NCBI GenBank assembly: GCA_016192065.1
Contig: JACPUX010000010.1
Location: 49,728-113,727 of the forward strand
Length of the DNA stretch: 64,000 bases
Direction of reading: 5' to 3'
Source of the DNA: Betaproteobacteria bacterium
GTDB taxonomy: Bacteria; Pseudomonadota; Gammaproteobacteria; Burkholderiales; Casimicrobiaceae
Both the position numbers and the translations under genes were made by a program. Below the pieces are notes generated by a model. It saw nothing but the letters and a program-made list of their open reading frames with translations. It did not search any database and had not been told where the DNA came from. Positions 1-64,000 of the stretch are shown piece by piece; position 1 is the stretch's first letter; each line of letters opens with the position of its first letter.

Positions 1-334
1 GGGTTGATCGCTGTACTGAGTGGCAGGCATGATTGGCAGCGGGTGCCGAAAAGGCTTTGGAGCATAGCAGACCAGCCCTGAGCACCCAAGCGACCATCGG
101 GGGCGGGAAACGCCAGGCGCGGTCCATGGCTAGGCCCTGCTGCGGGCATGCGCCGGACCTCCTGCCAGCTTCACTACGTACTCAACCATTTCAAACTCTT
201 AGATGGATCCAGGATCGGGGCAGGCCCACGAACTGATCCGCCTTCTGGCCGGCGCCCGGCGCGACTTATGCGATTGTCATAGGCCGCATTGCCCAACCAG
301 ACTGGAGTTATGACAAAACCATGAAGAAAAACAT

Positions 335-634
335 TTGCAGGCGTCCGAATTTGGACTATATTCTGCTTTCTCGCCGCAGATCTATGACATTGCCATGACT
401 CGCTACGGCTTCAACATCCGCACCCGCAGCGGCCAGAAGGTCGACAACATCTCCATTCTTGCCGCCAATCGGGAAGATGCCGAGCGGCGTTTGAAACAGA
501 TGTACTACCGCTGCGAAATCATTGAGTGTCGTTGCAAGCAGCAGGCCGAGACCTCCGGCGAGCCGTTGGACATGGAAAACATCATCACCTTGATCAGTCG
601 GCGCGCGGCCAGCGAGCCCAGCGGCACGCACTAG
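335..634 (+). CDS. hypothetical small protein (possible internal start at MTRYGF)
   Basis: 99-aa ORF with coding-like codon usage and no recognisable motif; convergent with the parA-like gene. Confidence 0.3.
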   Translation: MQASEFGLYSAFSPQIYDIAMTRYGFNIRTRSGQKVDNISILAANREDAERRLKQMYYRCEIIECRCKQQAETSGEPLDMENIITLISRRAASEPSGTH

Positions 635-712
635 CCAAGTGAACGCGGCGCGGTCATCGCCCGTGCACCCCGATTCCGCCTCCAGCGCTGCCCAGCGGCG
701 CGTCTCCCGGCC

Positions 713-1546
713 CTACGAACCGTAGAGTTCCTCCAGGAGCGCGGCGTAATCACGCGCGCCGGTGCTGCGTGGCGCATAGTCGAAAATATTCTGCTGGTAA
801 GCGGGGCTCTCCGCTAGCGACACGTTCTCTGCAATTTTGTTGATACATATTTCCCCGGCCCGGAAGTGCGCGCGCATGCGCTCTTCGATTTCGCCGCTCA
901 TGCGCCGGCGTCGGTCGTAGCGGGTCAGCAGATAGCGCCGCGGCAGCCGGCGTTTGAACACCGGCTCCAGCGCATCGAGGGTCCGTTCCACTTGCTGCGC
1001 GCCGCGCAGGGCGAGGAAATCCGCCGAGACCGGGATCAGCAGCAAGTCGCAGGCGAACACCGCATTGAGCGACAGCACGCCCAAGAGCGGACAGCAGTCG
1101 ATCAGCACCGGGTGCCCCTTCTCGCTAGGTGCTTGCAGCGCCTGGCGCAGGCGGGTGATGACCTGCATGCTCTTGCCGAGCATAGAGTCGAGCTTGGCCG
1201 TTTCCAGATGCCCGGGGATCAGCCGCATCCCGGAATCGAGATCGCGAGTGATCTCGGCAAGCGGTCTTTGCCGGGCGAAGAAGCTGAAGACGGATTCCTC
1301 GGCCAGGCGCTGTTCGCCACCGAGAATCTGGGTCAGGTGCGCCTGGGGATCGAGATCGACGGCCAACGGCCGCGCACCTCGGCACGCCAGCGCGGCCACG
1401 AGGTTGAGCGCGGTGGTGGTCTTGCCCACCCCGCCTTTTTGATTGAAGACCGCGACCACCCTCATGGCCGGTTCGATGACCGCTGCCCTTCGCGTTGATC
1501 CACCGTGATCCCCTCGGGAGACGCTGATCAGGTCAGGATTCGTCAA
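713..1546 (-). CDS. ParA/MinD-family P-loop ATPase (orphan; true start probably at MRVVAVFNQKGG near 1465)
   Basis: Deviant Walker A KGGVGKTT at the N-terminus, about 250-aa body typical of ParA/Soj; no ParB gene seen adjacent in the window. Confidence 0.8.
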   Translation of the reverse strand: MTNPDLISVSRGDHGGSTRRAAVIEPAMRVVAVFNQKGGVGKTTTALNLVAALACRGARPLAVDLDPQAHLTQILGGEQRLAEESVFSFFARQRPLAEITRDLDSGMRLIPGHLETAKLDSMLGKSMQVITRLRQALQAPSEKGHPVLIDCCPLLGVLSLNAVFACDLLLIPVSADFLALRGAQQVERTLDALEPVFKRRLPRRYLLTRYDRRRRMSGEIEERMRAHFRAGEICINKIAENVSLAESPAYQQNIFDYAPRSTGARDYAALLEELYGS

Positions 1547-1739
1547 TCCGAAAGAAAGCCGATTCCAGCAAACCCCACGAACTGGACCTCAGCCTTCGCC
1601 CCCACGACGAGCCTGTTCAGCGCTCCCCCTTGACGCCGCAACGGACCACGCCACGCCTTTCTGCGCAAGGCGACGGCTGGCGGGCCCGCTTTTGGTGAGA
1701 TAATACGCCGCCCAGACAAACCGGCAAGACTCTTTCTCC

Positions 1740-3107
1740 ATGCCACTGCCGCTCGACATCGTGATCTTGGCCGCCGGCCAGGGTAAACGAATGTACTCCA
1801 GCCTGCCCAAAGTCTTGCAGCCCCTCGCCGGGCGCCCGCTGCTGGCGCACGTTCTGGCGGCCGCCCACGCGCTCGATCCGCGCCGGGTGGTGGTGGTTCA
1901 TGGCCACGGCGGTGAACAGGTGCGCGAGCGCTTTCCCGACCCCGGACTCGCCTGGGCCCTGCAAGAACCGCAACTGGGCACCGGGCACGCCTTGCAGCAG
2001 GCTTTGCCGCTGCTGGCACCCGATGGACTCACACTGGTGCTTTATGGCGATGTGCCGCTCATTCGCCCGGAGACGCTGCGCGAACTCATCGTGCGCGCGA
2101 GCGAGTCGCCCCTGGCGCTGCTCGCTGTGGATCTCGCCAACCCCCAAGGCTACGGCCGCCTGGTGCGCGACGCTTCGGGCAAACTCTTGCGCATCGTCGA
2201 AGAAAAGGATGCCACCCCCGCCGAGCGCGGCATCCGCGAGGGCAACACCGGCATCATGGTCGCCCCCACGGCCTCATTCGCGCGTTGGCTGGCGCAGCTC
2301 GGGAACGACAATGCCCAAGGCGAGTATTACCTCACCGATGTCATCGCCCTAGCCGTGGCCGAAGGCGAAGATGTGGCCTGCGCACTTGCCGCGGATGAAG
2401 CCGAAGTGACCGGTGTCAACAGCAAGGATCAACTGGCGGACCTGGAGCGCAAGTTCCAGACGAACGCCGCCACCCGGCTGATGGCTCAGGGCGTGACCCT
2501 GCTCGACCCCGCCCGCTTCGACCTACGCGGCAGCTTGCACTGCGGGCGCGATGTGACGATCGACGTGGGTTGCGTGTTCGAAGGCGAAGTGCGACTCGCC
2601 GATGGCGTGAGCATCGGCCCTTACTCCGTGCTGCGCGACGTTACGGTGGCGGCCGGCAGCCGCATTGCGCCGTTTTCTCATCTCGATGGCGCGTTTATCG
2701 GCGAGCGTTGCATCGTCGGCCCCTATGCGAGGCTGCGGCCGGGCACGGTGCTCGCGAACGAAGCGCACATCGGCAATTTTGTCGAAGTGAAGAACAGCAG
2801 CATAGGCGAAGGCAGCAAGGCGAATCATTTGTCTTACGTCGGCGACGCCACCGTAGGCGCGCGCGTGAACATCGGCGCCGGCACCATTACCTGCAATTAC
2901 GACGGCGTGAACAAACACCGCACGGTGATCGAAGACGATGTTTTCGTCGGCTCCGACACCCAGCTCGTGGCGCCGGTAACGGTGCGCCGTGGCGCCACAC
3001 TGGGCGCAGGCACCACGCTCACCCGCGAAGCGCCGCCCGACACTCTGACCGTTTCCCGCGCCAAACAAATTGCCGTGCCCGGCTGGAAACGGCCGAAAAA
3101 AGTTTGA
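1740..3107 (+). CDS. glmU: bifunctional UDP-N-acetylglucosamine pyrophosphorylase / glucosamine-1-phosphate N-acetyltransferase
   Basis: N-terminus [14 protein letters not shown] (nucleotidyltransferase G-loop), C-terminal left-handed beta-helix hexapeptide repeats, 455 aa, immediately upstream of glmS. Confidence 0.95.
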
Positions 3108-3124
3108 CGCCTTTCGAGTGACTC

Positions 3125-3370
3125 ATGCGCCAACAACGCGTAACGCCCTCACCGCCATACTCCCTCCCCCCTTCGCGGGGGAGGGCTGGGGTGCGGGGGC
3201 ACCGGCACTCCGGCGCAAGCATTACGCCCGCGTCCCAAGCTTCCTGGCACTCCCTCCCCCTTCGCGGGGCTGGGGACCACCACAGGCTGGATGATGTCCA
3301 ACATCCCCAACTCCCTCCCCCCTCGCGGGGGCGGGGGTGGGGGCTGGGGCAGCCCGGTCGAAGCCATGCC
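3125..3370. repeat. cluster of 3 REP-like GC-rich palindromic repeats (CTCCCTCCCCC-TTCGCG-GGGGG...GGCTGGGG) in the glmU-glmS intergenic region
   Basis: Three near-identical copies at about 3160, 3250 and 3300 directly visible; each has a short C-run/G-run hairpin. Confidence 0.6.
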
Positions 3371-3439
3371 GCAGGGTATCGCATGAACCGACTCATATCA
3401 CCCTGACAGCCAGAGCCCCATAACCCTGAGGACCCATCC

Positions 3440-5254
3440 ATGTGTGGCATCGTCGGCGCAGTCGCGCAACGTAATGTGGTTCCGATTCTCCTCGAAGGCC
3501 TGCGGCGCCTCGAATACCGCGGCTACGATTCCGCCGGCCTCGCGGTGCTCGACAACGGCTTGAAGCGCCTGGTGTCCACCGGCCGCGTGGCTGAACTGGC
3601 GCGCCGCGCCAACGAAACTTATTTTCAAGGCGTGACCGGCATCGCCCACACCCGCTGGGCCACGCACGGCCGCCCCAGCGACGTGAACGCGCATCCGCAC
3701 ACCAGTGGCGAGCGCGTCGCCGTGGTGCACAACGGCATCATCGAAAACCACGAACAACTGCGCAAGAAGCTGCGCGGCCAGGGGTTCGAGTTCGTCACCG
3801 AAACCGACACCGAAGTCATCGCCCACTTGGTGCATTCTTTCTACGAAGGCGATGTCCTGCGCGCGGTGCAAAAGAGCGTTGCCGAGCTACACGGCGCTTA
3901 CGCGATTGCCGTGCTCATCGCCGACGAGCCGCATCGCCTGATCGGCGCCCGCGCCGGCAGCCCCATGGTGGTGGGCCTGGGCGTGGAAGAAAACTTTCTC
4001 GCTTCGGATGCTTCGGCCCTCACGCCCGTCACCCAGCGCGTGGTGTATCTGGAAGAAGGCGACGTGGTAGACCTCGGGCTCATGAGCTACCAGCTCTACG
4101 ACCGCCAGGGCAAAGCCGTCACACGCCCGGTGCAAACCGCCATCGGCGGCGCCGATATGGCGGAACTGGGCAATTACCGCCATTACATGCAAAAAGAAAT
4201 TTTCGAGCAACCGCGCGCCATCACCGACACGCTGCACGGGCTCGAAGCCATCACGCCGGAGTTGTTCGGCGAAGGTGCGGCGGACATTCTCGGAAACTGC
4301 AACGCGGTGAACATTCTCGCCTGCGGCACGAGTTATCACGCCGGCCTCGTCGCCCGCTATTGGATCGAAGCCTTGGCGGGCGTTCCCGCAAGCGTGGAAA
4401 TCGCCAGCGAATACCGCTATCGCGACAGCGTGCCCAACCCAAATGCGCTGGTGGTGGCCATTTCGCAGTCGGGCGAAACCGCCGACACCCTGGCCGCGGT
4501 GGAGCACGCCAAGGGCCTCGGGCACGAGAACGTGCTCGCCATTTGCAACCGCGGCGAAAGTGCGCTGGTCCGAAGAAGCCGCTTGGTCTACCTCACCCGT
4601 GCCGGCGCGGAAATCGGTGTCGCCTCCACCAAAGCCTTCACCACCCAGCTCACCGCCTTACATTTACTCACCCTTACACTGGCCAAACTGCGCGGACGCC
4701 TCGCCGCAGAAGACGAACGCAAGGCCATCGAAGGCCTGCGCCACCTGCCCGCTGCGGTGAGCCACGTGCTCGCCCTCGAAACGCAAATTTCCGCCTGGGC
4801 CGAACGCTTCGCCGAAAAACATCACGCCCTCTTCCTGGGGCGCGGCATGCACTACCCCATCGCCCTCGAAGGCGCATTGAAGCTCAAAGAAATCTCCTAC
4901 ATCCACGCCGAGGCCTACCCCGCCGGCGAATTGAAGCACGGCCCCTTGGCCCTGGTCGACGCCGACATGCCGGTGATCACCGTCGCCCCCAACGACGCAC
5001 TCTTGGAAAAACTCAAAAGCAACATGCAAGAAGTGCGCGCCCGCGGCGGCGAGCTCTACGTCTTCGCCGATGCCGGCAGCGAAATCACCGACAGCGATGG
5101 CGTGCACGTGATACAACTACCAGACAATATGGGAGCACTCTCGCCCATCGTGCATGTCGTGCCGCTACAGATGCTGGCCTATCACGCGGCGTTGCAGAAG
5201 GGGACGGATGTGGATAAACCGCGTAACCTCGCGAAATCGGTTACAGTTGAATAG
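3440..5254 (+). CDS. glmS: glutamine--fructose-6-phosphate aminotransferase
   Basis: N-terminal MCGIVGAV (Ntn amidotransferase Cys1), two SIS domains, C-terminal ...KSVTVE; 604 aa. Confidence 0.95.
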
Positions 5255-5303
5255 ACGCGAGCAGATTCATTTTCATCTATCGGCTTAAATGAAATGAGGT
5301 GCT

Positions 5304-5747
5304 TTGATGATGTTTGATCGTAGCGAACTCAAGCGAAGGGCTTTTCAACGCGCCGCACTCGCTCTTTTTTCGTTCTGGGAGGAACAAAGAGACACTTACC
5401 CGCGGTCCGCTGCAGTTCATTCAAGAATATTTGAGACTCTTATATATGACGAGTACATTGCGATGAACGAGAGGGGCGAGAATCGCACATATCGTGAGCA
5501 TGTGGTGCCATGCGCATATATCCGCAATTACGCATTTAAAATGTTTTGGGACAAACGAACAGTCAATGATGTCGCCGACATGATTGGCCGCTTATTGCGT
5601 ATTGTCTATATCACGCATGAGGAGGCCGATGCCCTCAACTCCAGACATCGAGACACCATGCCTAGCAATTGGAATCCAGAAACTGGTTCGATTCTGCAAA
5701 GACTGGAAGAGAAAAATATCATCGTTGTCTGTCCATTCGGCGGGTAA
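5304..5747 (+). CDS. hypothetical protein in low-GC patch directly downstream of glmS (possible HNH-like EHVVP motif)
   Basis: 147-aa ORF; local GC visibly lower than flanks; motif YREHVVPCAYI resembles an HNH xEHxxP core but lacks Zn-binding Cys pairs. Confidence 0.4.
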   Translation: MMMFDRSELKRRAFQRAALALFSFWEEQRDTYPRSAAVHSRIFETLIYDEYIAMNERGENRTYREHVVPCAYIRNYAFKMFWDKRTVNDVADMIGRLLRIVYITHEEADALNSRHRDTMPSNWNPETGSILQRLEEKNIIVVCPFGG

Positions 5748-5932
5748 CGCTGCGGCCCTATGGTAGCGCCGCGACCGGCGCGCTCGTGAGTTTCTACATT
5801 TGCCTTGAGCAAGGCGAGACCGTGGATGAACTCAACCAAGACCTTCGCGAAGTACTTGCGATGCTTCTGGAAGATGGTGAACCTGATCAGGAGTCGGAAT
5901 TTGTCGGAGTTCAAACCGTTGCCGTGGCTTAG
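5669..5932 (+). CDS. possible HicB-like antitoxin-domain protein (UPF0150-like); overlaps previous ORF in another frame
   Basis: Segment ...GALVSFYICLEQGETVDELNQDLREVLAMLLEDGE resembles the HicB N-domain consensus (...PGC.sqG.TleEal.n.reAle..le); weak. Confidence 0.25.
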   Translation: MESRNWFDSAKTGREKYHRCLSIRRVTLRPYGSAATGALVSFYICLEQGETVDELNQDLREVLAMLLEDGEPDQESEFVGVQTVAVA

Positions 5933-6079
5933 CTGCTGGGTGAGCTTCCCATTCTCAAGCCCGGTACTGTTATTTCCATACTCCTTGTACTGGGCTTTGA
6001 GGAAGTGCGGTAACGCAGATAGCTGAAGTCGACTGACGAAACAAAGACCTTCTTTGCTCGAACCTTAACAACGCTTCCA

Positions 6080-7078
6080 ATGCCCGAATCCCGCAACACA
6101 CTCCAATGCCTGCTTGAACTTTTGCAGCACATTCCGCGTCATCCGCAGAGCATTACCGTGGCGGAGTTGCGTGACGCGCTGGATCGCAACGGCTTTACGC
6201 TCACCGAGCGTTCCATACAGCGACATCTGGTTACGCTGTCGCAATCGTTCTCCATCACGGCCGAGGAGCGCGAAAAACCGTATCGTTGGTACTGGACGCC
6301 AAGCGCACAGGGTTTGACCATCCCGGCACTCTCGCGCACCGCCGCGCTCACCCTGCTGATGGCGGAAAAGCACTTGCAAGGTTTACTACCGCAACCGATG
6401 TTGAAGGAACTCGGTGCTTACTTCGAGGCGGCGCGTCGCGCCCTTGCCAGCTCGCGCGAAGGGCCGCGCCGCTGGCTCGACCGCGTGCGCATCGTGCCGC
6501 CGGCGCAACCGCTGCTTGCTCCCACCATCGCGGCAGACGTGCACGAGGCGGTCTCGAAAGCGCTTTTGGATTCGCGCCAACTCCGCATCAAGTACCAGAA
6601 GCGCGGCGAAAAAAGCGCCAAGGACTGGACGATTCATCCCTTGGCCCTCGTGCAGCGTGGCCCGATGCTCTACCTCTATTGCCGCTTGTTCGACTACCCG
6701 GACGCGCGCACGCTGGCGCTGCATCGCATCAAGTCGGCCGAGTTGCTCGATGACAAAGTCGAGGCGCCGGAGGGGTTCGATCTCGATCGGCAAATCGTGG
6801 CGGGTACCTGGGGCTTTGGGGCGGGCCAGGAAATCGCGGTTGATCTCTACTTCTACAACGAGGCAGGTGATCACCTGATGGAAACGCCGCTCGCCGCCGA
6901 TCAACAAATCACGGAGTTCGGCAACGGCGAACTGCGAGTCAAGGCGCGGGTAGCGGATACGCCGCAACTGCGCTGGTGGATTTTGAGCATCGGTGATGGC
7001 GTCGAGGTCAAGAGGCCCAAGCGCCTGCGCGGCGAAATTGCTGAAGTCGCCAAGGCCACCGCGGCGCTTTACGAATAG
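6080..7078 (+). CDS. HTH-WYL-WCX transcriptional regulator (BrxR/CapW/PafBC-like)
   Basis: N-terminal wHTH (ITVAELRDALDRNGFTLTERSIQRHL), central WYL domain (WTIHPLALVQRGPMLYLYCRLFDYPDARTLALHRI), C-terminal extension; 332 aa. Confidence 0.8.
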   Translation: MPESRNTLQCLLELLQHIPRHPQSITVAELRDALDRNGFTLTERSIQRHLVTLSQSFSITAEEREKPYRWYWTPSAQGLTIPALSRTAALTLLMAEKHLQGLLPQPMLKELGAYFEAARRALASSREGPRRWLDRVRIVPPAQPLLAPTIAADVHEAVSKALLDSRQLRIKYQKRGEKSAKDWTIHPLALVQRGPMLYLYCRLFDYPDARTLALHRIKSAELLDDKVEAPEGFDLDRQIVAGTWGFGAGQEIAVDLYFYNEAGDHLMETPLAADQQITEFGNGELRVKARVADTPQLRWWILSIGDGVEVKRPKRLRGEIAEVAKATAALYE

Positions 7079-7459
7079 AGGAATGACGCGCGGGGAAATT
7101 TACTTAGAAGCCGCCCCTTACCCGATCAGCCTCTTGCCTGCCGATTGTCCTGTATGAACTTCCTGATTGCCCTCCCGCTGTCCGCATCAACACCAAACAT
7201 CGTGCCCGTGAAGAAGAGAATGTTTTGGAGCGCACGCTCGTCCAAGCCAAAGCTCTGTAATCGTTCTGTGCGCCGTTTTTCTGCGTAGCGCGTCTTGGTA
7301 TTGATACTCAGCAGCATCGTTGTGCCTCCGAAGAAGTTGAGACATCCGATTGAAGGTGGCGTGGTTCCAGCGAGCACTCGCACAAATTTCTTGCAATCGC
7401 GGGAACTAAATTTCACCCGCTGTGCTCTATGCACGCCCACTTTCGCGCCGGATATCCGA

Positions 7460-8215
7460 ATGCCCTGGACTCTTGCCTACACCCAGCATTGCGGCAACAA
7501 CCCCGACCAGCAGGACACACTGTGGTCCGGCCTCAAGATCTATCAGCACCGTGACCTTGCGCCCTTGCAACACGCGAGCGATGCCGATGAAATCTTTGCC
7601 GCCGTGGCCGATGGCGTCGCCAATAGTCCGGCACCGCAGCGCGCGAGCCGAGCTGTGCTGGAATCGCTCGCGGCCGATATCGCCGCCGGAAGAACCTTTA
7701 ACGCGAGTCTGTTGCGCCGCGCCCACGGACGCTTGTGCGATACACTCGCGCGCGGTCGAAGCTATGGCTCTGCCACCACGCTGACCGCCGCCGCCTGCCG
7801 GGGCGATCGTTGCACCGTGGTGAGCGTTGGCGACAGCCGCGCCTATCGCGTCGCCGCCGATGGCCAATGGGAACAGATCACGCGTGACCATACCATCCTC
7901 AATCGTCTGATCGATGAAGGTGTGGCCGAGGACGGCGTGGCCTACGCCGGCTTCTACGGCATGCTCGACTCCTGCCTCACCGCCGATGATGCCGATACGG
8001 ATTTTCCCATCCATTACAGTACCACCGCCTTGCTGCCTGGCGACACGCTGCTCCTGTGCACCGACGGCGTTCACGATACGCTGGGCGAGCAGCTCGCGAA
8101 CTCGTTTGACCGCCAGGCGGGCGCCCTGGCTCAGGTCCGTCGCTGGCGCGAAGCCATTCTCGCGCGCGGCGCGCCGGACAATTTTTCGTTGGTGTTGATC
8201 GAGCGCACCGCATAG
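7460..8215 (+). CDS. PP2C-family Ser/Thr protein phosphatase (ORF extends to 7295 in frame; MPWTL start preferred)
   Basis: Motifs GNNPDQQDTL (motif 1-2 Asp), SVGDSRAYRV, LLLCTDGVHDTL, GAPDNFSLVLIE typical of PPM/PP2C (Stp/PrpC) enzymes. Confidence 0.8.
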   Translation: MPWTLAYTQHCGNNPDQQDTLWSGLKIYQHRDLAPLQHASDADEIFAAVADGVANSPAPQRASRAVLESLAADIAAGRTFNASLLRRAHGRLCDTLARGRSYGSATTLTAAACRGDRCTVVSVGDSRAYRVAADGQWEQITRDHTILNRLIDEGVAEDGVAYAGFYGMLDSCLTADDADTDFPIHYSTTALLPGDTLLLCTDGVHDTLGEQLANSFDRQAGALAQVRRWREAILARGAPDNFSLVLIERTA

Positions 8216-8237
8216 GTGTCGGGCGCCCTCGACTTTG

Positions 8238-8684
8238 TCAGGTCGACGGTAAGGCGGTGGCATCGTCTTCACCATAGCCAGACTTCATGTGTTCGCGGCA
8301 GCGCGTCATGACCGGCATTCGATCGCGCGGGCGGCGACCGGTCTGGCCCGGATGGCCGCAGATCTCGCAGAGTCGTTCGGACATCGCCGTCGCCATGCGT
8401 GCCAGGCCTTCGGTTACGTCGTCACCGCCGCGGTAGCGAATTCGCAGCGAGCCGAACTTTTCCTTGACCTGCTTCAAGACGACAGGCGGCATGTGACCGT
8501 GTTGCACTGCATGCTGCACTTCGGCGCAAAAACCATCGATAAGATCGAACCACCCATCGCCGCAGGTGGGGCCCCAGGCCATCGCGCTTTCTTCAATCGA
8601 CAAACGCCGCTCCGCAAACAACTCCGGGTAACGCTCGCACAGCAGGTCGTCCATTTCTTTCTTCATCAGCAGTTCCTCGTTCAA
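8238..8684 (-). CDS. hypothetical protein (Cys/His-rich)
   Basis: 148-aa ORF downstream of dnaB on the same strand; no recognisable domain. Confidence 0.4.
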   Translation of the reverse strand: MNEELLMKKEMDDLLCERYPELFAERRLSIEESAMAWGPTCGDGWFDLIDGFCAEVQHAVQHGHMPPVVLKQVKEKFGSLRIRYRGGDDVTEGLARMATAMSERLCEICGHPGQTGRRPRDRMPVMTRCREHMKSGYGEDDATALPST

Positions 8685-8776
8685 ATCAGCTGTTCAAACC
8701 CGCGCACCAGACCGTCCAAGGTCCAGAACGCCCTTCATCATCGTTTCTCTCGCGGCAACAAGCTACTGCGGCGAGG

Positions 8777-10132
8777 CTACACATTCTCAAACCGTGTGAA
8801 CTCGCCGACGAAAGCCAATCGAATGGTGTCGATAGGCCCGTTGCGCTGCTTGCCGATGATGATTTCGGCGAGACCTTTGTCTGCGGAATCCGGGTTGTAG
8901 ACTTCATCGCGATAGATGAACAGAATCAAGTCGGCGTCCTGCTCGATGGCACCCGATTCCCGCAGATCCGACATCACCGGTCGCTTGCTGGTGCGTTGCT
9001 CCAGGCTGCGGTTCAGTTGGGAGAGCGCCAGTACCGGAACCGAGAGCTCCTTGGCCAGTGCTTTCAACGCACGCGAGATTTCCGAGATTTCGCTGGCGCG
9101 GTTCTCCCCGGCCTGCGTTGCAGCACTCATCAATTGCAGGTAATCGACCACAATGGCACCCAACCGCCCACCATGCTGGCGCGCCAGGCGCCGCGCCCGA
9201 GAGCGCAATTCGATCGGCGTGAGGGCCGGGGTCTCGTCGATGAATAGTGGTGCTTCGTGAAGCTGGCCCACCGCCGCGGACAGGCCGGCCCAATCATCGT
9301 TGGCCAGCCGCCCAGTGCGGATTTTGCGCTGATCGAGCCGCCCCACCGAGCCGATCATGCGCATGACCAGTTGCGCCGCGCTCATTTCCATGCTGAACAC
9401 CGCCACCGGCAACTTCGACACCACTGCGATATTCTCGGCAATATTGAGAGCAAACGCAGTCTTGCCCATCGAAGGCCTGCCGGCGATGACAATCAGGTCG
9501 CCTTGCTGCAAGCCGGTGGTCACGCTATCCAGCGCAGTGAAGCCGGTGGACACACCGGTCACATCGGAGGGATCGGCTCGGGAACACAACATGTCGATGC
9601 GCTCGACTACTTGCGTGAGTAATGGCTGCATGGCCTGAAAGCCCGATTCGGTGCGCGCCCCTTTCTCCGCGATGTCGAACACTTTCTGTTCCGCGAGATC
9701 CAGCAATTCGCCGGCCGTGCGGCCTGCCGGGCTATGGGCAAACTCCGCAATCTCTGTGCCGACGCCCGCAAGACTGCGCAAAATGGCGCGCTCGCGCACG
9801 ATTTCCGCATAACGCCGGATGTTCGCCGCCGTGGGCACATTTAGCGCAAGATCACCGAGGTAGGCCAGGTTCCCGACCGCTTCCAGCTTCTTGGCCGACT
9901 CCAAGCCTTCGGCCACGGTGATCACGTCCGCCGGCTGCCCCCGGAGCAAGAGGCGCCGAATCTCCGCAAAGATCAATCGATGCGCCCTGCTGTAGAAGTC
10001 AGTTTCGTCGATCACGTCGGCGATCTTGTCGAGAGCGTCGTTGTCGATCAGAAGCCCGCCCAATACGGATTGCTCGGCTTCGGGCGAATGGGGCGGAATT
10101 CTGAGATCGCTTACGGATGGGTCGCGCTTCAT
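8777..10132 (-). CDS. dnaB: replicative DNA helicase DnaB
   Basis: N-terminal DnaB domain (PHSPEAEQSVLGGLLIDND), Walker A GRPSMGKTAFALNIAEN, full RecA-like C-domain, 451 aa. Confidence 0.9.
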   Translation of the reverse strand: MKRDPSVSDLRIPPHSPEAEQSVLGGLLIDNDALDKIADVIDETDFYSRAHRLIFAEIRRLLLRGQPADVITVAEGLESAKKLEAVGNLAYLGDLALNVPTAANIRRYAEIVRERAILRSLAGVGTEIAEFAHSPAGRTAGELLDLAEQKVFDIAEKGARTESGFQAMQPLLTQVVERIDMLCSRADPSDVTGVSTGFTALDSVTTGLQQGDLIVIAGRPSMGKTAFALNIAENIAVVSKLPVAVFSMEMSAAQLVMRMIGSVGRLDQRKIRTGRLANDDWAGLSAAVGQLHEAPLFIDETPALTPIELRSRARRLARQHGGRLGAIVVDYLQLMSAATQAGENRASEISEISRALKALAKELSVPVLALSQLNRSLEQRTSKRPVMSDLRESGAIEQDADLILFIYRDEVYNPDSADKGLAEIIIGKQRNGPIDTIRLAFVGEFTRFENV

Positions 10133-10202
10133 GGTATCCCTCTACAAGCAAAGCCTGCCGATCCGCTGGCAGGACGCAAGGATCAGCTCGGAAAGCCTTT
10201 CG

Positions 10203-10835
10203 TTACTTTGGCGAGATCAATGCGTACTGCACCAGGCTGATGAATGCGGCCAACACCATATGCGCTAAGCCCATGCCAAAGGCCGCCCATCCGCTGGTGC
10301 CACCTGCCACTTCGAGTTCGCGGAGTGCCTCCTGCGGCGGCGTATGCGCCAGTACCAGCGAAACTTGCTTTTGCGCATGGTTGCGATAAAGATGGTTACC
10401 GAGGAGCCCCCAGCACACCATCAAAGCCAACCCAAACGCCATCCAGAACCACGTGCCAATCTGCGTGGTAGTTTGCAGAAGGTAGATCAAGTTGGCTGCG
10501 ATGACATACAACGTGCAATAGAGATACATCTTGCGGTACGCCAACCAGAAAATGGTGAAGCAGCCAGCCATCCAGTTCCAGGTGGCTATCGTTCGCAAGT
10601 GGTCTCCGGTGCGCCACTTGCGCGCATAGTATTCATAGTTCGGGCCGACAAACGTCCGCAACGCCACCTCGTTTGTTAGGTCACGATTAGGCGTTGCGCC
10701 TGCTGTTTGGGTCGCGGCAAGCGCTACAACGGGCGGAGGCTGGATTGCTGCCGGTTGCGCAGCCGGCTTGCCGCAGGCGCCGCAGAACGCGGCGCCGCGT
10801 AGGACTTCAATGCCGCAATGAATGCAGAGGGCCAT
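10203..10835 (-). CDS. zinc-ribbon plus DUF2628-like membrane protein
   Basis: N-terminal CIHCG...CGACG zinc ribbon followed by 2-3 TM helices (WNWMAGCFTIFWLAY...). Confidence 0.55.
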   Translation of the reverse strand: MALCIHCGIEVLRGAAFCGACGKPAAQPAAIQPPPVVALAATQTAGATPNRDLTNEVALRTFVGPNYEYYARKWRTGDHLRTIATWNWMAGCFTIFWLAYRKMYLYCTLYVIAANLIYLLQTTTQIGTWFWMAFGLALMVCWGLLGNHLYRNHAQKQVSLVLAHTPPQEALRELEVAGGTSGWAAFGMGLAHMVLAAFISLVQYALISPK

Positions 10836-10965
10836 GTCGATATCCGAAAGTTTGATCGGGTATGCATGGTCTCATTTTGGTGCGACATTTCGTGTCGCAG
10901 CATTCAAGGCCCGACACTTCCTGGTACTTTGAGCGCAGGGAGCGCGGTTAGCAGCTACGTGCTTA

Positions 10966-11631
10966 CTATTTCAGACTTTCTAGCCACGAACTCGCGGAGA
11001 GCAGATGCGTTTCAGGTACCCACCGGCCCACTGCTCTTCTAACCGATCCAGATATCCCCAGAATCGCGGACACTTTTGGAAGGACTTCTTGGTTTTCATC
11101 TGAGAGCTGTACGGCTGTTTGGAAGAGCTTTGAGCCACACTTGTCGCCCTCCACGATAACCAAGGTAGGTTCCGCGTTAGCGCGCCGCAAATGCGCGTTG
11201 TTGGCAAGATGGTTCAGCGCCGACGGCGGCCATAAAGGCGAATCAGGCATTGAATGGACTTCGCGAACCTTTAAGAGCCCGATCACAAAACAGGTGCCAG
11301 GGGACACCGCCGGACCCTGAAATCCAGCGTAGAACACAAGATAGTCGCCGGCCGTCAATCTAAGCAGTTGAAGGCGTTTGGGATTGTTAGGCTCGCCGTA
11401 GGTGAAGGTGCCAAATTCGGGATCGAAGTGCGCTGGTTGGTCGCGGGAAACAAACTTGAGAAGCGAACCTCCAGAGCGAGCAGGTATATGACTGTACAGA
11501 ACAGCGCGCCCCGGAAGCAACGGTTTGCTTTCGGGGATAGGGACGTACTCGAAACAGCCGTCGGCATTGATCGGGGACAGGGTTCCTCCACATCCCCGAT
11601 CAATGCCAACTCGAAGGAACAATATCTTCAT
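10966..11631 (-). CDS. unknown-function protein P240, paralog of the next gene (start MKILFLRVGIDRGCGG, ATGA-coupled to upstream stop)
   Basis: ATG at 11631 overlaps TGA of the upstream gene (ATGA); shares an N-terminal beta-strand/Gly-loop motif [KR]V.xDRG... and a downstream GD..hhh.G motif with P261. Confidence 0.55.
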   Translation of the reverse strand: MKILFLRVGIDRGCGGTLSPINADGCFEYVPIPESKPLLPGRAVLYSHIPARSGGSLLKFVSRDQPAHFDPEFGTFTYGEPNNPKRLQLLRLTAGDYLVFYAGFQGPAVSPGTCFVIGLLKVREVHSMPDSPLWPPSALNHLANNAHLRRANAEPTLVIVEGDKCGSKLFQTAVQLSDENQEVLPKVSAILGISGSVRRAVGRWVPETHLLSASSWLESLK

Positions 11632-12413
11632 GGCTGGGAAATGTCTTCCTCGCCCGCCGCGTCCGACTCCTTCTCGCGATGTTGGCACTCACCGCATCGC
11701 GGGGACTCGTTGGGATTGCCAGGCCCATCGGCCGGTTGGCCAAGTATCCCGGAATTCTCAATATTCAGATTGCTAAGTGATGTGTTGAACCACTCCCGGA
11801 ACTTTTCCCTGAAACCCGCATTCGCGTTGGAACGGTGCCCCTGGCCTCTCGGGACTATCGCTTCTAGTTCGTTGGGCAACCGCGCATTGTAGCGGTCGCC
11901 ACGACCAAAATACCAGTACTGGCGGCCAATCAGGACTTTTTGCCCGTTAGTAACGTCTCTCTCAAAATCGTCCTCGCCATGACCAGACCACGATGGTAGA
12001 GGTGCCTGCTCATCTGTTGCACTCTTCCAAATACAATCGCCGGGGTTTCGCTCGCCCTGTGGCACCTTGGCTGTGAAGGACTGGTCGTTACTGCAGCGAG
12101 TGATATAGCATTCCCAGCATATTGCTTCCCCCACAACCATCAGATAGACAAGTCTGTTGGAATCATCTCCGCATCCAAACCCCGCTACAACATCGCCGGG
12201 TTGTGCAACACGCCGGATGATAGGCTTGCAAATGGCAAGCGTGCAAATTTTTCCAAAGGGGTTCGGCGCACTACCGCGGTCTGCCGCCACTTTGTACGTG
12301 AAAAGCCGATGATTCTTGAACTCCGGCAAACCGCCCATTTCCATTTTCTCCCGTTTTTTCCGCCGCATGCGGCATTCACTATCATCGAAAAGGACTAATC
12401 CTGTAGCGACCAA
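11628..12413 (-). CDS. unknown-function protein P261 (N-terminal motif FTYKVAADRGSAPNPFGKICTLAICKP; C-terminal CGECQH)
   Basis: 261-aa ORF overlapping both neighbours (operon); paralogous N-terminal region with P240. Confidence 0.55.
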   Translation of the reverse strand: MVATGLVLFDDSECRMRRKKREKMEMGGLPEFKNHRLFTYKVAADRGSAPNPFGKICTLAICKPIIRRVAQPGDVVAGFGCGDDSNRLVYLMVVGEAICWECYITRCSNDQSFTAKVPQGERNPGDCIWKSATDEQAPLPSWSGHGEDDFERDVTNGQKVLIGRQYWYFGRGDRYNARLPNELEAIVPRGQGHRSNANAGFREKFREWFNTSLSNLNIENSGILGQPADGPGNPNESPRCGECQHREKESDAAGEEDISQP

Positions 12414-13234
12414 TCCACCAAACTTGCCACTACGCGAGAGGCAGATTTTTCCTCGTTGTTCTGTGCAAAGAGATATCGCCGCTCATTATGCATCCCTCCC
12501 CGATCGCGCTCAACGGCCGGAACGCGCTCGAACCCCGTCCACGCCTGCGTGTACTCGGCCACCAAAAGAAACTCCGGGAAAACCCCGCATCGTTGCGCAA
12601 TTCTTTCCAGCAGACCGTCGCGGCCAAAGCGCTCGTAGTTACCGCCGAAGCCATGATCGACAAGCACTACCGCAAACGGTGGCCGCTGTTCATGGCCTTG
12701 GCAGAACAGTGCGTCGTAGCTGGCGATGCCGTCGGCGCCTAGAAACAGAATGGCGAGCCGCTTCGCGCCATGTTCTTCGGCAAGGTCCGGGTTTCTTTCG
12801 AGCACTTCCAGAAAACCAAAAGGTGCGTCCGCCACGCTGGCAAAATTCAGTGCGGAGGCGATGTTTAGTTCGTCGGGCGCGAGGTGGCTTCTCCAGCCAT
12901 TCGGAACGAGATCGCTTTCGCGCAATGGCACGCGGGCTAACCGGTGGTAACCGAGAAACCCGTGTTCCGGGTGCTCCAAAGTCTTTTCCAGTTCCGCCTG
13001 CGTGCGGCCATAGTCCACATAGACGAAGCAATGCGCAGCGTGCGCCGAGCCGAAGAGTTTGACCGGGTGGCCGTCGGTTCCGGAACCTGGGTAATAGACG
13101 ATGCGCGAGCTAAGGAATGCCTGGCGCGGAAAGGCATTTCCATTTGTGAATTGGGCGAGCCAGTCAGGCATCGCTTCGCGCTTCTCGCGTAGATATTCGC
13201 TTGGCGTCATGGTGTTCTCGCGTATGCGGGTCAT
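12395..13234 (-). CDS. unknown-function protein P279 (possible Rossmann-like G-loop VYYPGSGTDG)
   Basis: 279-aa ORF, 19-nt overlap with P261; weak similarity to a SAM-MTase motif I only. Confidence 0.5.
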   Translation of the reverse strand: MTRIRENTMTPSEYLREKREAMPDWLAQFTNGNAFPRQAFLSSRIVYYPGSGTDGHPVKLFGSAHAAHCFVYVDYGRTQAELEKTLEHPEHGFLGYHRLARVPLRESDLVPNGWRSHLAPDELNIASALNFASVADAPFGFLEVLERNPDLAEEHGAKRLAILFLGADGIASYDALFCQGHEQRPPFAVVLVDHGFGGNYERFGRDGLLERIAQRCGVFPEFLLVAEYTQAWTGFERVPAVERDRGGMHNERRYLFAQNNEEKSASRVVASLVDWSLQD

Positions 13235-13244
13235 ATCATTTTGG

Positions 13245-13310
13245 GTTCTTCTGGGTAATCAGCCCCATCCCCGCCTTCCCCCATCGAGGGGGAAGGAGTT
13301 GAGCCAGGGT
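13245..13310. repeat. GC-rich perfect hairpin CCTTCCCCC-ATCGA-GGGGGAAGG in intra-operon gap (REP-like)
   Basis: 9-bp perfect inverted repeat directly visible, no T-tract on either side. Confidence 0.5.
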
Positions 13311-13378
13311 GGAGCGACCGTCAGGCCCACACCAACGTCCATTAGGCGTCATTTTGAAGAAGAGGAACGTAACACAAT

Positions 13379-15556
13379 TCATCGAGGCCTCGCCGCCAAT
13401 GCGGTTTCCGGAACACCGCTCAAGAATCCGATGGTGGCTCGCCGCACATCGGGGCGTGCCGCTTGCTCGGCGCGCAGGCGGCCGATGAGATCTTCAAGGT
13501 CGCTCACGGGGCGCAGACGTGCTTGGCGGATGACCAGGGCAAAGTCGCCAGGTGTGAGCGGGCCTAGGCGCAGCACCCGGTCCCTGACCGCGACAATCCG
13601 GTCGAGGCCGAGCGTCTCGGCGGTATCTTGAAAGAGCAGCCAGGCCTGCTCTGGTCGGAGATAGTCGAAGCGGATCTTGCAATCGAAGCGCCGTAGCGAG
13701 GCAAGGTCGAATTGCTCGATCAGATTGGTGGAGGCGAGAAAGACGCCTTCGAAGTTTTCCATTTGCGTGAGCATTTCGTTGACCAGCGTCACTTCCCAGG
13801 ACCGCTGGGCATTGCCGCGTTGCTGCAGGAAGCTGTCGGCTTCGTCGAGCAGTAAGATCGCCTTCTCCTCGCGCGCTTCGGCAAACATGGCCGCGGCATT
13901 GTGCTCGTTTTCGCCCACCCATTTCGACAAGAGGTCCGAAGCGCGCCGCACCAGCAGGGGGCGATCCATGGTCTGCGCAAGATGCTGGGCAAAGGCGGTC
14001 TTGCCGGTTCCGGGCGGGCCATAGAAGCACAGGCGTCCGCTTTGCGCTCGTTGCAGCGTTTCGGCCATGCCGGCGATGTCGCAGTCGCAATTGAGTGCCT
14101 CGGGTCGATAGGTGGTAACCGACCTTGCCTGCACGCGCGGCTCGCGCGGCAAACCGAGCGCTTGCAGCGAATTGCCGATGGTGGTGCTGAGCGCGGCTTC
14201 GAGTTCCGCGCCCGGCCACTCCGCTAGGGCCGCATGCGCAATTTTCGCGGCCTTGGCCACGAGTGCTGGCACCAATTGCTCGTGCTCGGCGAAGCGACTC
14301 TTCCAGGTATCGGAAATGGCCAGACCGGCGAGTTCGTTGTCCAGCACCTGACGGCGCACGCATCGGGGTGGCGCATCCATGCGCAGCACAAAATCAAAAC
14401 GACGGCGCAAGGCGCGGTCCATCGACCAGACGTTGTTGCAGACCCAGATCGCGGGAACCGGATTCGTTTCGAGCTGGTTGATGAAAAAACCCTTGAGGTC
14501 GCTGCGTTTGCCCATCTCTTCGGGCGAGGCCTCTGCCGGTCGAAACACTTCATCGACCTCATCGAAGAAAAGCAAATGCGCTCCCGCTCGCTCCAGGAGC
14601 GCCTGGGCCAGGCGAAAGGCTCGCAAGCGCTGCGGGCTTTCAAGCGGAGCCCCCCAGCGAGTGAGCACCGCTACTTCAAACAGAGCGCTGCCTGCCTCGC
14701 GTGCAATCATCCGGGCAAATTCGGTCTTGCCGGTGCCGGGTTCGCCGTAGAGCAAAACGTTAACGCCGCGCCGGCGATCACGCAGTGCGGCACCGAAATA
14801 GGCCTTCAATACGGCAATCTCACGCGCAAGATGCGGGTAGTTTTGCGCGGCTAAAACGGGCGCCGGCGCGGCGGCAATGCGGCTTCGAAAAACCCGGAGC
14901 ACGTCGTCGCCGGGTTTGTTCGCGAGGTCGACCAGACTATCGATGACGCTGATGCAATCCAGAAACAGCTCTTTCCGGCGGCGCTCTTCGACAACACCAC
15001 TTCGGAAGAGCATTCCTTCCGGTGCCAACGCCTCCTGTATGCGTTGCTCGTCGATGGCCAGAGCGCAGGACAGAACCCGACTCGGAGGTATCATTTGCCA
15101 CGCTCGGCAGGAGAGAATACTCCATAGCGGGTCGCTATCTGCGGCCAGACGAAATTCAAGTATGGCTTGCTCGACCGGATCAAGTGCAAGGCGGGTGGCA
15201 AGCTGCTTGACCGGTTCGCCAAACTTGCAGTGCGTTGGCGTTTCCTTCTCCATTGCCTCTGCCTGCTGCCAATCCCTACGCATGCGGGCAATGATGGCAT
15301 CACGGTTGAAAGGGCCTTGCTCGGGGCTGCGGTCGATTTCATCGCCTAGGTCGAGCGCCCGCGCAACGGAGTCTTCGCGAAACTCTTTTTCCGTGATCAG
15401 CTGCTTGTAGTAACCGAGCCCAAGGAGCAAGCGATAAGCCCATAGCTTCGTCCGCGCGCAGGGCGTGACGCCGAGCGACATGCCCGGTTCCTCCGCCATG
15501 GGCAGTGCTTCACGCGTTGTGGGTTGTTTTGCGGCGGGATCGAGATCGGCGGGCAT
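13379..15556 (-). CDS. tandem AAA+ ATPase (two CbbX/SpoVK-like AAA modules)
   Basis: Two Walker A motifs (LLYGEPGTGKTEFARMIA and LCFYGPPGTGKTAFAQHLA), each followed by a Walker B-like segment (hhhFDEVDEVF and ILLLDEADSF); 725 aa. Confidence 0.85.
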   Translation of the reverse strand: MPADLDPAAKQPTTREALPMAEEPGMSLGVTPCARTKLWAYRLLLGLGYYKQLITEKEFREDSVARALDLGDEIDRSPEQGPFNRDAIIARMRRDWQQAEAMEKETPTHCKFGEPVKQLATRLALDPVEQAILEFRLAADSDPLWSILSCRAWQMIPPSRVLSCALAIDEQRIQEALAPEGMLFRSGVVEERRRKELFLDCISVIDSLVDLANKPGDDVLRVFRSRIAAAPAPVLAAQNYPHLAREIAVLKAYFGAALRDRRRGVNVLLYGEPGTGKTEFARMIAREAGSALFEVAVLTRWGAPLESPQRLRAFRLAQALLERAGAHLLFFDEVDEVFRPAEASPEEMGKRSDLKGFFINQLETNPVPAIWVCNNVWSMDRALRRRFDFVLRMDAPPRCVRRQVLDNELAGLAISDTWKSRFAEHEQLVPALVAKAAKIAHAALAEWPGAELEAALSTTIGNSLQALGLPREPRVQARSVTTYRPEALNCDCDIAGMAETLQRAQSGRLCFYGPPGTGKTAFAQHLAQTMDRPLLVRRASDLLSKWVGENEHNAAAMFAEAREEKAILLLDEADSFLQQRGNAQRSWEVTLVNEMLTQMENFEGVFLASTNLIEQFDLASLRRFDCKIRFDYLRPEQAWLLFQDTAETLGLDRIVAVRDRVLRLGPLTPGDFALVIRQARLRPVSDLEDLIGRLRAEQAARPDVRRATIGFLSGVPETALAARPR

Positions 15557-15743
15557 GGCGACACCAGAATGGAAAACGTTCGGGTGCCGATTGTAGGGGG
15601 TGCATGCGACACATTATGTCGCTTTAACTATTATTGCGGCTTTGCGAGCAGATCGACTTGCGGGTCTTGAAACGCATCTATACGATTCCGCGAGTAGAAC
15701 TCTGGCCTGGCAATGGCGCATTTTTTTCCGGATGGAGGCAATT

Positions 15744-16235
15744 ATGGATATTCACCTGAATTGGGTAGGCCCAATGTCGTTGGAGGCCGCTCACGAACTT
15801 TTGAACCAGGATGACGTCGGTTTGTATCAGTGGTATGGCGACCATCCGGTATATGGTGCCGAGACACTGCTCTACATCGGGATGGCCTTTGACCAAAGGT
15901 TAGGAGAAAGACTGGAGCAGGAGAACTGGGGAGAATGGATTCCTTCCACTCCGAGTCTTTATGTTGGGCGCGTTTGCACCGAGAACGGCAGCGCGCCAAA
16001 CAATGGAAGAACGATAGTTATGACCGCGGAAAAGGTTCTTTTATTCTCCCACAGCCCTGCGTTCAACTCGAGCAACCTAAACAATATCGACGGTGTGGCG
16101 CAAGATGTCCGCGTCCTCAATTGGGGGATGCGGAAGAGCTTATTGCCGGAAGTTAGCGTCTATCGGTGGGTGGCTGGCGGGCAGCATGGTCATCGGCTGC
16201 CGAATGGTTTATCTCCAGTTCAATGGTCAAATTGA
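15744..16235 (+). CDS. hypothetical protein, possible GIY-YIG-like nuclease fold (low GC)
   Basis: GGAGG RBS 5 nt upstream of ATG 15744; motif GLYQWYGDHPVYGAETLLYIGMAFDQRLGERLEQ resembles GIY...YIG...R...E but the spacing (15 aa) is atypical. Confidence 0.35.
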   Translation: MDIHLNWVGPMSLEAAHELLNQDDVGLYQWYGDHPVYGAETLLYIGMAFDQRLGERLEQENWGEWIPSTPSLYVGRVCTENGSAPNNGRTIVMTAEKVLLFSHSPAFNSSNLNNIDGVAQDVRVLNWGMRKSLLPEVSVYRWVAGGQHGHRLPNGLSPVQWSN

Positions 16236-16236
16236 G

Positions 16237-17091
16237 CTATATCTCGGGCGCATGCGTCAGGTGGTGCGACTTCGCGCCGAGTGGATTGAATGGCGGCATG
16301 AGCCTGTTTAGCGCCGCCACGGCCTCGTGGTTAGCGGCATCGATAATGTCTACCACGCTCGCATCCACGCCCATTCGTTGAACGATCGTCTCTAGCGGCA
16401 ACGCCAGCACCATCGGCGTCCAACTACGCAACATGTACAGGGCGGTGGCAGCAGCACTCGCGGCACATGCACCTTCAAAACGGAAGGGTAGCGCCACCAC
16501 TGCGGCCATGGGGATGCTGTTGGCTTGCGCGAGCCGAGTCAGTCGCAGTGCCAGGTGTGTCCCGGTACGCCGCCCCACACCGGCGCAGAGAAGCACATAC
16601 TCGCTTTCACAGACCAGCGCTTCCAGTTCGTTCTTGTTTTCCGCAACCACTCGCGAGACGCGCTCCGCATAGCGCATTGATTCCGGACACGCGTCTAGGT
16701 CGAGCAGCAGCTTCTTGTCCGCGCGGCGACGCGCCAGCGAATCACGGTCAGTATTGATGCAAACCGTTCGCACAGGTGGCGCACCGGGTTCCGCGAGGTA
16801 GCGTTCCATGATGTTGCCGCCCGCACCACCGAGACCAAACAGCGTAACGCTTGCGCCGGCCTTGGGCCCGCGCGATCCGGCATGGGCCAGCCAGGGAAAT
16901 GCGCCGAGGGCACTGGCGCAAACAGCGGCCCGGAGAAAACTTCGGCGTGGTAAGGCAGAATCGAGGATGGGAGCTTCCTTCAGGCTTCGCGCGCTCCGAT
17001 TGGCCAATATACTGGCTTCCCGGCGCGCTGGGGCGCGATGTGAGTGGTCCATGGCGAGGTCTCCTTCAACTGACAGACTTGGCGCCAGCAT
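16237..17091 (-). CDS. Tat-signal-bearing, degenerate FtsZ/tubulin-fold protein (N-terminal GTPase-domain homolog only)
   Basis: Tat motif LPRRSFLRAAV + h-region + AHA; then FGLGGAGGNIMERYL / CINTDRDSL / LLCAGVGRRTGTH / AVVALPFRFEG, aligning with FtsZ GVGGGGGNAV / AVNTDAQAL / IAAGMGGGTGTG / AVVTKPFNFEG; T3 loop deleted and T4 degenerate. Confidence 0.65.
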   Translation of the reverse strand: MLAPSLSVEGDLAMDHSHRAPARREASILANRSARSLKEAPILDSALPRRSFLRAAVCASALGAFPWLAHAGSRGPKAGASVTLFGLGGAGGNIMERYLAEPGAPPVRTVCINTDRDSLARRRADKKLLLDLDACPESMRYAERVSRVVAENKNELEALVCESEYVLLCAGVGRRTGTHLALRLTRLAQANSIPMAAVVALPFRFEGACAASAAATALYMLRSWTPMVLALPLETIVQRMGVDASVVDIIDAANHEAVAALNRLMPPFNPLGAKSHHLTHAPEI

Positions 17092-17661
17092 TCATGACAA
17101 TGCGCGGCGCAGGAAATTTTCGAACGAGGGCTTGTCTCGGGTCAAGCGCCAGACCAGGGGCACCAGCACGACAAGCCATAACATCCCGCTTTGGCGCTTG
17201 CGCTCGCGTTCGTGCGCGCTCTCGCCCGTCGGGTTAAGCATATCTTTTAGAGCGCCGATGAGGAATACCGCAAGTGTGAGTTTTGTCACCAGCGCGATGG
17301 CGAAGCGCCACGGCGATGGGTTGTCGACCGCGGTGCGAAACGAGAGCCCGAGCAGCGCAGCCGTTGCCCCTCCGAGGCAAACCAGTAGCAGCAAGCGAGA
17401 ATTGGAGAAGACAAGCGCACCCAGCAAAAACGCGGCAACCGCAAGCACCCAGCCATAATCCGCCGCATCACGAAACACGACAACGCGTTCACGTATGCCG
17501 AGCACGATTCCCGTCGAGACCATGATCAGCCAGCCCAGGATGAACCATTCGGTGGGCGATATTGGGCTTACCTCCACTGCGCCGCGCGCTCCCGCAGAGA
17601 CGAAAATCAGCGCCATGGTGCAAACGAGATTGGGCCAATTCAGAAACGGTTTCACATTCAC
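17092..17661 (-). CDS. small integral membrane protein (4-5 TM), immediately abuts the FtsZ-like gene
   Basis: Hydrophobic segments throughout; stop codon directly abuts the start of the FtsZ-like ORF. Confidence 0.5.
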   Translation of the reverse strand: MNVKPFLNWPNLVCTMALIFVSAGARGAVEVSPISPTEWFILGWLIMVSTGIVLGIRERVVVFRDAADYGWVLAVAAFLLGALVFSNSRLLLLVCLGGATAALLGLSFRTAVDNPSPWRFAIALVTKLTLAVFLIGALKDMLNPTGESAHERERKRQSGMLWLVVLVPLVWRLTRDKPSFENFLRRALS

Positions 17662-17911
17662 ATCCTCCTATCTGCACTTTCACCGGCGCTGCGACTGCCA
17701 TCGCGTCGCCGCGTAAGAGTCGCTACCTCGACTATGAATGATGCATGCGACAAGATGCGTCGCATGAAGGAGGATGTGTTCTTGCTGCTGGCCACAACTT
17801 GGTGACGCATTGCCCGACGGACTGTATTTGTCTGCCTGACAAGCCGCAATTGGTGCCGCAATTGGCGCGGCTTACTGCGTGGGGCAACGCACTGGCAGGC
17901 GGGTTGAGCGG

Positions 17912-20074
17912 CTACTTGCCCTCAAGATCATCCATGAACTCGGACGCCGGGGCCGTTCCTGTAACCAACAGCCTGTCCCGCGCGCGCGTGCAGGCGACAT
18001 AGAGCAATTGCCGCTCGGTGTCGTAAACCTCCTGCAGGTCGCCGTCGTCGCCGACCGTTTCGATCCGCTCCTGCAGCGGGATGATTTCGTCGTCGCAGGC
18101 CATCACCGCCACCGCGCGGAACTCCAGCCCTTTCGCCAGGTGCATGGTGCAGACCGACACCTGCCCGGGTTCCGTCGCCACGTGGTCATCCAGAATCCGG
18201 CAAGGCAAGCCGGCGATGCGAAGCGCTTCCTCGGCCCGGCCGATTTGCGCGCCGGAACGCACGAAAACGGCCATCTCATGCGGCTGGATGCCGGCGCTGG
18301 CGCATTCGGCGAGCCAGTCCGCTACGACCGCGCTTTCTTCCGCCGCATCGCCCAGAATCCGCAGACGCGGCGGCGGGCCGTTGAACACCGACACGGCATC
18401 GCTGCGGTCTTCGCTATTGCCGTCCGCGTCGGTCACGGTGGGGCCGAGCAGGCGATCCGCCTGGCTGCGAATCTGGTGCGAAGTCCGGTAATTGACGCGC
18501 AGAGTGCGGGAGCGGCCGCGCACATCCACGCCGAGCGATTTCCAGGAGAAAGGCTGCTGGAAGATGCGCTGCCCAAGGTCGCCGGCGAAGAACAGCGCAT
18601 TCGGGCGCACCGCGCCTTCCCCTCCGGCCAGCGCAACCAGAAAGCGCAAGTGCGCGACCCCGACATCCTGCGCCTCGTCGACCACGGCGAAATCGAAAAC
18701 GGGATTGCGCCTCGCTTTCAAGGCGCTTGCCAGGGCCGTGAATAGCCCCGAGGCCGTGACCAGGCCCTTGTCGCGCAAGCCGGCGCGGACGCGCTCGAAG
18801 ATCGCCCACAACACCGCCCGCTGCGCTTCCGGCAGCCGGGTCTTGCGGCCGAGGCGCACCACGTCGCGATAGGCCTCCCAGCGGTCGAGCTGCCAGGCAT
18901 CGACCACGTGTTCCCATTCGGCGAGCAGAAAGCGCCGGCCGAACTTGTGTCCCGCCACGGCCCCGGCGGCGGCGTCCATGAGCTGGCGAATGTCGTCGCG
19001 GGTCGCCAGCTGTGCCGAGCCGACATGGGTCTTGTACAAGCGCAGTCCGATGGCGTCGAGAGAAAACACGTCGATCCGCTCGGCGAGCCGCGGCTCGGAA
19101 GTCAGCAGGCGGTTGAGCTTCGATTGCAGGGCACTGGCCAGTGTGTCGGTAAACGTGGCCAGAAGGACGCGCGCATCGGGATTCGTCCGCGCCAGATGCG
19201 CGGCGCGGTGCAAGGCCACGATGGTCTTGCCGGTGCCGGCCGAACCGGCCACGCGCGCCGGGCCGGCGTAATCCCGCTCCACCCACTGGCGCTGCTCGGG
19301 GTGGAGAAAGACCGTCCATTTCTCCCACGGATAATCGAGGGCGCGCTGCAATTCCTCGACGTTGCCCATCACGCGGAAGCGGCGCTGCGCGTCGGGATGG
19401 TCGAACGGGCTGACCGCCGACGGTGCAGGCACACGCGGCTTGCCGCCCGTCGCCAGTTCAAGCAGCGCCTCCGCCGCCTCTGCCGGCAAATGATCGGCAA
19501 GGACGAGCAGGCTGTCCTCCGTGGCCTGCTTCACGTCGGGCAACCACTCCGGCGGCACGCCGTAGCCCAGCAGCTCGTCGTCGGGAACGTTCAGGAATAG
19601 CGGCTTCGCCGCCACCACTTCTGTGGCACTCGCTGGCAAGGGCAATTCGCCCTGCACAACCACCGGCACCACGATTTCCCTGACCGTCTCGCGGATCTCG
19701 ACCAGTTGCGCCGCGCCAGTCTTGGGATGGGTTTCGAGCTTGCGGCGCTCGGCCCACTCGTAGGCCTTGTCGTGGTGATCGACGTAGCAAAGCAGCAGGC
19801 TCGACTCGCTGCGGTGAACGATCAGGCGAATGTCGCTGCCCACCCGCACCGACCAGAAATTCTTGTCCTTGGCGCGGTCGAGCTTGTGAAAACTCAAGCC
19901 GGGGCTGGCGGGATTCAGTTGCAGGTCGAAAGCGGTCGTCTTGACGAGCTTCTGCTCGTCGCCGGTCAGCCGGGCCAGGCTTTCAGTGAAGGTGTCAGCG
20001 ATGAGGTACTGCATGTACGAGACCGCTTCGCCATCCGAATCAAGGTGTATGCAGACAGCCGCGGGCGATCGCAA
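17912..20074 (-). CDS. UvrD/Rep-family SF1 helicase with N-terminal RelE/ParE-like domain
   Basis: Walker A GSAGTGKTIVALHRAAHLA, C-terminal LLYVACTRARDRLLV (motif VI); N-terminal about 110 aa with FWSVRVGSDIRLIVHRSESSLLLCYVDHHDKAYEW resembling RelE/ParE toxin-fold C-terminal motifs. Confidence 0.8.
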   Translation of the reverse strand: MRSPAAVCIHLDSDGEAVSYMQYLIADTFTESLARLTGDEQKLVKTTAFDLQLNPASPGLSFHKLDRAKDKNFWSVRVGSDIRLIVHRSESSLLLCYVDHHDKAYEWAERRKLETHPKTGAAQLVEIRETVREIVVPVVVQGELPLPASATEVVAAKPLFLNVPDDELLGYGVPPEWLPDVKQATEDSLLVLADHLPAEAAEALLELATGGKPRVPAPSAVSPFDHPDAQRRFRVMGNVEELQRALDYPWEKWTVFLHPEQRQWVERDYAGPARVAGSAGTGKTIVALHRAAHLARTNPDARVLLATFTDTLASALQSKLNRLLTSEPRLAERIDVFSLDAIGLRLYKTHVGSAQLATRDDIRQLMDAAAGAVAGHKFGRRFLLAEWEHVVDAWQLDRWEAYRDVVRLGRKTRLPEAQRAVLWAIFERVRAGLRDKGLVTASGLFTALASALKARRNPVFDFAVVDEAQDVGVAHLRFLVALAGGEGAVRPNALFFAGDLGQRIFQQPFSWKSLGVDVRGRSRTLRVNYRTSHQIRSQADRLLGPTVTDADGNSEDRSDAVSVFNGPPPRLRILGDAAEESAVVADWLAECASAGIQPHEMAVFVRSGAQIGRAEEALRIAGLPCRILDDHVATEPGQVSVCTMHLAKGLEFRAVAVMACDDEIIPLQERIETVGDDGDLQEVYDTERQLLYVACTRARDRLLVTGTAPASEFMDDLEGK

Positions 20075-20414
20075 ACTCTTTCAGCTTCTTGGCCAGCTTC
20101 CGGCACTCCTTATCCGCACGCTGGCCAAAATTGATGTAGGCATGTGCCGGTGAAGCAGGAATAATCGGATCGGGTTGGCTCGCCAAACCCGCATGAGTGA
20201 CCTCATCGCACTTCACTCCCCATACGCCTGCCGACGGATTTCCCAGATCATCGGTGTAATGACAGTATGATGCCTCAGCGGAAATCTGGTCACCGTCATA
20301 CACCGACAGCCGCCCATGATCCTTGGGAAATGGGTAAAACGCCTGACTTGACAGTATGCCTTCCGGAAGAAAGTTAGGATGCACCTGCCGCAGCAACAAG
20401 GTCTGACCATTCAT
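20040..20414 (-). CDS. hypothetical protein P124
   Basis: 124-aa ORF, 35-nt overlap with the helicase gene and 4-nt overlap with the upstream gene (operon). Confidence 0.45.
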   Translation of the reverse strand: MNGQTLLLRQVHPNFLPEGILSSQAFYPFPKDHGRLSVYDGDQISAEASYCHYTDDLGNPSAGVWGVKCDEVTHAGLASQPDPIIPASPAHAYINFGQRADKECRKLAKKLKEFAIARGCLHTP

Positions 20415-21511
20415 GCAGCGGTTGTCCTGATGCTGTCACTCAAGAATCCAAATAGCGACTGCCATTCCGCAGCGTTTTCCAGTTTGAATTCACGCTCGAT
20501 GTCATTGCCGTTCGGCCCGAACGCATGAAAGCTGGCTTGAAGGCTGCTCAAAAGAAGATCGAGAGACGGAGAACCATCAGCCGCCCATTCCAGCAGCAAG
20601 TTGCCGTCCTGCGTTGGAACGATGCTCGGCAGTATCAATCTTTCCGGATAGTCCGCAATGAGCTTGTCGGCAACGATTGCCAACTTGTCAGCATCAAGGG
20701 CCGCGCCTTGCCCCTCGTACCAACCAGCCCGCACCTGGGCAAGCTCATCCATGCGCGTGGCAATCGCGTAATTTCTTACAACCTCCATTGACTCCACGGA
20801 AATCAGTTTCTGCAAGCGATCCCAAGAATCATGTGCCGCCACACCTTTCAAAGCCACCTGATGTCGTGGCTTCCCGCCGTATTCTCGCGCCTTGTTGTGG
20901 AAAGAATCCGGCATAGGCACGTTGACTTGATTGCCATCGGCGAGGCGAAGCCTAAACGTCGATTTTTCCCAATCCACTTCCGCAATGGAACCGAGTAAAT
21001 CGACTTCCTTTTCATATACCTGATCGGCGGCAAGCACCAATTTCTTTCGCTTGTCCGGAGTCAATACCGCGCTTCCAGCTCGTTGGCGCGGCAATTCCAG
21101 GGCCTCGCCCTCACGCAGTGAACGGCCAAACTGGTTGAAATGCGCCAGGAGTTCCTTGGGAAAATTGTCGGGCAAAGCGTTTTCCGGTGCGGCAATACAC
21201 TCGGAAACCAGGTCTCTGGCCTGATCGAAATAGTCTCGCTCCCCACCCACTAGCGCCAGCGCGCCGGAAAGCACCAGAACCAAATTCGGCATAGCACTGC
21301 CTGGATCGATGCGCTCAATGTCCAAACGAAAGTTCGACGCGAAGCCCTTCGGAACACGCTCCCGATCGGGATGATCCGTCAAGTACAGGTGCTTGGCGAG
21401 GTCGAGGATCAAGCTTTCGTACGCAGCAAGGTCGCGTGCGACATCAACCGGCAAGGTTTTCTCGTCGAACCTTGCGCCGGTGAACTTGGGTTGCGAAAAA
21501 TCGGTCTTCAT
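20411..21511 (-). CDS. hypothetical protein P366
   Basis: 366-aa ORF, first gene of the 3-gene operon, 73 bp downstream of the mod stop; moderately lower GC. Confidence 0.5.
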   Translation of the reverse strand: MKTDFSQPKFTGARFDEKTLPVDVARDLAAYESLILDLAKHLYLTDHPDRERVPKGFASNFRLDIERIDPGSAMPNLVLVLSGALALVGGERDYFDQARDLVSECIAAPENALPDNFPKELLAHFNQFGRSLREGEALELPRQRAGSAVLTPDKRKKLVLAADQVYEKEVDLLGSIAEVDWEKSTFRLRLADGNQVNVPMPDSFHNKAREYGGKPRHQVALKGVAAHDSWDRLQKLISVESMEVVRNYAIATRMDELAQVRAGWYEGQGAALDADKLAIVADKLIADYPERLILPSIVPTQDGNLLLEWAADGSPSLDLLLSSLQASFHAFGPNGNDIEREFKLENAAEWQSLFGFLSDSIRTTAA

Positions 21512-21583
21512 ATGCCCTCAGGCAAGCAGTTTACACCACCCGAAACACCTTCATCACCTCATCCCCCAGGTGATTGATGACCT

Positions 21584-24388
21584 TCACCGCGATGCGACCG
21601 GACTTCGGTTTCTTGAACGGGCGCGAGGTGTCTCGCTGTTGAGCGAGGCCCAGGCTTCTGCGTCGATCTCGGCCTTTAACGTGGTCTTCAACGAGCTGTA
21701 GGGATCGTTGGCGCCGAGGAAGTAGGCGTGGCGGACGAAGAAGCTTTCCTCGTTGTAGTCGGTGTCGATGAACCAGCAGGCGATGCCCTCGGCGCCATCG
21801 CTGACGACTTCGCCGGTCTGGGGCTTGAACACGTCGACGCCGTTGACCTTTACGCGCAGTTGGTCGCCTTCGGGTAGCAGCGTGATGTCCGGCTCGCCGA
21901 AGATCACGAACAGGTTGCCCTTGCCGGTGTTCTTGAGGTCTTCGGCCATGTGCAGATCGGCGTTCATGCGCGCCTTGAGCACCGGCAGCTTGCCGAGCTT
22001 GGCGAACTCGGTGGTGTGGGCCTCGAAGTTGAAGGCGCAGGCGATCAGCACGTCGAAGTTGGCGTCGGCCGCCTCGCGCGCCGCCTCCACCAGATCGGCG
22101 CGCTGCACGGTGCCGAATTCGGGGCCGATGAAGATGGCGGCGCGCTTCTCGATGCCTGCCGCCGTCTCGCCGGGACTGACTTTTACGCCGCCCTCGATGT
22201 AGCGCCCCTCGGCGCAGACCAGGCTGCCGGGCCAGGGCGTCAGCGCTGTGAAGACGATGCGGTCTTCCTTGTGCGCCTGCTGCACGCCCGCCGTCTTGAG
22301 GTTCTCCAGGATCATCTGCGGGAAGGACTGCTTCGCCGCGTAGTCCGCATCCGCTTGGCGCAGGGTGTCGATCAGTTCGTCGTTTTCATCCACGCCCAGC
22401 ACGCGGTGCGGGGAGAGGCTTTCGACGGTGAAGGGGCCGGCGACGCGCACCGCTTTCTTGTTTTCGTAGGGCTTGTCGTAGAGATATTCGAACTCGGCCT
22501 TGGCGGCAATCGACGCATCGATTTCCTTCTGCCGCGCAATGCGTGCCTGCCACCAGTCGGCGTGGAGCTGCTTCGCCTTGTCCGCCCATTTCGCGTCAGC
22601 GTCGCGGGGAATTTCCCATTCCTCGAGAAGATCCTTTTTGACAGGATGAACAGAATTTACAGGACAGTTTTTCCCATCCTGTTCATCCTGTAAGTCCTGT
22701 CCAATGGTTTGGTTCAGCCTCTCGCGCAAGGGTTCCAGCGTCTGCTGCCACTTGTCCCAGATCACGTCGATCTCGGCGTTGTTGGCGATGGATTTCAGCG
22801 TGATGTGCGGCACGCGCTCATAGACGAAGCCGTGGCGGATGTTGCCGTGCGTCGGTTGCGAACTCGGCGCGGTGCGCGTGACTTCCGCCTCCTTCAACTG
22901 ACCTTCGCGGGAATCGGCAAGCAAGTAGTAGGGATAGCGGGCACCCATGATGCGGGCGCGCGCCAGTGCCAGCGCAACGCGGGAAGTGTCGACGGTGATC
23001 CAGCGGCGGCCCCATTGCTCGGCGACATAGGCGGTGGTGCCCGAGCCGCAGGTGGGGTCAAGGACGAGGTCGCCGGGGTCGGTGACCATTTGGATGCAAC
23101 GCTCGATAACCTTTGGGTTAGTTTCGACTACATATGCCTTCCCGATCAACGAAACGGTGTCTCCCCAGTGGTTATCAATCGTTGCTACCGGGTAGTCATC
23201 ATGGAACCGCTTGAACTTGAGAGTACTATGGGATGCGTGGATTCGATTCGCCTTAGCCAAGCGGAACATGCCAAGTTCTGACGTCTTCCAGTGCCGGTTC
23301 TGGCCGCACGCGTAAAACCTATTTCTGTGCGTGAACTGATAGCCGAGTGTTGGCGAGTCGCCGGAGGAAATCAGCGGCTGCTTGAATAGGTATCGTGCTC
23401 CGGCAGGCAAGCCACTATCTGCTTCTAGCCTTACAGAAGTGCCGTCGAGAAATTCCGCCGCATCAAAGTAGCTATCATTGCCGGTTTCCTTGGCAACAAA
23501 TAGTTGCCTGTACTTGGCGGCAGACTTGCATTTCGCGTACCAGAGTGCAGAGTCATAAACGCTCGAGATCAGGGCGGTTTCAAAGCCACTTGAAGTCTTG
23601 AAGTGAATTTCCCCGACGAAGTTGTCGTCCCCGAACACTTCATCCATGACCGCTCTGACCCGATGCACATTCTCATCACCAATCTGCACAAAGATCGACC
23701 CCGAGTCGGTCAGCAGATCGCGGGCCACCGTCAACCGGTCACGCAGGTAGGTGAGGTAGGAATGAATCCCATCCCGCCAGGTATCGCGGAACGCCTTGAC
23801 CTGCTCCGGCTCGCGGGTGATGTGGTCGGCCTTGCCGTCCTTGACGTCGCGACTGGTCGTCGACCACTGGAAGTTGCTGTTGAATTTGATGCCGTAGGGC
23901 GGATCGAAGTAGATGCACTGCACCTTGCCGCGCAGGCCCTCGCGTTCGGCGAGGCTGGCCATGACCTGCAGGCTGTCGCCGAGGATCATGCGGTTGGTCC
24001 AGTTCTGGTCGTGCTGGTAGAACTCGGTCTTGTCGGCGTCCTTGGGGATGCCGTTGAAGTCGGCAAACAGGTCGGCGGTGATCTGCCCGGTGTCGTGCTC
24101 ACGTTCCTTCGATTCGCGCAGCAGTTCGTCGATCAGCGCCTTGGGGTGTACTTTCTCCTGGATGTAGAGCGGCGGCGCATGGACGACGAGATCGCTCCAG
24201 TCCTGCTCGTCCTTGCCGCGCCAGACCAGTTGCGGGTCGAGGTCGGTGTTGCGCGGGTAGCGCACCTGCTTCGGGTGCTTCTGCGCCTCGTCCAGCACCG
24301 ACTGGTATTCGGCGGTGGGGATGTTCTTGCGGCGGGCAGAGTCGTGCTTGATGGCGTCGACGGACTTTTGGGTGGGTGGCTTGGCCAT
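21584..24388 (-). CDS. mod: Type III restriction-modification methyltransferase (Mod, N6-adenine, DPPY), unusually long (934 aa)
   Basis: N-terminal Mod-type region, catalytic motif IV CIYFDPPYG, motif I-like VLDPTCGSGTTA after the TRD (gamma-class order), about 300-aa C-terminal extension. Confidence 0.85.
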   Translation of the reverse strand: MAKPPTQKSVDAIKHDSARRKNIPTAEYQSVLDEAQKHPKQVRYPRNTDLDPQLVWRGKDEQDWSDLVVHAPPLYIQEKVHPKALIDELLRESKEREHDTGQITADLFADFNGIPKDADKTEFYQHDQNWTNRMILGDSLQVMASLAEREGLRGKVQCIYFDPPYGIKFNSNFQWSTTSRDVKDGKADHITREPEQVKAFRDTWRDGIHSYLTYLRDRLTVARDLLTDSGSIFVQIGDENVHRVRAVMDEVFGDDNFVGEIHFKTSSGFETALISSVYDSALWYAKCKSAAKYRQLFVAKETGNDSYFDAAEFLDGTSVRLEADSGLPAGARYLFKQPLISSGDSPTLGYQFTHRNRFYACGQNRHWKTSELGMFRLAKANRIHASHSTLKFKRFHDDYPVATIDNHWGDTVSLIGKAYVVETNPKVIERCIQMVTDPGDLVLDPTCGSGTTAYVAEQWGRRWITVDTSRVALALARARIMGARYPYYLLADSREGQLKEAEVTRTAPSSQPTHGNIRHGFVYERVPHITLKSIANNAEIDVIWDKWQQTLEPLRERLNQTIGQDLQDEQDGKNCPVNSVHPVKKDLLEEWEIPRDADAKWADKAKQLHADWWQARIARQKEIDASIAAKAEFEYLYDKPYENKKAVRVAGPFTVESLSPHRVLGVDENDELIDTLRQADADYAAKQSFPQMILENLKTAGVQQAHKEDRIVFTALTPWPGSLVCAEGRYIEGGVKVSPGETAAGIEKRAAIFIGPEFGTVQRADLVEAAREAADANFDVLIACAFNFEAHTTEFAKLGKLPVLKARMNADLHMAEDLKNTGKGNLFVIFGEPDITLLPEGDQLRVKVNGVDVFKPQTGEVVSDGAEGIACWFIDTDYNEESFFVRHAYFLGANDPYSSLKTTLKAEIDAEAWASLNSETPRARSRNRSPVASR
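22641..22700. repeat. AT-richer composite inverted repeat inside the mod coding sequence (13-bp perfect IR ACAGGATGAACAG/CTGTTCATCCTGT with 25-bp spacer, plus a 7-bp IR ACAGGAC/GTCCTGT)
   Basis: Directly read; in-frame (encodes ...DEQDGKNCPVNSVHPVKKD...). Confidence 0.7.
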
Positions 24389-24588
24389 GGTGTCAGGTTG
24401 CCGATGTCGGAATGATGCGTTTGAGGCGTTTTTGAGGCGTTTCGATCGCCCTGAGTCGTGGCGGGTTTGACGGGTTCGTGACGGGTTGCCCGATGAGGCA
24501 TGAGCTCATAGAGCCGTTTATGAGACCTTGGCGGTGTGAGTCTGGCATGGCAGTCATGGCACCTTTGTGGCCCGCTTGTGGGTGTTGA

Positions 24589-25431
24589 TCAGGAATCGAG
24601 GCCATCAGGGTTCTTGAGCGATTTCTTTTCTTCTGCTGCCAGACGGCGTTCGACTTTTTTGACATCCTCGGCTGGCGGAAGGCTTTCGGGGCGGATGCCG
24701 CGCTCGATCAGGGTCTTGCGCACTGCTTCGTTGTTGGTGATGTGCTCGTTGGAAATGGCCCGCTCAGTGCCAAGACGATGCTCGCGCGTATTGAAAATGG
24801 TGATTTCTGTGGCGAAGTCCTTGGCTTTCAGGATGATGGTTGGCGCGAAGTCGGCCAGTGGTCTGCTATCCGGCACTTTCCACTGTGCCTTCATGGCTTG
24901 AGTCGACTTTCCGAAGAGAGCCTGGTCGCCTTTACTGCGGATCAGCGCGAAATCCTGATTGCCGCCGGTCTGTTCATAGATGACGGATGAAAGGTCCTTT
25001 TCCGTTTTGGTGAGCTTTTTCCGTGCCTGCACCCGCTCCGCTTCCAGCAGACGTTGCTCGATCAACTCCGCTTTGCGCGTCTGGATGGCAAAGTAGGTCT
25101 GGGCAAATGCAATTTCCGGCTTTTTGGAGTCGCCGTTCTGTGCAATCAGATAGCAGGCATAGCGGGTGAGCATGAGGTCATCCACTTCACGCTGGCTGCC
25201 AGAGCCCAGATCGACCATTTTGGTGACCTCAACAAAATGGTCTGCTATCGGGTGATTGGTCACTTCACAAGCGGTTCTTGCCTTGCTGACGACCGACATG
25301 AAGTTTCGCCATTCCGTATAGCCCAGCAAATGCTGAATATCGCGCGCCAGCCAAAACTCAACGCCATTTTCAGCTTGTTGCGCATGCGCCTCGAAGGAGT
25401 CGGTCAGCGAATGGATAAGATCAGTTTTCAT
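24589..25431 (-). CDS. dinD: DinD-like / Bro-N domain protein (DNA-damage-inducible protein D family)
   Basis: N-terminal Bro-N-like segment EFWLARDIQHLLGYTEWRNF..., 280 aa, lower GC than neighbours; sits between res and mod. Confidence 0.7.
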   Translation of the reverse strand: MKTDLIHSLTDSFEAHAQQAENGVEFWLARDIQHLLGYTEWRNFMSVVSKARTACEVTNHPIADHFVEVTKMVDLGSGSQREVDDLMLTRYACYLIAQNGDSKKPEIAFAQTYFAIQTRKAELIEQRLLEAERVQARKKLTKTEKDLSSVIYEQTGGNQDFALIRSKGDQALFGKSTQAMKAQWKVPDSRPLADFAPTIILKAKDFATEITIFNTREHRLGTERAISNEHITNNEAVRKTLIERGIRPESLPPAEDVKKVERRLAAEEKKSLKNPDGLDS

Positions 25432-25440
25432 GAACCTTCC

Positions 25441-28400
25441 CTATGTTCGAATGGGAACCGTTTTCCCCTCAGCGAGGGTCTGGCGAATCATTTGATCGAA
25501 CTCCGCCTCCACCTTTTTGGCGAAGTCTTGCTGCATCCGGAACACGTCGGTGAACTCGGCGAAGGCCCAGCGCCCGTATGTGCCGAGGTGATTCACGCCG
25601 GGCACCCAGTAGGTGTCCATGGTCGATTTCTTTTCCTTGGCGTCCTCTCGCCGATAGCCCTTGATCTCGACGATCAGATGCAGCAGGTCGTCCGGGCCGT
25701 GCCCGTCATCGACCAGGACGATGAAGTCGGGCAGGTATTTGCGCGTTTCCGAGCCGTAGCGGTAGGGCACCTCGAAGCCGAGTCCGTGGTTCTTCACGTA
25801 GGCGCGCACCTTCGGATGCGCTTCGGCCACGCGGCAGAATTCGGCTTCCCAGTCGCTGTCGAGCACCACCCAGTTGATATGGCAGTGCCGGGAACTGGTC
25901 TCCCAGCGGCACGCCTTCGAGGTGTTGAAGCGGACATGCCGTGTCGAGCCGTTGGGGTTGTAGGGATCGAGCAGCGCCTTGATCGGTCGTTCGTCGAGGA
26001 ATCGCCGGGTGATGGCAGCAGTGATTTTCTCGCAGGCCATGTCGGCCAGTTGCAGATACAAAAGCTGCGCCGGGTAGGTGCCGCCCTTGCACTCCAGATG
26101 ATGGTCGAGCCATTCCTTGGCGATGCGCTTCAGCTGGCCGAAGAGATGCAGCTTGGGCTCCTCGCCGGGATCGCGCCACTTGGTGTAGAGCAGCCGCTGG
26201 GTGAGGTTGAACAGCAGGGTCGAGGCGCGGACATCGCCCAGATGGTCGACCGTGAGGTTGACGCCCTCGCCGATGATGCCTTCGTTGCGCGTCTCGCAGG
26301 GGCCGACCAGCTCCGGGGTCAGGAGCAGCGTCGAGTCTTCGTTGAAATGGGCCGTGAGCCGTTCTTCCGGCAGCTCGACGCGGTAGCCTTCGACGCGCGG
26401 GAAAACGATTTCGAGGGCGTCGCGCTCGGGGCGGACTGCCTTGACCTGCACCGTTTCGCGCGGCGGCTGCGGCGGACTGACGACGGGCTTGGCGGTGAAG
26501 TCGAAGGGGATGCCGAACACGTCGGCGTATTCGACGTCGAATAGTCCTTCCTCGTTGAGATCGTAGGACTGGCGGCGCAGCGCCCGGCCGATCACCTGTT
26601 CGCACAGGAGCTGCGTGCCGAAGGCGCGGATGCCGAGGACGTGGGTCACGGTGTTGGCGTCCCAGCCTTCGGTCAGCATCGACACCGACACCACGCAGCG
26701 GATCGTACCGCCGAGCTGGCCGGCCTTGCCGACGGTGTTCATGACTTCGCGCAGGAGTTCCTGATCGGCGAGGTTGTCGCCGGCACGGGCGTCGCCGGTG
26801 CGCTCGACGATCTCGCGGCGGAAGCGCGCGATTTCGTCGGCGGCCATTTCGTGGAACTTGTCGTCCAGCGCATCGCCCGCTTCGAGCTGCTCGCTGTCGA
26901 TCAGCAGGGTGTTCGGGCGCGGCAGCGGATTGCCGGTGGTTTCGTCGAAGTTGCGAAACAGCGGCAGGCGGCCGTGTTCGGGCGTGGCGGTGCCGTCATC
27001 ATTCTTGCGATGAAAGCCGGAAATGAAGTCATAGACGAGCTTCGAAATGGCGGTGTTCTGGCACACCACGATGAAGCAGGGCGGCACCTTGATGCCGGCC
27101 TCCTGCCAGAGCTTGAAAGTCTTTTCGTAGTGGCCGTACAGCGCCTGTAGGGCGGTTTGCAGCCGGGTCGGCAGCTTGAGCGGGTCGAGTTCCTGGTTGG
27201 CGCCGCGCCCTTTCTTCGGCATGTCCTTGCGGATGTTCTCCCAGAGGTTGCGGAAAACAGGCAGTTCGTCGCCGGGGATGTTTTCCGCCACCGGAACGCG
27301 CGGCAGCTTGACGATGCCGCACTCGATGGCATCCATCAGGGAAAAGTCGCTCATCGTCCAGGGGAACAGCGTGCCTTCGGCGTAACCCGATCCGCGCAGG
27401 AAAAAGGGTGTGGCGGACAAGTCGATCGTGCGACTGAGACCGAGCTTGCGGTTCACGGCTTCAAGGCCGGAAATCCAAAGGCGGGCGGCTTCGTTGTTCT
27501 TCTCGGCCTCGGTCTTTTCCTCGCCCTTAAGATCCTCGTCATCGGCTTCCCGCGGCTTCTCGCGGTAGCAGTGGTGGGCCTCGTCGTTGATGGCGAGGAT
27601 GTTCTTCATGCCCATCAGATCGGGCATGACGCGCTGGAGCATTTGGCCTTCGGTTTCGGTGGTGACGATCTCGTCGCCGGTGCGGCCCTTGAGCAGTTGG
27701 CGCCCGCCCTTGGAAATGTCGATGCGCTCGCGCAGCTTGAAGGCGTGGTAGTTGGTGATGACGATCTTGGCGCGGCCCATCTCGTCGAGCAGATCGTGGG
27801 GCACCAGTTCGCGCTCGCGATAGTAGCTGTCGGGGTCGTTGGGCTGGAGCACGCGCAGCCGGTCCTTGATGGTGAGGCCCGGCGCGCAAATCAGGAAGCC
27901 GCGGGTGAATTGTTTGCTGGACGGGCGGCGAACGGCATTGAGGGTCTGCCAGGCGAGCAGCATGGCCATGACGGTCGTTTTGCCCGCCCCCGTGGCCAGC
28001 TTCAGCGCCAGCCGCATCAGGCCGGGATTGGCGTCCTTGTTGGCGGCCGCCAGGTGATCGAGCAAGCGTTTGCCGTGCCTGGTGCCGGGCGCGACCTCGA
28101 TCAGCCAGATGGCGGCTTCGACCGCCTCGACCTGACAGAAGAAGGGGCGGACACCGTTGAATTTGTGATGGCGCCAATGCTGCAGCAGCCGCGCCGTCTC
28201 CGGCGTCACCTGCCACTGGTTCGGGTTCGGCAGCGCGCGCCAGGCGTCCACGTGATTGCGCACCTCGTTGATGATCGAGGTTGGGTCGTATTGCTGAGTG
28301 CCGCTCGATAGACCCTTGCCTTCGTCGAAAACGAAGCCTTCCTGTTGCGCGACTTGTTTCTGTTTCTTCGGTTTTGGGATTGGAGTGATGAACTCAGCAC

Positions 28401-28518
28401 GGCGGCGCAACTCCAGAATTTGCTGGGTCGGTTGACCGGCAGCATCCAACTCCCAATGTCGCGACGGGCGCTCATAGGGAGAGTTCAGAATCGGACGATC
28501 GAAAAACGGAATCGACAT
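25441..28518 (-). CDS. res: Type III restriction endonuclease Res subunit (SF2 helicase + C-terminal PD-(D/E)xK nuclease)
   Basis: Walker A LATGAGKTTVMAML, DEAH box AINDEAHHC, motif VI QVIGRALRR, C-terminal ...DFIVLVDDG...EIKGY nuclease-like; 1025 aa. Confidence 0.85.
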   Translation of the reverse strand: MSIPFFDRPILNSPYERPSRHWELDAAGQPTQQILELRRRAEFITPIPKPKKQKQVAQQEGFVFDEGKGLSSGTQQYDPTSIINEVRNHVDAWRALPNPNQWQVTPETARLLQHWRHHKFNGVRPFFCQVEAVEAAIWLIEVAPGTRHGKRLLDHLAAANKDANPGLMRLALKLATGAGKTTVMAMLLAWQTLNAVRRPSSKQFTRGFLICAPGLTIKDRLRVLQPNDPDSYYRERELVPHDLLDEMGRAKIVITNYHAFKLRERIDISKGGRQLLKGRTGDEIVTTETEGQMLQRVMPDLMGMKNILAINDEAHHCYREKPREADDEDLKGEEKTEAEKNNEAARLWISGLEAVNRKLGLSRTIDLSATPFFLRGSGYAEGTLFPWTMSDFSLMDAIECGIVKLPRVPVAENIPGDELPVFRNLWENIRKDMPKKGRGANQELDPLKLPTRLQTALQALYGHYEKTFKLWQEAGIKVPPCFIVVCQNTAISKLVYDFISGFHRKNDDGTATPEHGRLPLFRNFDETTGNPLPRPNTLLIDSEQLEAGDALDDKFHEMAADEIARFRREIVERTGDARAGDNLADQELLREVMNTVGKAGQLGGTIRCVVSVSMLTEGWDANTVTHVLGIRAFGTQLLCEQVIGRALRRQSYDLNEEGLFDVEYADVFGIPFDFTAKPVVSPPQPPRETVQVKAVRPERDALEIVFPRVEGYRVELPEERLTAHFNEDSTLLLTPELVGPCETRNEGIIGEGVNLTVDHLGDVRASTLLFNLTQRLLYTKWRDPGEEPKLHLFGQLKRIAKEWLDHHLECKGGTYPAQLLYLQLADMACEKITAAITRRFLDERPIKALLDPYNPNGSTRHVRFNTSKACRWETSSRHCHINWVVLDSDWEAEFCRVAEAHPKVRAYVKNHGLGFEVPYRYGSETRKYLPDFIVLVDDGHGPDDLLHLIVEIKGYRREDAKEKKSTMDTYWVPGVNHLGTYGRWAFAEFTDVFRMQQDFAKKVEAEFDQMIRQTLAEGKTVPIRT

Positions 28519-28797
28519 GGCGACGGCCTACCCTCCCGCGCGTTGTTATTGGCCTACCGGCGCCCTATTCTCTACCAAAACTCTGGCGATGACCATGGCT
28601 GGCGGCTTGGCGTCATCATCCCCCCGAGGGTCCGAAAGAGTTTGCTCACGGCGTGGCCAAAGCAGCCGATCACCGTTTTCATTGAACGACCGTTTGCGAT
28701 GCCCTGCGTCGCTCCACTGACTTATCCGCCAAGCAAGTTTTTCATGGGCTTTGTGTCGGGCGCTCCGGAAGTGCACACCCAGGGCATGCGCTCTTGT

Positions 28798-29439
28798 TCA
28801 CCGTCGCATTCCCAGCGCGGCTTCGAGGAGCGCTTTGGCCCACTCGGGCGCCGCGTGCAGCGCGGCCCTGTCCTGGGGCTTGGGCCACAAGAGCTTTCCC
28901 TTCACCATTTCCAATACCAACAGAGGGTCCGGCACGGCTTTGCCGGGCGGCGCATGGGCACTGTTGTCGTAGACCTGCACCTGCGCGACCTGCGGCATCA
29001 GCCCGATCAGGTTGCCTTGCGCATGCACATAGCGCTCTCGAATCTTCGCCTCGGGAATGTCGTGGCCGCCGGCGGCGACGCGGGCGCGCACGCGCGCGAT
29101 GTGCTGTTCGGGCGACGCCAAGCCGCAGAACCAGATCAGCACATCGTGCGAGCGCGTGGCGGCGAGAATCTTTTGCGGTACGGACTGACCGCCCAAGGTC
29201 GTTTCAAAAGCGTAGGAGCTGCGGGATGCAAGGGCCTCGTCGAGGCGCCGCATTCCCTCGCCCCAAGCTTGCGCATTGGCGCTGCGTTGATCGCTGCCGG
29301 TGGCGGCGACTAACTCTCGGGCGAAGGTATCGGGATTGAACCAGGTCAATCCGGCGCGTTCGAGCAAATAGCCGCCGACCGAACTCTTGCCGGCGCCGTT
29401 GACGCCAGCAAGGACGTAGAGGACAGGGCGCGCCTTCAA
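28798..29439 (-). CDS. zeta-toxin-family P-loop kinase
   Basis: VLAGVNGAGKSS Walker A at N-terminus, about 210 aa, ATGA overlap with upstream antitoxin gene. Confidence 0.75.
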   Translation of the reverse strand: MKARPVLYVLAGVNGAGKSSVGGYLLERAGLTWFNPDTFARELVAATGSDQRSANAQAWGEGMRRLDEALASRSSYAFETTLGGQSVPQKILAATRSHDVLIWFCGLASPEQHIARVRARVAAGGHDIPEAKIRERYVHAQGNLIGLMPQVAQVQVYDNSAHAPPGKAVPDPLLVLEMVKGKLLWPKPQDRAALHAAPEWAKALLEAALGMRR

Positions 29440-29813
29440 TGCCGGGCACCGGCCTTCACTTTGCCTTTCAAGCGAGCGCCGGCACGCATAACATCGCGCA
29501 GCCGGTCTGCGGCATCCGGAGACTGCAAGACGGCCAAGCGCTGATCGAAGCGCTGGCGCAAAGCGGCCAAGGCGTTTTCGGTCTGCATCGCCGTCTGTTG
29601 CGCTGCCCGCATGAGATCTGCGTATTCGTCGGTCGAGAGGATCACGGCCTCGGGTTCATCGTGGTTGGTGACCACCAATTTGCCCTCGCTGCGTATTGTC
29701 CTCATCAAGCCGCGCCAGCCGAGTTTCTTGACATCGGAAGCAGGGGCATGGGGGAGCTGCGCGAGCCAATCGAACAGTTTGCTATTGGATGCCACGGCCA
29801 TGGGACCTCCCAA
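29436..29813 (-). CDS. Phd/YefM-like antitoxin (start probably MAVASNS)
   Basis: Motif LVVTNHDEPEAVILSTDEY typical of Phd/YefM antitoxins; 4-nt overlap with the toxin gene. Confidence 0.65.
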   Translation of the reverse strand: MGGPMAVASNSKLFDWLAQLPHAPASDVKKLGWRGLMRTIRSEGKLVVTNHDEPEAVILSTDEYADLMRAAQQTAMQTENALAALRQRFDQRLAVLQSPDAADRLRDVMRAGARLKGKVKAGARH

Positions 29814-31004
29814 AGCGTCATTCAGGTACGAGCATTATAGCCCAACAGGCCTTTTAGGCCATTTTTCCCTATTGAGTCATTTGGGCTTGGGCGATTTGCA
29901 GCGCTCATCATGTGAACTTCGTCGTTGCGAACACGCAACACCATGTCGCATTACTTGAAGAATTTTCTTTGCGTTTTCTATTGCATGGAGTACGATGCGC
30001 GCCTTGCTTTTGGAAAACCTCATGAATCTCCTGCAACGATTTGGGTTTGATGGTTCTCTGCGCGGCGCCGCTTTCGGCGCGGCTGCGTTTGCCCGAACCC
30101 GGCATGGAGTTCAAGCCGAGCGCCGCGCCACTTGCGGCCAAGGCTCACCGCGGGCGTTGTTCCAGAAGTAGTCCCCTGAACGGTCTTGGGCCGCCAGGGT
30201 GGGCGGCGGAAAGTACAAGACCGGATCGCGCTGTTTCTTTCCTCTTCTCTTCCGCTGCGGCTTCCGCGCCGCGTTTGGCTGCGGGCTTGGCTTTTTGTTT
30301 CTTGATCAAGGAGTGTCGTTTGAAATTTGCGTTTTGCCATTCGTTTACGGCGATGAAGCCGCTGCCGCAACAGCCATTGGGCCAGTTTGCGCGCACGGCC
30401 GCCACGCGGTGGCATTTGCCTTCTTGCGGACAGCGTCCGGGTGATGCACTCGAGGGAGCGAACGCTTTGTAGTTCGCTTGTTGCCTCGGTTGTCATGGCC
30501 CGGTATTCCGCGAGGAAACCGGGTTTTTTGTTTTTTGGAATCGGCTTTTTCGCTGCGCCACTTTGCGTGCCAGCGATGAGGCCGGCAGTACGGCAATTGC
30601 GGTGTTGTGCGCGACGCCGCCAACCGGGTTTGCGGGATTGCCGCCGCGCGTGAGGCGCGGTCACTAGTCGTTTGCGGCCTTTGGGCGCGGGCGACGAAAC
30701 TTTGGCTGCGTCCTCGCGGGCGCAGCGCTGAAAGCGCGCGGCCACTTGCCAGATCGGCCTGGGCCGCGCGCGCTTTCGGGAGGGGTATGTGGGCTGGTTT
30801 AAATGGGGGCAGTGCGGAGTTATTGATCGCGCCTTCCGACGCTCCTACAGGAGGCAAGGCATTGTTTTGTGCCGCTGTCTTTCGGCGGCGGCGAAAGGAT
30901 TCGCCAGGGTTCTTGTTGTCAGCGGATGAGGTTCGTGAATCCTCACCGGTGCGCCCTGCCTTCGTTGGCTTGGTGTATGCCGCGGCAAGGCAATTGGCGG
31001 ATGT

Positions 31005-31078
31005 AAGCTGAATTGGCTCAAAGGTAGAGCGCGGGTGACAAGCCCGAGGTTGCGGGTTCGAGTCCCGTATTCGGCACT
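31005..31078 (+). tRNA. degenerate tRNA-like sequence (acceptor GCTGAAT/ATTCGGC, D-arm, T-arm GCGGGTTCGAGTCCCGT present; anticodon arm does not fold)
   Basis: Hand-folded: acceptor, D- and T-arms pair, anticodon stem has at most 4 bp and lacks U33; probably pseudo-tRNA or att remnant. Confidence 0.35.
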
Positions 31079-31080
31079 GT

Positions 31081-31156
31081 TGTTCCATAGCTCAGTACGG
31101 TTAGAGCAGTCGACTGAACATCGACCGGTCGAGGGTTCGACTCCCTCTGGAAGATT
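31081..31156 (+). tRNA. tRNA-Phe(GAA)-like sequence with G2-G71 mismatch, C37 and non-A discriminator (possibly pseudogene)
   Basis: TA-GCTCAGTACGGTTAGAGC D-arm, perfect anticodon stem GTCGA/TCGAC with loop CTGAACA, T-arm GAGGGTTCGACTCCCTC; acceptor TGTTCCA/TGGAAGA has one mismatch; no CCA. Confidence 0.45.
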
Positions 31157-31430
31157 AGCCCTGTAACGGCTATTTGTTGGTAGTACCCGGGCCGGCTTCG
31201 GCGGCAAGCGCGTTTTGGCTTGACGCACCGCGCGCCCGACTTGCGCGCCGCCGGCGCGTGAGAGCGAGGCCGCTTGAGCTTCGCGTCGCCGTTCGTGTGC
31301 ATCGCTTGCCATTTTGGGAGGGTGCCGCGAACGCGGCGCGCGGCGCGGCGGCCCTCCCCCTCATGCCAAGCGGAGGCCCGTCGAGCGGGCGGGAAGCCCG
31401 GCCCATTTTTGGATCGTGAAGGAGAAGAAC

Positions 31431-32570
31431 ATGTTGCGTAAGTTTTGGGTGAAGAAAGACGAACGCGCCTTGCTTTTTCGCAAGGGCGATTTCGTGAGCG
31501 TGTTGACGCCGGGCGAATACTGGAAGTTCGACCCGCTGCGCCGCTTGTCGCTGGAGAGCTTTGCGCTCGCCAAGCCGCAGTTCGAACACCGCCTGGTGGA
31601 TTACCTGGTGAGCTCGGAGCCGGCGATCGTGGCCCAGGAATTTCATGTGGTCGACCTCAAGGCAACCGAGGTGGGCCTGCGTTATGAGAACGGTGTGCTC
31701 GCCGAAGTGCTGGCGCCGAACACCCGTCGCTTGTACTGGAAGGGTTATCTCGCGCAGCGCTTCGAGACGCTCGATATCAGCGCCGACTTTGCCGTGGCCG
31801 CTGCTCTGGTGCCGAGATTGGCGGCGGGTTCGGGTCGCAGTGCGGTGAAGCTGGCCGGTGCGGAAGGCGTATACACCGTGGCCGTGCCACAGTACCAGGT
31901 GGCAGTGCTTTACGTCGACGGCAAGGTCGATCGTGTGCTGGATGCCGGCTTGCATTACTTCTGGAAGTTCAACCGCGATTTGCGTGCTGAACTCGTGGAT
32001 TTGCGGTTGCAAGTGCTGGAAGTGGCCGGGCAGGAAATTCTCACCAAAGACAAGGTGAGCCTGCGCGTCAACCTCACCGCGGGTTACCGTGTGAGCGACG
32101 TGCTGGTGGCCTTCGCCAAGCAGGCGCGCCCGCTGGAATACCTCTACAAGGAACTCCAGTTCGGCTTGCGTGCGGCGGTGGGAACCAAGAGCCTCGACGA
32201 GTTGCTCGAAAACAAGAGCACGCTCGACGAAGCGGTGCGCGAGCACATCCAGCGCCGTACGGCTGGATTGGGCTTGGAAGTGGAGAGCGTGGGCGTCAAA
32301 GACATCATCTTGCCGGGCGAAATGAAAGCGCTGCTGGCCAAGGTGGTGGAAGCCGAGAAGGCCGCGCAAGCGAACTTGATTCGTCGTCGTGAAGAAACGG
32401 CGGCCACGCGTTCGCTGCTCAACACCGCCAAGGTGATGGAAGACAACCCGGTGGCCTTGCGCTTGAAGGAGCTGGAAACGCTGGAAAAAATCACCGAAAA
32501 GGTTGACAAGATTTCGGTCTTCGGTGGCTTGGAAGGCGTGTTGAAAGACCTGGTGAAAATCCAGGTGTAA
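31431..32570 (+). CDS. SPFH/band-7 (slipin/stomatin-like) domain protein
   Basis: Tandem SPFH-like segments and C-terminal coiled-coil (EAEKAAQANLIRRREE...), 379 aa from ATG 31431. Confidence 0.8.
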   Translation: MLRKFWVKKDERALLFRKGDFVSVLTPGEYWKFDPLRRLSLESFALAKPQFEHRLVDYLVSSEPAIVAQEFHVVDLKATEVGLRYENGVLAEVLAPNTRRLYWKGYLAQRFETLDISADFAVAAALVPRLAAGSGRSAVKLAGAEGVYTVAVPQYQVAVLYVDGKVDRVLDAGLHYFWKFNRDLRAELVDLRLQVLEVAGQEILTKDKVSLRVNLTAGYRVSDVLVAFAKQARPLEYLYKELQFGLRAAVGTKSLDELLENKSTLDEAVREHIQRRTAGLGLEVESVGVKDIILPGEMKALLAKVVEAEKAAQANLIRRREETAATRSLLNTAKVMEDNPVALRLKELETLEKITEKVDKISVFGGLEGVLKDLVKIQV

Positions 32571-32629
32571 CCGCGGCAACCGGGGAGCAACTCTCCCCGG
32601 TTGTCGATTCACAGACACTCGATAACATC

Positions 32630-33757
32630 ATGAACACGACGAAACCTCAAAGCACTTTGGCAGCCAACGGAACACCCGCTCGGGTGCTCCAAAGACAATC
32701 GCGCCAGATCGGGCAGTTCCTGCTGGAGAGCCACATCCTCGAAGCGGTGGAGCAGCGGCGCGCGAGCTACCCGATTCTGCGCCATTTGCGCATCGCTGCG
32801 CGGGTGGAGCAGCAAGCGCTTTTCGACGACCTCGCTTTGAGTTTGGGCTGGCAAGCGCATCGCATCCATGGCGAGCTGATGCTGCTTGAAAGCGACGGCC
32901 TTTTCGTCTCCGTTTACGGCACGCGCAAGGGCGAGTATTGCTCGGCCTCGTTTCACCTTTGGGCCGAGAGCATCGAACGGGCGGAAAGCGCCATCGCCGC
33001 CATCGAAGCGCGCGTCGGGGAAGCGCGCATCGCCGAACCGATGTTCTCCGTCGATTGGCACTTCGTGAGTTCCTGCGGCGACCTCGAAAGCGCGTCGATC
33101 GAAGAAATCGCCGACAGTCCGTTGATCGATGCCGCCTACCCCGAGCTCAGTGATGGTGTGGCGCCTTTCATCGCGCGCTACCTCGCCGCGCCGGAAACCG
33201 TACTGGTGCTGCAAGGCCCGCCGGGCACCGGGAAGACCCGCCTCATTCGCGCCGTGTTGAGCGAGATTTCGCGCCGCGCCGGCGGGGAAGCCGAGGTGCT
33301 CTACACTGGCGACAAAAAGGCGCTGGAAAACGAAGAAATTTTCGTGAAGTTCATCACCGGCACACACGGTGCCTTCGTGGTGGAAGATGCCGACCACTTG
33401 CTCACGCCGCGCGCCGAAGGCAACCAGCACTTGCACCGTTTTCTCGCCATTGCCGACGGAGTGGTGCGGGCGCAATCACGCAAAATCATCTTCTCGACCA
33501 ACTTGCCCAACCTGGGCGATTTGGACGACGCGCTTATCCGCCCCGGTCGTTGCTTCGCGCGGGTGCATGTGCGCGAACTTTCGCTCGCGGAAGCCGAGCG
33601 CGTAATCGCCGCCATCGCCCCGGACGATGCCGACCGCCAAGCGGCGTTGCAGGAAGCGGTCCAGGCGCTCGAACAGCGCAGCGTTTCGCTGGCGACGATT
33701 TACAAGTTGCTGCGTCAGGCGGAGCAAGGCGCTGTGTGTGCTAGCCAGGCGCGGTGA
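32630..33757 (+). CDS. AAA+ ATPase with unknown N-terminal domain
   Basis: Walker A VLQGPPGTGKTRLIRAV, Walker B AFVVEDADHL, sensor-2 ALIRPGRC; 375 aa. Confidence 0.75.
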   Translation: MNTTKPQSTLAANGTPARVLQRQSRQIGQFLLESHILEAVEQRRASYPILRHLRIAARVEQQALFDDLALSLGWQAHRIHGELMLLESDGLFVSVYGTRKGEYCSASFHLWAESIERAESAIAAIEARVGEARIAEPMFSVDWHFVSSCGDLESASIEEIADSPLIDAAYPELSDGVAPFIARYLAAPETVLVLQGPPGTGKTRLIRAVLSEISRRAGGEAEVLYTGDKKALENEEIFVKFITGTHGAFVVEDADHLLTPRAEGNQHLHRFLAIADGVVRAQSRKIIFSTNLPNLGDLDDALIRPGRCFARVHVRELSLAEAERVIAAIAPDDADRQAALQEAVQALEQRSVSLATIYKLLRQAEQGAVCASQAR

Positions 33758-33799
33758 CAGAATCAGCCCCGAGACGCCGGAACCCAATGCCGACTTCAG

Positions 33800-34192
33800 T
33801 CAGCCGGCTGGCCGCATTGGTTCAGACTCGGCGTGCGTGATACTCTCCAGCGCCTGCTGCACTTGAATCAGGAACGCAGGGAGATCCGTTTGAATCGTTG
33901 TCCACACAATTTCCAGATCGACCTCAAAATACCCATGTGCCACCGCGTTGCGCATCTGGTAGGCAAGTGCGAGGGGAAGCTCGGGGTGCTGCGCGGCAAA
34001 TTTCGGAAATCGCTTCTGCACGCTATTGCTTGCCTCGCCAATCACCTCGAAGTTGCGAATCACCGCGTCTTGGACGATCTGGCTTTCCAGGAACGCGCGC
34101 TTGTCGATGGCCGCGGAGTAGGCAAGAATTCGTGCGATGGCTTCGAGGATGTGCGCCAGATAATCCCTGAGTCGGTGTTTCTCTTCGTTCAT
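33800..34192 (-). CDS. HepT-like (DUF86) toxin of HepT/MNT TA pair
   Basis: C-terminal RNAVAHGY (Rx4HxY HEPN motif), 130 aa, 4-nt overlap with upstream MNT gene. Confidence 0.7.
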   Translation of the reverse strand: MNEEKHRLRDYLAHILEAIARILAYSAAIDKRAFLESQIVQDAVIRNFEVIGEASNSVQKRFPKFAAQHPELPLALAYQMRNAVAHGYFEVDLEIVWTTIQTDLPAFLIQVQQALESITHAESEPMRPAG

Positions 34193-34515
34193 ACCGGCAC
34201 GGCCTCGGCGAGAACGGCGGCGCGAAACTTCTCCGGCAGCGCCCGCGGTGTCAATACGTCCACCGGCACGCCGAGCAGCTGCAGAAGCTCGTGGCGCATC
34301 GCAGCGATATCAAAAAGCGTTGTTTCCGCTGTTGGATCGACCAGGAGGTCCAAATCGCTTTCCTCGCCGTCGTCGCCGCGGATGACGGAGCCAAAAACGC
34401 GCGCGTTTTGCGCACGATGAGTTGCCACGATCTGTCGGATCGATTCGCGATGTGTCGCGAGCGCGAGGGATGGTCTCATGTCTATTACGCGGTCGGTAGC
34501 AAAAGCGCCCGGCAA
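34189..34515 (-). CDS. MNT-type nucleotidyltransferase antitoxin
   Basis: GSVIRGDDGEESDLDLLV minimal NTase motif (GS...DxD), about 100 aa. Confidence 0.7.
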   Translation of the reverse strand: MPGAFATDRVIDMRPSLALATHRESIRQIVATHRAQNARVFGSVIRGDDGEESDLDLLVDPTAETTLFDIAAMRHELLQLLGVPVDVLTPRALPEKFRAAVLAEAVPV

Positions 34516-34679
34516 GTCGGTTAGTGCCCTTGCAGCTTGGGTCGATTCATTCTATAGCAGCCGGGGTGGCAAAGAAAGCGGCGAAACCTGCCTTGACCCA
34601 TTCGTTCGCGTGCTTGCGGCGGGCCCGGCCCGCGCGATAATAGCCATCGGGCCCCGGCCGCAATCGCCCGGGCGCAATG

Positions 34680-35099
34680 CTAGGCGTGAGAAGCTCCTTG
34701 GGCGCGAGATATGCGGCTGAGAACCGGCTCGTTGGCCCAATCGGCGGGTGAGGCAATCACGATTTTCAAGTAATCGGTCGAATTGACCTCTCTGCGTTTG
34801 CGTTGGGTTGCCTCCAGGATGGCTCTCTGAATCATGTATTGGAAGGATTTGGTCGGCTGGGTTTCCGGAACCTCATGTGGTGCACACGTCTCTAGCATAT
34901 CGAGCTGAGCGATCAGCTCGCCGCGAAGAAGTTGGGCGTCGATGGCGCGAGCCTGCAAGTATTGCAATGCCGTGACCTGATCCAGCAAGGCCAAGACCAC
35001 ATGTTCTACGCCGATGTAGTGGTGGCCAGCGTTGCGAGCGGACACGAAGCTGCGGTGAAGCGCCTCTTCAAGGTCTCGAGCGATCACCTGGTACTCCAC
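34680..35099 (-). CDS. stand-alone Clp N-terminal (Clp_N/R) domain protein
   Basis: Sequence HHYIGVEHVVLALL... and second repeat resembling ClpA/ClpB N-domain repeats; 139 aa. Confidence 0.55.
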   Translation of the reverse strand: MEYQVIARDLEEALHRSFVSARNAGHHYIGVEHVVLALLDQVTALQYLQARAIDAQLLRGELIAQLDMLETCAPHEVPETQPTKSFQYMIQRAILEATQRKRREVNSTDYLKIVIASPADWANEPVLSRISRAQGASHA

Positions 35100-35162
35100 G
35101 CCGCAGGGCTGGACTAAGTCGGCGACGCAATGACGCCCCAGGATTCGGTCGCACGAACTCGG

Positions 35163-35447
35163 TCAGGTGCCCCCACCGCACTCATACACCCCCTGGCTCG
35201 CGCGCTCGATCTCTTGTGCATAGGTGTAGTGTTTCTTTGCCGATTCGAGCGCGATTGCCCCGCGGCTGGCATGACCCTCCTGGTACAAAAGCTCCCGGAT
35301 CACGGCGTTGACATCGTTGATCGGGGGCACCATGAGGGTTTGCAGGCGGTCGTAAGTCTCGCGATCGATGGTGATTTGCACTTGCTCAGACATATCGGTC
35401 TCCTCATGTGTGAGCGCAACGCGGGCGCTGGATTTGTAGTGCCGCAA
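35163..35447 (-). CDS. hypothetical small protein (possible RHH-like, internal start MSEQVQITIDRETYDRL)
   Basis: 94-aa ORF; weak. Confidence 0.3.
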   Translation of the reverse strand: MRHYKSSARVALTHEETDMSEQVQITIDRETYDRLQTLMVPPINDVNAVIRELLYQEGHASRGAIALESAKKHYTYAQEIERASQGVYECGGGT

Positions 35448-35554
35448 CTCGGGGCAACGAGGAACCCCTCGCCGCCGAACGATTCAGGTGGCACATGCAA
35501 GACCACGCTACTCGCCGTACATGCGCAGGTCAAGGGCCTGCGGAGTCTAGGCAA

Positions 35555-37138
35555 TCACCCCTTAGCCGTGTTTGCCGCCAATTCCGCGGGCGCTTCCCCC
35601 TCGTTCACCTCCGCCTGCACGCTCATCCACCACAACCTTGCCGGCTCGCGGTGCCAGGGCGCGGCTTTGGCGATACCTTCGAGTTCAGCGGCGAAGGCGG
35701 CAGCGGATTCGGGCCGCAGCGTCATGTCCTTGGCGAGCGCCCGGTCGATCAGGTCATCGAGGCGGGTTGGCACGGAAAAAATGGAGTTCGGTGCGGCGCG
35801 CGGCGCAGGCACATGCAGCACTTGCTGGGCGAGATCGGCGTCGAGCGTGGCTTCGAAAGGCCGCCGGCCGGTGAGCAGAAAAAAGCCGATACAGCCGACG
35901 CCGTAGAGGTCAGTGCGCGGGTCGACGACCTTGGGGTCCAAAAGCCGCTCCGGGGCCATGAAGGCTGGCGTGCCCAGCACCCTGAGGCCCCGGGTGAGAT
36001 CGCGCGAGGCTTCGTGATCGAGGTCGCGAATCAGGCCGAAATCAAGGAGCTTGACGAGGTCGTAGTCGCCATGCGCGGCGTAGGCAATGACGTTGTCAGG
36101 CTTGATGTCCCGATGCAACAGTTGCCGCTGGTGCATGGCACCGACCGCGGCGCAGACTTGTATCAGCAGGCGAATCACCCGCCCTGGCGGCACCGGGCCG
36201 TGCTCTTCGACCCATTGGGTGAGGGTCAGGCCCTGGATGTATTCCATGGCGTAATAAAACCCGCCGCCGGGCACGGGGCCATGATCGAGCACGGTGATGA
36301 TGTTGGGATGATGGAGCTGGCTCGCCAAGCGCGCTTCGCGGTCGAAGCGTTCCAGGGTTTCGTCGCTGCTGGACTTGACCTTCAGCCGCTTCAAGGCCAC
36401 CAGCCGCCCGAGGTGCTCGTGTCGGGCGAGATACACGTTGGCCATGGCGCCTTCGCCGATCAGGCGCAGTATGCGGTAAGGCCCGCAGCTGTCGAGATCA
36501 GGTTTGCGAAAACTCGCCAGCAGCGCCCGAACGTCGAGTTGGCGGTGCACGGCGAAACCCAGGATGACCAGCACCAGCAGGCCGCCCAGTGCCGCGTCGA
36601 GCCAGGCCACCGGGCGCACGAAACGGGCGTAGGGCCGCTCGACCACCAGGCCCAGACCCAGCTCTGGATACCAGCGCCAGATGCCCACCGCAGCTTCGCC
36701 GTCGTGGTCGGGGTAGGCTTCGAACTCGGCGCCGCCTTCGGTCTCGCCCGCGGCAATGCGTCCCAGCGCTCGCGCCACGATGTCTGTAGGCGCGGCTTCG
36801 CGCATCGCCCCGTCCTTCCCCGGGCCGCCAACTACCAGGCTGCGGCCTTCGGGCAGGAAGAAGTAGACGTTGCGTCGATTTCTGATGTCGGCACGCGCCA
36901 GAGTACCGCGCAGTTCCTCTTGCGCTCCGGCCCCCTGGGTCAGGAGCTCGGCGCCCCTGGCGTTCTTGGACAGGGCGTCGCGCTTGAGGTCGACGGCGAC
37001 GAGTTCAGCGATGAGCGCGAGGTCGCGCTCGGCGGAATCGGCGAGTTGCGCGGCCACCAGGTAACGTAGGAGGAGCCACCCCAGCACAAACAGCAGCAGC
37101 GCTCCGGCGGTTAGCAGGGGAGTCTTGTTGCGCTTCAC
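35555..37138 (-). CDS. sensor Ser/Thr protein kinase with N-terminal TM-periplasmic-TM sensor region and C-terminal Hanks kinase
   Basis: Kinase motifs LIGEGAMANVYLA (G-loop), VALKRL (Lys), HRDIKPDN, DFG; two TM helices flanking an about 170-aa extracytoplasmic segment at the N-terminus. Confidence 0.85.
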   Translation of the reverse strand: MKRNKTPLLTAGALLLFVLGWLLLRYLVAAQLADSAERDLALIAELVAVDLKRDALSKNARGAELLTQGAGAQEELRGTLARADIRNRRNVYFFLPEGRSLVVGGPGKDGAMREAAPTDIVARALGRIAAGETEGGAEFEAYPDHDGEAAVGIWRWYPELGLGLVVERPYARFVRPVAWLDAALGGLLVLVILGFAVHRQLDVRALLASFRKPDLDSCGPYRILRLIGEGAMANVYLARHEHLGRLVALKRLKVKSSSDETLERFDREARLASQLHHPNIITVLDHGPVPGGGFYYAMEYIQGLTLTQWVEEHGPVPPGRVIRLLIQVCAAVGAMHQRQLLHRDIKPDNVIAYAAHGDYDLVKLLDFGLIRDLDHEASRDLTRGLRVLGTPAFMAPERLLDPKVVDPRTDLYGVGCIGFFLLTGRRPFEATLDADLAQQVLHVPAPRAAPNSIFSVPTRLDDLIDRALAKDMTLRPESAAAFAAELEGIAKAAPWHREPARLWWMSVQAEVNEGEAPAELAANTAKG

Positions 37139-37209
37139 AGTGCCACCAGTCTAACGAAACTCTCCCTCGATGTCGCGCCGATACGCGGCGCTCGAAGGCG
37201 GTGGCGAAA

Positions 37210-37788
37210 TCAGCCGCGACGCAGCGCCCCGAACAGAAATTCGCGCTTGCTTGTGGGCCGGGGCTGAGGCGGCGCGACGGGCGGCGCGGAAGTCTCTGGG
37301 GGCTCGGTCAGGGGCTGGGCTTCAGTGGTGTCGGCGCGGCGCGGCGGGCCGATGTCCGGCAGGCTGCCCGGCGCGGGCGGCGCGAGCAGCATGGCAAGTA
37401 CGGCCTGCGCGGTTTCGCGGGCGCTTTGCTGGTCGGCAAACTGGCCCATGGGAGAAATGAGCGAACAGGTCTGGAACTCGCCCACTTCGGGCTCTTCGCA
37501 CCCGAGAAAGGCATAGGTTCCCGAGGGCAAGGCACGGAAGTGCCGGGTTTCGCCGCGCACACTGGTCCACGCTTCCAGCGGCCCAGGCACCCGCAGCAGG
37601 TTCATGAACCAGGGCGCGATGAGCACGCCTAGCCAATGCCCTTCGTATTGGGTGAAGCCCACCGCCTCGACTTCGAGCGCGGGGTTGATGATGGGTACGT
37701 CCGCCATGCAATCCCTGTGAATGCGCCGGAAGGCCGCCTCCAGCAGGGCCGAAGGATCGAGTTCATGCCGACGCAAGGGCTCGCTCAC
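37210..37788 (-). CDS. hybE: [NiFe]-hydrogenase assembly chaperone HybE/HupJ-like
   Basis: Position after hypC in the hyb operon and HybE-like core (GHWLGVLIAPWFMNLL...); 192 aa. Confidence 0.65.
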   Translation of the reverse strand: MSEPLRRHELDPSALLEAAFRRIHRDCMADVPIINPALEVEAVGFTQYEGHWLGVLIAPWFMNLLRVPGPLEAWTSVRGETRHFRALPSGTYAFLGCEEPEVGEFQTCSLISPMGQFADQQSARETAQAVLAMLLAPPAPGSLPDIGPPRRADTTEAQPLTEPPETSAPPVAPPQPRPTSKREFLFGALRRG

Positions 37789-38030
37789 CAGGCCCTCACA
37801 TCGGCTTCGCCCTGGCTCATGATTTCCTGCATCAGAGCGAGTGCCTCGGCGGCGCGTTCCGCCTCCACCCTTTCATAAGCAAAGCTGCCTTGCTGGATGA
37901 GCACATAGTCGCCCACCGCGACCTCTTCGTGCATCAGCATCAGGTTTACCTCGCGCTCGGTCCCGGCGGTATCGACCACCGCCATGAAGCCGTCGATGCG
38001 CAACACCTTCGAGGGAATGGCGAGGCACAT
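37785..38030 (-). CDS. hypC: hydrogenase maturation factor HypC/HupF
   Basis: N-terminal MCLAIP signature; TGATG-type overlap with hybD stop; about 81 aa. Confidence 0.75.
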   Translation of the reverse strand: MCLAIPSKVLRIDGFMAVVDTAGTEREVNLMLMHEEVAVGDYVLIQQGSFAYERVEAERAAEALALMQEIMSQGEADVRAW

Positions 38031-38524
38031 CATGCGGCTCTGGGTAGCAATTCGATGCCCCGTCGCGCCAGTTCGGCGTGGGCGCGTGTCACCATGCCGG
38101 GCACGGCGGCGGCAATGCGGGGGGTCAATTCCATGCCCAGCTCGAAGCTCTCGGGTTCGACACCGATGAGCACGATGTCCTTGGGCGGAGAACCAGCAAA
38201 CTCCAGGCTCGCCAGCACGTCGCAAATGCTCACCTGATGCGGCGAGAGCTTGGCGCGGAAGAATACCGGCACTTCCTTGCCGGCAAGCACCACGAGTTCC
38301 CCGGGCACGCGCCTGGCCTTGACGGCATCGAGCACGAGCAGCAGATCGACGCCCGTCAGGGGGTCGAGAAGTTCCATGCCGGCAGTGCCGCCATCGATGA
38401 CTTCCACGCCTTCGGGAATGTGGTAGGCCGCCTGCAGAGCCTCGGCGGCGCGCACGCCCACACCTTCGTCGGAGAGGATGGTGTTGCCGATGCCGAGGAT
38501 GACGGTGCGCAAGTGGGGCTCCAA
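38030..38524 (-). CDS. hybD: hydrogenase maturation endopeptidase HybD/HyaD
   Basis: ILGIGNTILSDEGVGVRA N-terminus typical of the HyaD/HybD protease family; 164 aa. Confidence 0.85.
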   Translation of the reverse strand: MEPHLRTVILGIGNTILSDEGVGVRAAEALQAAYHIPEGVEVIDGGTAGMELLDPLTGVDLLLVLDAVKARRVPGELVVLAGKEVPVFFRAKLSPHQVSICDVLASLEFAGSPPKDIVLIGVEPESFELGMELTPRIAAAVPGMVTRAHAELARRGIELLPRAA

Positions 38525-38597
38525 AAAACAGGGCGAGCTTGTGGCCCGCCCCCAAGTTTACCAGCCGAAGCGGCCGGAGAGGTCGTTGACCCGCGCT

Positions 38598-40301
38598 TTA
38601 CTTCGCCTTCACGGTAATGGCGCTGCCATGCTCCGTGTCGGTGACGTGAATCGCGCAGGCGATGCAAGGGTCGAAAGAGTGGATGGTGCGCAGCACTTCC
38701 AGGGGTTTGCCGGGATCAGCGATGGGGTTGTCCATGAGCGAGGCTTCATAAGGCCCCGGCTCGTCCTTCTCGTTGCGCGGACAGGCGTTCCAGGTCGAGG
38801 GCACCACGCACTGGTAGTTCTTGATCTTGCCGTCGTTGATGACTACCCAGTGCGAGAGCACACCGCGGGGCGCTTCGTGATAACCCTGGCCTTGAATTTC
38901 GCCTTTCGGGAAAGTGGGCTTGTTGAAGGTTTTCACGTCGCCTTTGGCGATGTTGTTCACCAGTGCGCTCCACTGGTCGGCCAGCATGTCCACTTGCACC
39001 GCGCAAGACACCGCGCGGGCGGCGTGGCGACCAATGGTGGAATGCATGGCGTCCAGGCCCACCTTGGTTTTGGCCAGGGCCGAGACGGTGTCGAGCGCGG
39101 CGGTGGCGTATTTCTTGGTGGGTTCGTGGCCGGCGGCCAGCATACAAAGCACGCGCGAGAGCGGTCCCACTTGCGCGGGCTTGCCATAGAAGGTGGGCGA
39201 CTTCAGCCAGGAATATTTGCCGTCGTCCTTGAAGTCGGTGTACTGCGGTTTGGTCTCGCCTTGGTAGGGATGCAGCGGCGCCTTGGAGTTTTCGTACCAG
39301 GAGTGCTTGGTGCTCTCTTCCACGCCCTTGACCCAATACTCGTCGTTGAAGGTCTTGATCGCCTTGAAGGCACCCAGATCTTTGTTGGGCACGTAGCCGC
39401 CCGGCAGCGCGAACTGGGTGCCCTTGGTGTCCATGGGAATATCGGGCACGCACAGATAGTTGGTCACTCCCGCACCGTATTTGGTCCAGTCGGCGTAGAA
39501 AGCGCCCACCGCGGCAACATCGACGAGATAGACGTTCTTGACGAAATCCGCCAATTCGTCGATCCAACCCTTGATGGCCAAGAGGCGCTCGACGCCCAGA
39601 GTCGAGTAGCTGTCGGTGGAGATGGCGTTGGAGACTCCCCCCACGGCGATGTTCTGAATGTGCGGCGTTTTCGAACCCAAGATGGAAACGATCTTGTTGG
39701 CTTTGCGTTGCACGTCCAGCGCTTGCAGATAATGCGCCACGGCGAGGAGGTTCACCTCCGGCGGCAGCTTCATCGCCGGGTGGCCCCAATAACCGTTGGT
39801 GAAAATGCCCAACTGCCCGCCATCGACGAAGCCCTTGAGGCGCTCCTTGACGGCGCGCATTTCGAACTTGCCGTTGCCGGCCCAGGACGAGAGGCTTTCG
39901 GCCAGCTTGGAGGTGGCGTCGGGGTCAGCCTTGAGCGCCGAGACCACATCCACCCAGTCGAGCGCCGAGAGGTGATAGAAGTGCACGATGTGGTCATGCA
40001 CCGCATGCGCCAGGATGATGAGGTTGCGAATGTACTGCGCGTTGAGCGGCACTTCGAGTTGCAGCGCGTTTTCGACGGCGCGCACCGAGGCGATGGCATG
40101 CACCGTGGTACACACGCCGCAGATGCGCTGGGTGATGGCCCAGGCGTCGCGCGGATCACGGCCCAGGAGGATCAGTTCGACGCCGCGCCACATCTGGCCC
40201 GACGACCACGCTTTTTTGACTTTGCCGCCGTCGACATCGACATCGATGCGCAGATGGCCTTCGATCCGGGTGATCGGATCAACCGTAATGCGTTGTCCCA
40301 T
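38598..40301 (-). CDS. hybC: [NiFe] hydrogenase large subunit
   Basis: N-terminal RIEGH...CGVC (L1 motif), C-terminal DPCIACAIH (L2 motif with cleavage site), 567 aa. Confidence 0.95.
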   Translation of the reverse strand: MGQRITVDPITRIEGHLRIDVDVDGGKVKKAWSSGQMWRGVELILLGRDPRDAWAITQRICGVCTTVHAIASVRAVENALQLEVPLNAQYIRNLIILAHAVHDHIVHFYHLSALDWVDVVSALKADPDATSKLAESLSSWAGNGKFEMRAVKERLKGFVDGGQLGIFTNGYWGHPAMKLPPEVNLLAVAHYLQALDVQRKANKIVSILGSKTPHIQNIAVGGVSNAISTDSYSTLGVERLLAIKGWIDELADFVKNVYLVDVAAVGAFYADWTKYGAGVTNYLCVPDIPMDTKGTQFALPGGYVPNKDLGAFKAIKTFNDEYWVKGVEESTKHSWYENSKAPLHPYQGETKPQYTDFKDDGKYSWLKSPTFYGKPAQVGPLSRVLCMLAAGHEPTKKYATAALDTVSALAKTKVGLDAMHSTIGRHAARAVSCAVQVDMLADQWSALVNNIAKGDVKTFNKPTFPKGEIQGQGYHEAPRGVLSHWVVINDGKIKNYQCVVPSTWNACPRNEKDEPGPYEASLMDNPIADPGKPLEVLRTIHSFDPCIACAIHVTDTEHGSAITVKAK

Positions 40302-40316
40302 TTTGTACCTCTCCTT

Positions 40317-41477
40317 TTAGCGCGTGGCCGGCTGCGTCGCGGGCAGCACGGGGAATTTTCTAACGATGATGATGTAGGCCAGGATTTCGAAGGCAATGAG
40401 CCCTACCGTAACCATCAGCTCGGGGAACGAGGGGAAGTAATGCCAGCCTTCGCCGGTTTCGTAGCCGACCAGAAACCCATTGATCCGCAGCAGCATGCCG
40501 CCCAGCATCAAGAGCACCGCGCCGACAAAAAGTTTGGCGGCGCTGTTGCGCGCGGCCTGGCTTCCCAGAATGATCACCGGCACGATGAAGCACAACATCT
40601 CCAGCCAGAACATCAGGGCCTCGCCACTGGCGGAAAAGGCGCTGCCGATGGCACCGCGCACCGCGAGATCCCCCACGCGCACCACGAGGTAGGCGATCAA
40701 AAGGCCATACATGATCTTGCACAACTGCGCCAGGACTGGCGTTTCCATCTGCCGCTTGAAGCCCACCGATGAGAGCGTCGCCTCGAAGATCACCACCGCG
40801 AAACCCAGCATGATGGCGGTCATGAGGTAGATGAGTGGCAGAAGCCAGCCCGATTGCCACAGCGGATGCACCTGGTTACCGAAGACCACCAAGAGCGACC
40901 CCAGAGAGGACTGGTGCATCGAGGGCAGGAGCACGCCCAGAGCGATGAAGAAGAAAAGCACTTTGGAGAGCTTCTTCTTGAGTTCGCCCATACCCAGACG
41001 ATCGAGGAAGGCGGGCGAAAACTCGATCCACATCACCAGCACGTAGGCCGAGATACAGACCGCCACTTCGAACATCACCGAATTGACTTGGGCATAACCG
41101 GGCCAGAAGATGTGCCAGAAGTTCCACCAGCGGCCCAGGTCGAAGATCACCGACACCGCCGCCAAGGTGTAGCCGAAAAGGCTGGCCAAGAGCGCCGGGC
41201 GGACCAAGGGGTGATATTCGCCTTTGTTGAAAATGTAGGCCAAGAGCGCCAAGGCGTAGCCGCCGCAGGCGAAGGCTGAGCCCACCACCACGTCATAGGC
41301 GATCCAGATGCCCCAGGGGAAGCCGTCGTTGATGTTGGTGACGGCCCCCAGCCCGTAGATGAAGCGATACACCAGGATCACCCCGGCGATCGCCGCCAAC
41401 AGCCCGAGCACGAAGGTGACCGGGGTGAGGAGGCTCCCGCCTAGCGGTGCTGGCGCGTGCGCGTCGTGACTAGCCAT
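40317..41477 (-). CDS. hybB: hydrogenase membrane anchor, NrfD/HybB-type cytochrome b subunit
   Basis: About 10 TM helices, operon position between the Fe-S subunit and the large subunit. Confidence 0.8.
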   Translation of the reverse strand: MASHDAHAPAPLGGSLLTPVTFVLGLLAAIAGVILVYRFIYGLGAVTNINDGFPWGIWIAYDVVVGSAFACGGYALALLAYIFNKGEYHPLVRPALLASLFGYTLAAVSVIFDLGRWWNFWHIFWPGYAQVNSVMFEVAVCISAYVLVMWIEFSPAFLDRLGMGELKKKLSKVLFFFIALGVLLPSMHQSSLGSLLVVFGNQVHPLWQSGWLLPLIYLMTAIMLGFAVVIFEATLSSVGFKRQMETPVLAQLCKIMYGLLIAYLVVRVGDLAVRGAIGSAFSASGEALMFWLEMLCFIVPVIILGSQAARNSAAKLFVGAVLLMLGGMLLRINGFLVGYETGEGWHYFPSFPELMVTVGLIAFEILAYIIIVRKFPVLPATQPATR

Positions 41478-42449
41478 TTTTCCCCTCCTCTTTGTGCTCG
41501 TCGTCCTTGACGTTGCGCTTGGCGACCCAGGTGAGTCCGCCGAGAAACACCAGCGGCAAGATGAGCCCGCCATAAAGCGTGTGCTGCAAAGTCTCGGACT
41601 GCGAGGCGTAAGAAACCTCAGGCAACTTCGGATAACCCAGCTTCTCGAAAGACACGCCCGAGAGCATCAGCATCTGGGTGCCGCCGATTTCTTTTTCGCC
41701 ATAGACGTGGTCGATGTACTTGGCCACCACGCCCGGGTAACTTTGATCCGGACCGCCCAGTTTGCCGCGCGGGTACAGGGTCTGAGTTCCAGGTTTCAAG
41801 CTCTTCCGGCGGGTGATTTCCTGCTTCAGATCGGCGACTTTGCCAAAGAGCGTGGCGCCGGTCGGGCAGACTTCCGCACAAGCCGCGTATTTGCCTTCCG
41901 GCCAGCGGTGCTGGCAGAGCTGACACTTGCTGATTTGCGGCGTGGGCGAATCGTAGGTGAAACGCGGCACACCGAAGGGACAAGCGGCCACGCAGTAGCG
42001 GCAACCGATGCAGGCGTTCTTGTCGTAGCTCACCACCCCGGTCTTTTCATCCTTCTTCATCGCCTTGACCGGGCAGGCCGACACACAGGATGGGTCGACG
42101 CAGTGCAGGCAAGACTTTTTGGAGAAGGCCCAGCCGTCGACCTCGCGGTCTTTGGCTTCGAGTTTGCCGTTCTTGTAGACCTTGATGACGTTCAGGGTCT
42201 TGCCGGAAATGTCGAGTGGAGTGTCCCAGAGCTGGTCCTCGGTGGAGAACTCCATGGGCATGTCGTTGGCCTGCTTGCACGCCGCCACGCAGGCCTTGCA
42301 GCCGACACAGAGGGTGGAATCGAAGAGCAGCCCGACCGCGTCGGGCGGCAGCGTTTTATTGCCGCGGGCTTGCGCCGGAGAACACGTCGCACCTGTCGCC
42401 AGGGCGGCGCCACCGGCGGCAGCGGCCTTGAAGAATTTGCGCCGGTCCA
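41470..42449 (-). CDS. hybA: hydrogenase 4Fe-4S ferredoxin-type electron-transfer subunit (HybA-like), Tat signal
   Basis: MDRRKFFKAAAAGGAALA Tat signal, multiple CxxCxxCxxxCP clusters, AAGGAAGG RBS. Confidence 0.85.
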
Positions 42450-42452
42450 TGA

Positions 42453-43592
42453 TTACTGGCCTTCCTTGCCCTGCCCGGCGGCATCCTGTTTGCCGACATT
42501 CTTGGCGAGCATGGCCGCACCGCCAGCGGCGGCCCCGGCAATGGCCGCCAACGCCGCCATCGAGGCGAAGCTGGTCTTGCCCTGCTGTTCCACCACATTG
42601 GGGTAGGACGCTGGCGGGCTCATGCCTTTCAACTGCGCGGTGGCGTGGATGGGCTTGGCGAAGCCCACGCCTTTTTCGGAGCAGCCGATGCAAGGGTGAC
42701 CGCAAGCCACGGGCCAATTCGACTCGCCCACATCCCCAAAGCCGATGGTCGAGCAATTGGCGTAGGTCTCGGGGCCTTTGCAGCCGAGCTTGTACAGGCA
42801 ATAGCCCTTGCGGTGGCCCTCATCGCCGAACTCGTGGGCGAAGCGGCCGGCGTCGAAGTGGGCGCGGCGTTCGCAGTGTTCGTGGATGATGCGGCCGTAG
42901 GCGAACTTCGGCCTGCCGAGGCTATCGATCTCGGGCAACTTGCCGAAGGTCAGGAAATGCACCGCCGTGGCGAGGAAGTTGTAGGGATTGGGCGGGCAGC
43001 CGGGAATCGTGACCACGGGTTTGCCCAGCACTTCGGCCACACCCGAGGATCCGGTCGGGTTCGGGCCGGTCGAGGGCATGCCGCCCCAGGACGCACAGGA
43101 ACCGATGGCGATGACCGCAGCGGCATTGGCTGCGGCTTCCTTGGTCAATTCGAGCGCGGTTCTGCCGCCGACCTTGCAATAGATGCCGTTTTCCTTGGTG
43201 GGGATGGCGCCTTCCACGACCAGGATGTACTTGCCTTTGTTGGCTTCCATCGCCGCCTTCTTGGCCGCCTCGGCCTGGTGGCCGGCCGCAGCCATCAGGG
43301 TCTCGTGGTAGTCGAGCGAGATCACGTCGAGAATGAGTTTCTCCAGCGTCGGATGCTCGGCGCGCAGCAGGGACTCGCTGCAGCCGGTGCACTCCTGGAA
43401 ATGCAACCAGATCACCGACGGACGCTTGGCTTTTTCAACCGCCTTGGCGATGGCCGCTTCCGCACCTGCCGGAAGCCCCAAGGTCGCCGCGGTTGCCGCG
43501 CAGAATTGCATGAACTCGCGCCGCGATAGGCCGAGCCGGCGTTCCACCGAGGACGCGGCCTGGTGGGTTTCATCAATGAGCAATTGGTCCAT
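42453..43592 (-). CDS. hybO: [NiFe] hydrogenase small subunit, Tat signal
   Basis: RREFMQFC Tat motif, CTGCSES proximal-cluster motif, C-terminal Cys clusters; start MDQLL with GGAGGGAAGGA RBS. Confidence 0.9.
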   Translation of the reverse strand: MDQLLIDETHQAASSVERRLGLSRREFMQFCAATAATLGLPAGAEAAIAKAVEKAKRPSVIWLHFQECTGCSESLLRAEHPTLEKLILDVISLDYHETLMAAAGHQAEAAKKAAMEANKGKYILVVEGAIPTKENGIYCKVGGRTALELTKEAAANAAAVIAIGSCASWGGMPSTGPNPTGSSGVAEVLGKPVVTIPGCPPNPYNFLATAVHFLTFGKLPEIDSLGRPKFAYGRIIHEHCERRAHFDAGRFAHEFGDEGHRKGYCLYKLGCKGPETYANCSTIGFGDVGESNWPVACGHPCIGCSEKGVGFAKPIHATAQLKGMSPPASYPNVVEQQGKTSFASMAALAAIAGAAAGGAAMLAKNVGKQDAAGQGKEGQ

Positions 43593-44053
43593 GTGGTCCT
43601 TCCCTCCGAATAAATACCTGACAGTCAGCCAGGCACCCCTGTTCGAGCATTTGGCTTGCGCAACCAACGGCCGCCGCAAAGCTTCCTGCCGCTACCGTAG
43701 CAAGCTCACTAACAAAAACCGTGCCTGCTCGGTGGGCTCATACAAGTCATTAGAAAATCAAGCCCTTAAACTATCAGCCCGGAAGCGTCGAATTCCCATG
43801 GTCCGCGCGTGGACGCTCAGCGGCCAATGCGAACTGGAAACTTTGCTTGCAGCGCGACTGGAAGCAAATTGTTGATTGTCTTGATCTTTTTATTGACTTC
43901 GATCAAGTTCGTTGATCTCCCTTGATCGGCGCGCTCTCCGGCATCGCGAATCTTGGTTTGATCGGCATCTCCCGGAGGCGGGTCCGGCAGCGATTTCCGG
44001 CGGCCGCGCCAGGCGAGAGACGGGAGCCACGGGTAAGCCGCGCCAGGCCGGCG

Positions 44054-44452
44054 TCAAACCGCTCCGGCGGCACCTTGGGCGCGTTGTTGCGCGGCTTGAT
44101 GCAGTTCCCAGGCCATTTGCAGGCCCAGCCAGAAGTGCGGGTCCATTTCGAAATAGAGCCCAAGGCGCAGCGCAGTATCGGCGGTGATGCCCCGATGCCC
44201 GCGCAGCAATTCGTTGACGCGCCGGCGCGAGACCGCGAGGGCCACGGCCAGTTCGATTTGACTGATCCGCAGCGGGGTCAAGAACCGCGTCTGCAAGAAC
44301 CGCCCGGGGTGGATCGGGCGATGTGGCACTTGGGCCCTGAACGGAGCGCCGGGCGCCCGGTGTAACCCCGCGATCGCCGCCCGACGCGGCTGGCTTGGCG
44401 CGGTTTCGGTCACCGTCGGGCGGGTCTCCCTGATTTTTCGCGCGTCGTTCAT
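44054..44452 (-). CDS. HigA-family HTH antitoxin-like protein (orphan; no HigB seen)
   Basis: IHPGRFLQTRFLTPLRISQIELAVALAVSRRRVNELLRGHRGITADTALRLGLYF matches the HigA/VapI HTH consensus. Confidence 0.6.
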   Translation of the reverse strand: MNDARKIRETRPTVTETAPSQPRRAAIAGLHRAPGAPFRAQVPHRPIHPGRFLQTRFLTPLRISQIELAVALAVSRRRVNELLRGHRGITADTALRLGLYFEMDPHFWLGLQMAWELHQAAQQRAQGAAGAV

Positions 44453-44754
44453 GGCTCGGGCGTCGTGTTCGGACCATGGCCAAGATTACAAGAACCGTGC
44501 CACGGACACGACACCAACCACCGCGATCCGGTAAACCTGCCCGCCCGCTTGATTTCGGCGCCTACCGCAGAGACGCGCGGGAGCTTGCGCCAGTCTCTTG
44601 CTCCGAGATTTCGTGCAAGCGAGGTTTGCAATCAGTGCAAACAAGACCGCCAGTTCCGCTCAAGTGCCTGCGCCTGGCCTTGGCTCCGCGACCGGCGTCG
44701 GGCGGGCGCAAAGCCGGGCCGACCAACCGGTCTGTCCACGACCAGCGCCGCGCT

Positions 44755-45522
44755 CTACATGTGCCGGAACAATTGAGAGTAGGCGCGGCTCACTTCGAGT
44801 TTTTCCGGATGCCCTTTGACCGAGACGATCTGCTGCCCGCGCTCGTCACGCTGAATCTGCGCGACCGCCTCAACCCGCACCAGGATCGAGCGATGGATTT
44901 GCCAAAACTCGTCGGGGTCGAGTTCGGTGGCGAGTTCCTTGATCGGCTTGCGGATCAAGGCTTCGAACTCAGGCGTCTGCACCCGGGTGTATTTGTCATC
45001 GGAGCGGAAGAACAGGATCTCGCGGGTCGGAATCATGCGCAGGCTGTTGCCGATGCTCGCCTGGATCCAGCGCAAGTAATCGGGCTTGGCGCCCGGCGTC
45101 ATCTGCCGGGCGATGCGGGCAAGGAGCTGCTCGACCTCGCCGGGTGTGGCTTCGAGTTTCTCTTTGAGTCGTTCGCAAGTGAGCTTGAGGCGCTCGGGGT
45201 TGGCGGGTTTCAAAACGTAATCGGTGGCGCCCCGCTCGAACGCCTCGATGGCGTGCTGATCGTAGGCCGTGACAAAGACAATGTGACACTGTCCGGAGAT
45301 CACTCCCGCAGCCTCGAGGCCGGTCTTTTCCGGCATCTGAATGTCGAGGAAGGCAATGTCCGGACGATGTGCCGCAACCGCAGCAATGGCCTCGGACCCG
45401 TTGGTGGCCTCGGCCACGACTTCCAGTTCGGGCCAGACCTCGGCCAGGCGGCGGCGCAGGAGTTCGCGCATCAGCCGCTCGTCGTCGGCAAGCACGGCGG
45501 TGGGGCGGGCTTGGCGGTTCAC
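44755..45522 (-). CDS. LytTR-family response regulator (AlgR/LytR-like)
   Basis: REC domain (LADDERLMR...DIAFLDIQMP), C-terminal LytTR DNA-binding domain; 255 aa. Confidence 0.85.
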   Translation of the reverse strand: MNRQARPTAVLADDERLMRELLRRRLAEVWPELEVVAEATNGSEAIAAVAAHRPDIAFLDIQMPEKTGLEAAGVISGQCHIVFVTAYDQHAIEAFERGATDYVLKPANPERLKLTCERLKEKLEATPGEVEQLLARIARQMTPGAKPDYLRWIQASIGNSLRMIPTREILFFRSDDKYTRVQTPEFEALIRKPIKELATELDPDEFWQIHRSILVRVEAVAQIQRDERGQQIVSVKGHPEKLEVSRAYSQLFRHM

Positions 45523-45529
45523 AGGACAG

Positions 45530-45600
45530 CCCGCCCCGCGCCCCTTCCCCGCGGGAGGGGGTGACTACGGTTCGCGGGCTGCGCCCGCTCCGGCACCTTG
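45530..45600. repeat. REP-like repeat copy (inverted relative to copies at 46686-46840)
   Basis: CGGTTCGCGGGCTGCGCCCGCTCCGG is the reverse complement of CCGGAGCGGGCGCAGCCCGCGAACCG at about 46716. Confidence 0.5.
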
Positions 45601-45634
45601 CATGCGCCCCCTTGGGACGGCCCGGCGGGGGCGC

Positions 45635-46606
45635 TCATTGCCCTGCCTTCGCGCTGGCGGTGGCAGGGCTGAGGCTGCGATAGGGCAATTCGATCACGGC
45701 GCGTGTTCCTCCTTCGGTCGGAGCGTCGAAACTCAGGCTGGCCTGGTCTCCAAACAGCAGCTTGAGACGCTCGCGCACATTGGTCAAGCCGATGCCGTCC
45801 CCTGCTGTGGCTCGGCTGGGATCAGCCATGCCGACGCCGGTATCGGCCACGCTCACCCGCAGCCGGCCGTGTGCCACCTCGGCGCTGATCTCGATGCGCC
45901 CTCCGGCGGCCTTGGGTTCCAGTCCGTGTTTGATGCTGTTCTCGACCAGGGTTTGCAGCATCATGGGCGGAAACTCGGCACTCGACAAGCCTTCGGAAAC
46001 GACCAACCGGTATTCGAGGCGCTCTTCCATGCGCACCTTCATGATTTCGAGGAAGGCACGCGAGAGTTCGAGCTGCCTGCCCAAAGTGCCGCTGGTGCCG
46101 CCATCGCGCATCTGCGGCATGGCGGCGCGCAGGTATTCGATGAGGCTGCGCTGGGTGCGCGCGGCGCGTGGCGGGTCGAGCTCGATCAGGGCCTCGATCG
46201 AACCCAGGGTATTGAACAGAAAATGCGGTTCGATCTGGGCCTGCATGGCGGCCAGCTCGGCTTCCGCCAAACGTCGCTCCAAGGACTCATGGTCCGCCCG
46301 TTCGCTCGCCTCGCGCGCTGCCACGTCGGCGCGGCGCTTGCCGCCAGCGATGATCTTCAGAACGATCGAGGTGAGCACGAGCACGATACTGATCTGCTCG
46401 ATCCGGAGGATTTCTCCGAGTATCAGTGCAATGAAGCCGATCACCAGCACATGGCGCCAGGGCGCCATCGCCAGCCAGTCGAAAAAGCGCCACCAGACCG
46501 GCGCCAGGGCATCGCGCGCGCCGATGAGCGCCTCGCTGAGTTTGGGGTGAGTCTTGCTGCTCGACATTTCTTGACCTATCGCAGTTGGGCATCTTGCCAC
46601 GACCAT
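45635..46606 (-). CDS. sensor histidine kinase, LytS/AlgZ-like (His_kinase HFLFN motif + HATPase)
   Basis: 2-3 N-terminal TM helices, HFLFNTLGSI H-box of the LytS/YehU family, C-terminal ATPase; 323 aa. Confidence 0.75.
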   Translation of the reverse strand: MVVARCPTAIGQEMSSSKTHPKLSEALIGARDALAPVWWRFFDWLAMAPWRHVLVIGFIALILGEILRIEQISIVLVLTSIVLKIIAGGKRRADVAAREASERADHESLERRLAEAELAAMQAQIEPHFLFNTLGSIEALIELDPPRAARTQRSLIEYLRAAMPQMRDGGTSGTLGRQLELSRAFLEIMKVRMEERLEYRLVVSEGLSSAEFPPMMLQTLVENSIKHGLEPKAAGGRIEISAEVAHGRLRVSVADTGVGMADPSRATAGDGIGLTNVRERLKLLFGDQASLSFDAPTEGGTRAVIELPYRSLSPATASAKAGQ

Positions 46607-46679
46607 CGCAGCCTAGCGAACGCTCCCGGCGCAGGCCAAGGGTTTGCGACGGTTGGCAGCGTGAGGGGCACGAGCGCCC

Positions 46680-46840
46680 CCGCGCGGCCGCCCGAAGGGG
46701 GCGCCAGCCATTCACCGGAGCGGGCGCAGCCCGCGAACCGTGCTCACCCCCCGTCCCCAGGAAGGGGGGCGGGGGGAAGGTTCGTCGAGCCCCACGCGGC
46801 CGCCCTTAGGGGGCGCCAGCCATTCGCCGGAGCTTGCACC
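46680..46840. repeat. two direct copies of a GC-rich REP-like repeat (GCGGCCGCCC-AAGGGGGCGCCAGCCATTCACCGGAGC...)
   Basis: Copies at about 46686-46742 and about 46797-46840, directly visible. Confidence 0.55.
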
Positions 46841-46959
46841 CAGTTAACGGTTTGAGGCCTCGTACCTCAATCCACCGCGCGACGATTCGCCACAACCCGT
46901 GCCGGCTCGTCGGTGAGGCGGCGCACCGCCCGAACGTGGCCTGTACCTCGGCGGACCGT

Positions 46960-47952
46960 TTAGTCCGATTCCGTTCCGGGTTCGCGGCGCAGCAAATCCC
47001 CCACCGCCAGCCGAGGGCTGACACCATCATCGAGCACCCGTGCCACGGCCTCGCTGATCGGCAAATCGACCCCGGTACGCACGGCCAGCTCACGCACGGC
47101 GCGCGCGCTGCGCACGCCTTCGGCGACGTGCCCCAGGGCGGCGAGGATCTGCTCCAGGGGCTTGCCTTGGGCGAGTTCCAGGCCGACCCGCCGATTCCGC
47201 GACAGGTCGCCCGTGCAGGTCAGAACCAGATCACCCAGGCCGGCGAGTCCCATCAGGGTCTCGCGCTTGCCCCCCAGCGCGGCGGAAAGCCGGCCCGTTT
47301 CCAACAACCCGCGCGTGATAAGCGCGGCGCGCGCGTTGTGGCCGAAACCCAGGCCGTCGCTGATGCCCGCGGCGATCGCCAGGACATTCTTGACCGCACC
47401 GCCGATCTCTACCCCGACGAGATCGTCACTGACGTAGATACGCAGCGTTTCGTCGCGCAGCCAGTTGGCCGCCTCGCGGGCGAATGCCTGATCGGTAGCG
47501 GCAAGGGCGATGGCAGTGGGCAAACGGGCGGCCACCTCCTCGGCGAAGCTCGGGCCGGAGAGCACGCCGCAAGGCGCGGGCCAAAGCGGCGCGACCAATT
47601 GGTGGGGCAATCGCGCTTGTTCCAGAAAACCCTTACAGAGCCACAACAGCGGCGCCCGCGCGCCGACGCCGGCGGCTGCGGTCAATACCTCGGGCAGGGC
47701 CGCGGTGGGGGTGCCGATAATGATGAGGTCGGCGTCCCGGAGTACCGCGCCGAGATCGGCGCTGACTTCCAAACCGGCAGGTAATTTGACCCCGGGCAGG
47801 TATTGGTGATTTTCGCGCTCATCGGAGATGCGCCGCGCCAGAGCCGCATCGCGGCACCACAAGCGCACCGAAAGACGATGCGCCAAGTGTATGGCCAGAG
47901 CCGTCCCCCAGGCCCCGGCGCCGAGCATGGCGATCGGGCCGGCACGGAGCAC
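46960..47952 (-). CDS. gpsA: NAD(P)H-dependent glycerol-3-phosphate dehydrogenase
   Basis: MLGAGAWGTALAIHLA Rossmann motif, 330 aa. Confidence 0.9.
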   Translation of the reverse strand: MLRAGPIAMLGAGAWGTALAIHLAHRLSVRLWCRDAALARRISDERENHQYLPGVKLPAGLEVSADLGAVLRDADLIIIGTPTAALPEVLTAAAGVGARAPLLWLCKGFLEQARLPHQLVAPLWPAPCGVLSGPSFAEEVAARLPTAIALAATDQAFAREAANWLRDETLRIYVSDDLVGVEIGGAVKNVLAIAAGISDGLGFGHNARAALITRGLLETGRLSAALGGKRETLMGLAGLGDLVLTCTGDLSRNRRVGLELAQGKPLEQILAALGHVAEGVRSARAVRELAVRTGVDLPISEAVARVLDDGVSPRLAVGDLLRREPGTESD

Positions 47953-47955
47953 GAT

Positions 47956-48411
47956 TCAAAAACCCCAGAGCTGCTGCATGCGGGCAAAACCGCTCTGCCC
48001 ATCGCGATGGCGGACCCGCAGCCAGGAGCTCCCAGGGCTGGGCAACTCTTGAATTTCGAGCAGTACGTTCTGCTCCGCGCGGAAGACCACCGAGGAACTC
48101 GCGTCAGGGGCGACGAAAACCTCCGCCTGCGGCGTCTTGACGATGACCGTGCGGCGCTCGGTGAGTGCCTTCTTTTCAATCCAGGCCAACGCTCCGGTGG
48201 CATCGCGCACCTTGGCCCAGCCCTCGACGCTGACCACGATTTCCAACGGATAGTCGCGCCCGATCACGAAGGCCGGTTTGGCCTTGAGCGAAGGGGCGTC
48301 GTAGAGCACGGTCGCCGCTTCCGCTGTGGCACGGAAGTCCAGGGCCGGCGCGGCGCCGGGTAGTCCGAACGCCCAGGCCAGGAAGACCAGCGGGACGAGG
48401 CGCACGCGCAT
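47956..48411 (-). CDS. periplasmic SH3-like domain protein (signal peptide)
   Basis: Signal peptide MRVRLVPLVFLAWAFGLPGAA, about 150 aa. Confidence 0.5.
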   Translation of the reverse strand: MRVRLVPLVFLAWAFGLPGAAPALDFRATAEAATVLYDAPSLKAKPAFVIGRDYPLEIVVSVEGWAKVRDATGALAWIEKKALTERRTVIVKTPQAEVFVAPDASSSVVFRAEQNVLLEIQELPSPGSSWLRVRHRDGQSGFARMQQLWGF

Positions 48412-48415
48412 GAGC

Positions 48416-48874
48416 TTATTGAACCGGCAGTTCCCCGGAGGGTTGCGCCGCCATCTGCTGCATTTGCTCCTGGTAGAGCTGCTCGAAGCTGATGGGGTTA
48501 AGCAGGATGGCAGGGTAGCCGGCGTGTCCGATGGCGTTGGAAACTGCTTCACGGGCATAGGGGAAGAGGATGGTGGGGCAATGTATACCCAGAATGGGCT
48601 GGAGGTCGGCCTCGGGCACATTGCGAATCTGGAACAGACCGGCCTGTGCCGCTTCGACCAGAAAAAGGGTGTTCTCACCTTGGCGCGCCGTGACCGTGAC
48701 CGTGAGCACGACTTCGTAGTAGCCCTCGTCAACGCGTTGGCCGCGCGTTTGCAGGCTGATCTCGACCTGGGGTTGTTCCTGGTTCAGGAAGCTCTGCGGG
48801 GAATTCGGGTTCTCCAGGGAGAGGTCCTTGACGTAGATCTTTTCGACCGTGAAAGCCGGCTGCTGATCGCTCAT
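48416..48874 (-). CDS. secB: protein-export chaperone SecB
   Basis: MSDQQPAFTVEKIYVKDLSLENPNSP... canonical SecB N-terminus. Confidence 0.85.
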   Translation of the reverse strand: MSDQQPAFTVEKIYVKDLSLENPNSPQSFLNQEQPQVEISLQTRGQRVDEGYYEVVLTVTVTARQGENTLFLVEAAQAGLFQIRNVPEADLQPILGIHCPTILFPYAREAVSNAIGHAGYPAILLNPISFEQLYQEQMQQMAAQPSGELPVQ

Positions 48875-48911
48875 TTCGCGCCTTGAATGGTAGGAGATTA
48901 AAAGCCGGGGA

Positions 48912-49193
48912 TTATACCCCAGACGCGGGTGTCTCCCCCCCGGCCAACAGCGGATCGAGCCCTCCGGCGCGATCGAGCGCCACCAGGTCGTCATAACCAC
49001 CAACGTGGCGGCTGTCGATGTAGATTTGCGGCACGGTACGCCGACCGGTACGCTGCATCATCTCCTCGCGGCGCGCCGGATCGAGGTCAACACGAATCTT
49101 GGCGACCTCCGGTACGCCTTTCGCCTTCAGCAGCCGTTCGGCCTGAATGCAATAAGGGCAGACGCCGGTGGCGTACATGGTGACCCGTGGCAT
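48912..49193 (-). CDS. grxC: glutaredoxin 3
   Basis: CPYC active site, 93 aa. Confidence 0.85.
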   Translation of the reverse strand: MPRVTMYATGVCPYCIQAERLLKAKGVPEVAKIRVDLDPARREEMMQRTGRRTVPQIYIDSRHVGGYDDLVALDRAGGLDPLLAGGETPASGV

Positions 49194-49194
49194 A

Positions 49195-49617
49195 TCAGGC
49201 TTTCTCGAGCGGGAACCCCGCCGTCTTCCACGCCTCGATGCCTCCGGCCAGGCTATAGATTTCGGTGTGCCCGGCCTTCTTCAAGGCCCTGCCGGCCATA
49301 CGGCTGCGATTGCCGCGATCGCAATAGGCGATGATCGGCTTGCCCTGGAACTTCGCCAACTCCCCCACCCGCGTCGAGAGCTGAGACAGGGGCAGATGCA
49401 CCGCCTTGGGCAGGCGACCGCCGGAGTAGTCCTTGGTCTCGCGCAAATCGACCAGGACGGCGTCGCGCTGGTTATGCAGCATGGTCGCCTGCTGCGGGCC
49501 GACTTCGTTCATGCCGGAAAGCTGGTTGTACACCAAGCTCCAGAAAAGCATGCCGCCAGACGCCAGCATGATCAACACGAGTACCGAGTTCTTGACCAGA
49601 AAATCAAAAAAATCCAT
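49195..49617 (-). CDS. rhodanese-domain membrane-anchored protein
   Basis: N-terminal TM helix then rhodanese fold with active-site CDRGNRS. Confidence 0.75.
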   Translation of the reverse strand: MDFFDFLVKNSVLVLIMLASGGMLFWSLVYNQLSGMNEVGPQQATMLHNQRDAVLVDLRETKDYSGGRLPKAVHLPLSQLSTRVGELAKFQGKPIIAYCDRGNRSRMAGRALKKAGHTEIYSLAGGIEAWKTAGFPLEKA

Positions 49618-49720
49618 CGTTTCGCCTTGGGGAATTCGCGCGCTTGCGCCACGTCCAAGCAAGCCCACCGAAAAGGTAGAATGATAGCTGAAATTCTCCC
49701 CATCGATCGAGCCGCATGCC

Positions 49721-51274
49721 ATGCCCGTAACGCCGCCCGTAGTTCCCGTGATCCTTCTCATCCTCGATGGTTTCGGCCATCGCGAAGCCACACCCGACAA
49801 CGCCATTAGTGCCGCTCATGCGCCGCACTGGAGAGAGCTCTGGGAACACTCGCCGCATACCCTGATCGAGGCCTCCGAACTGCATGTCGGGCTGCCCGAC
49901 GGGCAGATGGGCAACTCTGAAGTGGGACATCTCAATATCGGTGCGGGACGCGTGGTCTACCAGGACTACACCCGCATCGACCAAGCCATCAAGACCGGCG
50001 AGTTCGCCGCCAACCCGGCGTTGGCCGGAGCGCTGCGCCTAGCCCGAGAGGGGCGCGGCCGCTTGCATGTGTTGGGCCTGCTCTCGCCGGGGGGGGTGCA
50101 TAGCCACGAGCGACACATATTGGCATTGCTGGAGCTGGCGGCGCGCGAAGGTGTGCCCCACACCTTTATGCATGCGTTTCTCGATGGTCGGGACACGCCT
50201 CCGCAAAGTGCTGGCGCCTCGCTCGAACGCCTCGCTTCGGCCTGCAATCGCCACCCGGGCTGTCGGGTGGTCTCGATCTGCGGCCGCTACTACGCCATGG
50301 ACCGCGACCAGCGCTGGGAGCGGGTGGCGCAGGCCTACACGCTGCTCACTCAAGGCGAGGCGCCCTATTCCGCGCCGAACCCCACTCAGGGCTTGGCCGA
50401 GGCCTACGCGCGCGGCGAAAGCGACGAATTCGTCAAGCCCACCGCCATCCTGGCGCCGGACGGCAGCAGGGTCCACATCGAAGATGGTGACGTGGTGGTG
50501 TTCATGAATTTCCGCGCCGACCGCGCGCGCGAAATCACCCGGGCTCTCACCGCTGACCACTTCGAGGGTTTCGAGCGCCGTCTGCGGCCCAAGCTGGCGC
50601 AGTTGGTATGCCTCACCAGTTACGGAGATGAGTTCCCCGACCTGCCGGTGGCTTTTGCGCCACAGAGTATCGCCAACAGTTTCGGTGAGTACCTCGCCGG
50701 ACTCGGGCTGAAGCAACTGCGCATCGCCGAAACCGAAAAATACGCCCACGTCACATACTTCTTCAATGGCGGCAGCGAAGCCGCCTACACTGGGGAGGAT
50801 CGAGTGCTGGTACCCTCGCCGAAGGTGGCCACCTACGACCTCAAGCCCGAAATGAGCGCCTATGAAGTCACCGACAAGCTGGTCGAGGCGATCCACTCCA
50901 GGCGCTACGCGGCGGTGATCTGCAACTACGCCAATGGCGACATGGTTGGTCATACCGGAATCCTGCCCGCGGCGATCAAGGCCGTGGAGGCCTTGGACGT
51001 TTGTCTGGGACGTGTGCTCGAGGCCGCCCGCCAAGCAGGATACGAGGTGTTGATTACCGCGGACCATGGCAACGCCGAAATGATGTTCGATCCGGCGACC
51101 GGCCAACCGCATACCGCGCACACTCTGAACCCGGTGCCCTTCATCTACCTCGGCCGACCCGCTCGGCTCAAGGATGGCGGCGCTTTGCAGGACATCGCAC
51201 CGACGCTGCTCGACATGATGGGCCTGCCACAGCCGCCGGAAATGACCGGGCACAGTCTGATCGCGTGGCAGTGA
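49721..51274 (+). CDS. gpmI: 2,3-bisphosphoglycerate-independent phosphoglycerate mutase
   Basis: 517 aa, VILLILDGFG metal-binding N-terminus, conserved iPGM core. Confidence 0.9.
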   Translation: MPVTPPVVPVILLILDGFGHREATPDNAISAAHAPHWRELWEHSPHTLIEASELHVGLPDGQMGNSEVGHLNIGAGRVVYQDYTRIDQAIKTGEFAANPALAGALRLAREGRGRLHVLGLLSPGGVHSHERHILALLELAAREGVPHTFMHAFLDGRDTPPQSAGASLERLASACNRHPGCRVVSICGRYYAMDRDQRWERVAQAYTLLTQGEAPYSAPNPTQGLAEAYARGESDEFVKPTAILAPDGSRVHIEDGDVVVFMNFRADRAREITRALTADHFEGFERRLRPKLAQLVCLTSYGDEFPDLPVAFAPQSIANSFGEYLAGLGLKQLRIAETEKYAHVTYFFNGGSEAAYTGEDRVLVPSPKVATYDLKPEMSAYEVTDKLVEAIHSRRYAAVICNYANGDMVGHTGILPAAIKAVEALDVCLGRVLEAARQAGYEVLITADHGNAEMMFDPATGQPHTAHTLNPVPFIYLGRPARLKDGGALQDIAPTLLDMMGLPQPPEMTGHSLIAWQ

Positions 51275-52431
51275 ACGCAGCGGCGGCATGCTTCGCGGGT
51301 TTGCTCTGGTTTCTGGCCTTTCCCCTTGGCGCCGCTACCGATCCGGCGCAAAACTCGGCCAAACTCGAAGAGCTGCGCCGCCAGGTCGCGATGATCCAGA
51401 AAGAGATCGCTGCCGGCGAAGAAAGTCGGGCCGAAGCCACTGACCAACTTGCGCAAAGTGAACGAGCGATCTCCCAGGCGCGCTTGCGCCTCAGCGAAAT
51501 CGCCCGCGAACAGTCCCGCCAGCAAGCCAGCTTGGCGACGCTACGCGGGGAACAGGCGCACCTCGACGGACAGGTGCGCACGCAGCAGGCGCTACTCGAA
51601 AAACTTCTCCTGCAACACTACCTCGGCGGTCGCCACGAACCGCTAAAGCTTGCTCTGGCGGGGCGCGATCCCAATGAGCTACCGCGCCTCTTTCACTACT
51701 ACCGTCATATCAACGAAGCGCGCAACCGCGTGCTCAGCCAGTTGCGCGAGCAGATCACGCGCAGCCGCGAACTGGCGAGCTTAGCCGCGGCCGAAGTCGA
51801 ACGCCTGGCGGCCCTGGAGACCGAAGCACGCCTCGCGCAAACCGCGCTGGAGGAGCAAAAGCGCGTACGTGCCGCGGCGGTGCAGCGTATTGCCAAGCAA
51901 ATCTCCGCCAGGCGCCGTGAACTGCTCGCCCTGCAGCGCGACGAGCAGCGCCTGACGCGACTGGCTGAGCGCCTGGCCCGCTTGAGCCGGCCGGCGGGTT
52001 CACGCGGCGCGGCGCCCAGCGAACCGACCAGCGGTGCCTTTGGAGCACTCAAGGGGCGCCTGCTGACACCGATAGAAGGGGAACTCACCCACCGCTTCGG
52101 CAGTCAACGAATGGAAGGCGGCGTCACCTGGAAGGGCATTTTTCTGCGCGCCCCAATGGGTCGCGCGGTACGCGCGGTCACCGCCGGGCAGGTGGTATTC
52201 GCCGATTGGCTGCGCGGCTTTGGAAATCTCCTGATTGTTGACCACGGCGAGGGTTATATGAGCCTCTACGGCAACAACGAAGCGCTGCTCCACCGTGTGG
52301 GCGCGCGCGTGGAGGCGGGTGAGGTGGTGGCGCAGGCGGGCGACACCGGCAACGTCGGGCAAACGGGTTTATACTTTGAACTTCGCCATCAGGGCCGCGC
52401 GTTCGACCCTTCCGGATGGCTCAAGCGGTAG
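51271..52431 (+). CDS. envC: murein hydrolase activator EnvC-like (coiled-coil + LytM/M23 domain); GTG start overlapping gpmI stop assumed
   Basis: Signal peptide, long coiled-coil, C-terminal M23 motifs (GEGYMSLYGNN..., AGDTGN). Confidence 0.7.
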   Translation: MNAAAACFAGLLWFLAFPLGAATDPAQNSAKLEELRRQVAMIQKEIAAGEESRAEATDQLAQSERAISQARLRLSEIAREQSRQQASLATLRGEQAHLDGQVRTQQALLEKLLLQHYLGGRHEPLKLALAGRDPNELPRLFHYYRHINEARNRVLSQLREQITRSRELASLAAAEVERLAALETEARLAQTALEEQKRVRAAAVQRIAKQISARRRELLALQRDEQRLTRLAERLARLSRPAGSRGAAPSEPTSGAFGALKGRLLTPIEGELTHRFGSQRMEGGVTWKGIFLRAPMGRAVRAVTAGQVVFADWLRGFGNLLIVDHGEGYMSLYGNNEALLHRVGARVEAGEVVAQAGDTGNVGQTGLYFELRHQGRAFDPSGWLKR

Positions 52432-52447
52432 AGGCAAGGAAGGCATC

Positions 52448-53860
52448 ATGGCAAATCGAGACACGCTGAAAAAAGCGGGACTGGTCGGACTGGGCGTCAC
52501 GCTGGGCGTGCTGCTTTCGCTCAATTTCTCCGCGGTAGCGAACCGTGATGCCACGACCACCTTGCCGATCGAAGACCTGCGCGCTTTCTCCGAAGTCTTC
52601 GGACGCATCAAGAGCGATTACGTGGAGAACGTCACCGACAAGAAACTCATCCGCGAGGCCATCAACGGCATGGTCAACGGCCTCGACCCGCACTCCACCT
52701 ATCTTGACGAGGACGCGTTCCGCGACTTGCAGGTCAGCACCAAGGGTGAATTCGGCGGCTTGGGCATCGAAGTCGGCGTGGAAGACGGTTTTGTGCGCGT
52801 GATCGCGCCAATCGAAGACACGCCCGCCTACCGCGCCGGGATCAAGGCTGGCGACCTCATCTACAAGATCAACGAGACCTATACCAAAGGCCTGGCGCTG
52901 ACCAAGGCAGTCGGCATGATGCGCGGCGAGGCGGGCAGCAAAGTGACGCTGTCGGTGGTCAGAAAGGGCGTGGACCAACCGCTTAACTTTACGCTGCAAC
53001 GCGAGCAGATCAAACCCAAGAGCGTCGTCCACAAAATGGTCGAACCCGGCTACGCATTCTTGCGCGTGCGCCAGTTCCAGGAACGCACCGGTGAAGAAGT
53101 GGTGAAGTCGTTGCAGGCCATCGCCCGGGAAGCCGATCTCAAGGGCTTGGTACTAGATTTGCGCGGCGACCCCGGCGGCCTCTTGAATGCGGCAGTCGGG
53201 GTCTCGGCCGCGTTCCTGCCCAAGGATGCGCTGATCGTCTATACCGATGGGCGCACCCCGGAATCGAAAATGCGCCTCACTGCGAGCCGTGAATACTACG
53301 CGCGGGGGCGCGAGGACTATGTCAAGGCTGTGCCGGCCAATTTGCAGGATGTGCCCATGGTCGTGCTGGTCGATGGCGGTTCAGCCTCAGCCGCGGAAAT
53401 CGTCGCCGGCGCCTTGCAGGATCACAAGCGCGCCTATGTCATGGGGACACCCACGTTTGGCAAGGGCTCGGTGCAGACCATCGTACCCCTGGGCAACAGC
53501 ACCGGCATCAAGCTCACCACCGCCCGCTATTACACGCCCAAGGGGCGCTCCATTCAGGCCAAAGGCATCGAGCCCGATCAGATCATCGACGATGGCCGAG
53601 AAAGTGCGAACCGGGTGCGCGAGGCTGACCTCACCCACCACCTCGAGGGCGCCGGTAAGGATCCCGAAGAGGTGAAGAAAGCCCGTGAAATTTTGGAAGA
53701 AAAGCGTAAAGCCGAGGCCGCCAAAGGGGACAAGACCGCACCGCGCCCGCCGCGTTTCGAATTTGGCTCCAATGACGACTTTCAACTCACACAGGCCTTG
53801 AATCACCTCAAGGGGCAACCGGTGGTCGCGCAGGCGAAGCAGCTATCGGCGGCCAAGTAG
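52448..53860 (+). CDS. ctpA: carboxy-terminal processing protease (S41)
   Basis: PDZ domain + S41 catalytic region (GGSASAAEI), about 470 aa. Confidence 0.85.
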   Translation: MANRDTLKKAGLVGLGVTLGVLLSLNFSAVANRDATTTLPIEDLRAFSEVFGRIKSDYVENVTDKKLIREAINGMVNGLDPHSTYLDEDAFRDLQVSTKGEFGGLGIEVGVEDGFVRVIAPIEDTPAYRAGIKAGDLIYKINETYTKGLALTKAVGMMRGEAGSKVTLSVVRKGVDQPLNFTLQREQIKPKSVVHKMVEPGYAFLRVRQFQERTGEEVVKSLQAIAREADLKGLVLDLRGDPGGLLNAAVGVSAAFLPKDALIVYTDGRTPESKMRLTASREYYARGREDYVKAVPANLQDVPMVVLVDGGSASAAEIVAGALQDHKRAYVMGTPTFGKGSVQTIVPLGNSTGIKLTTARYYTPKGRSIQAKGIEPDQIIDDGRESANRVREADLTHHLEGAGKDPEEVKKAREILEEKRKAEAAKGDKTAPRPPRFEFGSNDDFQLTQALNHLKGQPVVAQAKQLSAAK

Positions 53861-53882
53861 ACTCCGGGCGGGGGCGTGCGCG

Positions 53883-54278
53883 ATGAGCCAAACTGAGCTG
53901 ATCAAGACCCGGACCATCGCCTTCCACGACGCGCCCCCGGAGCAAGCCAAGAAGGCGTTGCGGCTGCTCGAAGGTTTGCCCAACATCGAAGCGGGGCTTT
54001 CCCCCGCGCCGCAACAGCTTTGGGTGCGCTACAGCCTGGAGAACTACAGCCTCGCTGGCCTCGAAGCCGCCCTGGCGAGCCTCGGCTTCGAACTCGACCA
54101 TAGCCTCTATCACAAACTGGTCCGCGCCCTGGCGCATTACTGCGAAGAGGTGCAATGCGAGAATCTGCGCTCACCAGCACGCCTGATCAAGTCGCGCGAG
54201 GTGTTCGTCAAGGTTTGGGAACACCACGCGCACGGCGATCGCGACGAAACCCCCGAGGAATGGCGCGAATATCGTTGA
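53883..54278 (+). CDS. hypothetical protein
   Basis: 131-aa ORF between ctpA and moeB, same strand, compact spacing. Confidence 0.35.
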   Translation: MSQTELIKTRTIAFHDAPPEQAKKALRLLEGLPNIEAGLSPAPQQLWVRYSLENYSLAGLEAALASLGFELDHSLYHKLVRALAHYCEEVQCENLRSPARLIKSREVFVKVWEHHAHGDRDETPEEWREYR

Positions 54279-54291
54279 AACCGCAACGGCC

Positions 54292-55056
54292 ATGAAGGAC
54301 CAAGAGCTGCTGCGGTACAGCCGGCACATCCTGCTCGAAGAAATCGGCATCGAAGGCCAGGAAAAATTGCGGGCCGCCCGCATGCTGATCATTGGCGCCG
54401 GAGGCCTGGGGTCACCCGTAGCGCTTTACCTCGCCGCTGCGGGCGTCGGGCAAATTACCCTGTGCGATGGCGACGAGGTCGACCTCACCAACTTGCAACG
54501 CCAGATCCTGCACGATAGCGGCAGCATCGGGCAGGCCAAGGTGCTCTCGGGGCAGCGCCGCCTGGCCGCGATCAACCCCGAGGTTCGCGTGGTGCCCCTG
54601 GCGCGGCGCCTGGCCAGCGAGGAGCTGATGGAACTCGTGGCCGAGAACGATCTGGTACTCGATTGCTGCGACAATTTCGCCACCCGGCATGCGGTGAACC
54701 GCGCCTGCGTTCGGCACCGCCGGCCGCTGGTATCCGGCGCGGCGATCCGCTTCGATGCCCAGGTGACAGTGTTCGACCCGCGGCGAGCGGACTCGCCCTG
54801 CTATCAGTGCCTCTTTGGCGAGGGACAGGATCTCGAGGAGACCCGCTGCGCCACCATGGGCGTGTTCGCGCCTTTGGTGGGAATCGTCGGCAGCATTCAG
54901 GCCGCCGAAGCGCTGAAGCTGATCTGCGGCGCGGGCACGTCCCTGGTCGGCCGCCTGCTGCTGGTCGACGGGCGCAACATGACGTTTCGCGAACTGCGCC
55001 TCGGGCGCGATTCCAGTTGCGCGGTGTGCGGTGGTCCGGGTGGGCCCGCGCCCTGA
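54292..55056 (+). CDS. moeB: molybdopterin-synthase adenylyltransferase MoeB / ThiF-family E1-like
   Basis: GAGGLGSPVALYLAAAGVG Rossmann motif, C-terminal CxxC...CAVCG. Confidence 0.8.
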   Translation: MKDQELLRYSRHILLEEIGIEGQEKLRAARMLIIGAGGLGSPVALYLAAAGVGQITLCDGDEVDLTNLQRQILHDSGSIGQAKVLSGQRRLAAINPEVRVVPLARRLASEELMELVAENDLVLDCCDNFATRHAVNRACVRHRRPLVSGAAIRFDAQVTVFDPRRADSPCYQCLFGEGQDLEETRCATMGVFAPLVGIVGSIQAAEALKLICGAGTSLVGRLLLVDGRNMTFRELRLGRDSSCAVCGGPGGPAP

Positions 55057-55132
55057 ACTCGCGCGCGGGGGAAGCACTCGGTCCGGATCGAGCGAGACGC
55101 TTGCTGGAATGACCAACGCGGTCTGCGCTTCC

Positions 55133-55705
55133 CTAAAGCAAAAGCAAAAGCCGGCGCTGCGCCTCCCATTGTTCGGCCGGAGGGCGGCGAAAGCCGCTCT
55201 TGGCGAAGAGTTGCCAGCGGCCAATGATGTAGCACAGCAGAATATTCGCCTGCGCCGCCGCGTCCGGCGCGCTCGGGCGATTGGTATAGGCCAGCCGTAG
55301 GCATTGCCGCAGGGTCGCTTCCAGGCGATCGTGAAACTGATTGATGCGAACCTGCAAGCGCTCGTCTTCGTTGACCAGCGCGTCGCCGATGAGCACGCGG
55401 GTCATGCCCGGGTTCTTCTCGGCGAAACCCAGGGCGACGGAAACGATCTGTTCGGCCTGTTGCAGGCCGTCCTGGCTATCGCCGACGATCTTGTTGATCA
55501 GCGTGAAGACCGTGTTCTCGATGAACTCGATCAAGCCTTCGAACATCTGCGCTTTGCTGGCGAAGTGGCGGTATAGCGCCGCTTCGGATACCTCCAGCTT
55601 GGCCGCCAAGGCGGCGGTAGTAATGCGATCGCCACGCGGGTTTTCCAGCATGGCGGCGAGCGTCTGCAGGATTTGCAGCCGCCGCTCCCCCGGTTTGCCT
55701 GCCAT
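55133..55705 (-). CDS. TetR-family transcriptional regulator
   Basis: N-terminal TetR HTH (ITTAALAAKLEVSEAALYRHFASKAQMFEGLIE). Confidence 0.8.
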   Translation of the reverse strand: MAGKPGERRLQILQTLAAMLENPRGDRITTAALAAKLEVSEAALYRHFASKAQMFEGLIEFIENTVFTLINKIVGDSQDGLQQAEQIVSVALGFAEKNPGMTRVLIGDALVNEDERLQVRINQFHDRLEATLRQCLRLAYTNRPSAPDAAAQANILLCYIIGRWQLFAKSGFRRPPAEQWEAQRRLLLLL

Positions 55706-55744
55706 CTCTTCCTCCTCCCGAAACCTCTCCCCCGGCCGGGCTGT

Positions 55745-56653
<909 letters not shown>

Positions 56654-56791
56654 CTATTGTACCCGATCGAGCCAAGCGCGTGAATTAGCGGGGTCCGGGA
56701 CGAGTAAGCCCTGACTGCGACAGCTGCGGCGAGCGGCCGCTGGGCGACCAGCCCATGTTAAGCTCTTGGTCGTGAACTTCGGGGAACATGC

Positions 56792-57085
56792 ATGCAAATA
56801 GAGCGCATTCGAGCGGAACACTTCCTATCGTTGGTGGGCCAGAAACTCTCCCTCCAAGCCGGCCAGCACCGGCTGGAAGTCGAGGTGCTAAGCGTGGCCC
56901 GCCTCCCTGCACACCACCTGCGCCCCGAAGCTCCATTCTCCCTGGTGCTGCGCGCACCAGGTGCGCCGGCTTTGAACCAAAGCATGGTGGGCCTGACCCA
57001 CCCCACGCTCGGTTTGCTCGAATTGTTCCTGGTGCCTACCGGCCCGGACGCGCACGGAATGCGCTACGAAATCACCTTCAATTAG
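56792..57085 (+). CDS. hypothetical protein
   Basis: 97-aa ORF, no motif recognised. Confidence 0.3.
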   Translation: MQIERIRAEHFLSLVGQKLSLQAGQHRLEVEVLSVARLPAHHLRPEAPFSLVLRAPGAPALNQSMVGLTHPTLGLLELFLVPTGPDAHGMRYEITFN

Positions 57086-57716
57086 GGAGCCGCTGGTCTA
57101 TTCGGGATTCGTCCTGCGCATCGGTCTCGGGGCCGCGCCACAGAAACGCGTAGAGGCCATGCATCTCACGAGTCACGAAGCCCAGGCGCTGGTAGAGCCG
57201 CCAGGCGGGATTGAAGGGCTCGACGTGCAGGCCGACCGGAAGGCCCAGGGCTTGCGCGTAGGCGAGCACTGCCCGCATGAGCGCCGTGCCCGAGCCCTGC
57301 TGCCTGGCCGCGCGCAGCAGTGCAATGTCCATGAGTCGCAGCTCGGCGTTCCCGGGCTCAAGATAGAGCCTCCCGATCGGCTCGCCGCCGCGCAGGATCA
57401 CCAGCCACTGGGCGCGCGGGTAGTGCAGCCGGTAGTGCTGCCGCTGCAGCTCGAACTGCTGCCCCAGAAACACCGCCTTTTCGGCATCGCTCCAGGGCAC
57501 CGGGCGCAACTCTTCGTTGCGGGTATCGGCATACAGGGCCGCAAGGAAGTCGCGATCCCCAGGCAGTTCCTCGCGCAAAACCAGCCCGCCGGGAAGGTCT
57601 CGGGCGAATCGAAGCAGGCCCTTGGCTTCGTCAGGCACGCGCCGGCTGGAGGAGCACGCAGAGGTAGTCGAAATCGACCGGCCCGCCATCCAGGCGCTTG
57701 AGTTCACCGGACGCAT
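57078..57716 (-). CDS. GNAT-family N-acetyltransferase (start uncertain)
   Basis: Motif A-like region RQQGSGTALMRAVLAYAQALG and C-terminal ...YQRLGF. Confidence 0.6.
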   Translation of the reverse strand: MRPVNSSAWMAGRSISTTSACSSSRRVPDEAKGLLRFARDLPGGLVLREELPGDRDFLAALYADTRNEELRPVPWSDAEKAVFLGQQFELQRQHYRLHYPRAQWLVILRGGEPIGRLYLEPGNAELRLMDIALLRAARQQGSGTALMRAVLAYAQALGLPVGLHVEPFNPAWRLYQRLGFVTREMHGLYAFLWRGPETDAQDESRIDQRLPN

Positions 57717-58362
57717 CGCCCCAAGTGAACTGCGACAAATCCGGCGCGAGACCGGTCTGCGCCGACAGACCCGCGATGACGTGAATGCCCGGCCCCAGCC
57801 CGAAGCCGCCTAGAGCATAGCTGGCGGCACCCCAGGCCTGAGGCCCGAACCGCTGCGGGTCGAAGCGGTAGTTCATGCCCAAGGTGCCCCCCTCGGGCAC
57901 CGCGATGTCGAACTGCACCGGCAAGCTCGCCTGCGGGCCTTCCCCCGGCCGCGTCACGAGCCGAAAGGCGCGATAGGGCGCGGCATAGGGCGGCTCGTCC
58001 AGGCGATAGTTGATGGTCAGTTCCAGGCTGTCGAACGACGGCCGCGGCCCGGACCGGTAACCGAGAACGGCGAGGGCGGCGCGATCGTATCCGCTCACCC
58101 CGAGCTTGTAGGCCAGGTCATACACCGGCGGCTCCATGCCTTCGACCACCCGGCGTTCGCTGCCAGGCAGGAGGCCAAAGGCGGCCTGCATCTGCCGGTC
58201 GGCATGGGCCGAACTCAAGGGCGCCGCGACCGTCGGTGTATTTTTGGCGCCAGTGCCAGTTCGGTCGGTACCGAGCCAATGCGCCGCGGCGCCGGCCGCC
58301 GCCAGGCTCCCGACTCCAGAAAAAAACGTGCGTCTATCCATGGTGAACTCCTGCCGGCTCAA
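57631..58362 (-). CDS. Tat-signal periplasmic protein of unknown function
   Basis: MDRRTFFSGVGSLAAAGAAAHW Tat signal. Confidence 0.45.
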   Translation of the reverse strand: MSRQEFTMDRRTFFSGVGSLAAAGAAAHWLGTDRTGTGAKNTPTVAAPLSSAHADRQMQAAFGLLPGSERRVVEGMEPPVYDLAYKLGVSGYDRAALAVLGYRSGPRPSFDSLELTINYRLDEPPYAAPYRAFRLVTRPGEGPQASLPVQFDIAVPEGGTLGMNYRFDPQRFGPQAWGAASYALGGFGLGPGIHVIAGLSAQTGLAPDLSQFTWGDASGELKRLDGGPVDFDYLCVLLQPARA

Positions 58363-58883
58363 GTTCGGGGTGGGAACACGCCCTGCAAGGCGATGCAGAA
58401 ATTGAGCGTGAGATAGGGCTGCATATTGTTGTGCGGCTGGTCGCCACCCGCCGGAGCAAGGGTGTTGGGGTCCATTTGGACCTGGCTCGGCGCGCCCGCG
58501 AAATAAAGATTGCCACTGGCCGGCCGCGTGAACGACTTGCTGGTGGGAACGGAACTGCTGCCTAGCGGATTGTTCTGCGCCAAAACCGAGTGCGAGTGGG
58601 ACGGGATCTCCGATTCGAGCAAGCTCACGGTCTGGCTGCCCCCGGTTTCGCCCAAATCGTGCAGGCTCAAGCCCGGTCCCTGACCAGGATGCATGGGGGC
58701 GCGGCCCTGGAGATCGGGCAGGGCGAAGTTGGACTTGCCGTTGCCCCCGTAGGTCGTGCCCAGCAGGGAAAAAAGGGCGGTGTTCTGCGACAAGGGCAGC
58801 AGTTGCCCGTCGCAGAAGGCCCAGCCGTTGGGCGCGAAGTTGAAAGGGAAGATGCGAATCTCGGCAACGAAAGGATCGGCCAT
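58359..58883 (-). CDS. phage tail-collar domain protein (MdpB-like), paralog 1
   Basis: N-terminus MADPFVAEIRIFPFNFAPNGWAFCDGQLLPLSQNTALFSLLGTTYGG matches the tail-collar consensus. Confidence 0.75.
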   Translation of the reverse strand: MADPFVAEIRIFPFNFAPNGWAFCDGQLLPLSQNTALFSLLGTTYGGNGKSNFALPDLQGRAPMHPGQGPGLSLHDLGETGGSQTVSLLESEIPSHSHSVLAQNNPLGSSSVPTSKSFTRPASGNLYFAGAPSQVQMDPNTLAPAGGDQPHNNMQPYLTLNFCIALQGVFPPRT

Positions 58884-58900
58884 GACCGGCTCCTGGTGGT

Positions 58901-59401
58901 TCAGGTTGGGCTCGGGAAAATCCCGAACAGGGAAATGATGAAATCCACGCACAAGTAGGGCTGGAAGTTGGTGTGCGGCTGACTGCCTCCCACGGCGCCT
59001 ACGATGCTGGGGGAAAGCGCGATGCCCGGTGTCCCGGTGCGATAAATTTTGCTCGCGGCCTGCCCGGTCACGTTGTTGGCCGGCGTCGAGAGCGCGGGAA
59101 CGTCGAGCGAAGCCAGCAGCGGATGGCTGTGTGCGGGAATCTGGTTGACGGTGAGGGTGATCTCCTCGGCGCCGCCGGTTTCCGCGAGGATGAAACCCGA
59201 GCCCTGGTGTATCGGCACCCGCCCGCGCAAATCCGGCAGGGCGAAGGTGCTTTGCCCATCGCCGCCATAGGTGGTGCCGATGAGCTGGAACAAGGTTTCG
59301 TTTTCGCTGATGGGCAAGAGCTGGCCTTCGCAAAACATCCAGCCCGCGGGGGCGAAATTTCCCGCGAAAAGGCGTATCTCTCCAACATAAGGTTGTGCCA
59401 T
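58901..59401 (-). CDS. phage tail-collar domain protein (MdpB-like), paralog 2
   Basis: MAQPYVGEIRLFAGNFAPAGWMFCEGQLLPISENETLFQLIGTTYGG. Confidence 0.75.
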   Translation of the reverse strand: MAQPYVGEIRLFAGNFAPAGWMFCEGQLLPISENETLFQLIGTTYGGDGQSTFALPDLRGRVPIHQGSGFILAETGGAEEITLTVNQIPAHSHPLLASLDVPALSTPANNVTGQAASKIYRTGTPGIALSPSIVGAVGGSQPHTNFQPYLCVDFIISLFGIFPSPT

Positions 59402-59410
59402 GACGCGCTC

Positions 59411-59911
59411 CTAGGTCGGCGAGGGGAAGATGCCCTGAAGGGCAATACAGAAACTGAGGGTCAGGAAGGGTTGCATGTTGAGATGCGCCTGGCTCCCGCC
59501 GACGTTGCTCACCGCTCCAGCCGCCATGGCCGTCAGGTTGTTGGCCGGCGTATAAACATTGGCCTGAGTACCCAGATAAGTGGTGTTGCTCGGCACGTTG
59601 GTGCTGGCGGGGTTACTCGCTGCCGTCACAGCATGAATGTGGGTGGGTATTTCCGCAATACTGAGCGTATGCGCCTGTTCTCCCCCCCTTTCCCCCAAGG
59701 TGTGCGAATCGCCGGTATGGATGGGCACCCGCCCACGCAAATCAGGCAGCGCAAAATTGACCCTCCCATCGCCGCCATACGTGGTGCCCAAAAGCGAAAA
59801 CAGCGCCTGATTCTGGTTGATGGGCAGGAGCTGCCCATTGCACAGCGCCCAGCCCTGGGGCGGGAAACTAAAACTCATCAGCCGGATTTCCGAAAGGAAA
59901 GGTTCTGCCAT
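59411..59911 (-). CDS. phage tail-collar domain protein (MdpB-like), paralog 3
   Basis: MAEPFLSEIRLMSFSFPPQGWALCNGQLLPINQNQALFSLLGTTYGG. Confidence 0.75.
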   Translation of the reverse strand: MAEPFLSEIRLMSFSFPPQGWALCNGQLLPINQNQALFSLLGTTYGGDGRVNFALPDLRGRVPIHTGDSHTLGERGGEQAHTLSIAEIPTHIHAVTAASNPASTNVPSNTTYLGTQANVYTPANNLTAMAAGAVSNVGGSQAHLNMQPFLTLSFCIALQGIFPSPT

Positions 59912-59931
59912 GATGGTGCTCCGTCAGGGTT

Positions 59932-62900
59932 TCAAGGCGTCGGGCAAGCGGCGCCGCCGGTGAAGATGCTGGCCGGCCCGGGGTCGCTGTAGGCCATGAC
60001 TGTCGTGCTGGCCGAATTGAGATTGTTGGTCCGGATGAAGTTCTCGACATCCGCTAACGTGCTTCCGGCGTAGCCCGGCAGGCGCAGCGCTGATCCCCCG
60101 CTTGCCCCGCCGCCGACGATGATGTCGTTGATGTTGAAGGGGTCGCCGGTGCTCATGTCATTGGCCGTAATCGCCGCGCAAACCTGAATGGTGTCGCTAC
60201 TCGCCGGAGCGCCCGCCGTCAGGGCCAGCCCAGCGAAGGCCGACGCCCCAGGCTGACTCACGGTGTTGCCGGTGATCGTAAAGTTGGCGGTGTAGCTGCC
60301 ATCGGTGTTATCGAAATACATGCCCGCATTGCCTTCGTAATTGCGCACGGTGTTGTTGGTCAGCCCCAGAGTGATGGTACCCGTTCCGGCGAAAGAACCG
60401 AAGATGCCGTTGCCGGTCGCCGAGCCCGAAGCTGCTACACCATTCTGCCCAATGACGTTGTTGTTGACGCTGCCGGAGAGCAGCGTACCCGCCAGGGCTT
60501 TTTGCAAGGTGATGCCGCTGCCGTGTGCCCCGCTCATGGTGTTGCCATCGACACTGAAGGTCATGCTGCCCTGAGTGGCCAGCGTCAGACCGCCGCCGCC
60601 GATGATGTTTTGGGCATGCGTGTTGGTCAAGGTGTTGCTCAGGAAATCGACATCCATGGTGGTGCCGGTCTGCCCCGTGAAGTTGGCCAGATCCCCAGGC
60701 GAACCGCTAAAGGTGTTGGCTTCACCTCCCGCCACACCACCCACGGTGCTGTTGATGATCGTACCGCTGTTGCGCGCTTCGATCGCCAGGCTTTGATTGG
60801 CGTCGGAGAAGTTCTGGTTGAGTCCGAAGGTGTTGCCCTTGATCGTGAGGTTGGCCGTCCCGCTGGTGTTGACGATGGACAGGTTGCGCGCCCGGCCGCC
60901 ATTGACACTATTGTTGGTGAAGGTGCCCGTGCCGGTAAGGCCGGTGCTGCTGGTGTTGCCGAAATAGATGCTGCCTTCGCCGTAGTTCTCGGGCGCGGAT
61001 AGCGAAGCGGCGCTGCCGAAAGTGCCGGAAACGGTCGAATACTGCAAGGTGAAATTGGTGACCGCCAGGCCCTTGATGCCGAAATTGCCGTTGGTGCCGC
61101 TGAGGTTCATGCGTCGCAGCACCACGTCGCGGGTGTTGTTGAGGTAGATGCCGATGCCGGTGCTGGTGCTGCCGTCGGCACCGCTCTTGTTGGCGATGGT
61201 GCCGCCGCTGCCGTTGCCGCCCACACTGGTATTGCTACCGTCGCCGTTGACGGTGAGGCCACCGCTGGAGCCGGTAGTGTCGAGAATGATGCCGGTTGCC
61301 GAACCGCCGTTGGAAGTGATGCTCTGGAACACGAGGCCGCCGACGCCAATGGTGGTGTTGGTCACGTTGAGCGCCGTGGCCGTGGTGGTGTTGAGCGTAT
61401 TGGCGCTGTTCGTCGCTGTCACCGTGCCGCCACCGGTCGCGGTGAAGGCGGCGTTGGCGCCGGTGTTGGCGGTGATCTGGCCGGTGAGGTTGATGGTGCT
61501 GCCGGTGTTGCTGGTGAGTGAGATGCCGGTGTCGGTATCGGTGATCGCCCCGGAGAGCGTCACCGTGCCGCCGGTTTTGCTGGCGATCGCCACCGACCGC
61601 GCCGACCCGCTGGCGATGGTGCCGGCATAGCTGAGGTTCGCCGTGCCGCCGGAAACATTGAAGGCATTGCCGGTGGCGCCGCTCATCGCGCCGGTGGTGA
61701 TGACCAGGCTGCCGTTGATCGAGCTGAGGTCGAGGTTGTTGCTGCCTGCGGTGGACACCAGCGAATCGACGGTTGCCGCCAGCGTGCCCGTGGCGAGGCT
61801 GAGCGCCCGCGCGTTGGTGTTGACGCTCACTTCCGACAGGGTGAGGGTGCCAAAGCCCGTGCCGCTCAAGGCATCGGTGCCGGCATTGCCCAGCGTGAAG
61901 CCACGCAAGGTGTTGGCCGTGCCGGCGCCGTTGAGCGTCAGCGTGGTGCCCGCGCTGGAGAGGTTTACCTTGGTCGCGTTGCCACTATTCAAGATCGGCA
62001 AGGCGGTCGCACTGGCGGGCGGGCTCACGCCTGCGATGGCCGCGAGCGTGGTGCTGGCATCCTGCCCGATCAGCTTTTGGTTGGAGAGCAGGGTGAGCGG
62101 GCCGGTATAGTCGGTCGCACTCTCGTAGATGAAGATGTTGTCGCCCGCCGCCGGGTTGTTGCCGGTGCCGTCGTTGAGCGCCGCCAATGCCCCCAGGGTC
62201 GAGAAGGGGTTCGACAAACGTCCGCAACCGCCGGCGAGCGTGGTGCAGCTCGCGGCGTTGTTGTCGACGAACCAGATCATCCCCGAAATCGGCACCGTCA
62301 CTGTGGCCGTGGCACTGGCACTGCCGCAGGTGACGTTGTAGGTGAAGGTGTCGTCGCCGGTATAACCCGGGGGCGGATTGTAGGTGAAGCGGCCGGCGTT
62401 GGCGCCCGAGAGCGTCATGCTGACGTTGCCGCCTTGGGCTGTGGCGCCCGCACCCGGCAGGCTCAAGGTCGGACTGGCGCAGATCGTGTCGTTGGCGAGT
62501 ACGGTGAACGGGCCGCCCGAAACATTGGCGGAATCGACCGACACGTTGCCCAGCGCGGTCTCGGGATAAGTGTCGTTGCTCACCACGATGGTGGTGTCGA
62601 AGCTCACCGCGTGATTGGCGGTCATGTTGGTGCCGGCGAGGCTAGCAATCTGCGTCGCCAAGGCGGTGGCCGTGCAGGTTTCTCCGGGCGGCAAAGCGGC
62701 GCTCGGCGTCAACGTGATCGCCGCGGTGCCGCTGCCGCTTTGGGTGAAGCTGCGGCTCCCGCTTGCGCTACAGGAGAGGCTAAACGCGGTGCCGGTCAAG
62801 TTGACGGCTTTGCTGAAATTGAACACCACGGTGCTGGCCAGCGCCACGTTGGTCGCGGCATTGGCCGGCGTAGTCGAATTGACCGTGGGCGGCGTGTCGA

Positions 62901-64000
62901 TGGTGAAGGCGAAGGGGTAGTTCGCGGCCATAGGAGTACCCAGGGCGCTCACCACGCCGGCTGCCAGCGCGGTCACCGTGCAGGTTTCGCCGGCGGGCAG
63001 GCTCGCCGCCGGGGTGAGCACGATGCTGGTGCCACCGCTGCCCGCGACGCTGAAGGACTGCGCGCCGCTCACGCTGCATGAGAAGCTGAAGGAGCCGCCG
63101 CTCACCGTGACCGCTTTGCTGAAATTGAACGTCGCGGTGGTGGTCGCCAGAACCTCCGTGGCGCCGTTGGTCGGCACGGTACTCGACACCGTCGGCGGCA
63201 CATCGACGGTAAACGAGAAATTGTAGTTCGACGCCATGGGTTGCCCCACGTCGACATCAGTCACGTTGGCGGCAATCACGCCCACCGCGCAAGAGCCCTC
63301 CGGCAGATTGCTCGAGGGCGTCAAGGTGAAGGTGGTCGCGGGGGATGCCGAGAGCGTGAAACTTTGCGCCGAGCCGCCGGGGCATTCCAGCGTGAAGGAA
63401 CTCAAGCTGGCGTTCACCGATTCCGAGAAGGTGATGCCTATGGTCGCGTTTTGCGCCACCGGGGTCGCGCCATTGACGGGGTTGGTGCTCGACACCGTGG
63501 GCGGCGTGTTGACCGAAATGCTGACCGTTTCGCTGTCGGTAAGCGCACCGCCACTGCCGGTATTGCCCAGGTCGTCGAGCGCCACTTGCAGGCTCGCGGC
63601 ACCACTGAAGCCGCTGTCGGGCGAGAATTGCAGACCATTGAGCGCGGTGTTTTGTGCCGCGATCGAACCGGTCGAGATCACGCTTGCGGTGCCGTTGCCC
63701 AGCACCGTGAGCCCTGCCGTACCCGAAAGCGTGGCCGTGCCGTTGATCGCGGTGAGTGTCACCTGCACGTTGGCGGCACCGGCGTCGGCGTCGGTCACGC
63801 TGATGGTGCCGGGGAAAGAAATCGGCGTATTGGGCGAAGTGGTTCGACTCGCCGGCGCGGTGACCACCGGCGCGGTGTTCACGGCCGCGATGTCCACCAG
63901 TGCATGCGCCAGCGGCGAGTTGCTGCCGATTAAATCGAAGACCGCGACGCTGATGTCGCGCTGCGTCGTGGTCGGATTCGCCGAGCCGTTGTTGTACATC
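59932..64000 (-). CDS. giant surface protein / adhesin with tandem Ig-like (SbsA/Big-type) domains and parallel beta-helix repeats; 5' end truncated by window edge
   Basis: More than 1355 aa, extremely Thr/Ser/Gly/Ala/Asn-rich; repeated ...TVSSTxPxNGAT...FSxAV... Ig-like modules then long GxxNT/beta-helix-like repeats. Confidence 0.7.
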   Translation of the reverse strand, partial: MYNNGSANPTTTQRDISVAVFDLIGSNSPLAHALVDIAAVNTAPVVTAPASRTTSPNTPISFPGTISVTDADAGAANVQVTLTAINGTATLSGTAGLTVLGNGTASVISTGSIAAQNTALNGLQFSPDSGFSGAASLQVALDDLGNTGSGGALTDSETVSISVNTPPTVSSTNPVNGATPVAQNATIGITFSESVNASLSSFTLECPGGSAQSFTLSASPATTFTLTPSSNLPEGSCAVGVIAANVTDVDVGQPMASNYNFSFTVDVPPTVSSTVPTNGATEVLATTTATFNFSKAVTVSGGSFSFSCSVSGAQSFSVAGSGGTSIVLTPAASLPAGETCTVTALAAGVVSALGTPMAANYPFAFTIDTPPTVNSTTPANAATNVALASTVVFNFSKAVNLTGTAFSLSCSASGSRSFTQSGSGTAAITLTPSAALPPGETCTATALATQIASLAGTNMTANHAVSFDTTIVVSNDTYPETALGNVSVDSANVSGGPFTVLANDTICASPTLSLPGAGATAQGGNVSMTLSGANAGRFTYNPPPGYTGDDTFTYNVTCGSASATATVTVPISGMIWFVDNNAASCTTLAGGCGRLSNPFSTLGALAALNDGTGNNPAAGDNIFIYESATDYTGPLTLLSNQKLIGQDASTTLAAIAGVSPPASATALPILNSGNATKVNLSSAGTTLTLNGAGTANTLRGFTLGNAGTDALSGTGFGTLTLSEVSVNTNARALSLATGTLAATVDSLVSTAGSNNLDLSSINGSLVITTGAMSGATGNAFNVSGGTANLSYAGTIASGSARSVAIASKTGGTVTLSGAITDTDTGISLTSNTGSTINLTGQITANTGANAAFTATGGGTVTATNSANTLNTTTATALNVTNTTIGVGGLVFQSITSNGGSATGIILDTTGSSGGLTVNGDGSNTSVGGNGSGGTIANKSGADGSTSTGIGIYLNNTRDVVLRRMNLSGTNGNFGIKGLAVTNFTLQYSTVSGTFGSAASLSAPENYGEGSIYFGNTSSTGLTGTGTFTNNSVNGGRARNLSIVNTSGTANLTIKGNTFGLNQNFSDANQSLAIEARNSGTIINSTVGGVAGGEANTFSGSPGDLANFTGQTGTTMDVDFLSNTLTNTHAQNIIGGGGLTLATQGSMTFSVDGNTMSGAHGSGITLQKALAGTLLSGSVNNNVIGQNGVAASGSATGNGIFGSFAGTGTITLGLTNNTVRNYEGNAGMYFDNTDGSYTANFTITGNTVSQPGASAFAGLALTAGAPASSDTIQVCAAITANDMSTGDPFNINDIIVGGGASGGSALRLPGYAGSTLADVENFIRTNNLNSASTTVMAYSDPGPASIFTGGAACPTP

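What the first reader, a model, noticed from the sequence alone, without database searches (positions are those of the whole stretch)
17912..21511. Three-gene operon P366-P124-helicase immediately downstream of the Type III mod gene: candidate helicase-based defense module
Genes 20411-21511 (366 aa, unknown), 20040-20414 (124 aa, unknown) and 17912-20074 (UvrD-family SF1 helicase) overlap by 4 and 35 nt. They lie 73 bp downstream of mod on the same strand. The helicase is not a housekeeping UvrD/Rep: it has a distinct N-terminal domain and two unknown partners. This does not match Gabija (no OLD/Toprim ATPase), Hachiman (SF2 helicase plus DUF1837) or Nhi. It could be an R-M-linked helicase-dependent system, or an extension of the Type III system.
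Basis: partly seen in the sequence, partly recalled or inferred. Interest (0 to 1): 0.7.

Follow-up and report, generated by a model that had tools for sequence, protein, structure and literature searches.

The report
Defence gene pair nested in restriction operon
The three genes are not one system: the two small unknown genes are a catalogued but untested candidate anti-phage pair (PDC-M32) sitting as swappable cargo inside a restriction-modification operon, and the helicase is that operon's own conserved third gene, related to ArmD of the ARMADA defence system.

Summary
The ORFs exist as described, with two corrections. The helicase most likely starts at ATG 20014, giving 700 aa and a 25-nt gap after P124 rather than a 35-nt overlap. 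The mod gene carries a 2-nt frameshift near its 3' end.

P366 and P124 match PADLOC's candidate system PDC-M32 (A 1e-127, B 4e-45). This two-gene cassette was predicted by "guilt-by-embedding" and has never been tested.

The helicase is homologous over its full length (33% identity, E 3e-96) to E. coli ArmD, the RelE-like plus UvrD/GajB-like helicase of ARMADA type II.

- **Helicase-centred survey:** I examined 80 metagenome loci. Every contig long enough to show it has Res(BPTD_3080 family)-Mod upstream of the helicase. Of the 56 loci where the Mod-helicase junction is visible, 17 are empty, 39 hold diverse defence cargo and only 3 hold PDC-M32.
- **PDC-M32-centred survey:** About half of the pairs lack the helicase and lie in or next to DISARM-like, Type IIG-like or Type I systems.
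- **Helicase tree:** Sister helicases carry different cargo.

The functional unit is therefore Res-[slot 1: DinD]-Mod-[slot 2: PDC-M32]-ArmD-like helicase. The three-gene reading is not supported. The biochemistry of PDC-M32 is unresolved: A has an OB-fold domain, and B has no recognisable fold.

The parts
25441..28518 (-). Res: Type III-like restriction subunit (SF2 ATPase plus C-terminal endonuclease), BPTD_3080 family. First gene of the host operon.
   Evidence: NCBIfam NF046055 scores 1380.6 bits against a cut-off of 800. Pfam ResIII and RE_endonuc. Found upstream of Mod and the helicase in every sufficiently long related locus.
24589..25431 (-). DinD-like gene (Bro-N domain; PADLOC candidate PDC-S13). 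Cargo in variable slot 1, between Res and Mod.
   Evidence: NCBIfam DinD scores 379.5 bits against a cut-off of 242. PADLOC PDC-S13 1.2e-117. The Res-Mod gap exceeds 300 bp in 9 of 29 helicase-centred loci, and DinD is present in 4 of them.
21531..24388 (-). Mod: Type III-class N6/N4 DNA methyltransferase. The ORF stops at 21584 because of a 2-nt insertion at about 21628-21631. The conserved last 31 codons continue in another frame to 21531.
   Evidence: PADLOC MTase_III scores 1342.6 bits. Pfam N6_N4_Mtase. The frameshift was shown by three-frame translation against homologue C-termini, and the same sequence is present in the Logan contig L116.
20411..21511 (-). PDC-M32A (P366): first gene of the embedded two-gene cargo in slot 2. 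Central OB-fold domain (aa ~166-245, window 20777-21016) between N- and C-terminal domains with no known relatives.
20040..20414 (-). PDC-M32B (P124): second gene of the cargo, overlapping A by ATGA. Small protein of unknown fold with nearly invariant R9, Q10, F26, P28, S37 and H91.
17912..20014 (-). ArmD-like helicase (700 aa). RelE/HigB-like domain (aa 1-~95, window 19730-20014), helical linker region (aa ~96-236) and compact UvrD/GajB-like SF1 core (aa 237-700; Walker A K263, Walker B D446-E447). Last gene of the host operon.
   Evidence: Pfam UvrD-helicase, UvrD_C and AAA_19. PADLOC GajB 5.5e-19 and C3a187 1.9e-25. HigB-like_toxin is hit weakly by 14 of 15 family members (best 9e-4). BLASTP against E. 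coli ArmD gives 33% identity over 700 aa, E 3e-96, N-terminal domain included. The ArmD identity of that E. coli protein is supported by K266 and D454 and by its neighbour ArmC, WP_000937974.1.

Best explanation
The region is a nested locus, not a three-gene system.

Host operon. It consists of Res (BPTD_3080-family Type III-like restriction subunit), Mod (Type III-class methyltransferase) and a third conserved gene. That third gene is an ArmD-like helicase: an N-terminal RelE/HigB-like domain fused to a GajB/UvrD-like SF1 motor. In its minimal form the three genes abut or overlap.

Variable slots. The operon has two positions where unrelated, co-directional defence genes sit. Slot 1 lies between Res and Mod and holds DinD/PDC-S13 in this window. 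Slot 2 lies between Mod and the helicase and holds P366+P124, which is PADLOC candidate PDC-M32.

Shown here:
- the homology assignments;
- the conservation of the Res-Mod-helicase frame;
- the occupancy and diversity of slot 2;
- the occurrence of PDC-M32 without the helicase, inside or beside other modification-based systems;
- turnover of cargo between closely related helicases;
- recombination scars in which pieces of the Mod 3' end and the helicase 5' end are duplicated around cargo.

Inferred:
- Cargo is exchanged by homologous recombination in the conserved flanking genes.
- Cargo is probably transcribed with the host operon, because the spacers are 16-25 nt and no promoter or terminator signal rises above chance.
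- Res-Mod restricts unmethylated DNA as Type III enzymes do.
- The helicase supports that defence in an ATP-dependent way, as ArmD does in ARMADA type II, where it is needed for protection.
- PDC-M32 is an autonomous second layer of defence. The OB-fold protein A would bind a nucleic acid or a phage single-strand-binding factor and control the small protein B, the likely effector with conserved Arg, Ser and His.

The PDC-M32 mechanism is the weakest step. I give it about 0.3.
For: Assignments:
- PDC-M32A/B, MTase_III and PDC-S13.
- BPTD_3080 Res and DinD, both above curated cut-offs.
- Helicase against E. coli ArmD: 33% identity, E 3e-96, full length. The ArmD description and mutants K266A and D454N come from bioRxiv 10.1101/2025.09.15.676423. 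The E. coli comparator has K266 and D454 and lies directly after ArmC, WP_000937974.1.

Frame conservation:
- All 18 helicase loci with at least 9 kb of upstream sequence have Mod upstream, and Res too wherever the contig reaches that far.
- 10 of 12 plasmids carrying a close Res (>=53% identity) carry the helicase. The other 2 are cut by a Tn3 insertion directly after Res.
- On a P. avellanae plasmid, Res, Mod and the helicase run 3034-6120, 6122-9001 and 9001-11094.
- In 16 empty loci the Mod stop and the helicase start are 0-17 nt apart.

Slot 2:
- 56 junctions could be read: 17 empty, 39 with 0.6-8.3 kb of cargo, and 3 of those 39 with PDC-M32.
- The cargo falls into about 55 protein clusters beyond PDC-M32.
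- Cargo includes Ppl, PDC-S06, two defence reverse transcriptases, HEC-06, PDC-S27, GajA, LmuB, AbiLi, AriA and HEC-01, plus a complete Gabija-like pair.

Independence of PDC-M32:
- A and B are adjacent in 34 of 35 loci; 16 loci have the helicase and 16 do not.
- Loci without the helicase sit inside or beside DISARM-like, Type IIG/PglX-like, Type I and C5-methylase genes.

Turnover and scars:
- In the helicase NJ tree, PDC-M32 loci are scattered, and the window's nearest relative L040 has different cargo.
- Scars are seen in L020 and L112.

Precedent: the guilt-by-embedding paper and TgvAB inside a Type I system.
Against: - No experiment exists for PDC-M32, for this Res-Mod-helicase trio, or for co-transcription.
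- More distant BPTD_3080 Res genes (<=46% identity) occur on plasmids that lack this helicase. The helicase is therefore a clade-specific addition, not a universal third subunit.
- Helicase relatives also follow DruE-like or ARMADA genes. The helicase could be a portable accessory rather than a true subunit.
- From the PDC-M32 side, half of the sampled loci are in this host. A functional preference for this host is not excluded.
- Mod is frameshifted in this genome, so the host system may be impaired here.
- The helicase-centred sample is the 80 closest of more than 578 relatives, so it covers limited diversity.
- The model of B was too poor for any functional inference.
Confidence: 0.78

Rival explanations
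1. One reading: P366, P124 and the helicase form one three-component, helicase-based defence system that merely lies next to a Type III R-M system.
For: The genes are co-directional and tightly spaced (4-nt overlap and a 25-nt gap). In 16 of 35 P366-centred genome loci the helicase follows P124.
Against: Of 56 helicase loci with a visible junction, 53 lack P366/P124. Seventeen of them have Mod joined directly to the helicase. P366/P124 occurs without the helicase in DISARM-like, Type IIG-like and Type I contexts. Sister helicases carry different cargo. The helicase's experimentally studied homologue, ArmD, works with methylase and helicase partners, not with P366/P124-like proteins.
Confidence: 0.04
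2. The helicase is an autonomous single-gene defence (RelE-like toxin plus helicase sensor). 'Slot 2' would then simply be the boundary between two neighbouring systems in a defence island, where other systems accumulate.
For: Distant BPTD_3080 Res-Mod systems lack the helicase. Related helicases sit at the 3' end of unrelated DruE-like or ARMADA systems. A toxin-like domain fused to a motor is a common design for single-gene defence proteins (general knowledge).
Against: The Mod stop and the helicase start overlap or lie 0-17 nt apart in loci without cargo. The helicase co-occurs strictly with Res-Mod in this clade. L006 keeps the trio together even though Res is moved to after the helicase. 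In ARMADA type II, ArmD is needed together with the other three genes, and ARMADA is reported to act directly rather than by abortive infection.
Confidence: 0.15
3. P366/P124 is not an anti-phage system but a toxin-antitoxin-like addiction or regulatory module. It would stabilise or tune the modification-based systems in which it is embedded.
For: It is a small two-gene cassette with translational coupling. It is repeatedly found inside or beside methylase-containing systems. No recognisable nuclease or NTPase effector domain was found.
Against: Other cargo in the same slot includes validated defence systems. In the source study, embedded cassettes tested so far were mostly active: seven systems were confirmed (abstract). 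A is large (366 aa, three domains with an OB fold), which is unusual for an antitoxin.
Confidence: 0.15

Closest known systems
PDC-M32 (PADLOC phage defence candidate; Payne, Hughes, Fineran & Jackson 2024, bioRxiv 10.1101/2024.01.29.577857)
   Same: P366 and P124 match the PDC-M32A and PDC-M32B models over their full length. They occur as an adjacent A-then-B pair, embedded in multi-gene defence systems, which is how the candidate was defined.
   Different: The source study surveyed embedding in Hma, BREX, DISARM and Type I R-M. Here the host is a Type III-like R-M with a helicase. The candidate is untested and carries no domain annotation. This work adds an OB-fold domain in A and a list of conserved residues in B.
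ArmD of ARMADA type II (bioRxiv 10.1101/2025.09.15.676423; mBio PMC13463889)
   Same: The architecture is the same (RelE-like N-terminal domain plus GajB-like UvrD helicase) and the two proteins are homologous end to end (33% identity, E 3e-96). Both are the last gene of a co-directional operon that contains a methyltransferase, and both overlap or abut the preceding gene.
   Different: ARMADA partners are ArmA (BrxHII/Snf2-like), ArmB (PglX-like methylase) and ArmC (YprA-like helicase-nuclease). Here the partners are a ResIII-type restriction subunit and a Type III-class Mod, so this is not an ARMADA system. No embedding slot before ArmD was seen in the two E. coli loci I examined.
Type III restriction-modification systems
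   Same: Mod matches a Type III methyltransferase model, and Res has the SF2 ATPase and C-terminal endonuclease regions.
   Different: The gene order is res then mod. There is a conserved third gene (the helicase) and two cargo slots. Res matches PADLOC's Type III Res models only weakly (E 3.5e-5).
Hma (helicase, methylase, ATPase) systems and their embedded HEC genes
   Same: It is a three-component methylase-plus-motor system in which most loci carry embedded, co-directional defence cargo. Occupancy is 62.7% in Hma and 39 of 56 (70%) here. The cargo families overlap (HEC-01, HEC-06, Septu-like PtuA).
   Different: None of the three host proteins matched an Hma model in the PADLOC hits listed. 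The host components are therefore different families.
Gabija (GajA + GajB)
   Same: The helicase core matches GajB models.
   Different: The window has no GajA/OLD-Toprim partner. The GajB matches are weak. The helicase has an extra RelE-like domain. Where Gabija-like genes occur as cargo, they bring their own GajB-like gene.

Membership tests
PDC-M32 (PADLOC candidate) | Two adjacent co-directional genes matching the PDC-M32A and PDC-M32B profile HMMs | tested here: met
   A scores 1.2e-127 over 1-362 of 366 aa. B scores 4.3e-45 over 1-123 of 124 aa. The two genes overlap by 4 nt.
PDC-M32 (PADLOC candidate) | Anti-phage activity | not testable with these tools
   The only paper in the library that names it besides the source study merely lists a hit. 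The source study lists it as a candidate only.
ArmD-like helicase family | UvrD/GajB-like SF1 helicase core with intact Walker A and Walker B motifs | tested here: met
   Pfam UvrD-helicase and UvrD_C, both above cut-off. GSAGTGK263T and VVD446EAQD align with ArmD K266 and D454.
ArmD-like helicase family | N-terminal RelE-like domain fused to the helicase | tested here: met
   The N-terminal 236 aa align with the ArmD N-terminus. Fourteen of 15 family members hit Pfam HigB-like_toxin, but all below the gathering score (best 9e-4). The fold assignment therefore rests on weak profile hits and on the published ArmD annotation.
ARMADA type II system | The helicase follows ArmA (BrxHII-like), ArmB (PglX-like methylase) and ArmC (YprA-like helicase) | tested here: not met
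   The upstream genes are a ResIII-type Res, DinD, a Type III-class Mod and PDC-M32.
Type III restriction-modification | Mod methyltransferase of the N6/N4 class matching Type III models | tested here: met
   PADLOC MTase_III scores 1342.6 bits. Pfam N6_N4_Mtase 2.4e-28.
Type III restriction-modification | Res with an SF2 ATPase motor and an endonuclease domain | tested here: met
   Pfam ResIII and RE_endonuc (the latter just below its cut-off). NCBIfam BPTD_3080 family restriction endonuclease scores 1380.6 bits against a cut-off of 800.
Type III restriction-modification | Two-gene system in the canonical mod-then-res order | tested here: not met
   The order is res, (dinD), mod, and a conserved third gene follows. 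The canonical order is stated from general knowledge.
Type III restriction-modification | Intact Mod reading frame in this genome | tested here: inconclusive
   A 2-nt insertion removes the conserved last 31 residues. It is seen in two assemblies of what appear to be related samples. Its effect on activity is unknown.
Gabija | A GajA (OLD-family ATPase-Toprim nuclease) encoded next to the GajB helicase | tested here: not met
   No GajA match among the nine genes scanned around the helicase.
Hma | Host genes matching the HmaA, HmaB and HmaC models | tested here: not met
   No Hma model appears among the PADLOC hits listed for Res, Mod or the helicase. Only the best 25 hits were shown for Mod and the helicase.
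Genetically embedded defence cargo (guilt-by-embedding) | Genes lying between the genes of a multi-gene defence system, and also found elsewhere without that host | tested here: met
   PDC-M32 lies between Mod and the helicase here. It is absent from 53 of 56 related hosts and present in other hosts.

The most novel reading that the evidence does not exclude
Res-Mod-ArmD-like helicase would be a distinct three-component immune system that also acts as a functional platform. The helicase and Res would generate or expose a signal such as single-stranded DNA, and whatever cargo sits in slot 2 would read that signal.
Probability: 0.1. Interest if true: 0.8.

Novelty: new variant of a known kind. 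Interest (0 to 1): 0.5.

Why it matters
There are three consequences.

1. **The three-gene candidate is removed.** The pair is re-filed as PDC-M32, which still needs a phage test.
2. **The helicase family is broader than ARMADA.** The RelE-like plus UvrD-like helicase known from ARMADA type II also serves as the conserved last gene of a Type III-like restriction-modification clade. It therefore looks like a portable accessory of methylation-based immunity. This gives a simpler three-gene background in which to study it.
3. **A new place to look for defence genes.** The junction between Mod and the helicase is a busy cargo site. It is occupied in about 70% of loci, with about 55 protein clusters among 39 loci, many of which match known defence systems. 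The papers I could search describe this behaviour for Hma, BREX, DISARM and Type I systems, but not for Type III-like systems. The unannotated cargo families found here are ready-made candidates for new defence genes.

Tried and rejected
- **Housekeeping UvrD/Rep/PcrA/HelD.** Rejected: all NCBIfam equivalog scores are far below their cut-offs.
- **Gabija.** Rejected: the window has no GajA. Embedded Gabija-like cargo elsewhere brings its own GajB-like gene.
- **Hma.** Rejected: no Hma model hits.
- **Stand-alone RelE-like protein partnering PDC-M32.** This was suggested by L020 and L023. In L020 the ORF is a chimera of the helicase 5' end and the Mod 3' end, which is a recombination scar.
- **B related to the helicase's RelE-like domain.** hhalign probability 0.2%.
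- **Sequence searches of A, B and the helicase N-terminus.** Searches against PDB and Pfam gave nothing useful apart from the weak HigB hits.
- **Promoter and terminator scan.** Counts were at chance level.
- **Literature.** 'BPTD_3080' returned no paper.
- **Technical failures.** The afdb50 fold library was unavailable. One alignment call failed on an internal stop codon.


Full report
**Observation**

The three minus-strand ORFs exist at the stated coordinates. P366 (20411-21511) and P124 (20040-20414) overlap by ATGA. The helicase ORF can be extended to a TTG at 20074, but two lines of evidence place the real start at ATG 20014. First, fifteen homologues start at the equivalent position. 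Second, an independent gene call on a second assembly gives 700 aa. The 35-nt overlap is therefore an artefact, and the real spacer is 25 nt.

The mod ORF ends at 21584 only because of an extra AC at about 21628-21631. In another frame the sequence continues to 21531 and encodes the C-terminus that all homologues share. The same sequence is present in a Logan contig. The ancestral mod stop is thus 19 nt before P366.

**What the proteins are**

Neither P366 nor P124 has a Pfam, NCBIfam or PDB sequence match. Both match PADLOC's candidate system PDC-M32 over their full length: A at 1.2e-127 and B at 4.3e-45. PDC-M32 is cassette CAS_00128 of Payne et al. 2024. It was predicted from its embedding in BREX, DISARM or Type I R-M systems and has not been tested. 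The only other paper that names it just lists a hit.

The upstream genes are as follows:
- a BPTD_3080-family restriction subunit (1380 bits against a cut-off of 800);
- a DinD-like gene, which is PADLOC candidate PDC-S13;
- a Type III-class methyltransferase (1342 bits).

The helicase has a compact UvrD/GajB-like core. It scores far below every housekeeping equivalog.

**The helicase is ArmD-like**

The first ~90 residues give weak but consistent hits to the RelE-like HigB toxin family: 14 of 15 homologues, best E 9e-4, all below the gathering score.

A plasmid search found 32-39% identical full-length relatives that follow a methyltransferase and a giant DruE-like helicase in Thermus and in E. 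coli IncY plasmids. The E. coli gene is 98% identical in DNA to a chromosomal gene found in 533 E. coli genomes. In O157:H7 it lies directly after WP_000937974.1. That protein is the ARMADA type II ArmC representative named in bioRxiv 10.1101/2025.09.15.676423. The E. coli helicase also has K266 and D454, the ArmD residues mutated in that study. [quoted passage not shown]

The window's helicase aligns with ArmD from residue 5 to residue 694 at 33% identity, E 3e-96.

**Who travels with whom**

*Survey centred on P366.* A scan of one genome per species gave 35 loci.
- P124 follows P366 in 34 of them.
- The helicase follows in 16, always with Res and Mod upstream wherever the contig reaches that far.
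- 16 loci with enough downstream sequence lack the helicase.
- At least five of those sit inside or beside other modification-based systems: DrmD+DrmMI (L015), Snf2 plus a Type IIG/PglX-like methylase (L025, L031), between hsdM and hsdR (L033), or next to a double C5 methylase (L021).

*Survey centred on the helicase.* A metagenome scan using the helicase N-terminal domain found at least 578 relatives, of which I examined the best 80.
- All 18 loci with at least 9 kb of upstream sequence have Mod upstream, and Res too wherever the contig reaches that far.
- The Mod end and the helicase start are both visible in 56 loci.
- 17 of these have no cargo. In 16 of the 17 the Mod stop and the helicase start are 0-17 nt apart.
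- 39 carry 0.6-8.3 kb of co-directional cargo. Only 3 of the 39 carry PDC-M32.

*Annotated plasmids* show the same picture.
- The P. avellanae plasmid has Res 3034-6120, Mod 6122-9001 and helicase 9001-11094.
- The Gemmobacter and Rhizobium plasmids have other small genes in both slots.
- Ten of twelve plasmids with a close Res carry the helicase. The other two are truncated by Tn3 directly after Res.
- More distant BPTD_3080 Res genes come without the helicase.

**The slot**

Beyond PDC-M32, cargo in slot 2 falls into about 55 protein clusters. Matches to PADLOC models include Ppl, PDC-S06, two defence-associated reverse transcriptases, HEC-06/GmrSD-like, PDC-S27, GajA, LmuB, AbiLi, AriA, HEC-01, Old and PtuA. 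There is also one complete Gabija-like pair.

In a neighbour-joining tree of 74 helicases, loci with PDC-M32 are scattered among empty loci and loci with other cargo. The window's nearest relative, L040 (helicase 84% N-terminal and 83% core identity, Res 90%), carries an unrelated 392-aa gene in the slot.

Two loci point to homologous recombination in the conserved flanks as the exchange mechanism. L020 contains a chimeric remnant in which the first 82 codons of the helicase are joined to the last ~20 codons of Mod, lying between an 801-aa cargo gene and PDC-M32. L112 has extra Mod 3' fragments before a second cargo.

Slot 1, between Res and Mod, is occupied in 9 of 29 helicase-centred loci. 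DinD fills it in four of them.

**Structure of the cargo proteins**

P124 modelled poorly (pLDDT 59) and gave no fold match. Its family is large, with 1248 clusters at 50% identity, and is almost always a stand-alone protein of 120-145 aa. R9, Q10, F26, P28, S37 and H91 are nearly invariant. It is unrelated to the helicase's RelE-like domain.

**Interpretation**

The unit under selection is Res-[slot 1]-Mod-[slot 2]-ArmD-like helicase. P366/P124 is one of many interchangeable cargoes.

This matches the embedding phenomenon described for Hma, BREX, DISARM and Type I systems. Here it occurs in a host type that those studies did not survey. The ARMADA paper does not mention Type III restriction enzymes as partners for ArmD-like helicases.

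How the helicase helps Res-Mod, and what PDC-M32 does biochemically, are inferences only.

**Verdict**

The three-gene interpretation is not supported. The pair is an already catalogued but untested candidate.

The new elements are the combination of a Type III-like R-M with an ArmD-like helicase, and its highly active cargo slots. I rate this a new variant of a known kind, of moderate interest.

Noticed in passing
window 21531-21640 (-): The mod gene has an extra AC (about 21628-21631) that shifts the frame 35 codons before the normal stop. The highly conserved C-terminus (..GRIAVKVINHLGDEVMKVFRVV) is still readable in another frame. The same sequence appears in an independent Logan assembly (L116). 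This could be a real inactivating or variable mutation, or an error shared by the read sets.
   Followed up: partly
window 24589-25431 (-): A DinD-like gene (NCBIfam DinD above cut-off; PADLOC candidate PDC-S13) sits between Res and Mod. This second junction is also variable: 9 of 29 related loci have an insert there, and 4 of the inserts are DinD.
   Followed up: partly
window 13379-17661 (-): Directly after the helicase come a 189-aa hydrophobic protein, a tubulin/FtsZ-like GTPase (284 aa) and a two-AAA CDC48/IetA-like ATPase (725 aa). They are not conserved next to the helicase in other loci. This may be a separate, unusual defence-island module.
   Followed up: no
window 10203-13234 (-): A four-gene minus-strand block: a 279-aa protein of unknown function, Nmad2 (1.2e-34), Nmad3 (4.5e-26) and a zinc-ribbon/DUF2628 protein. 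These are nucleotide-modification-associated domains, lying between dnaB and the AAA ATPase.
   Followed up: no
window 5000-8215 (+): Just after glmU-glmS (1740-5254; assigned from the ORF N-termini, no family search run) there is a GC dip to 0.51. It is followed by a WYL-WCX regulator (6080-7078) and a PP2C-type phosphatase (7295-8215). The position after glmS is a classic insertion site (general knowledge). I did not examine it for element ends.
   Followed up: no
window 28798-29813 (-): A Zeta-toxin/AAA_33 kinase-like gene (213 aa) lies upstream of Res and is preceded by a 125-aa ORF. This may be a toxin-antitoxin pair at the edge of the island.
   Followed up: no
L020 7228-9947; L112 4552-6858: These are recombination scars. 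In L020 an 801-aa cargo gene is followed by a chimeric ORF (helicase codons 1-82 fused to the last ~20 Mod codons), then PDC-M32, and there is no helicase. In L112 an extra copy of the Mod 3' end precedes a second cargo.
   Followed up: partly
L006 (Zoogloeaceae MAG) 4-6007: The gene order is permuted: Mod, PDC-M32A, PDC-M32B, helicase, then Res. The trio stays together even when rearranged.
   Followed up: no
L122 (Thermus thermophilus plasmid) 1-10998: A 39%-identical relative of the helicase follows an N6 methylase and an 1838-aa DruE-like helicase, next to a type III-A CRISPR locus. It looks like an ARMADA- or Druantia-like system in Deinococcota.
   Followed up: partly
L037/L063/L080, L071/L094, L057, L074 (slot 2 cargo): Several recurrent or single cargo cassettes have no confirmed match of their own among known or candidate defence families. 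L037:6630-7397 (first gene of the three-gene set of about 255, 205 and 140 aa) and the single genes of 429 aa (L057) and 396 aa (L074) were scanned individually and matched no PADLOC model. The remaining genes of that set and the second three-gene set (about 370, 380 and 320 aa) entered only the pooled scan, so their own results are not known.
   Followed up: no
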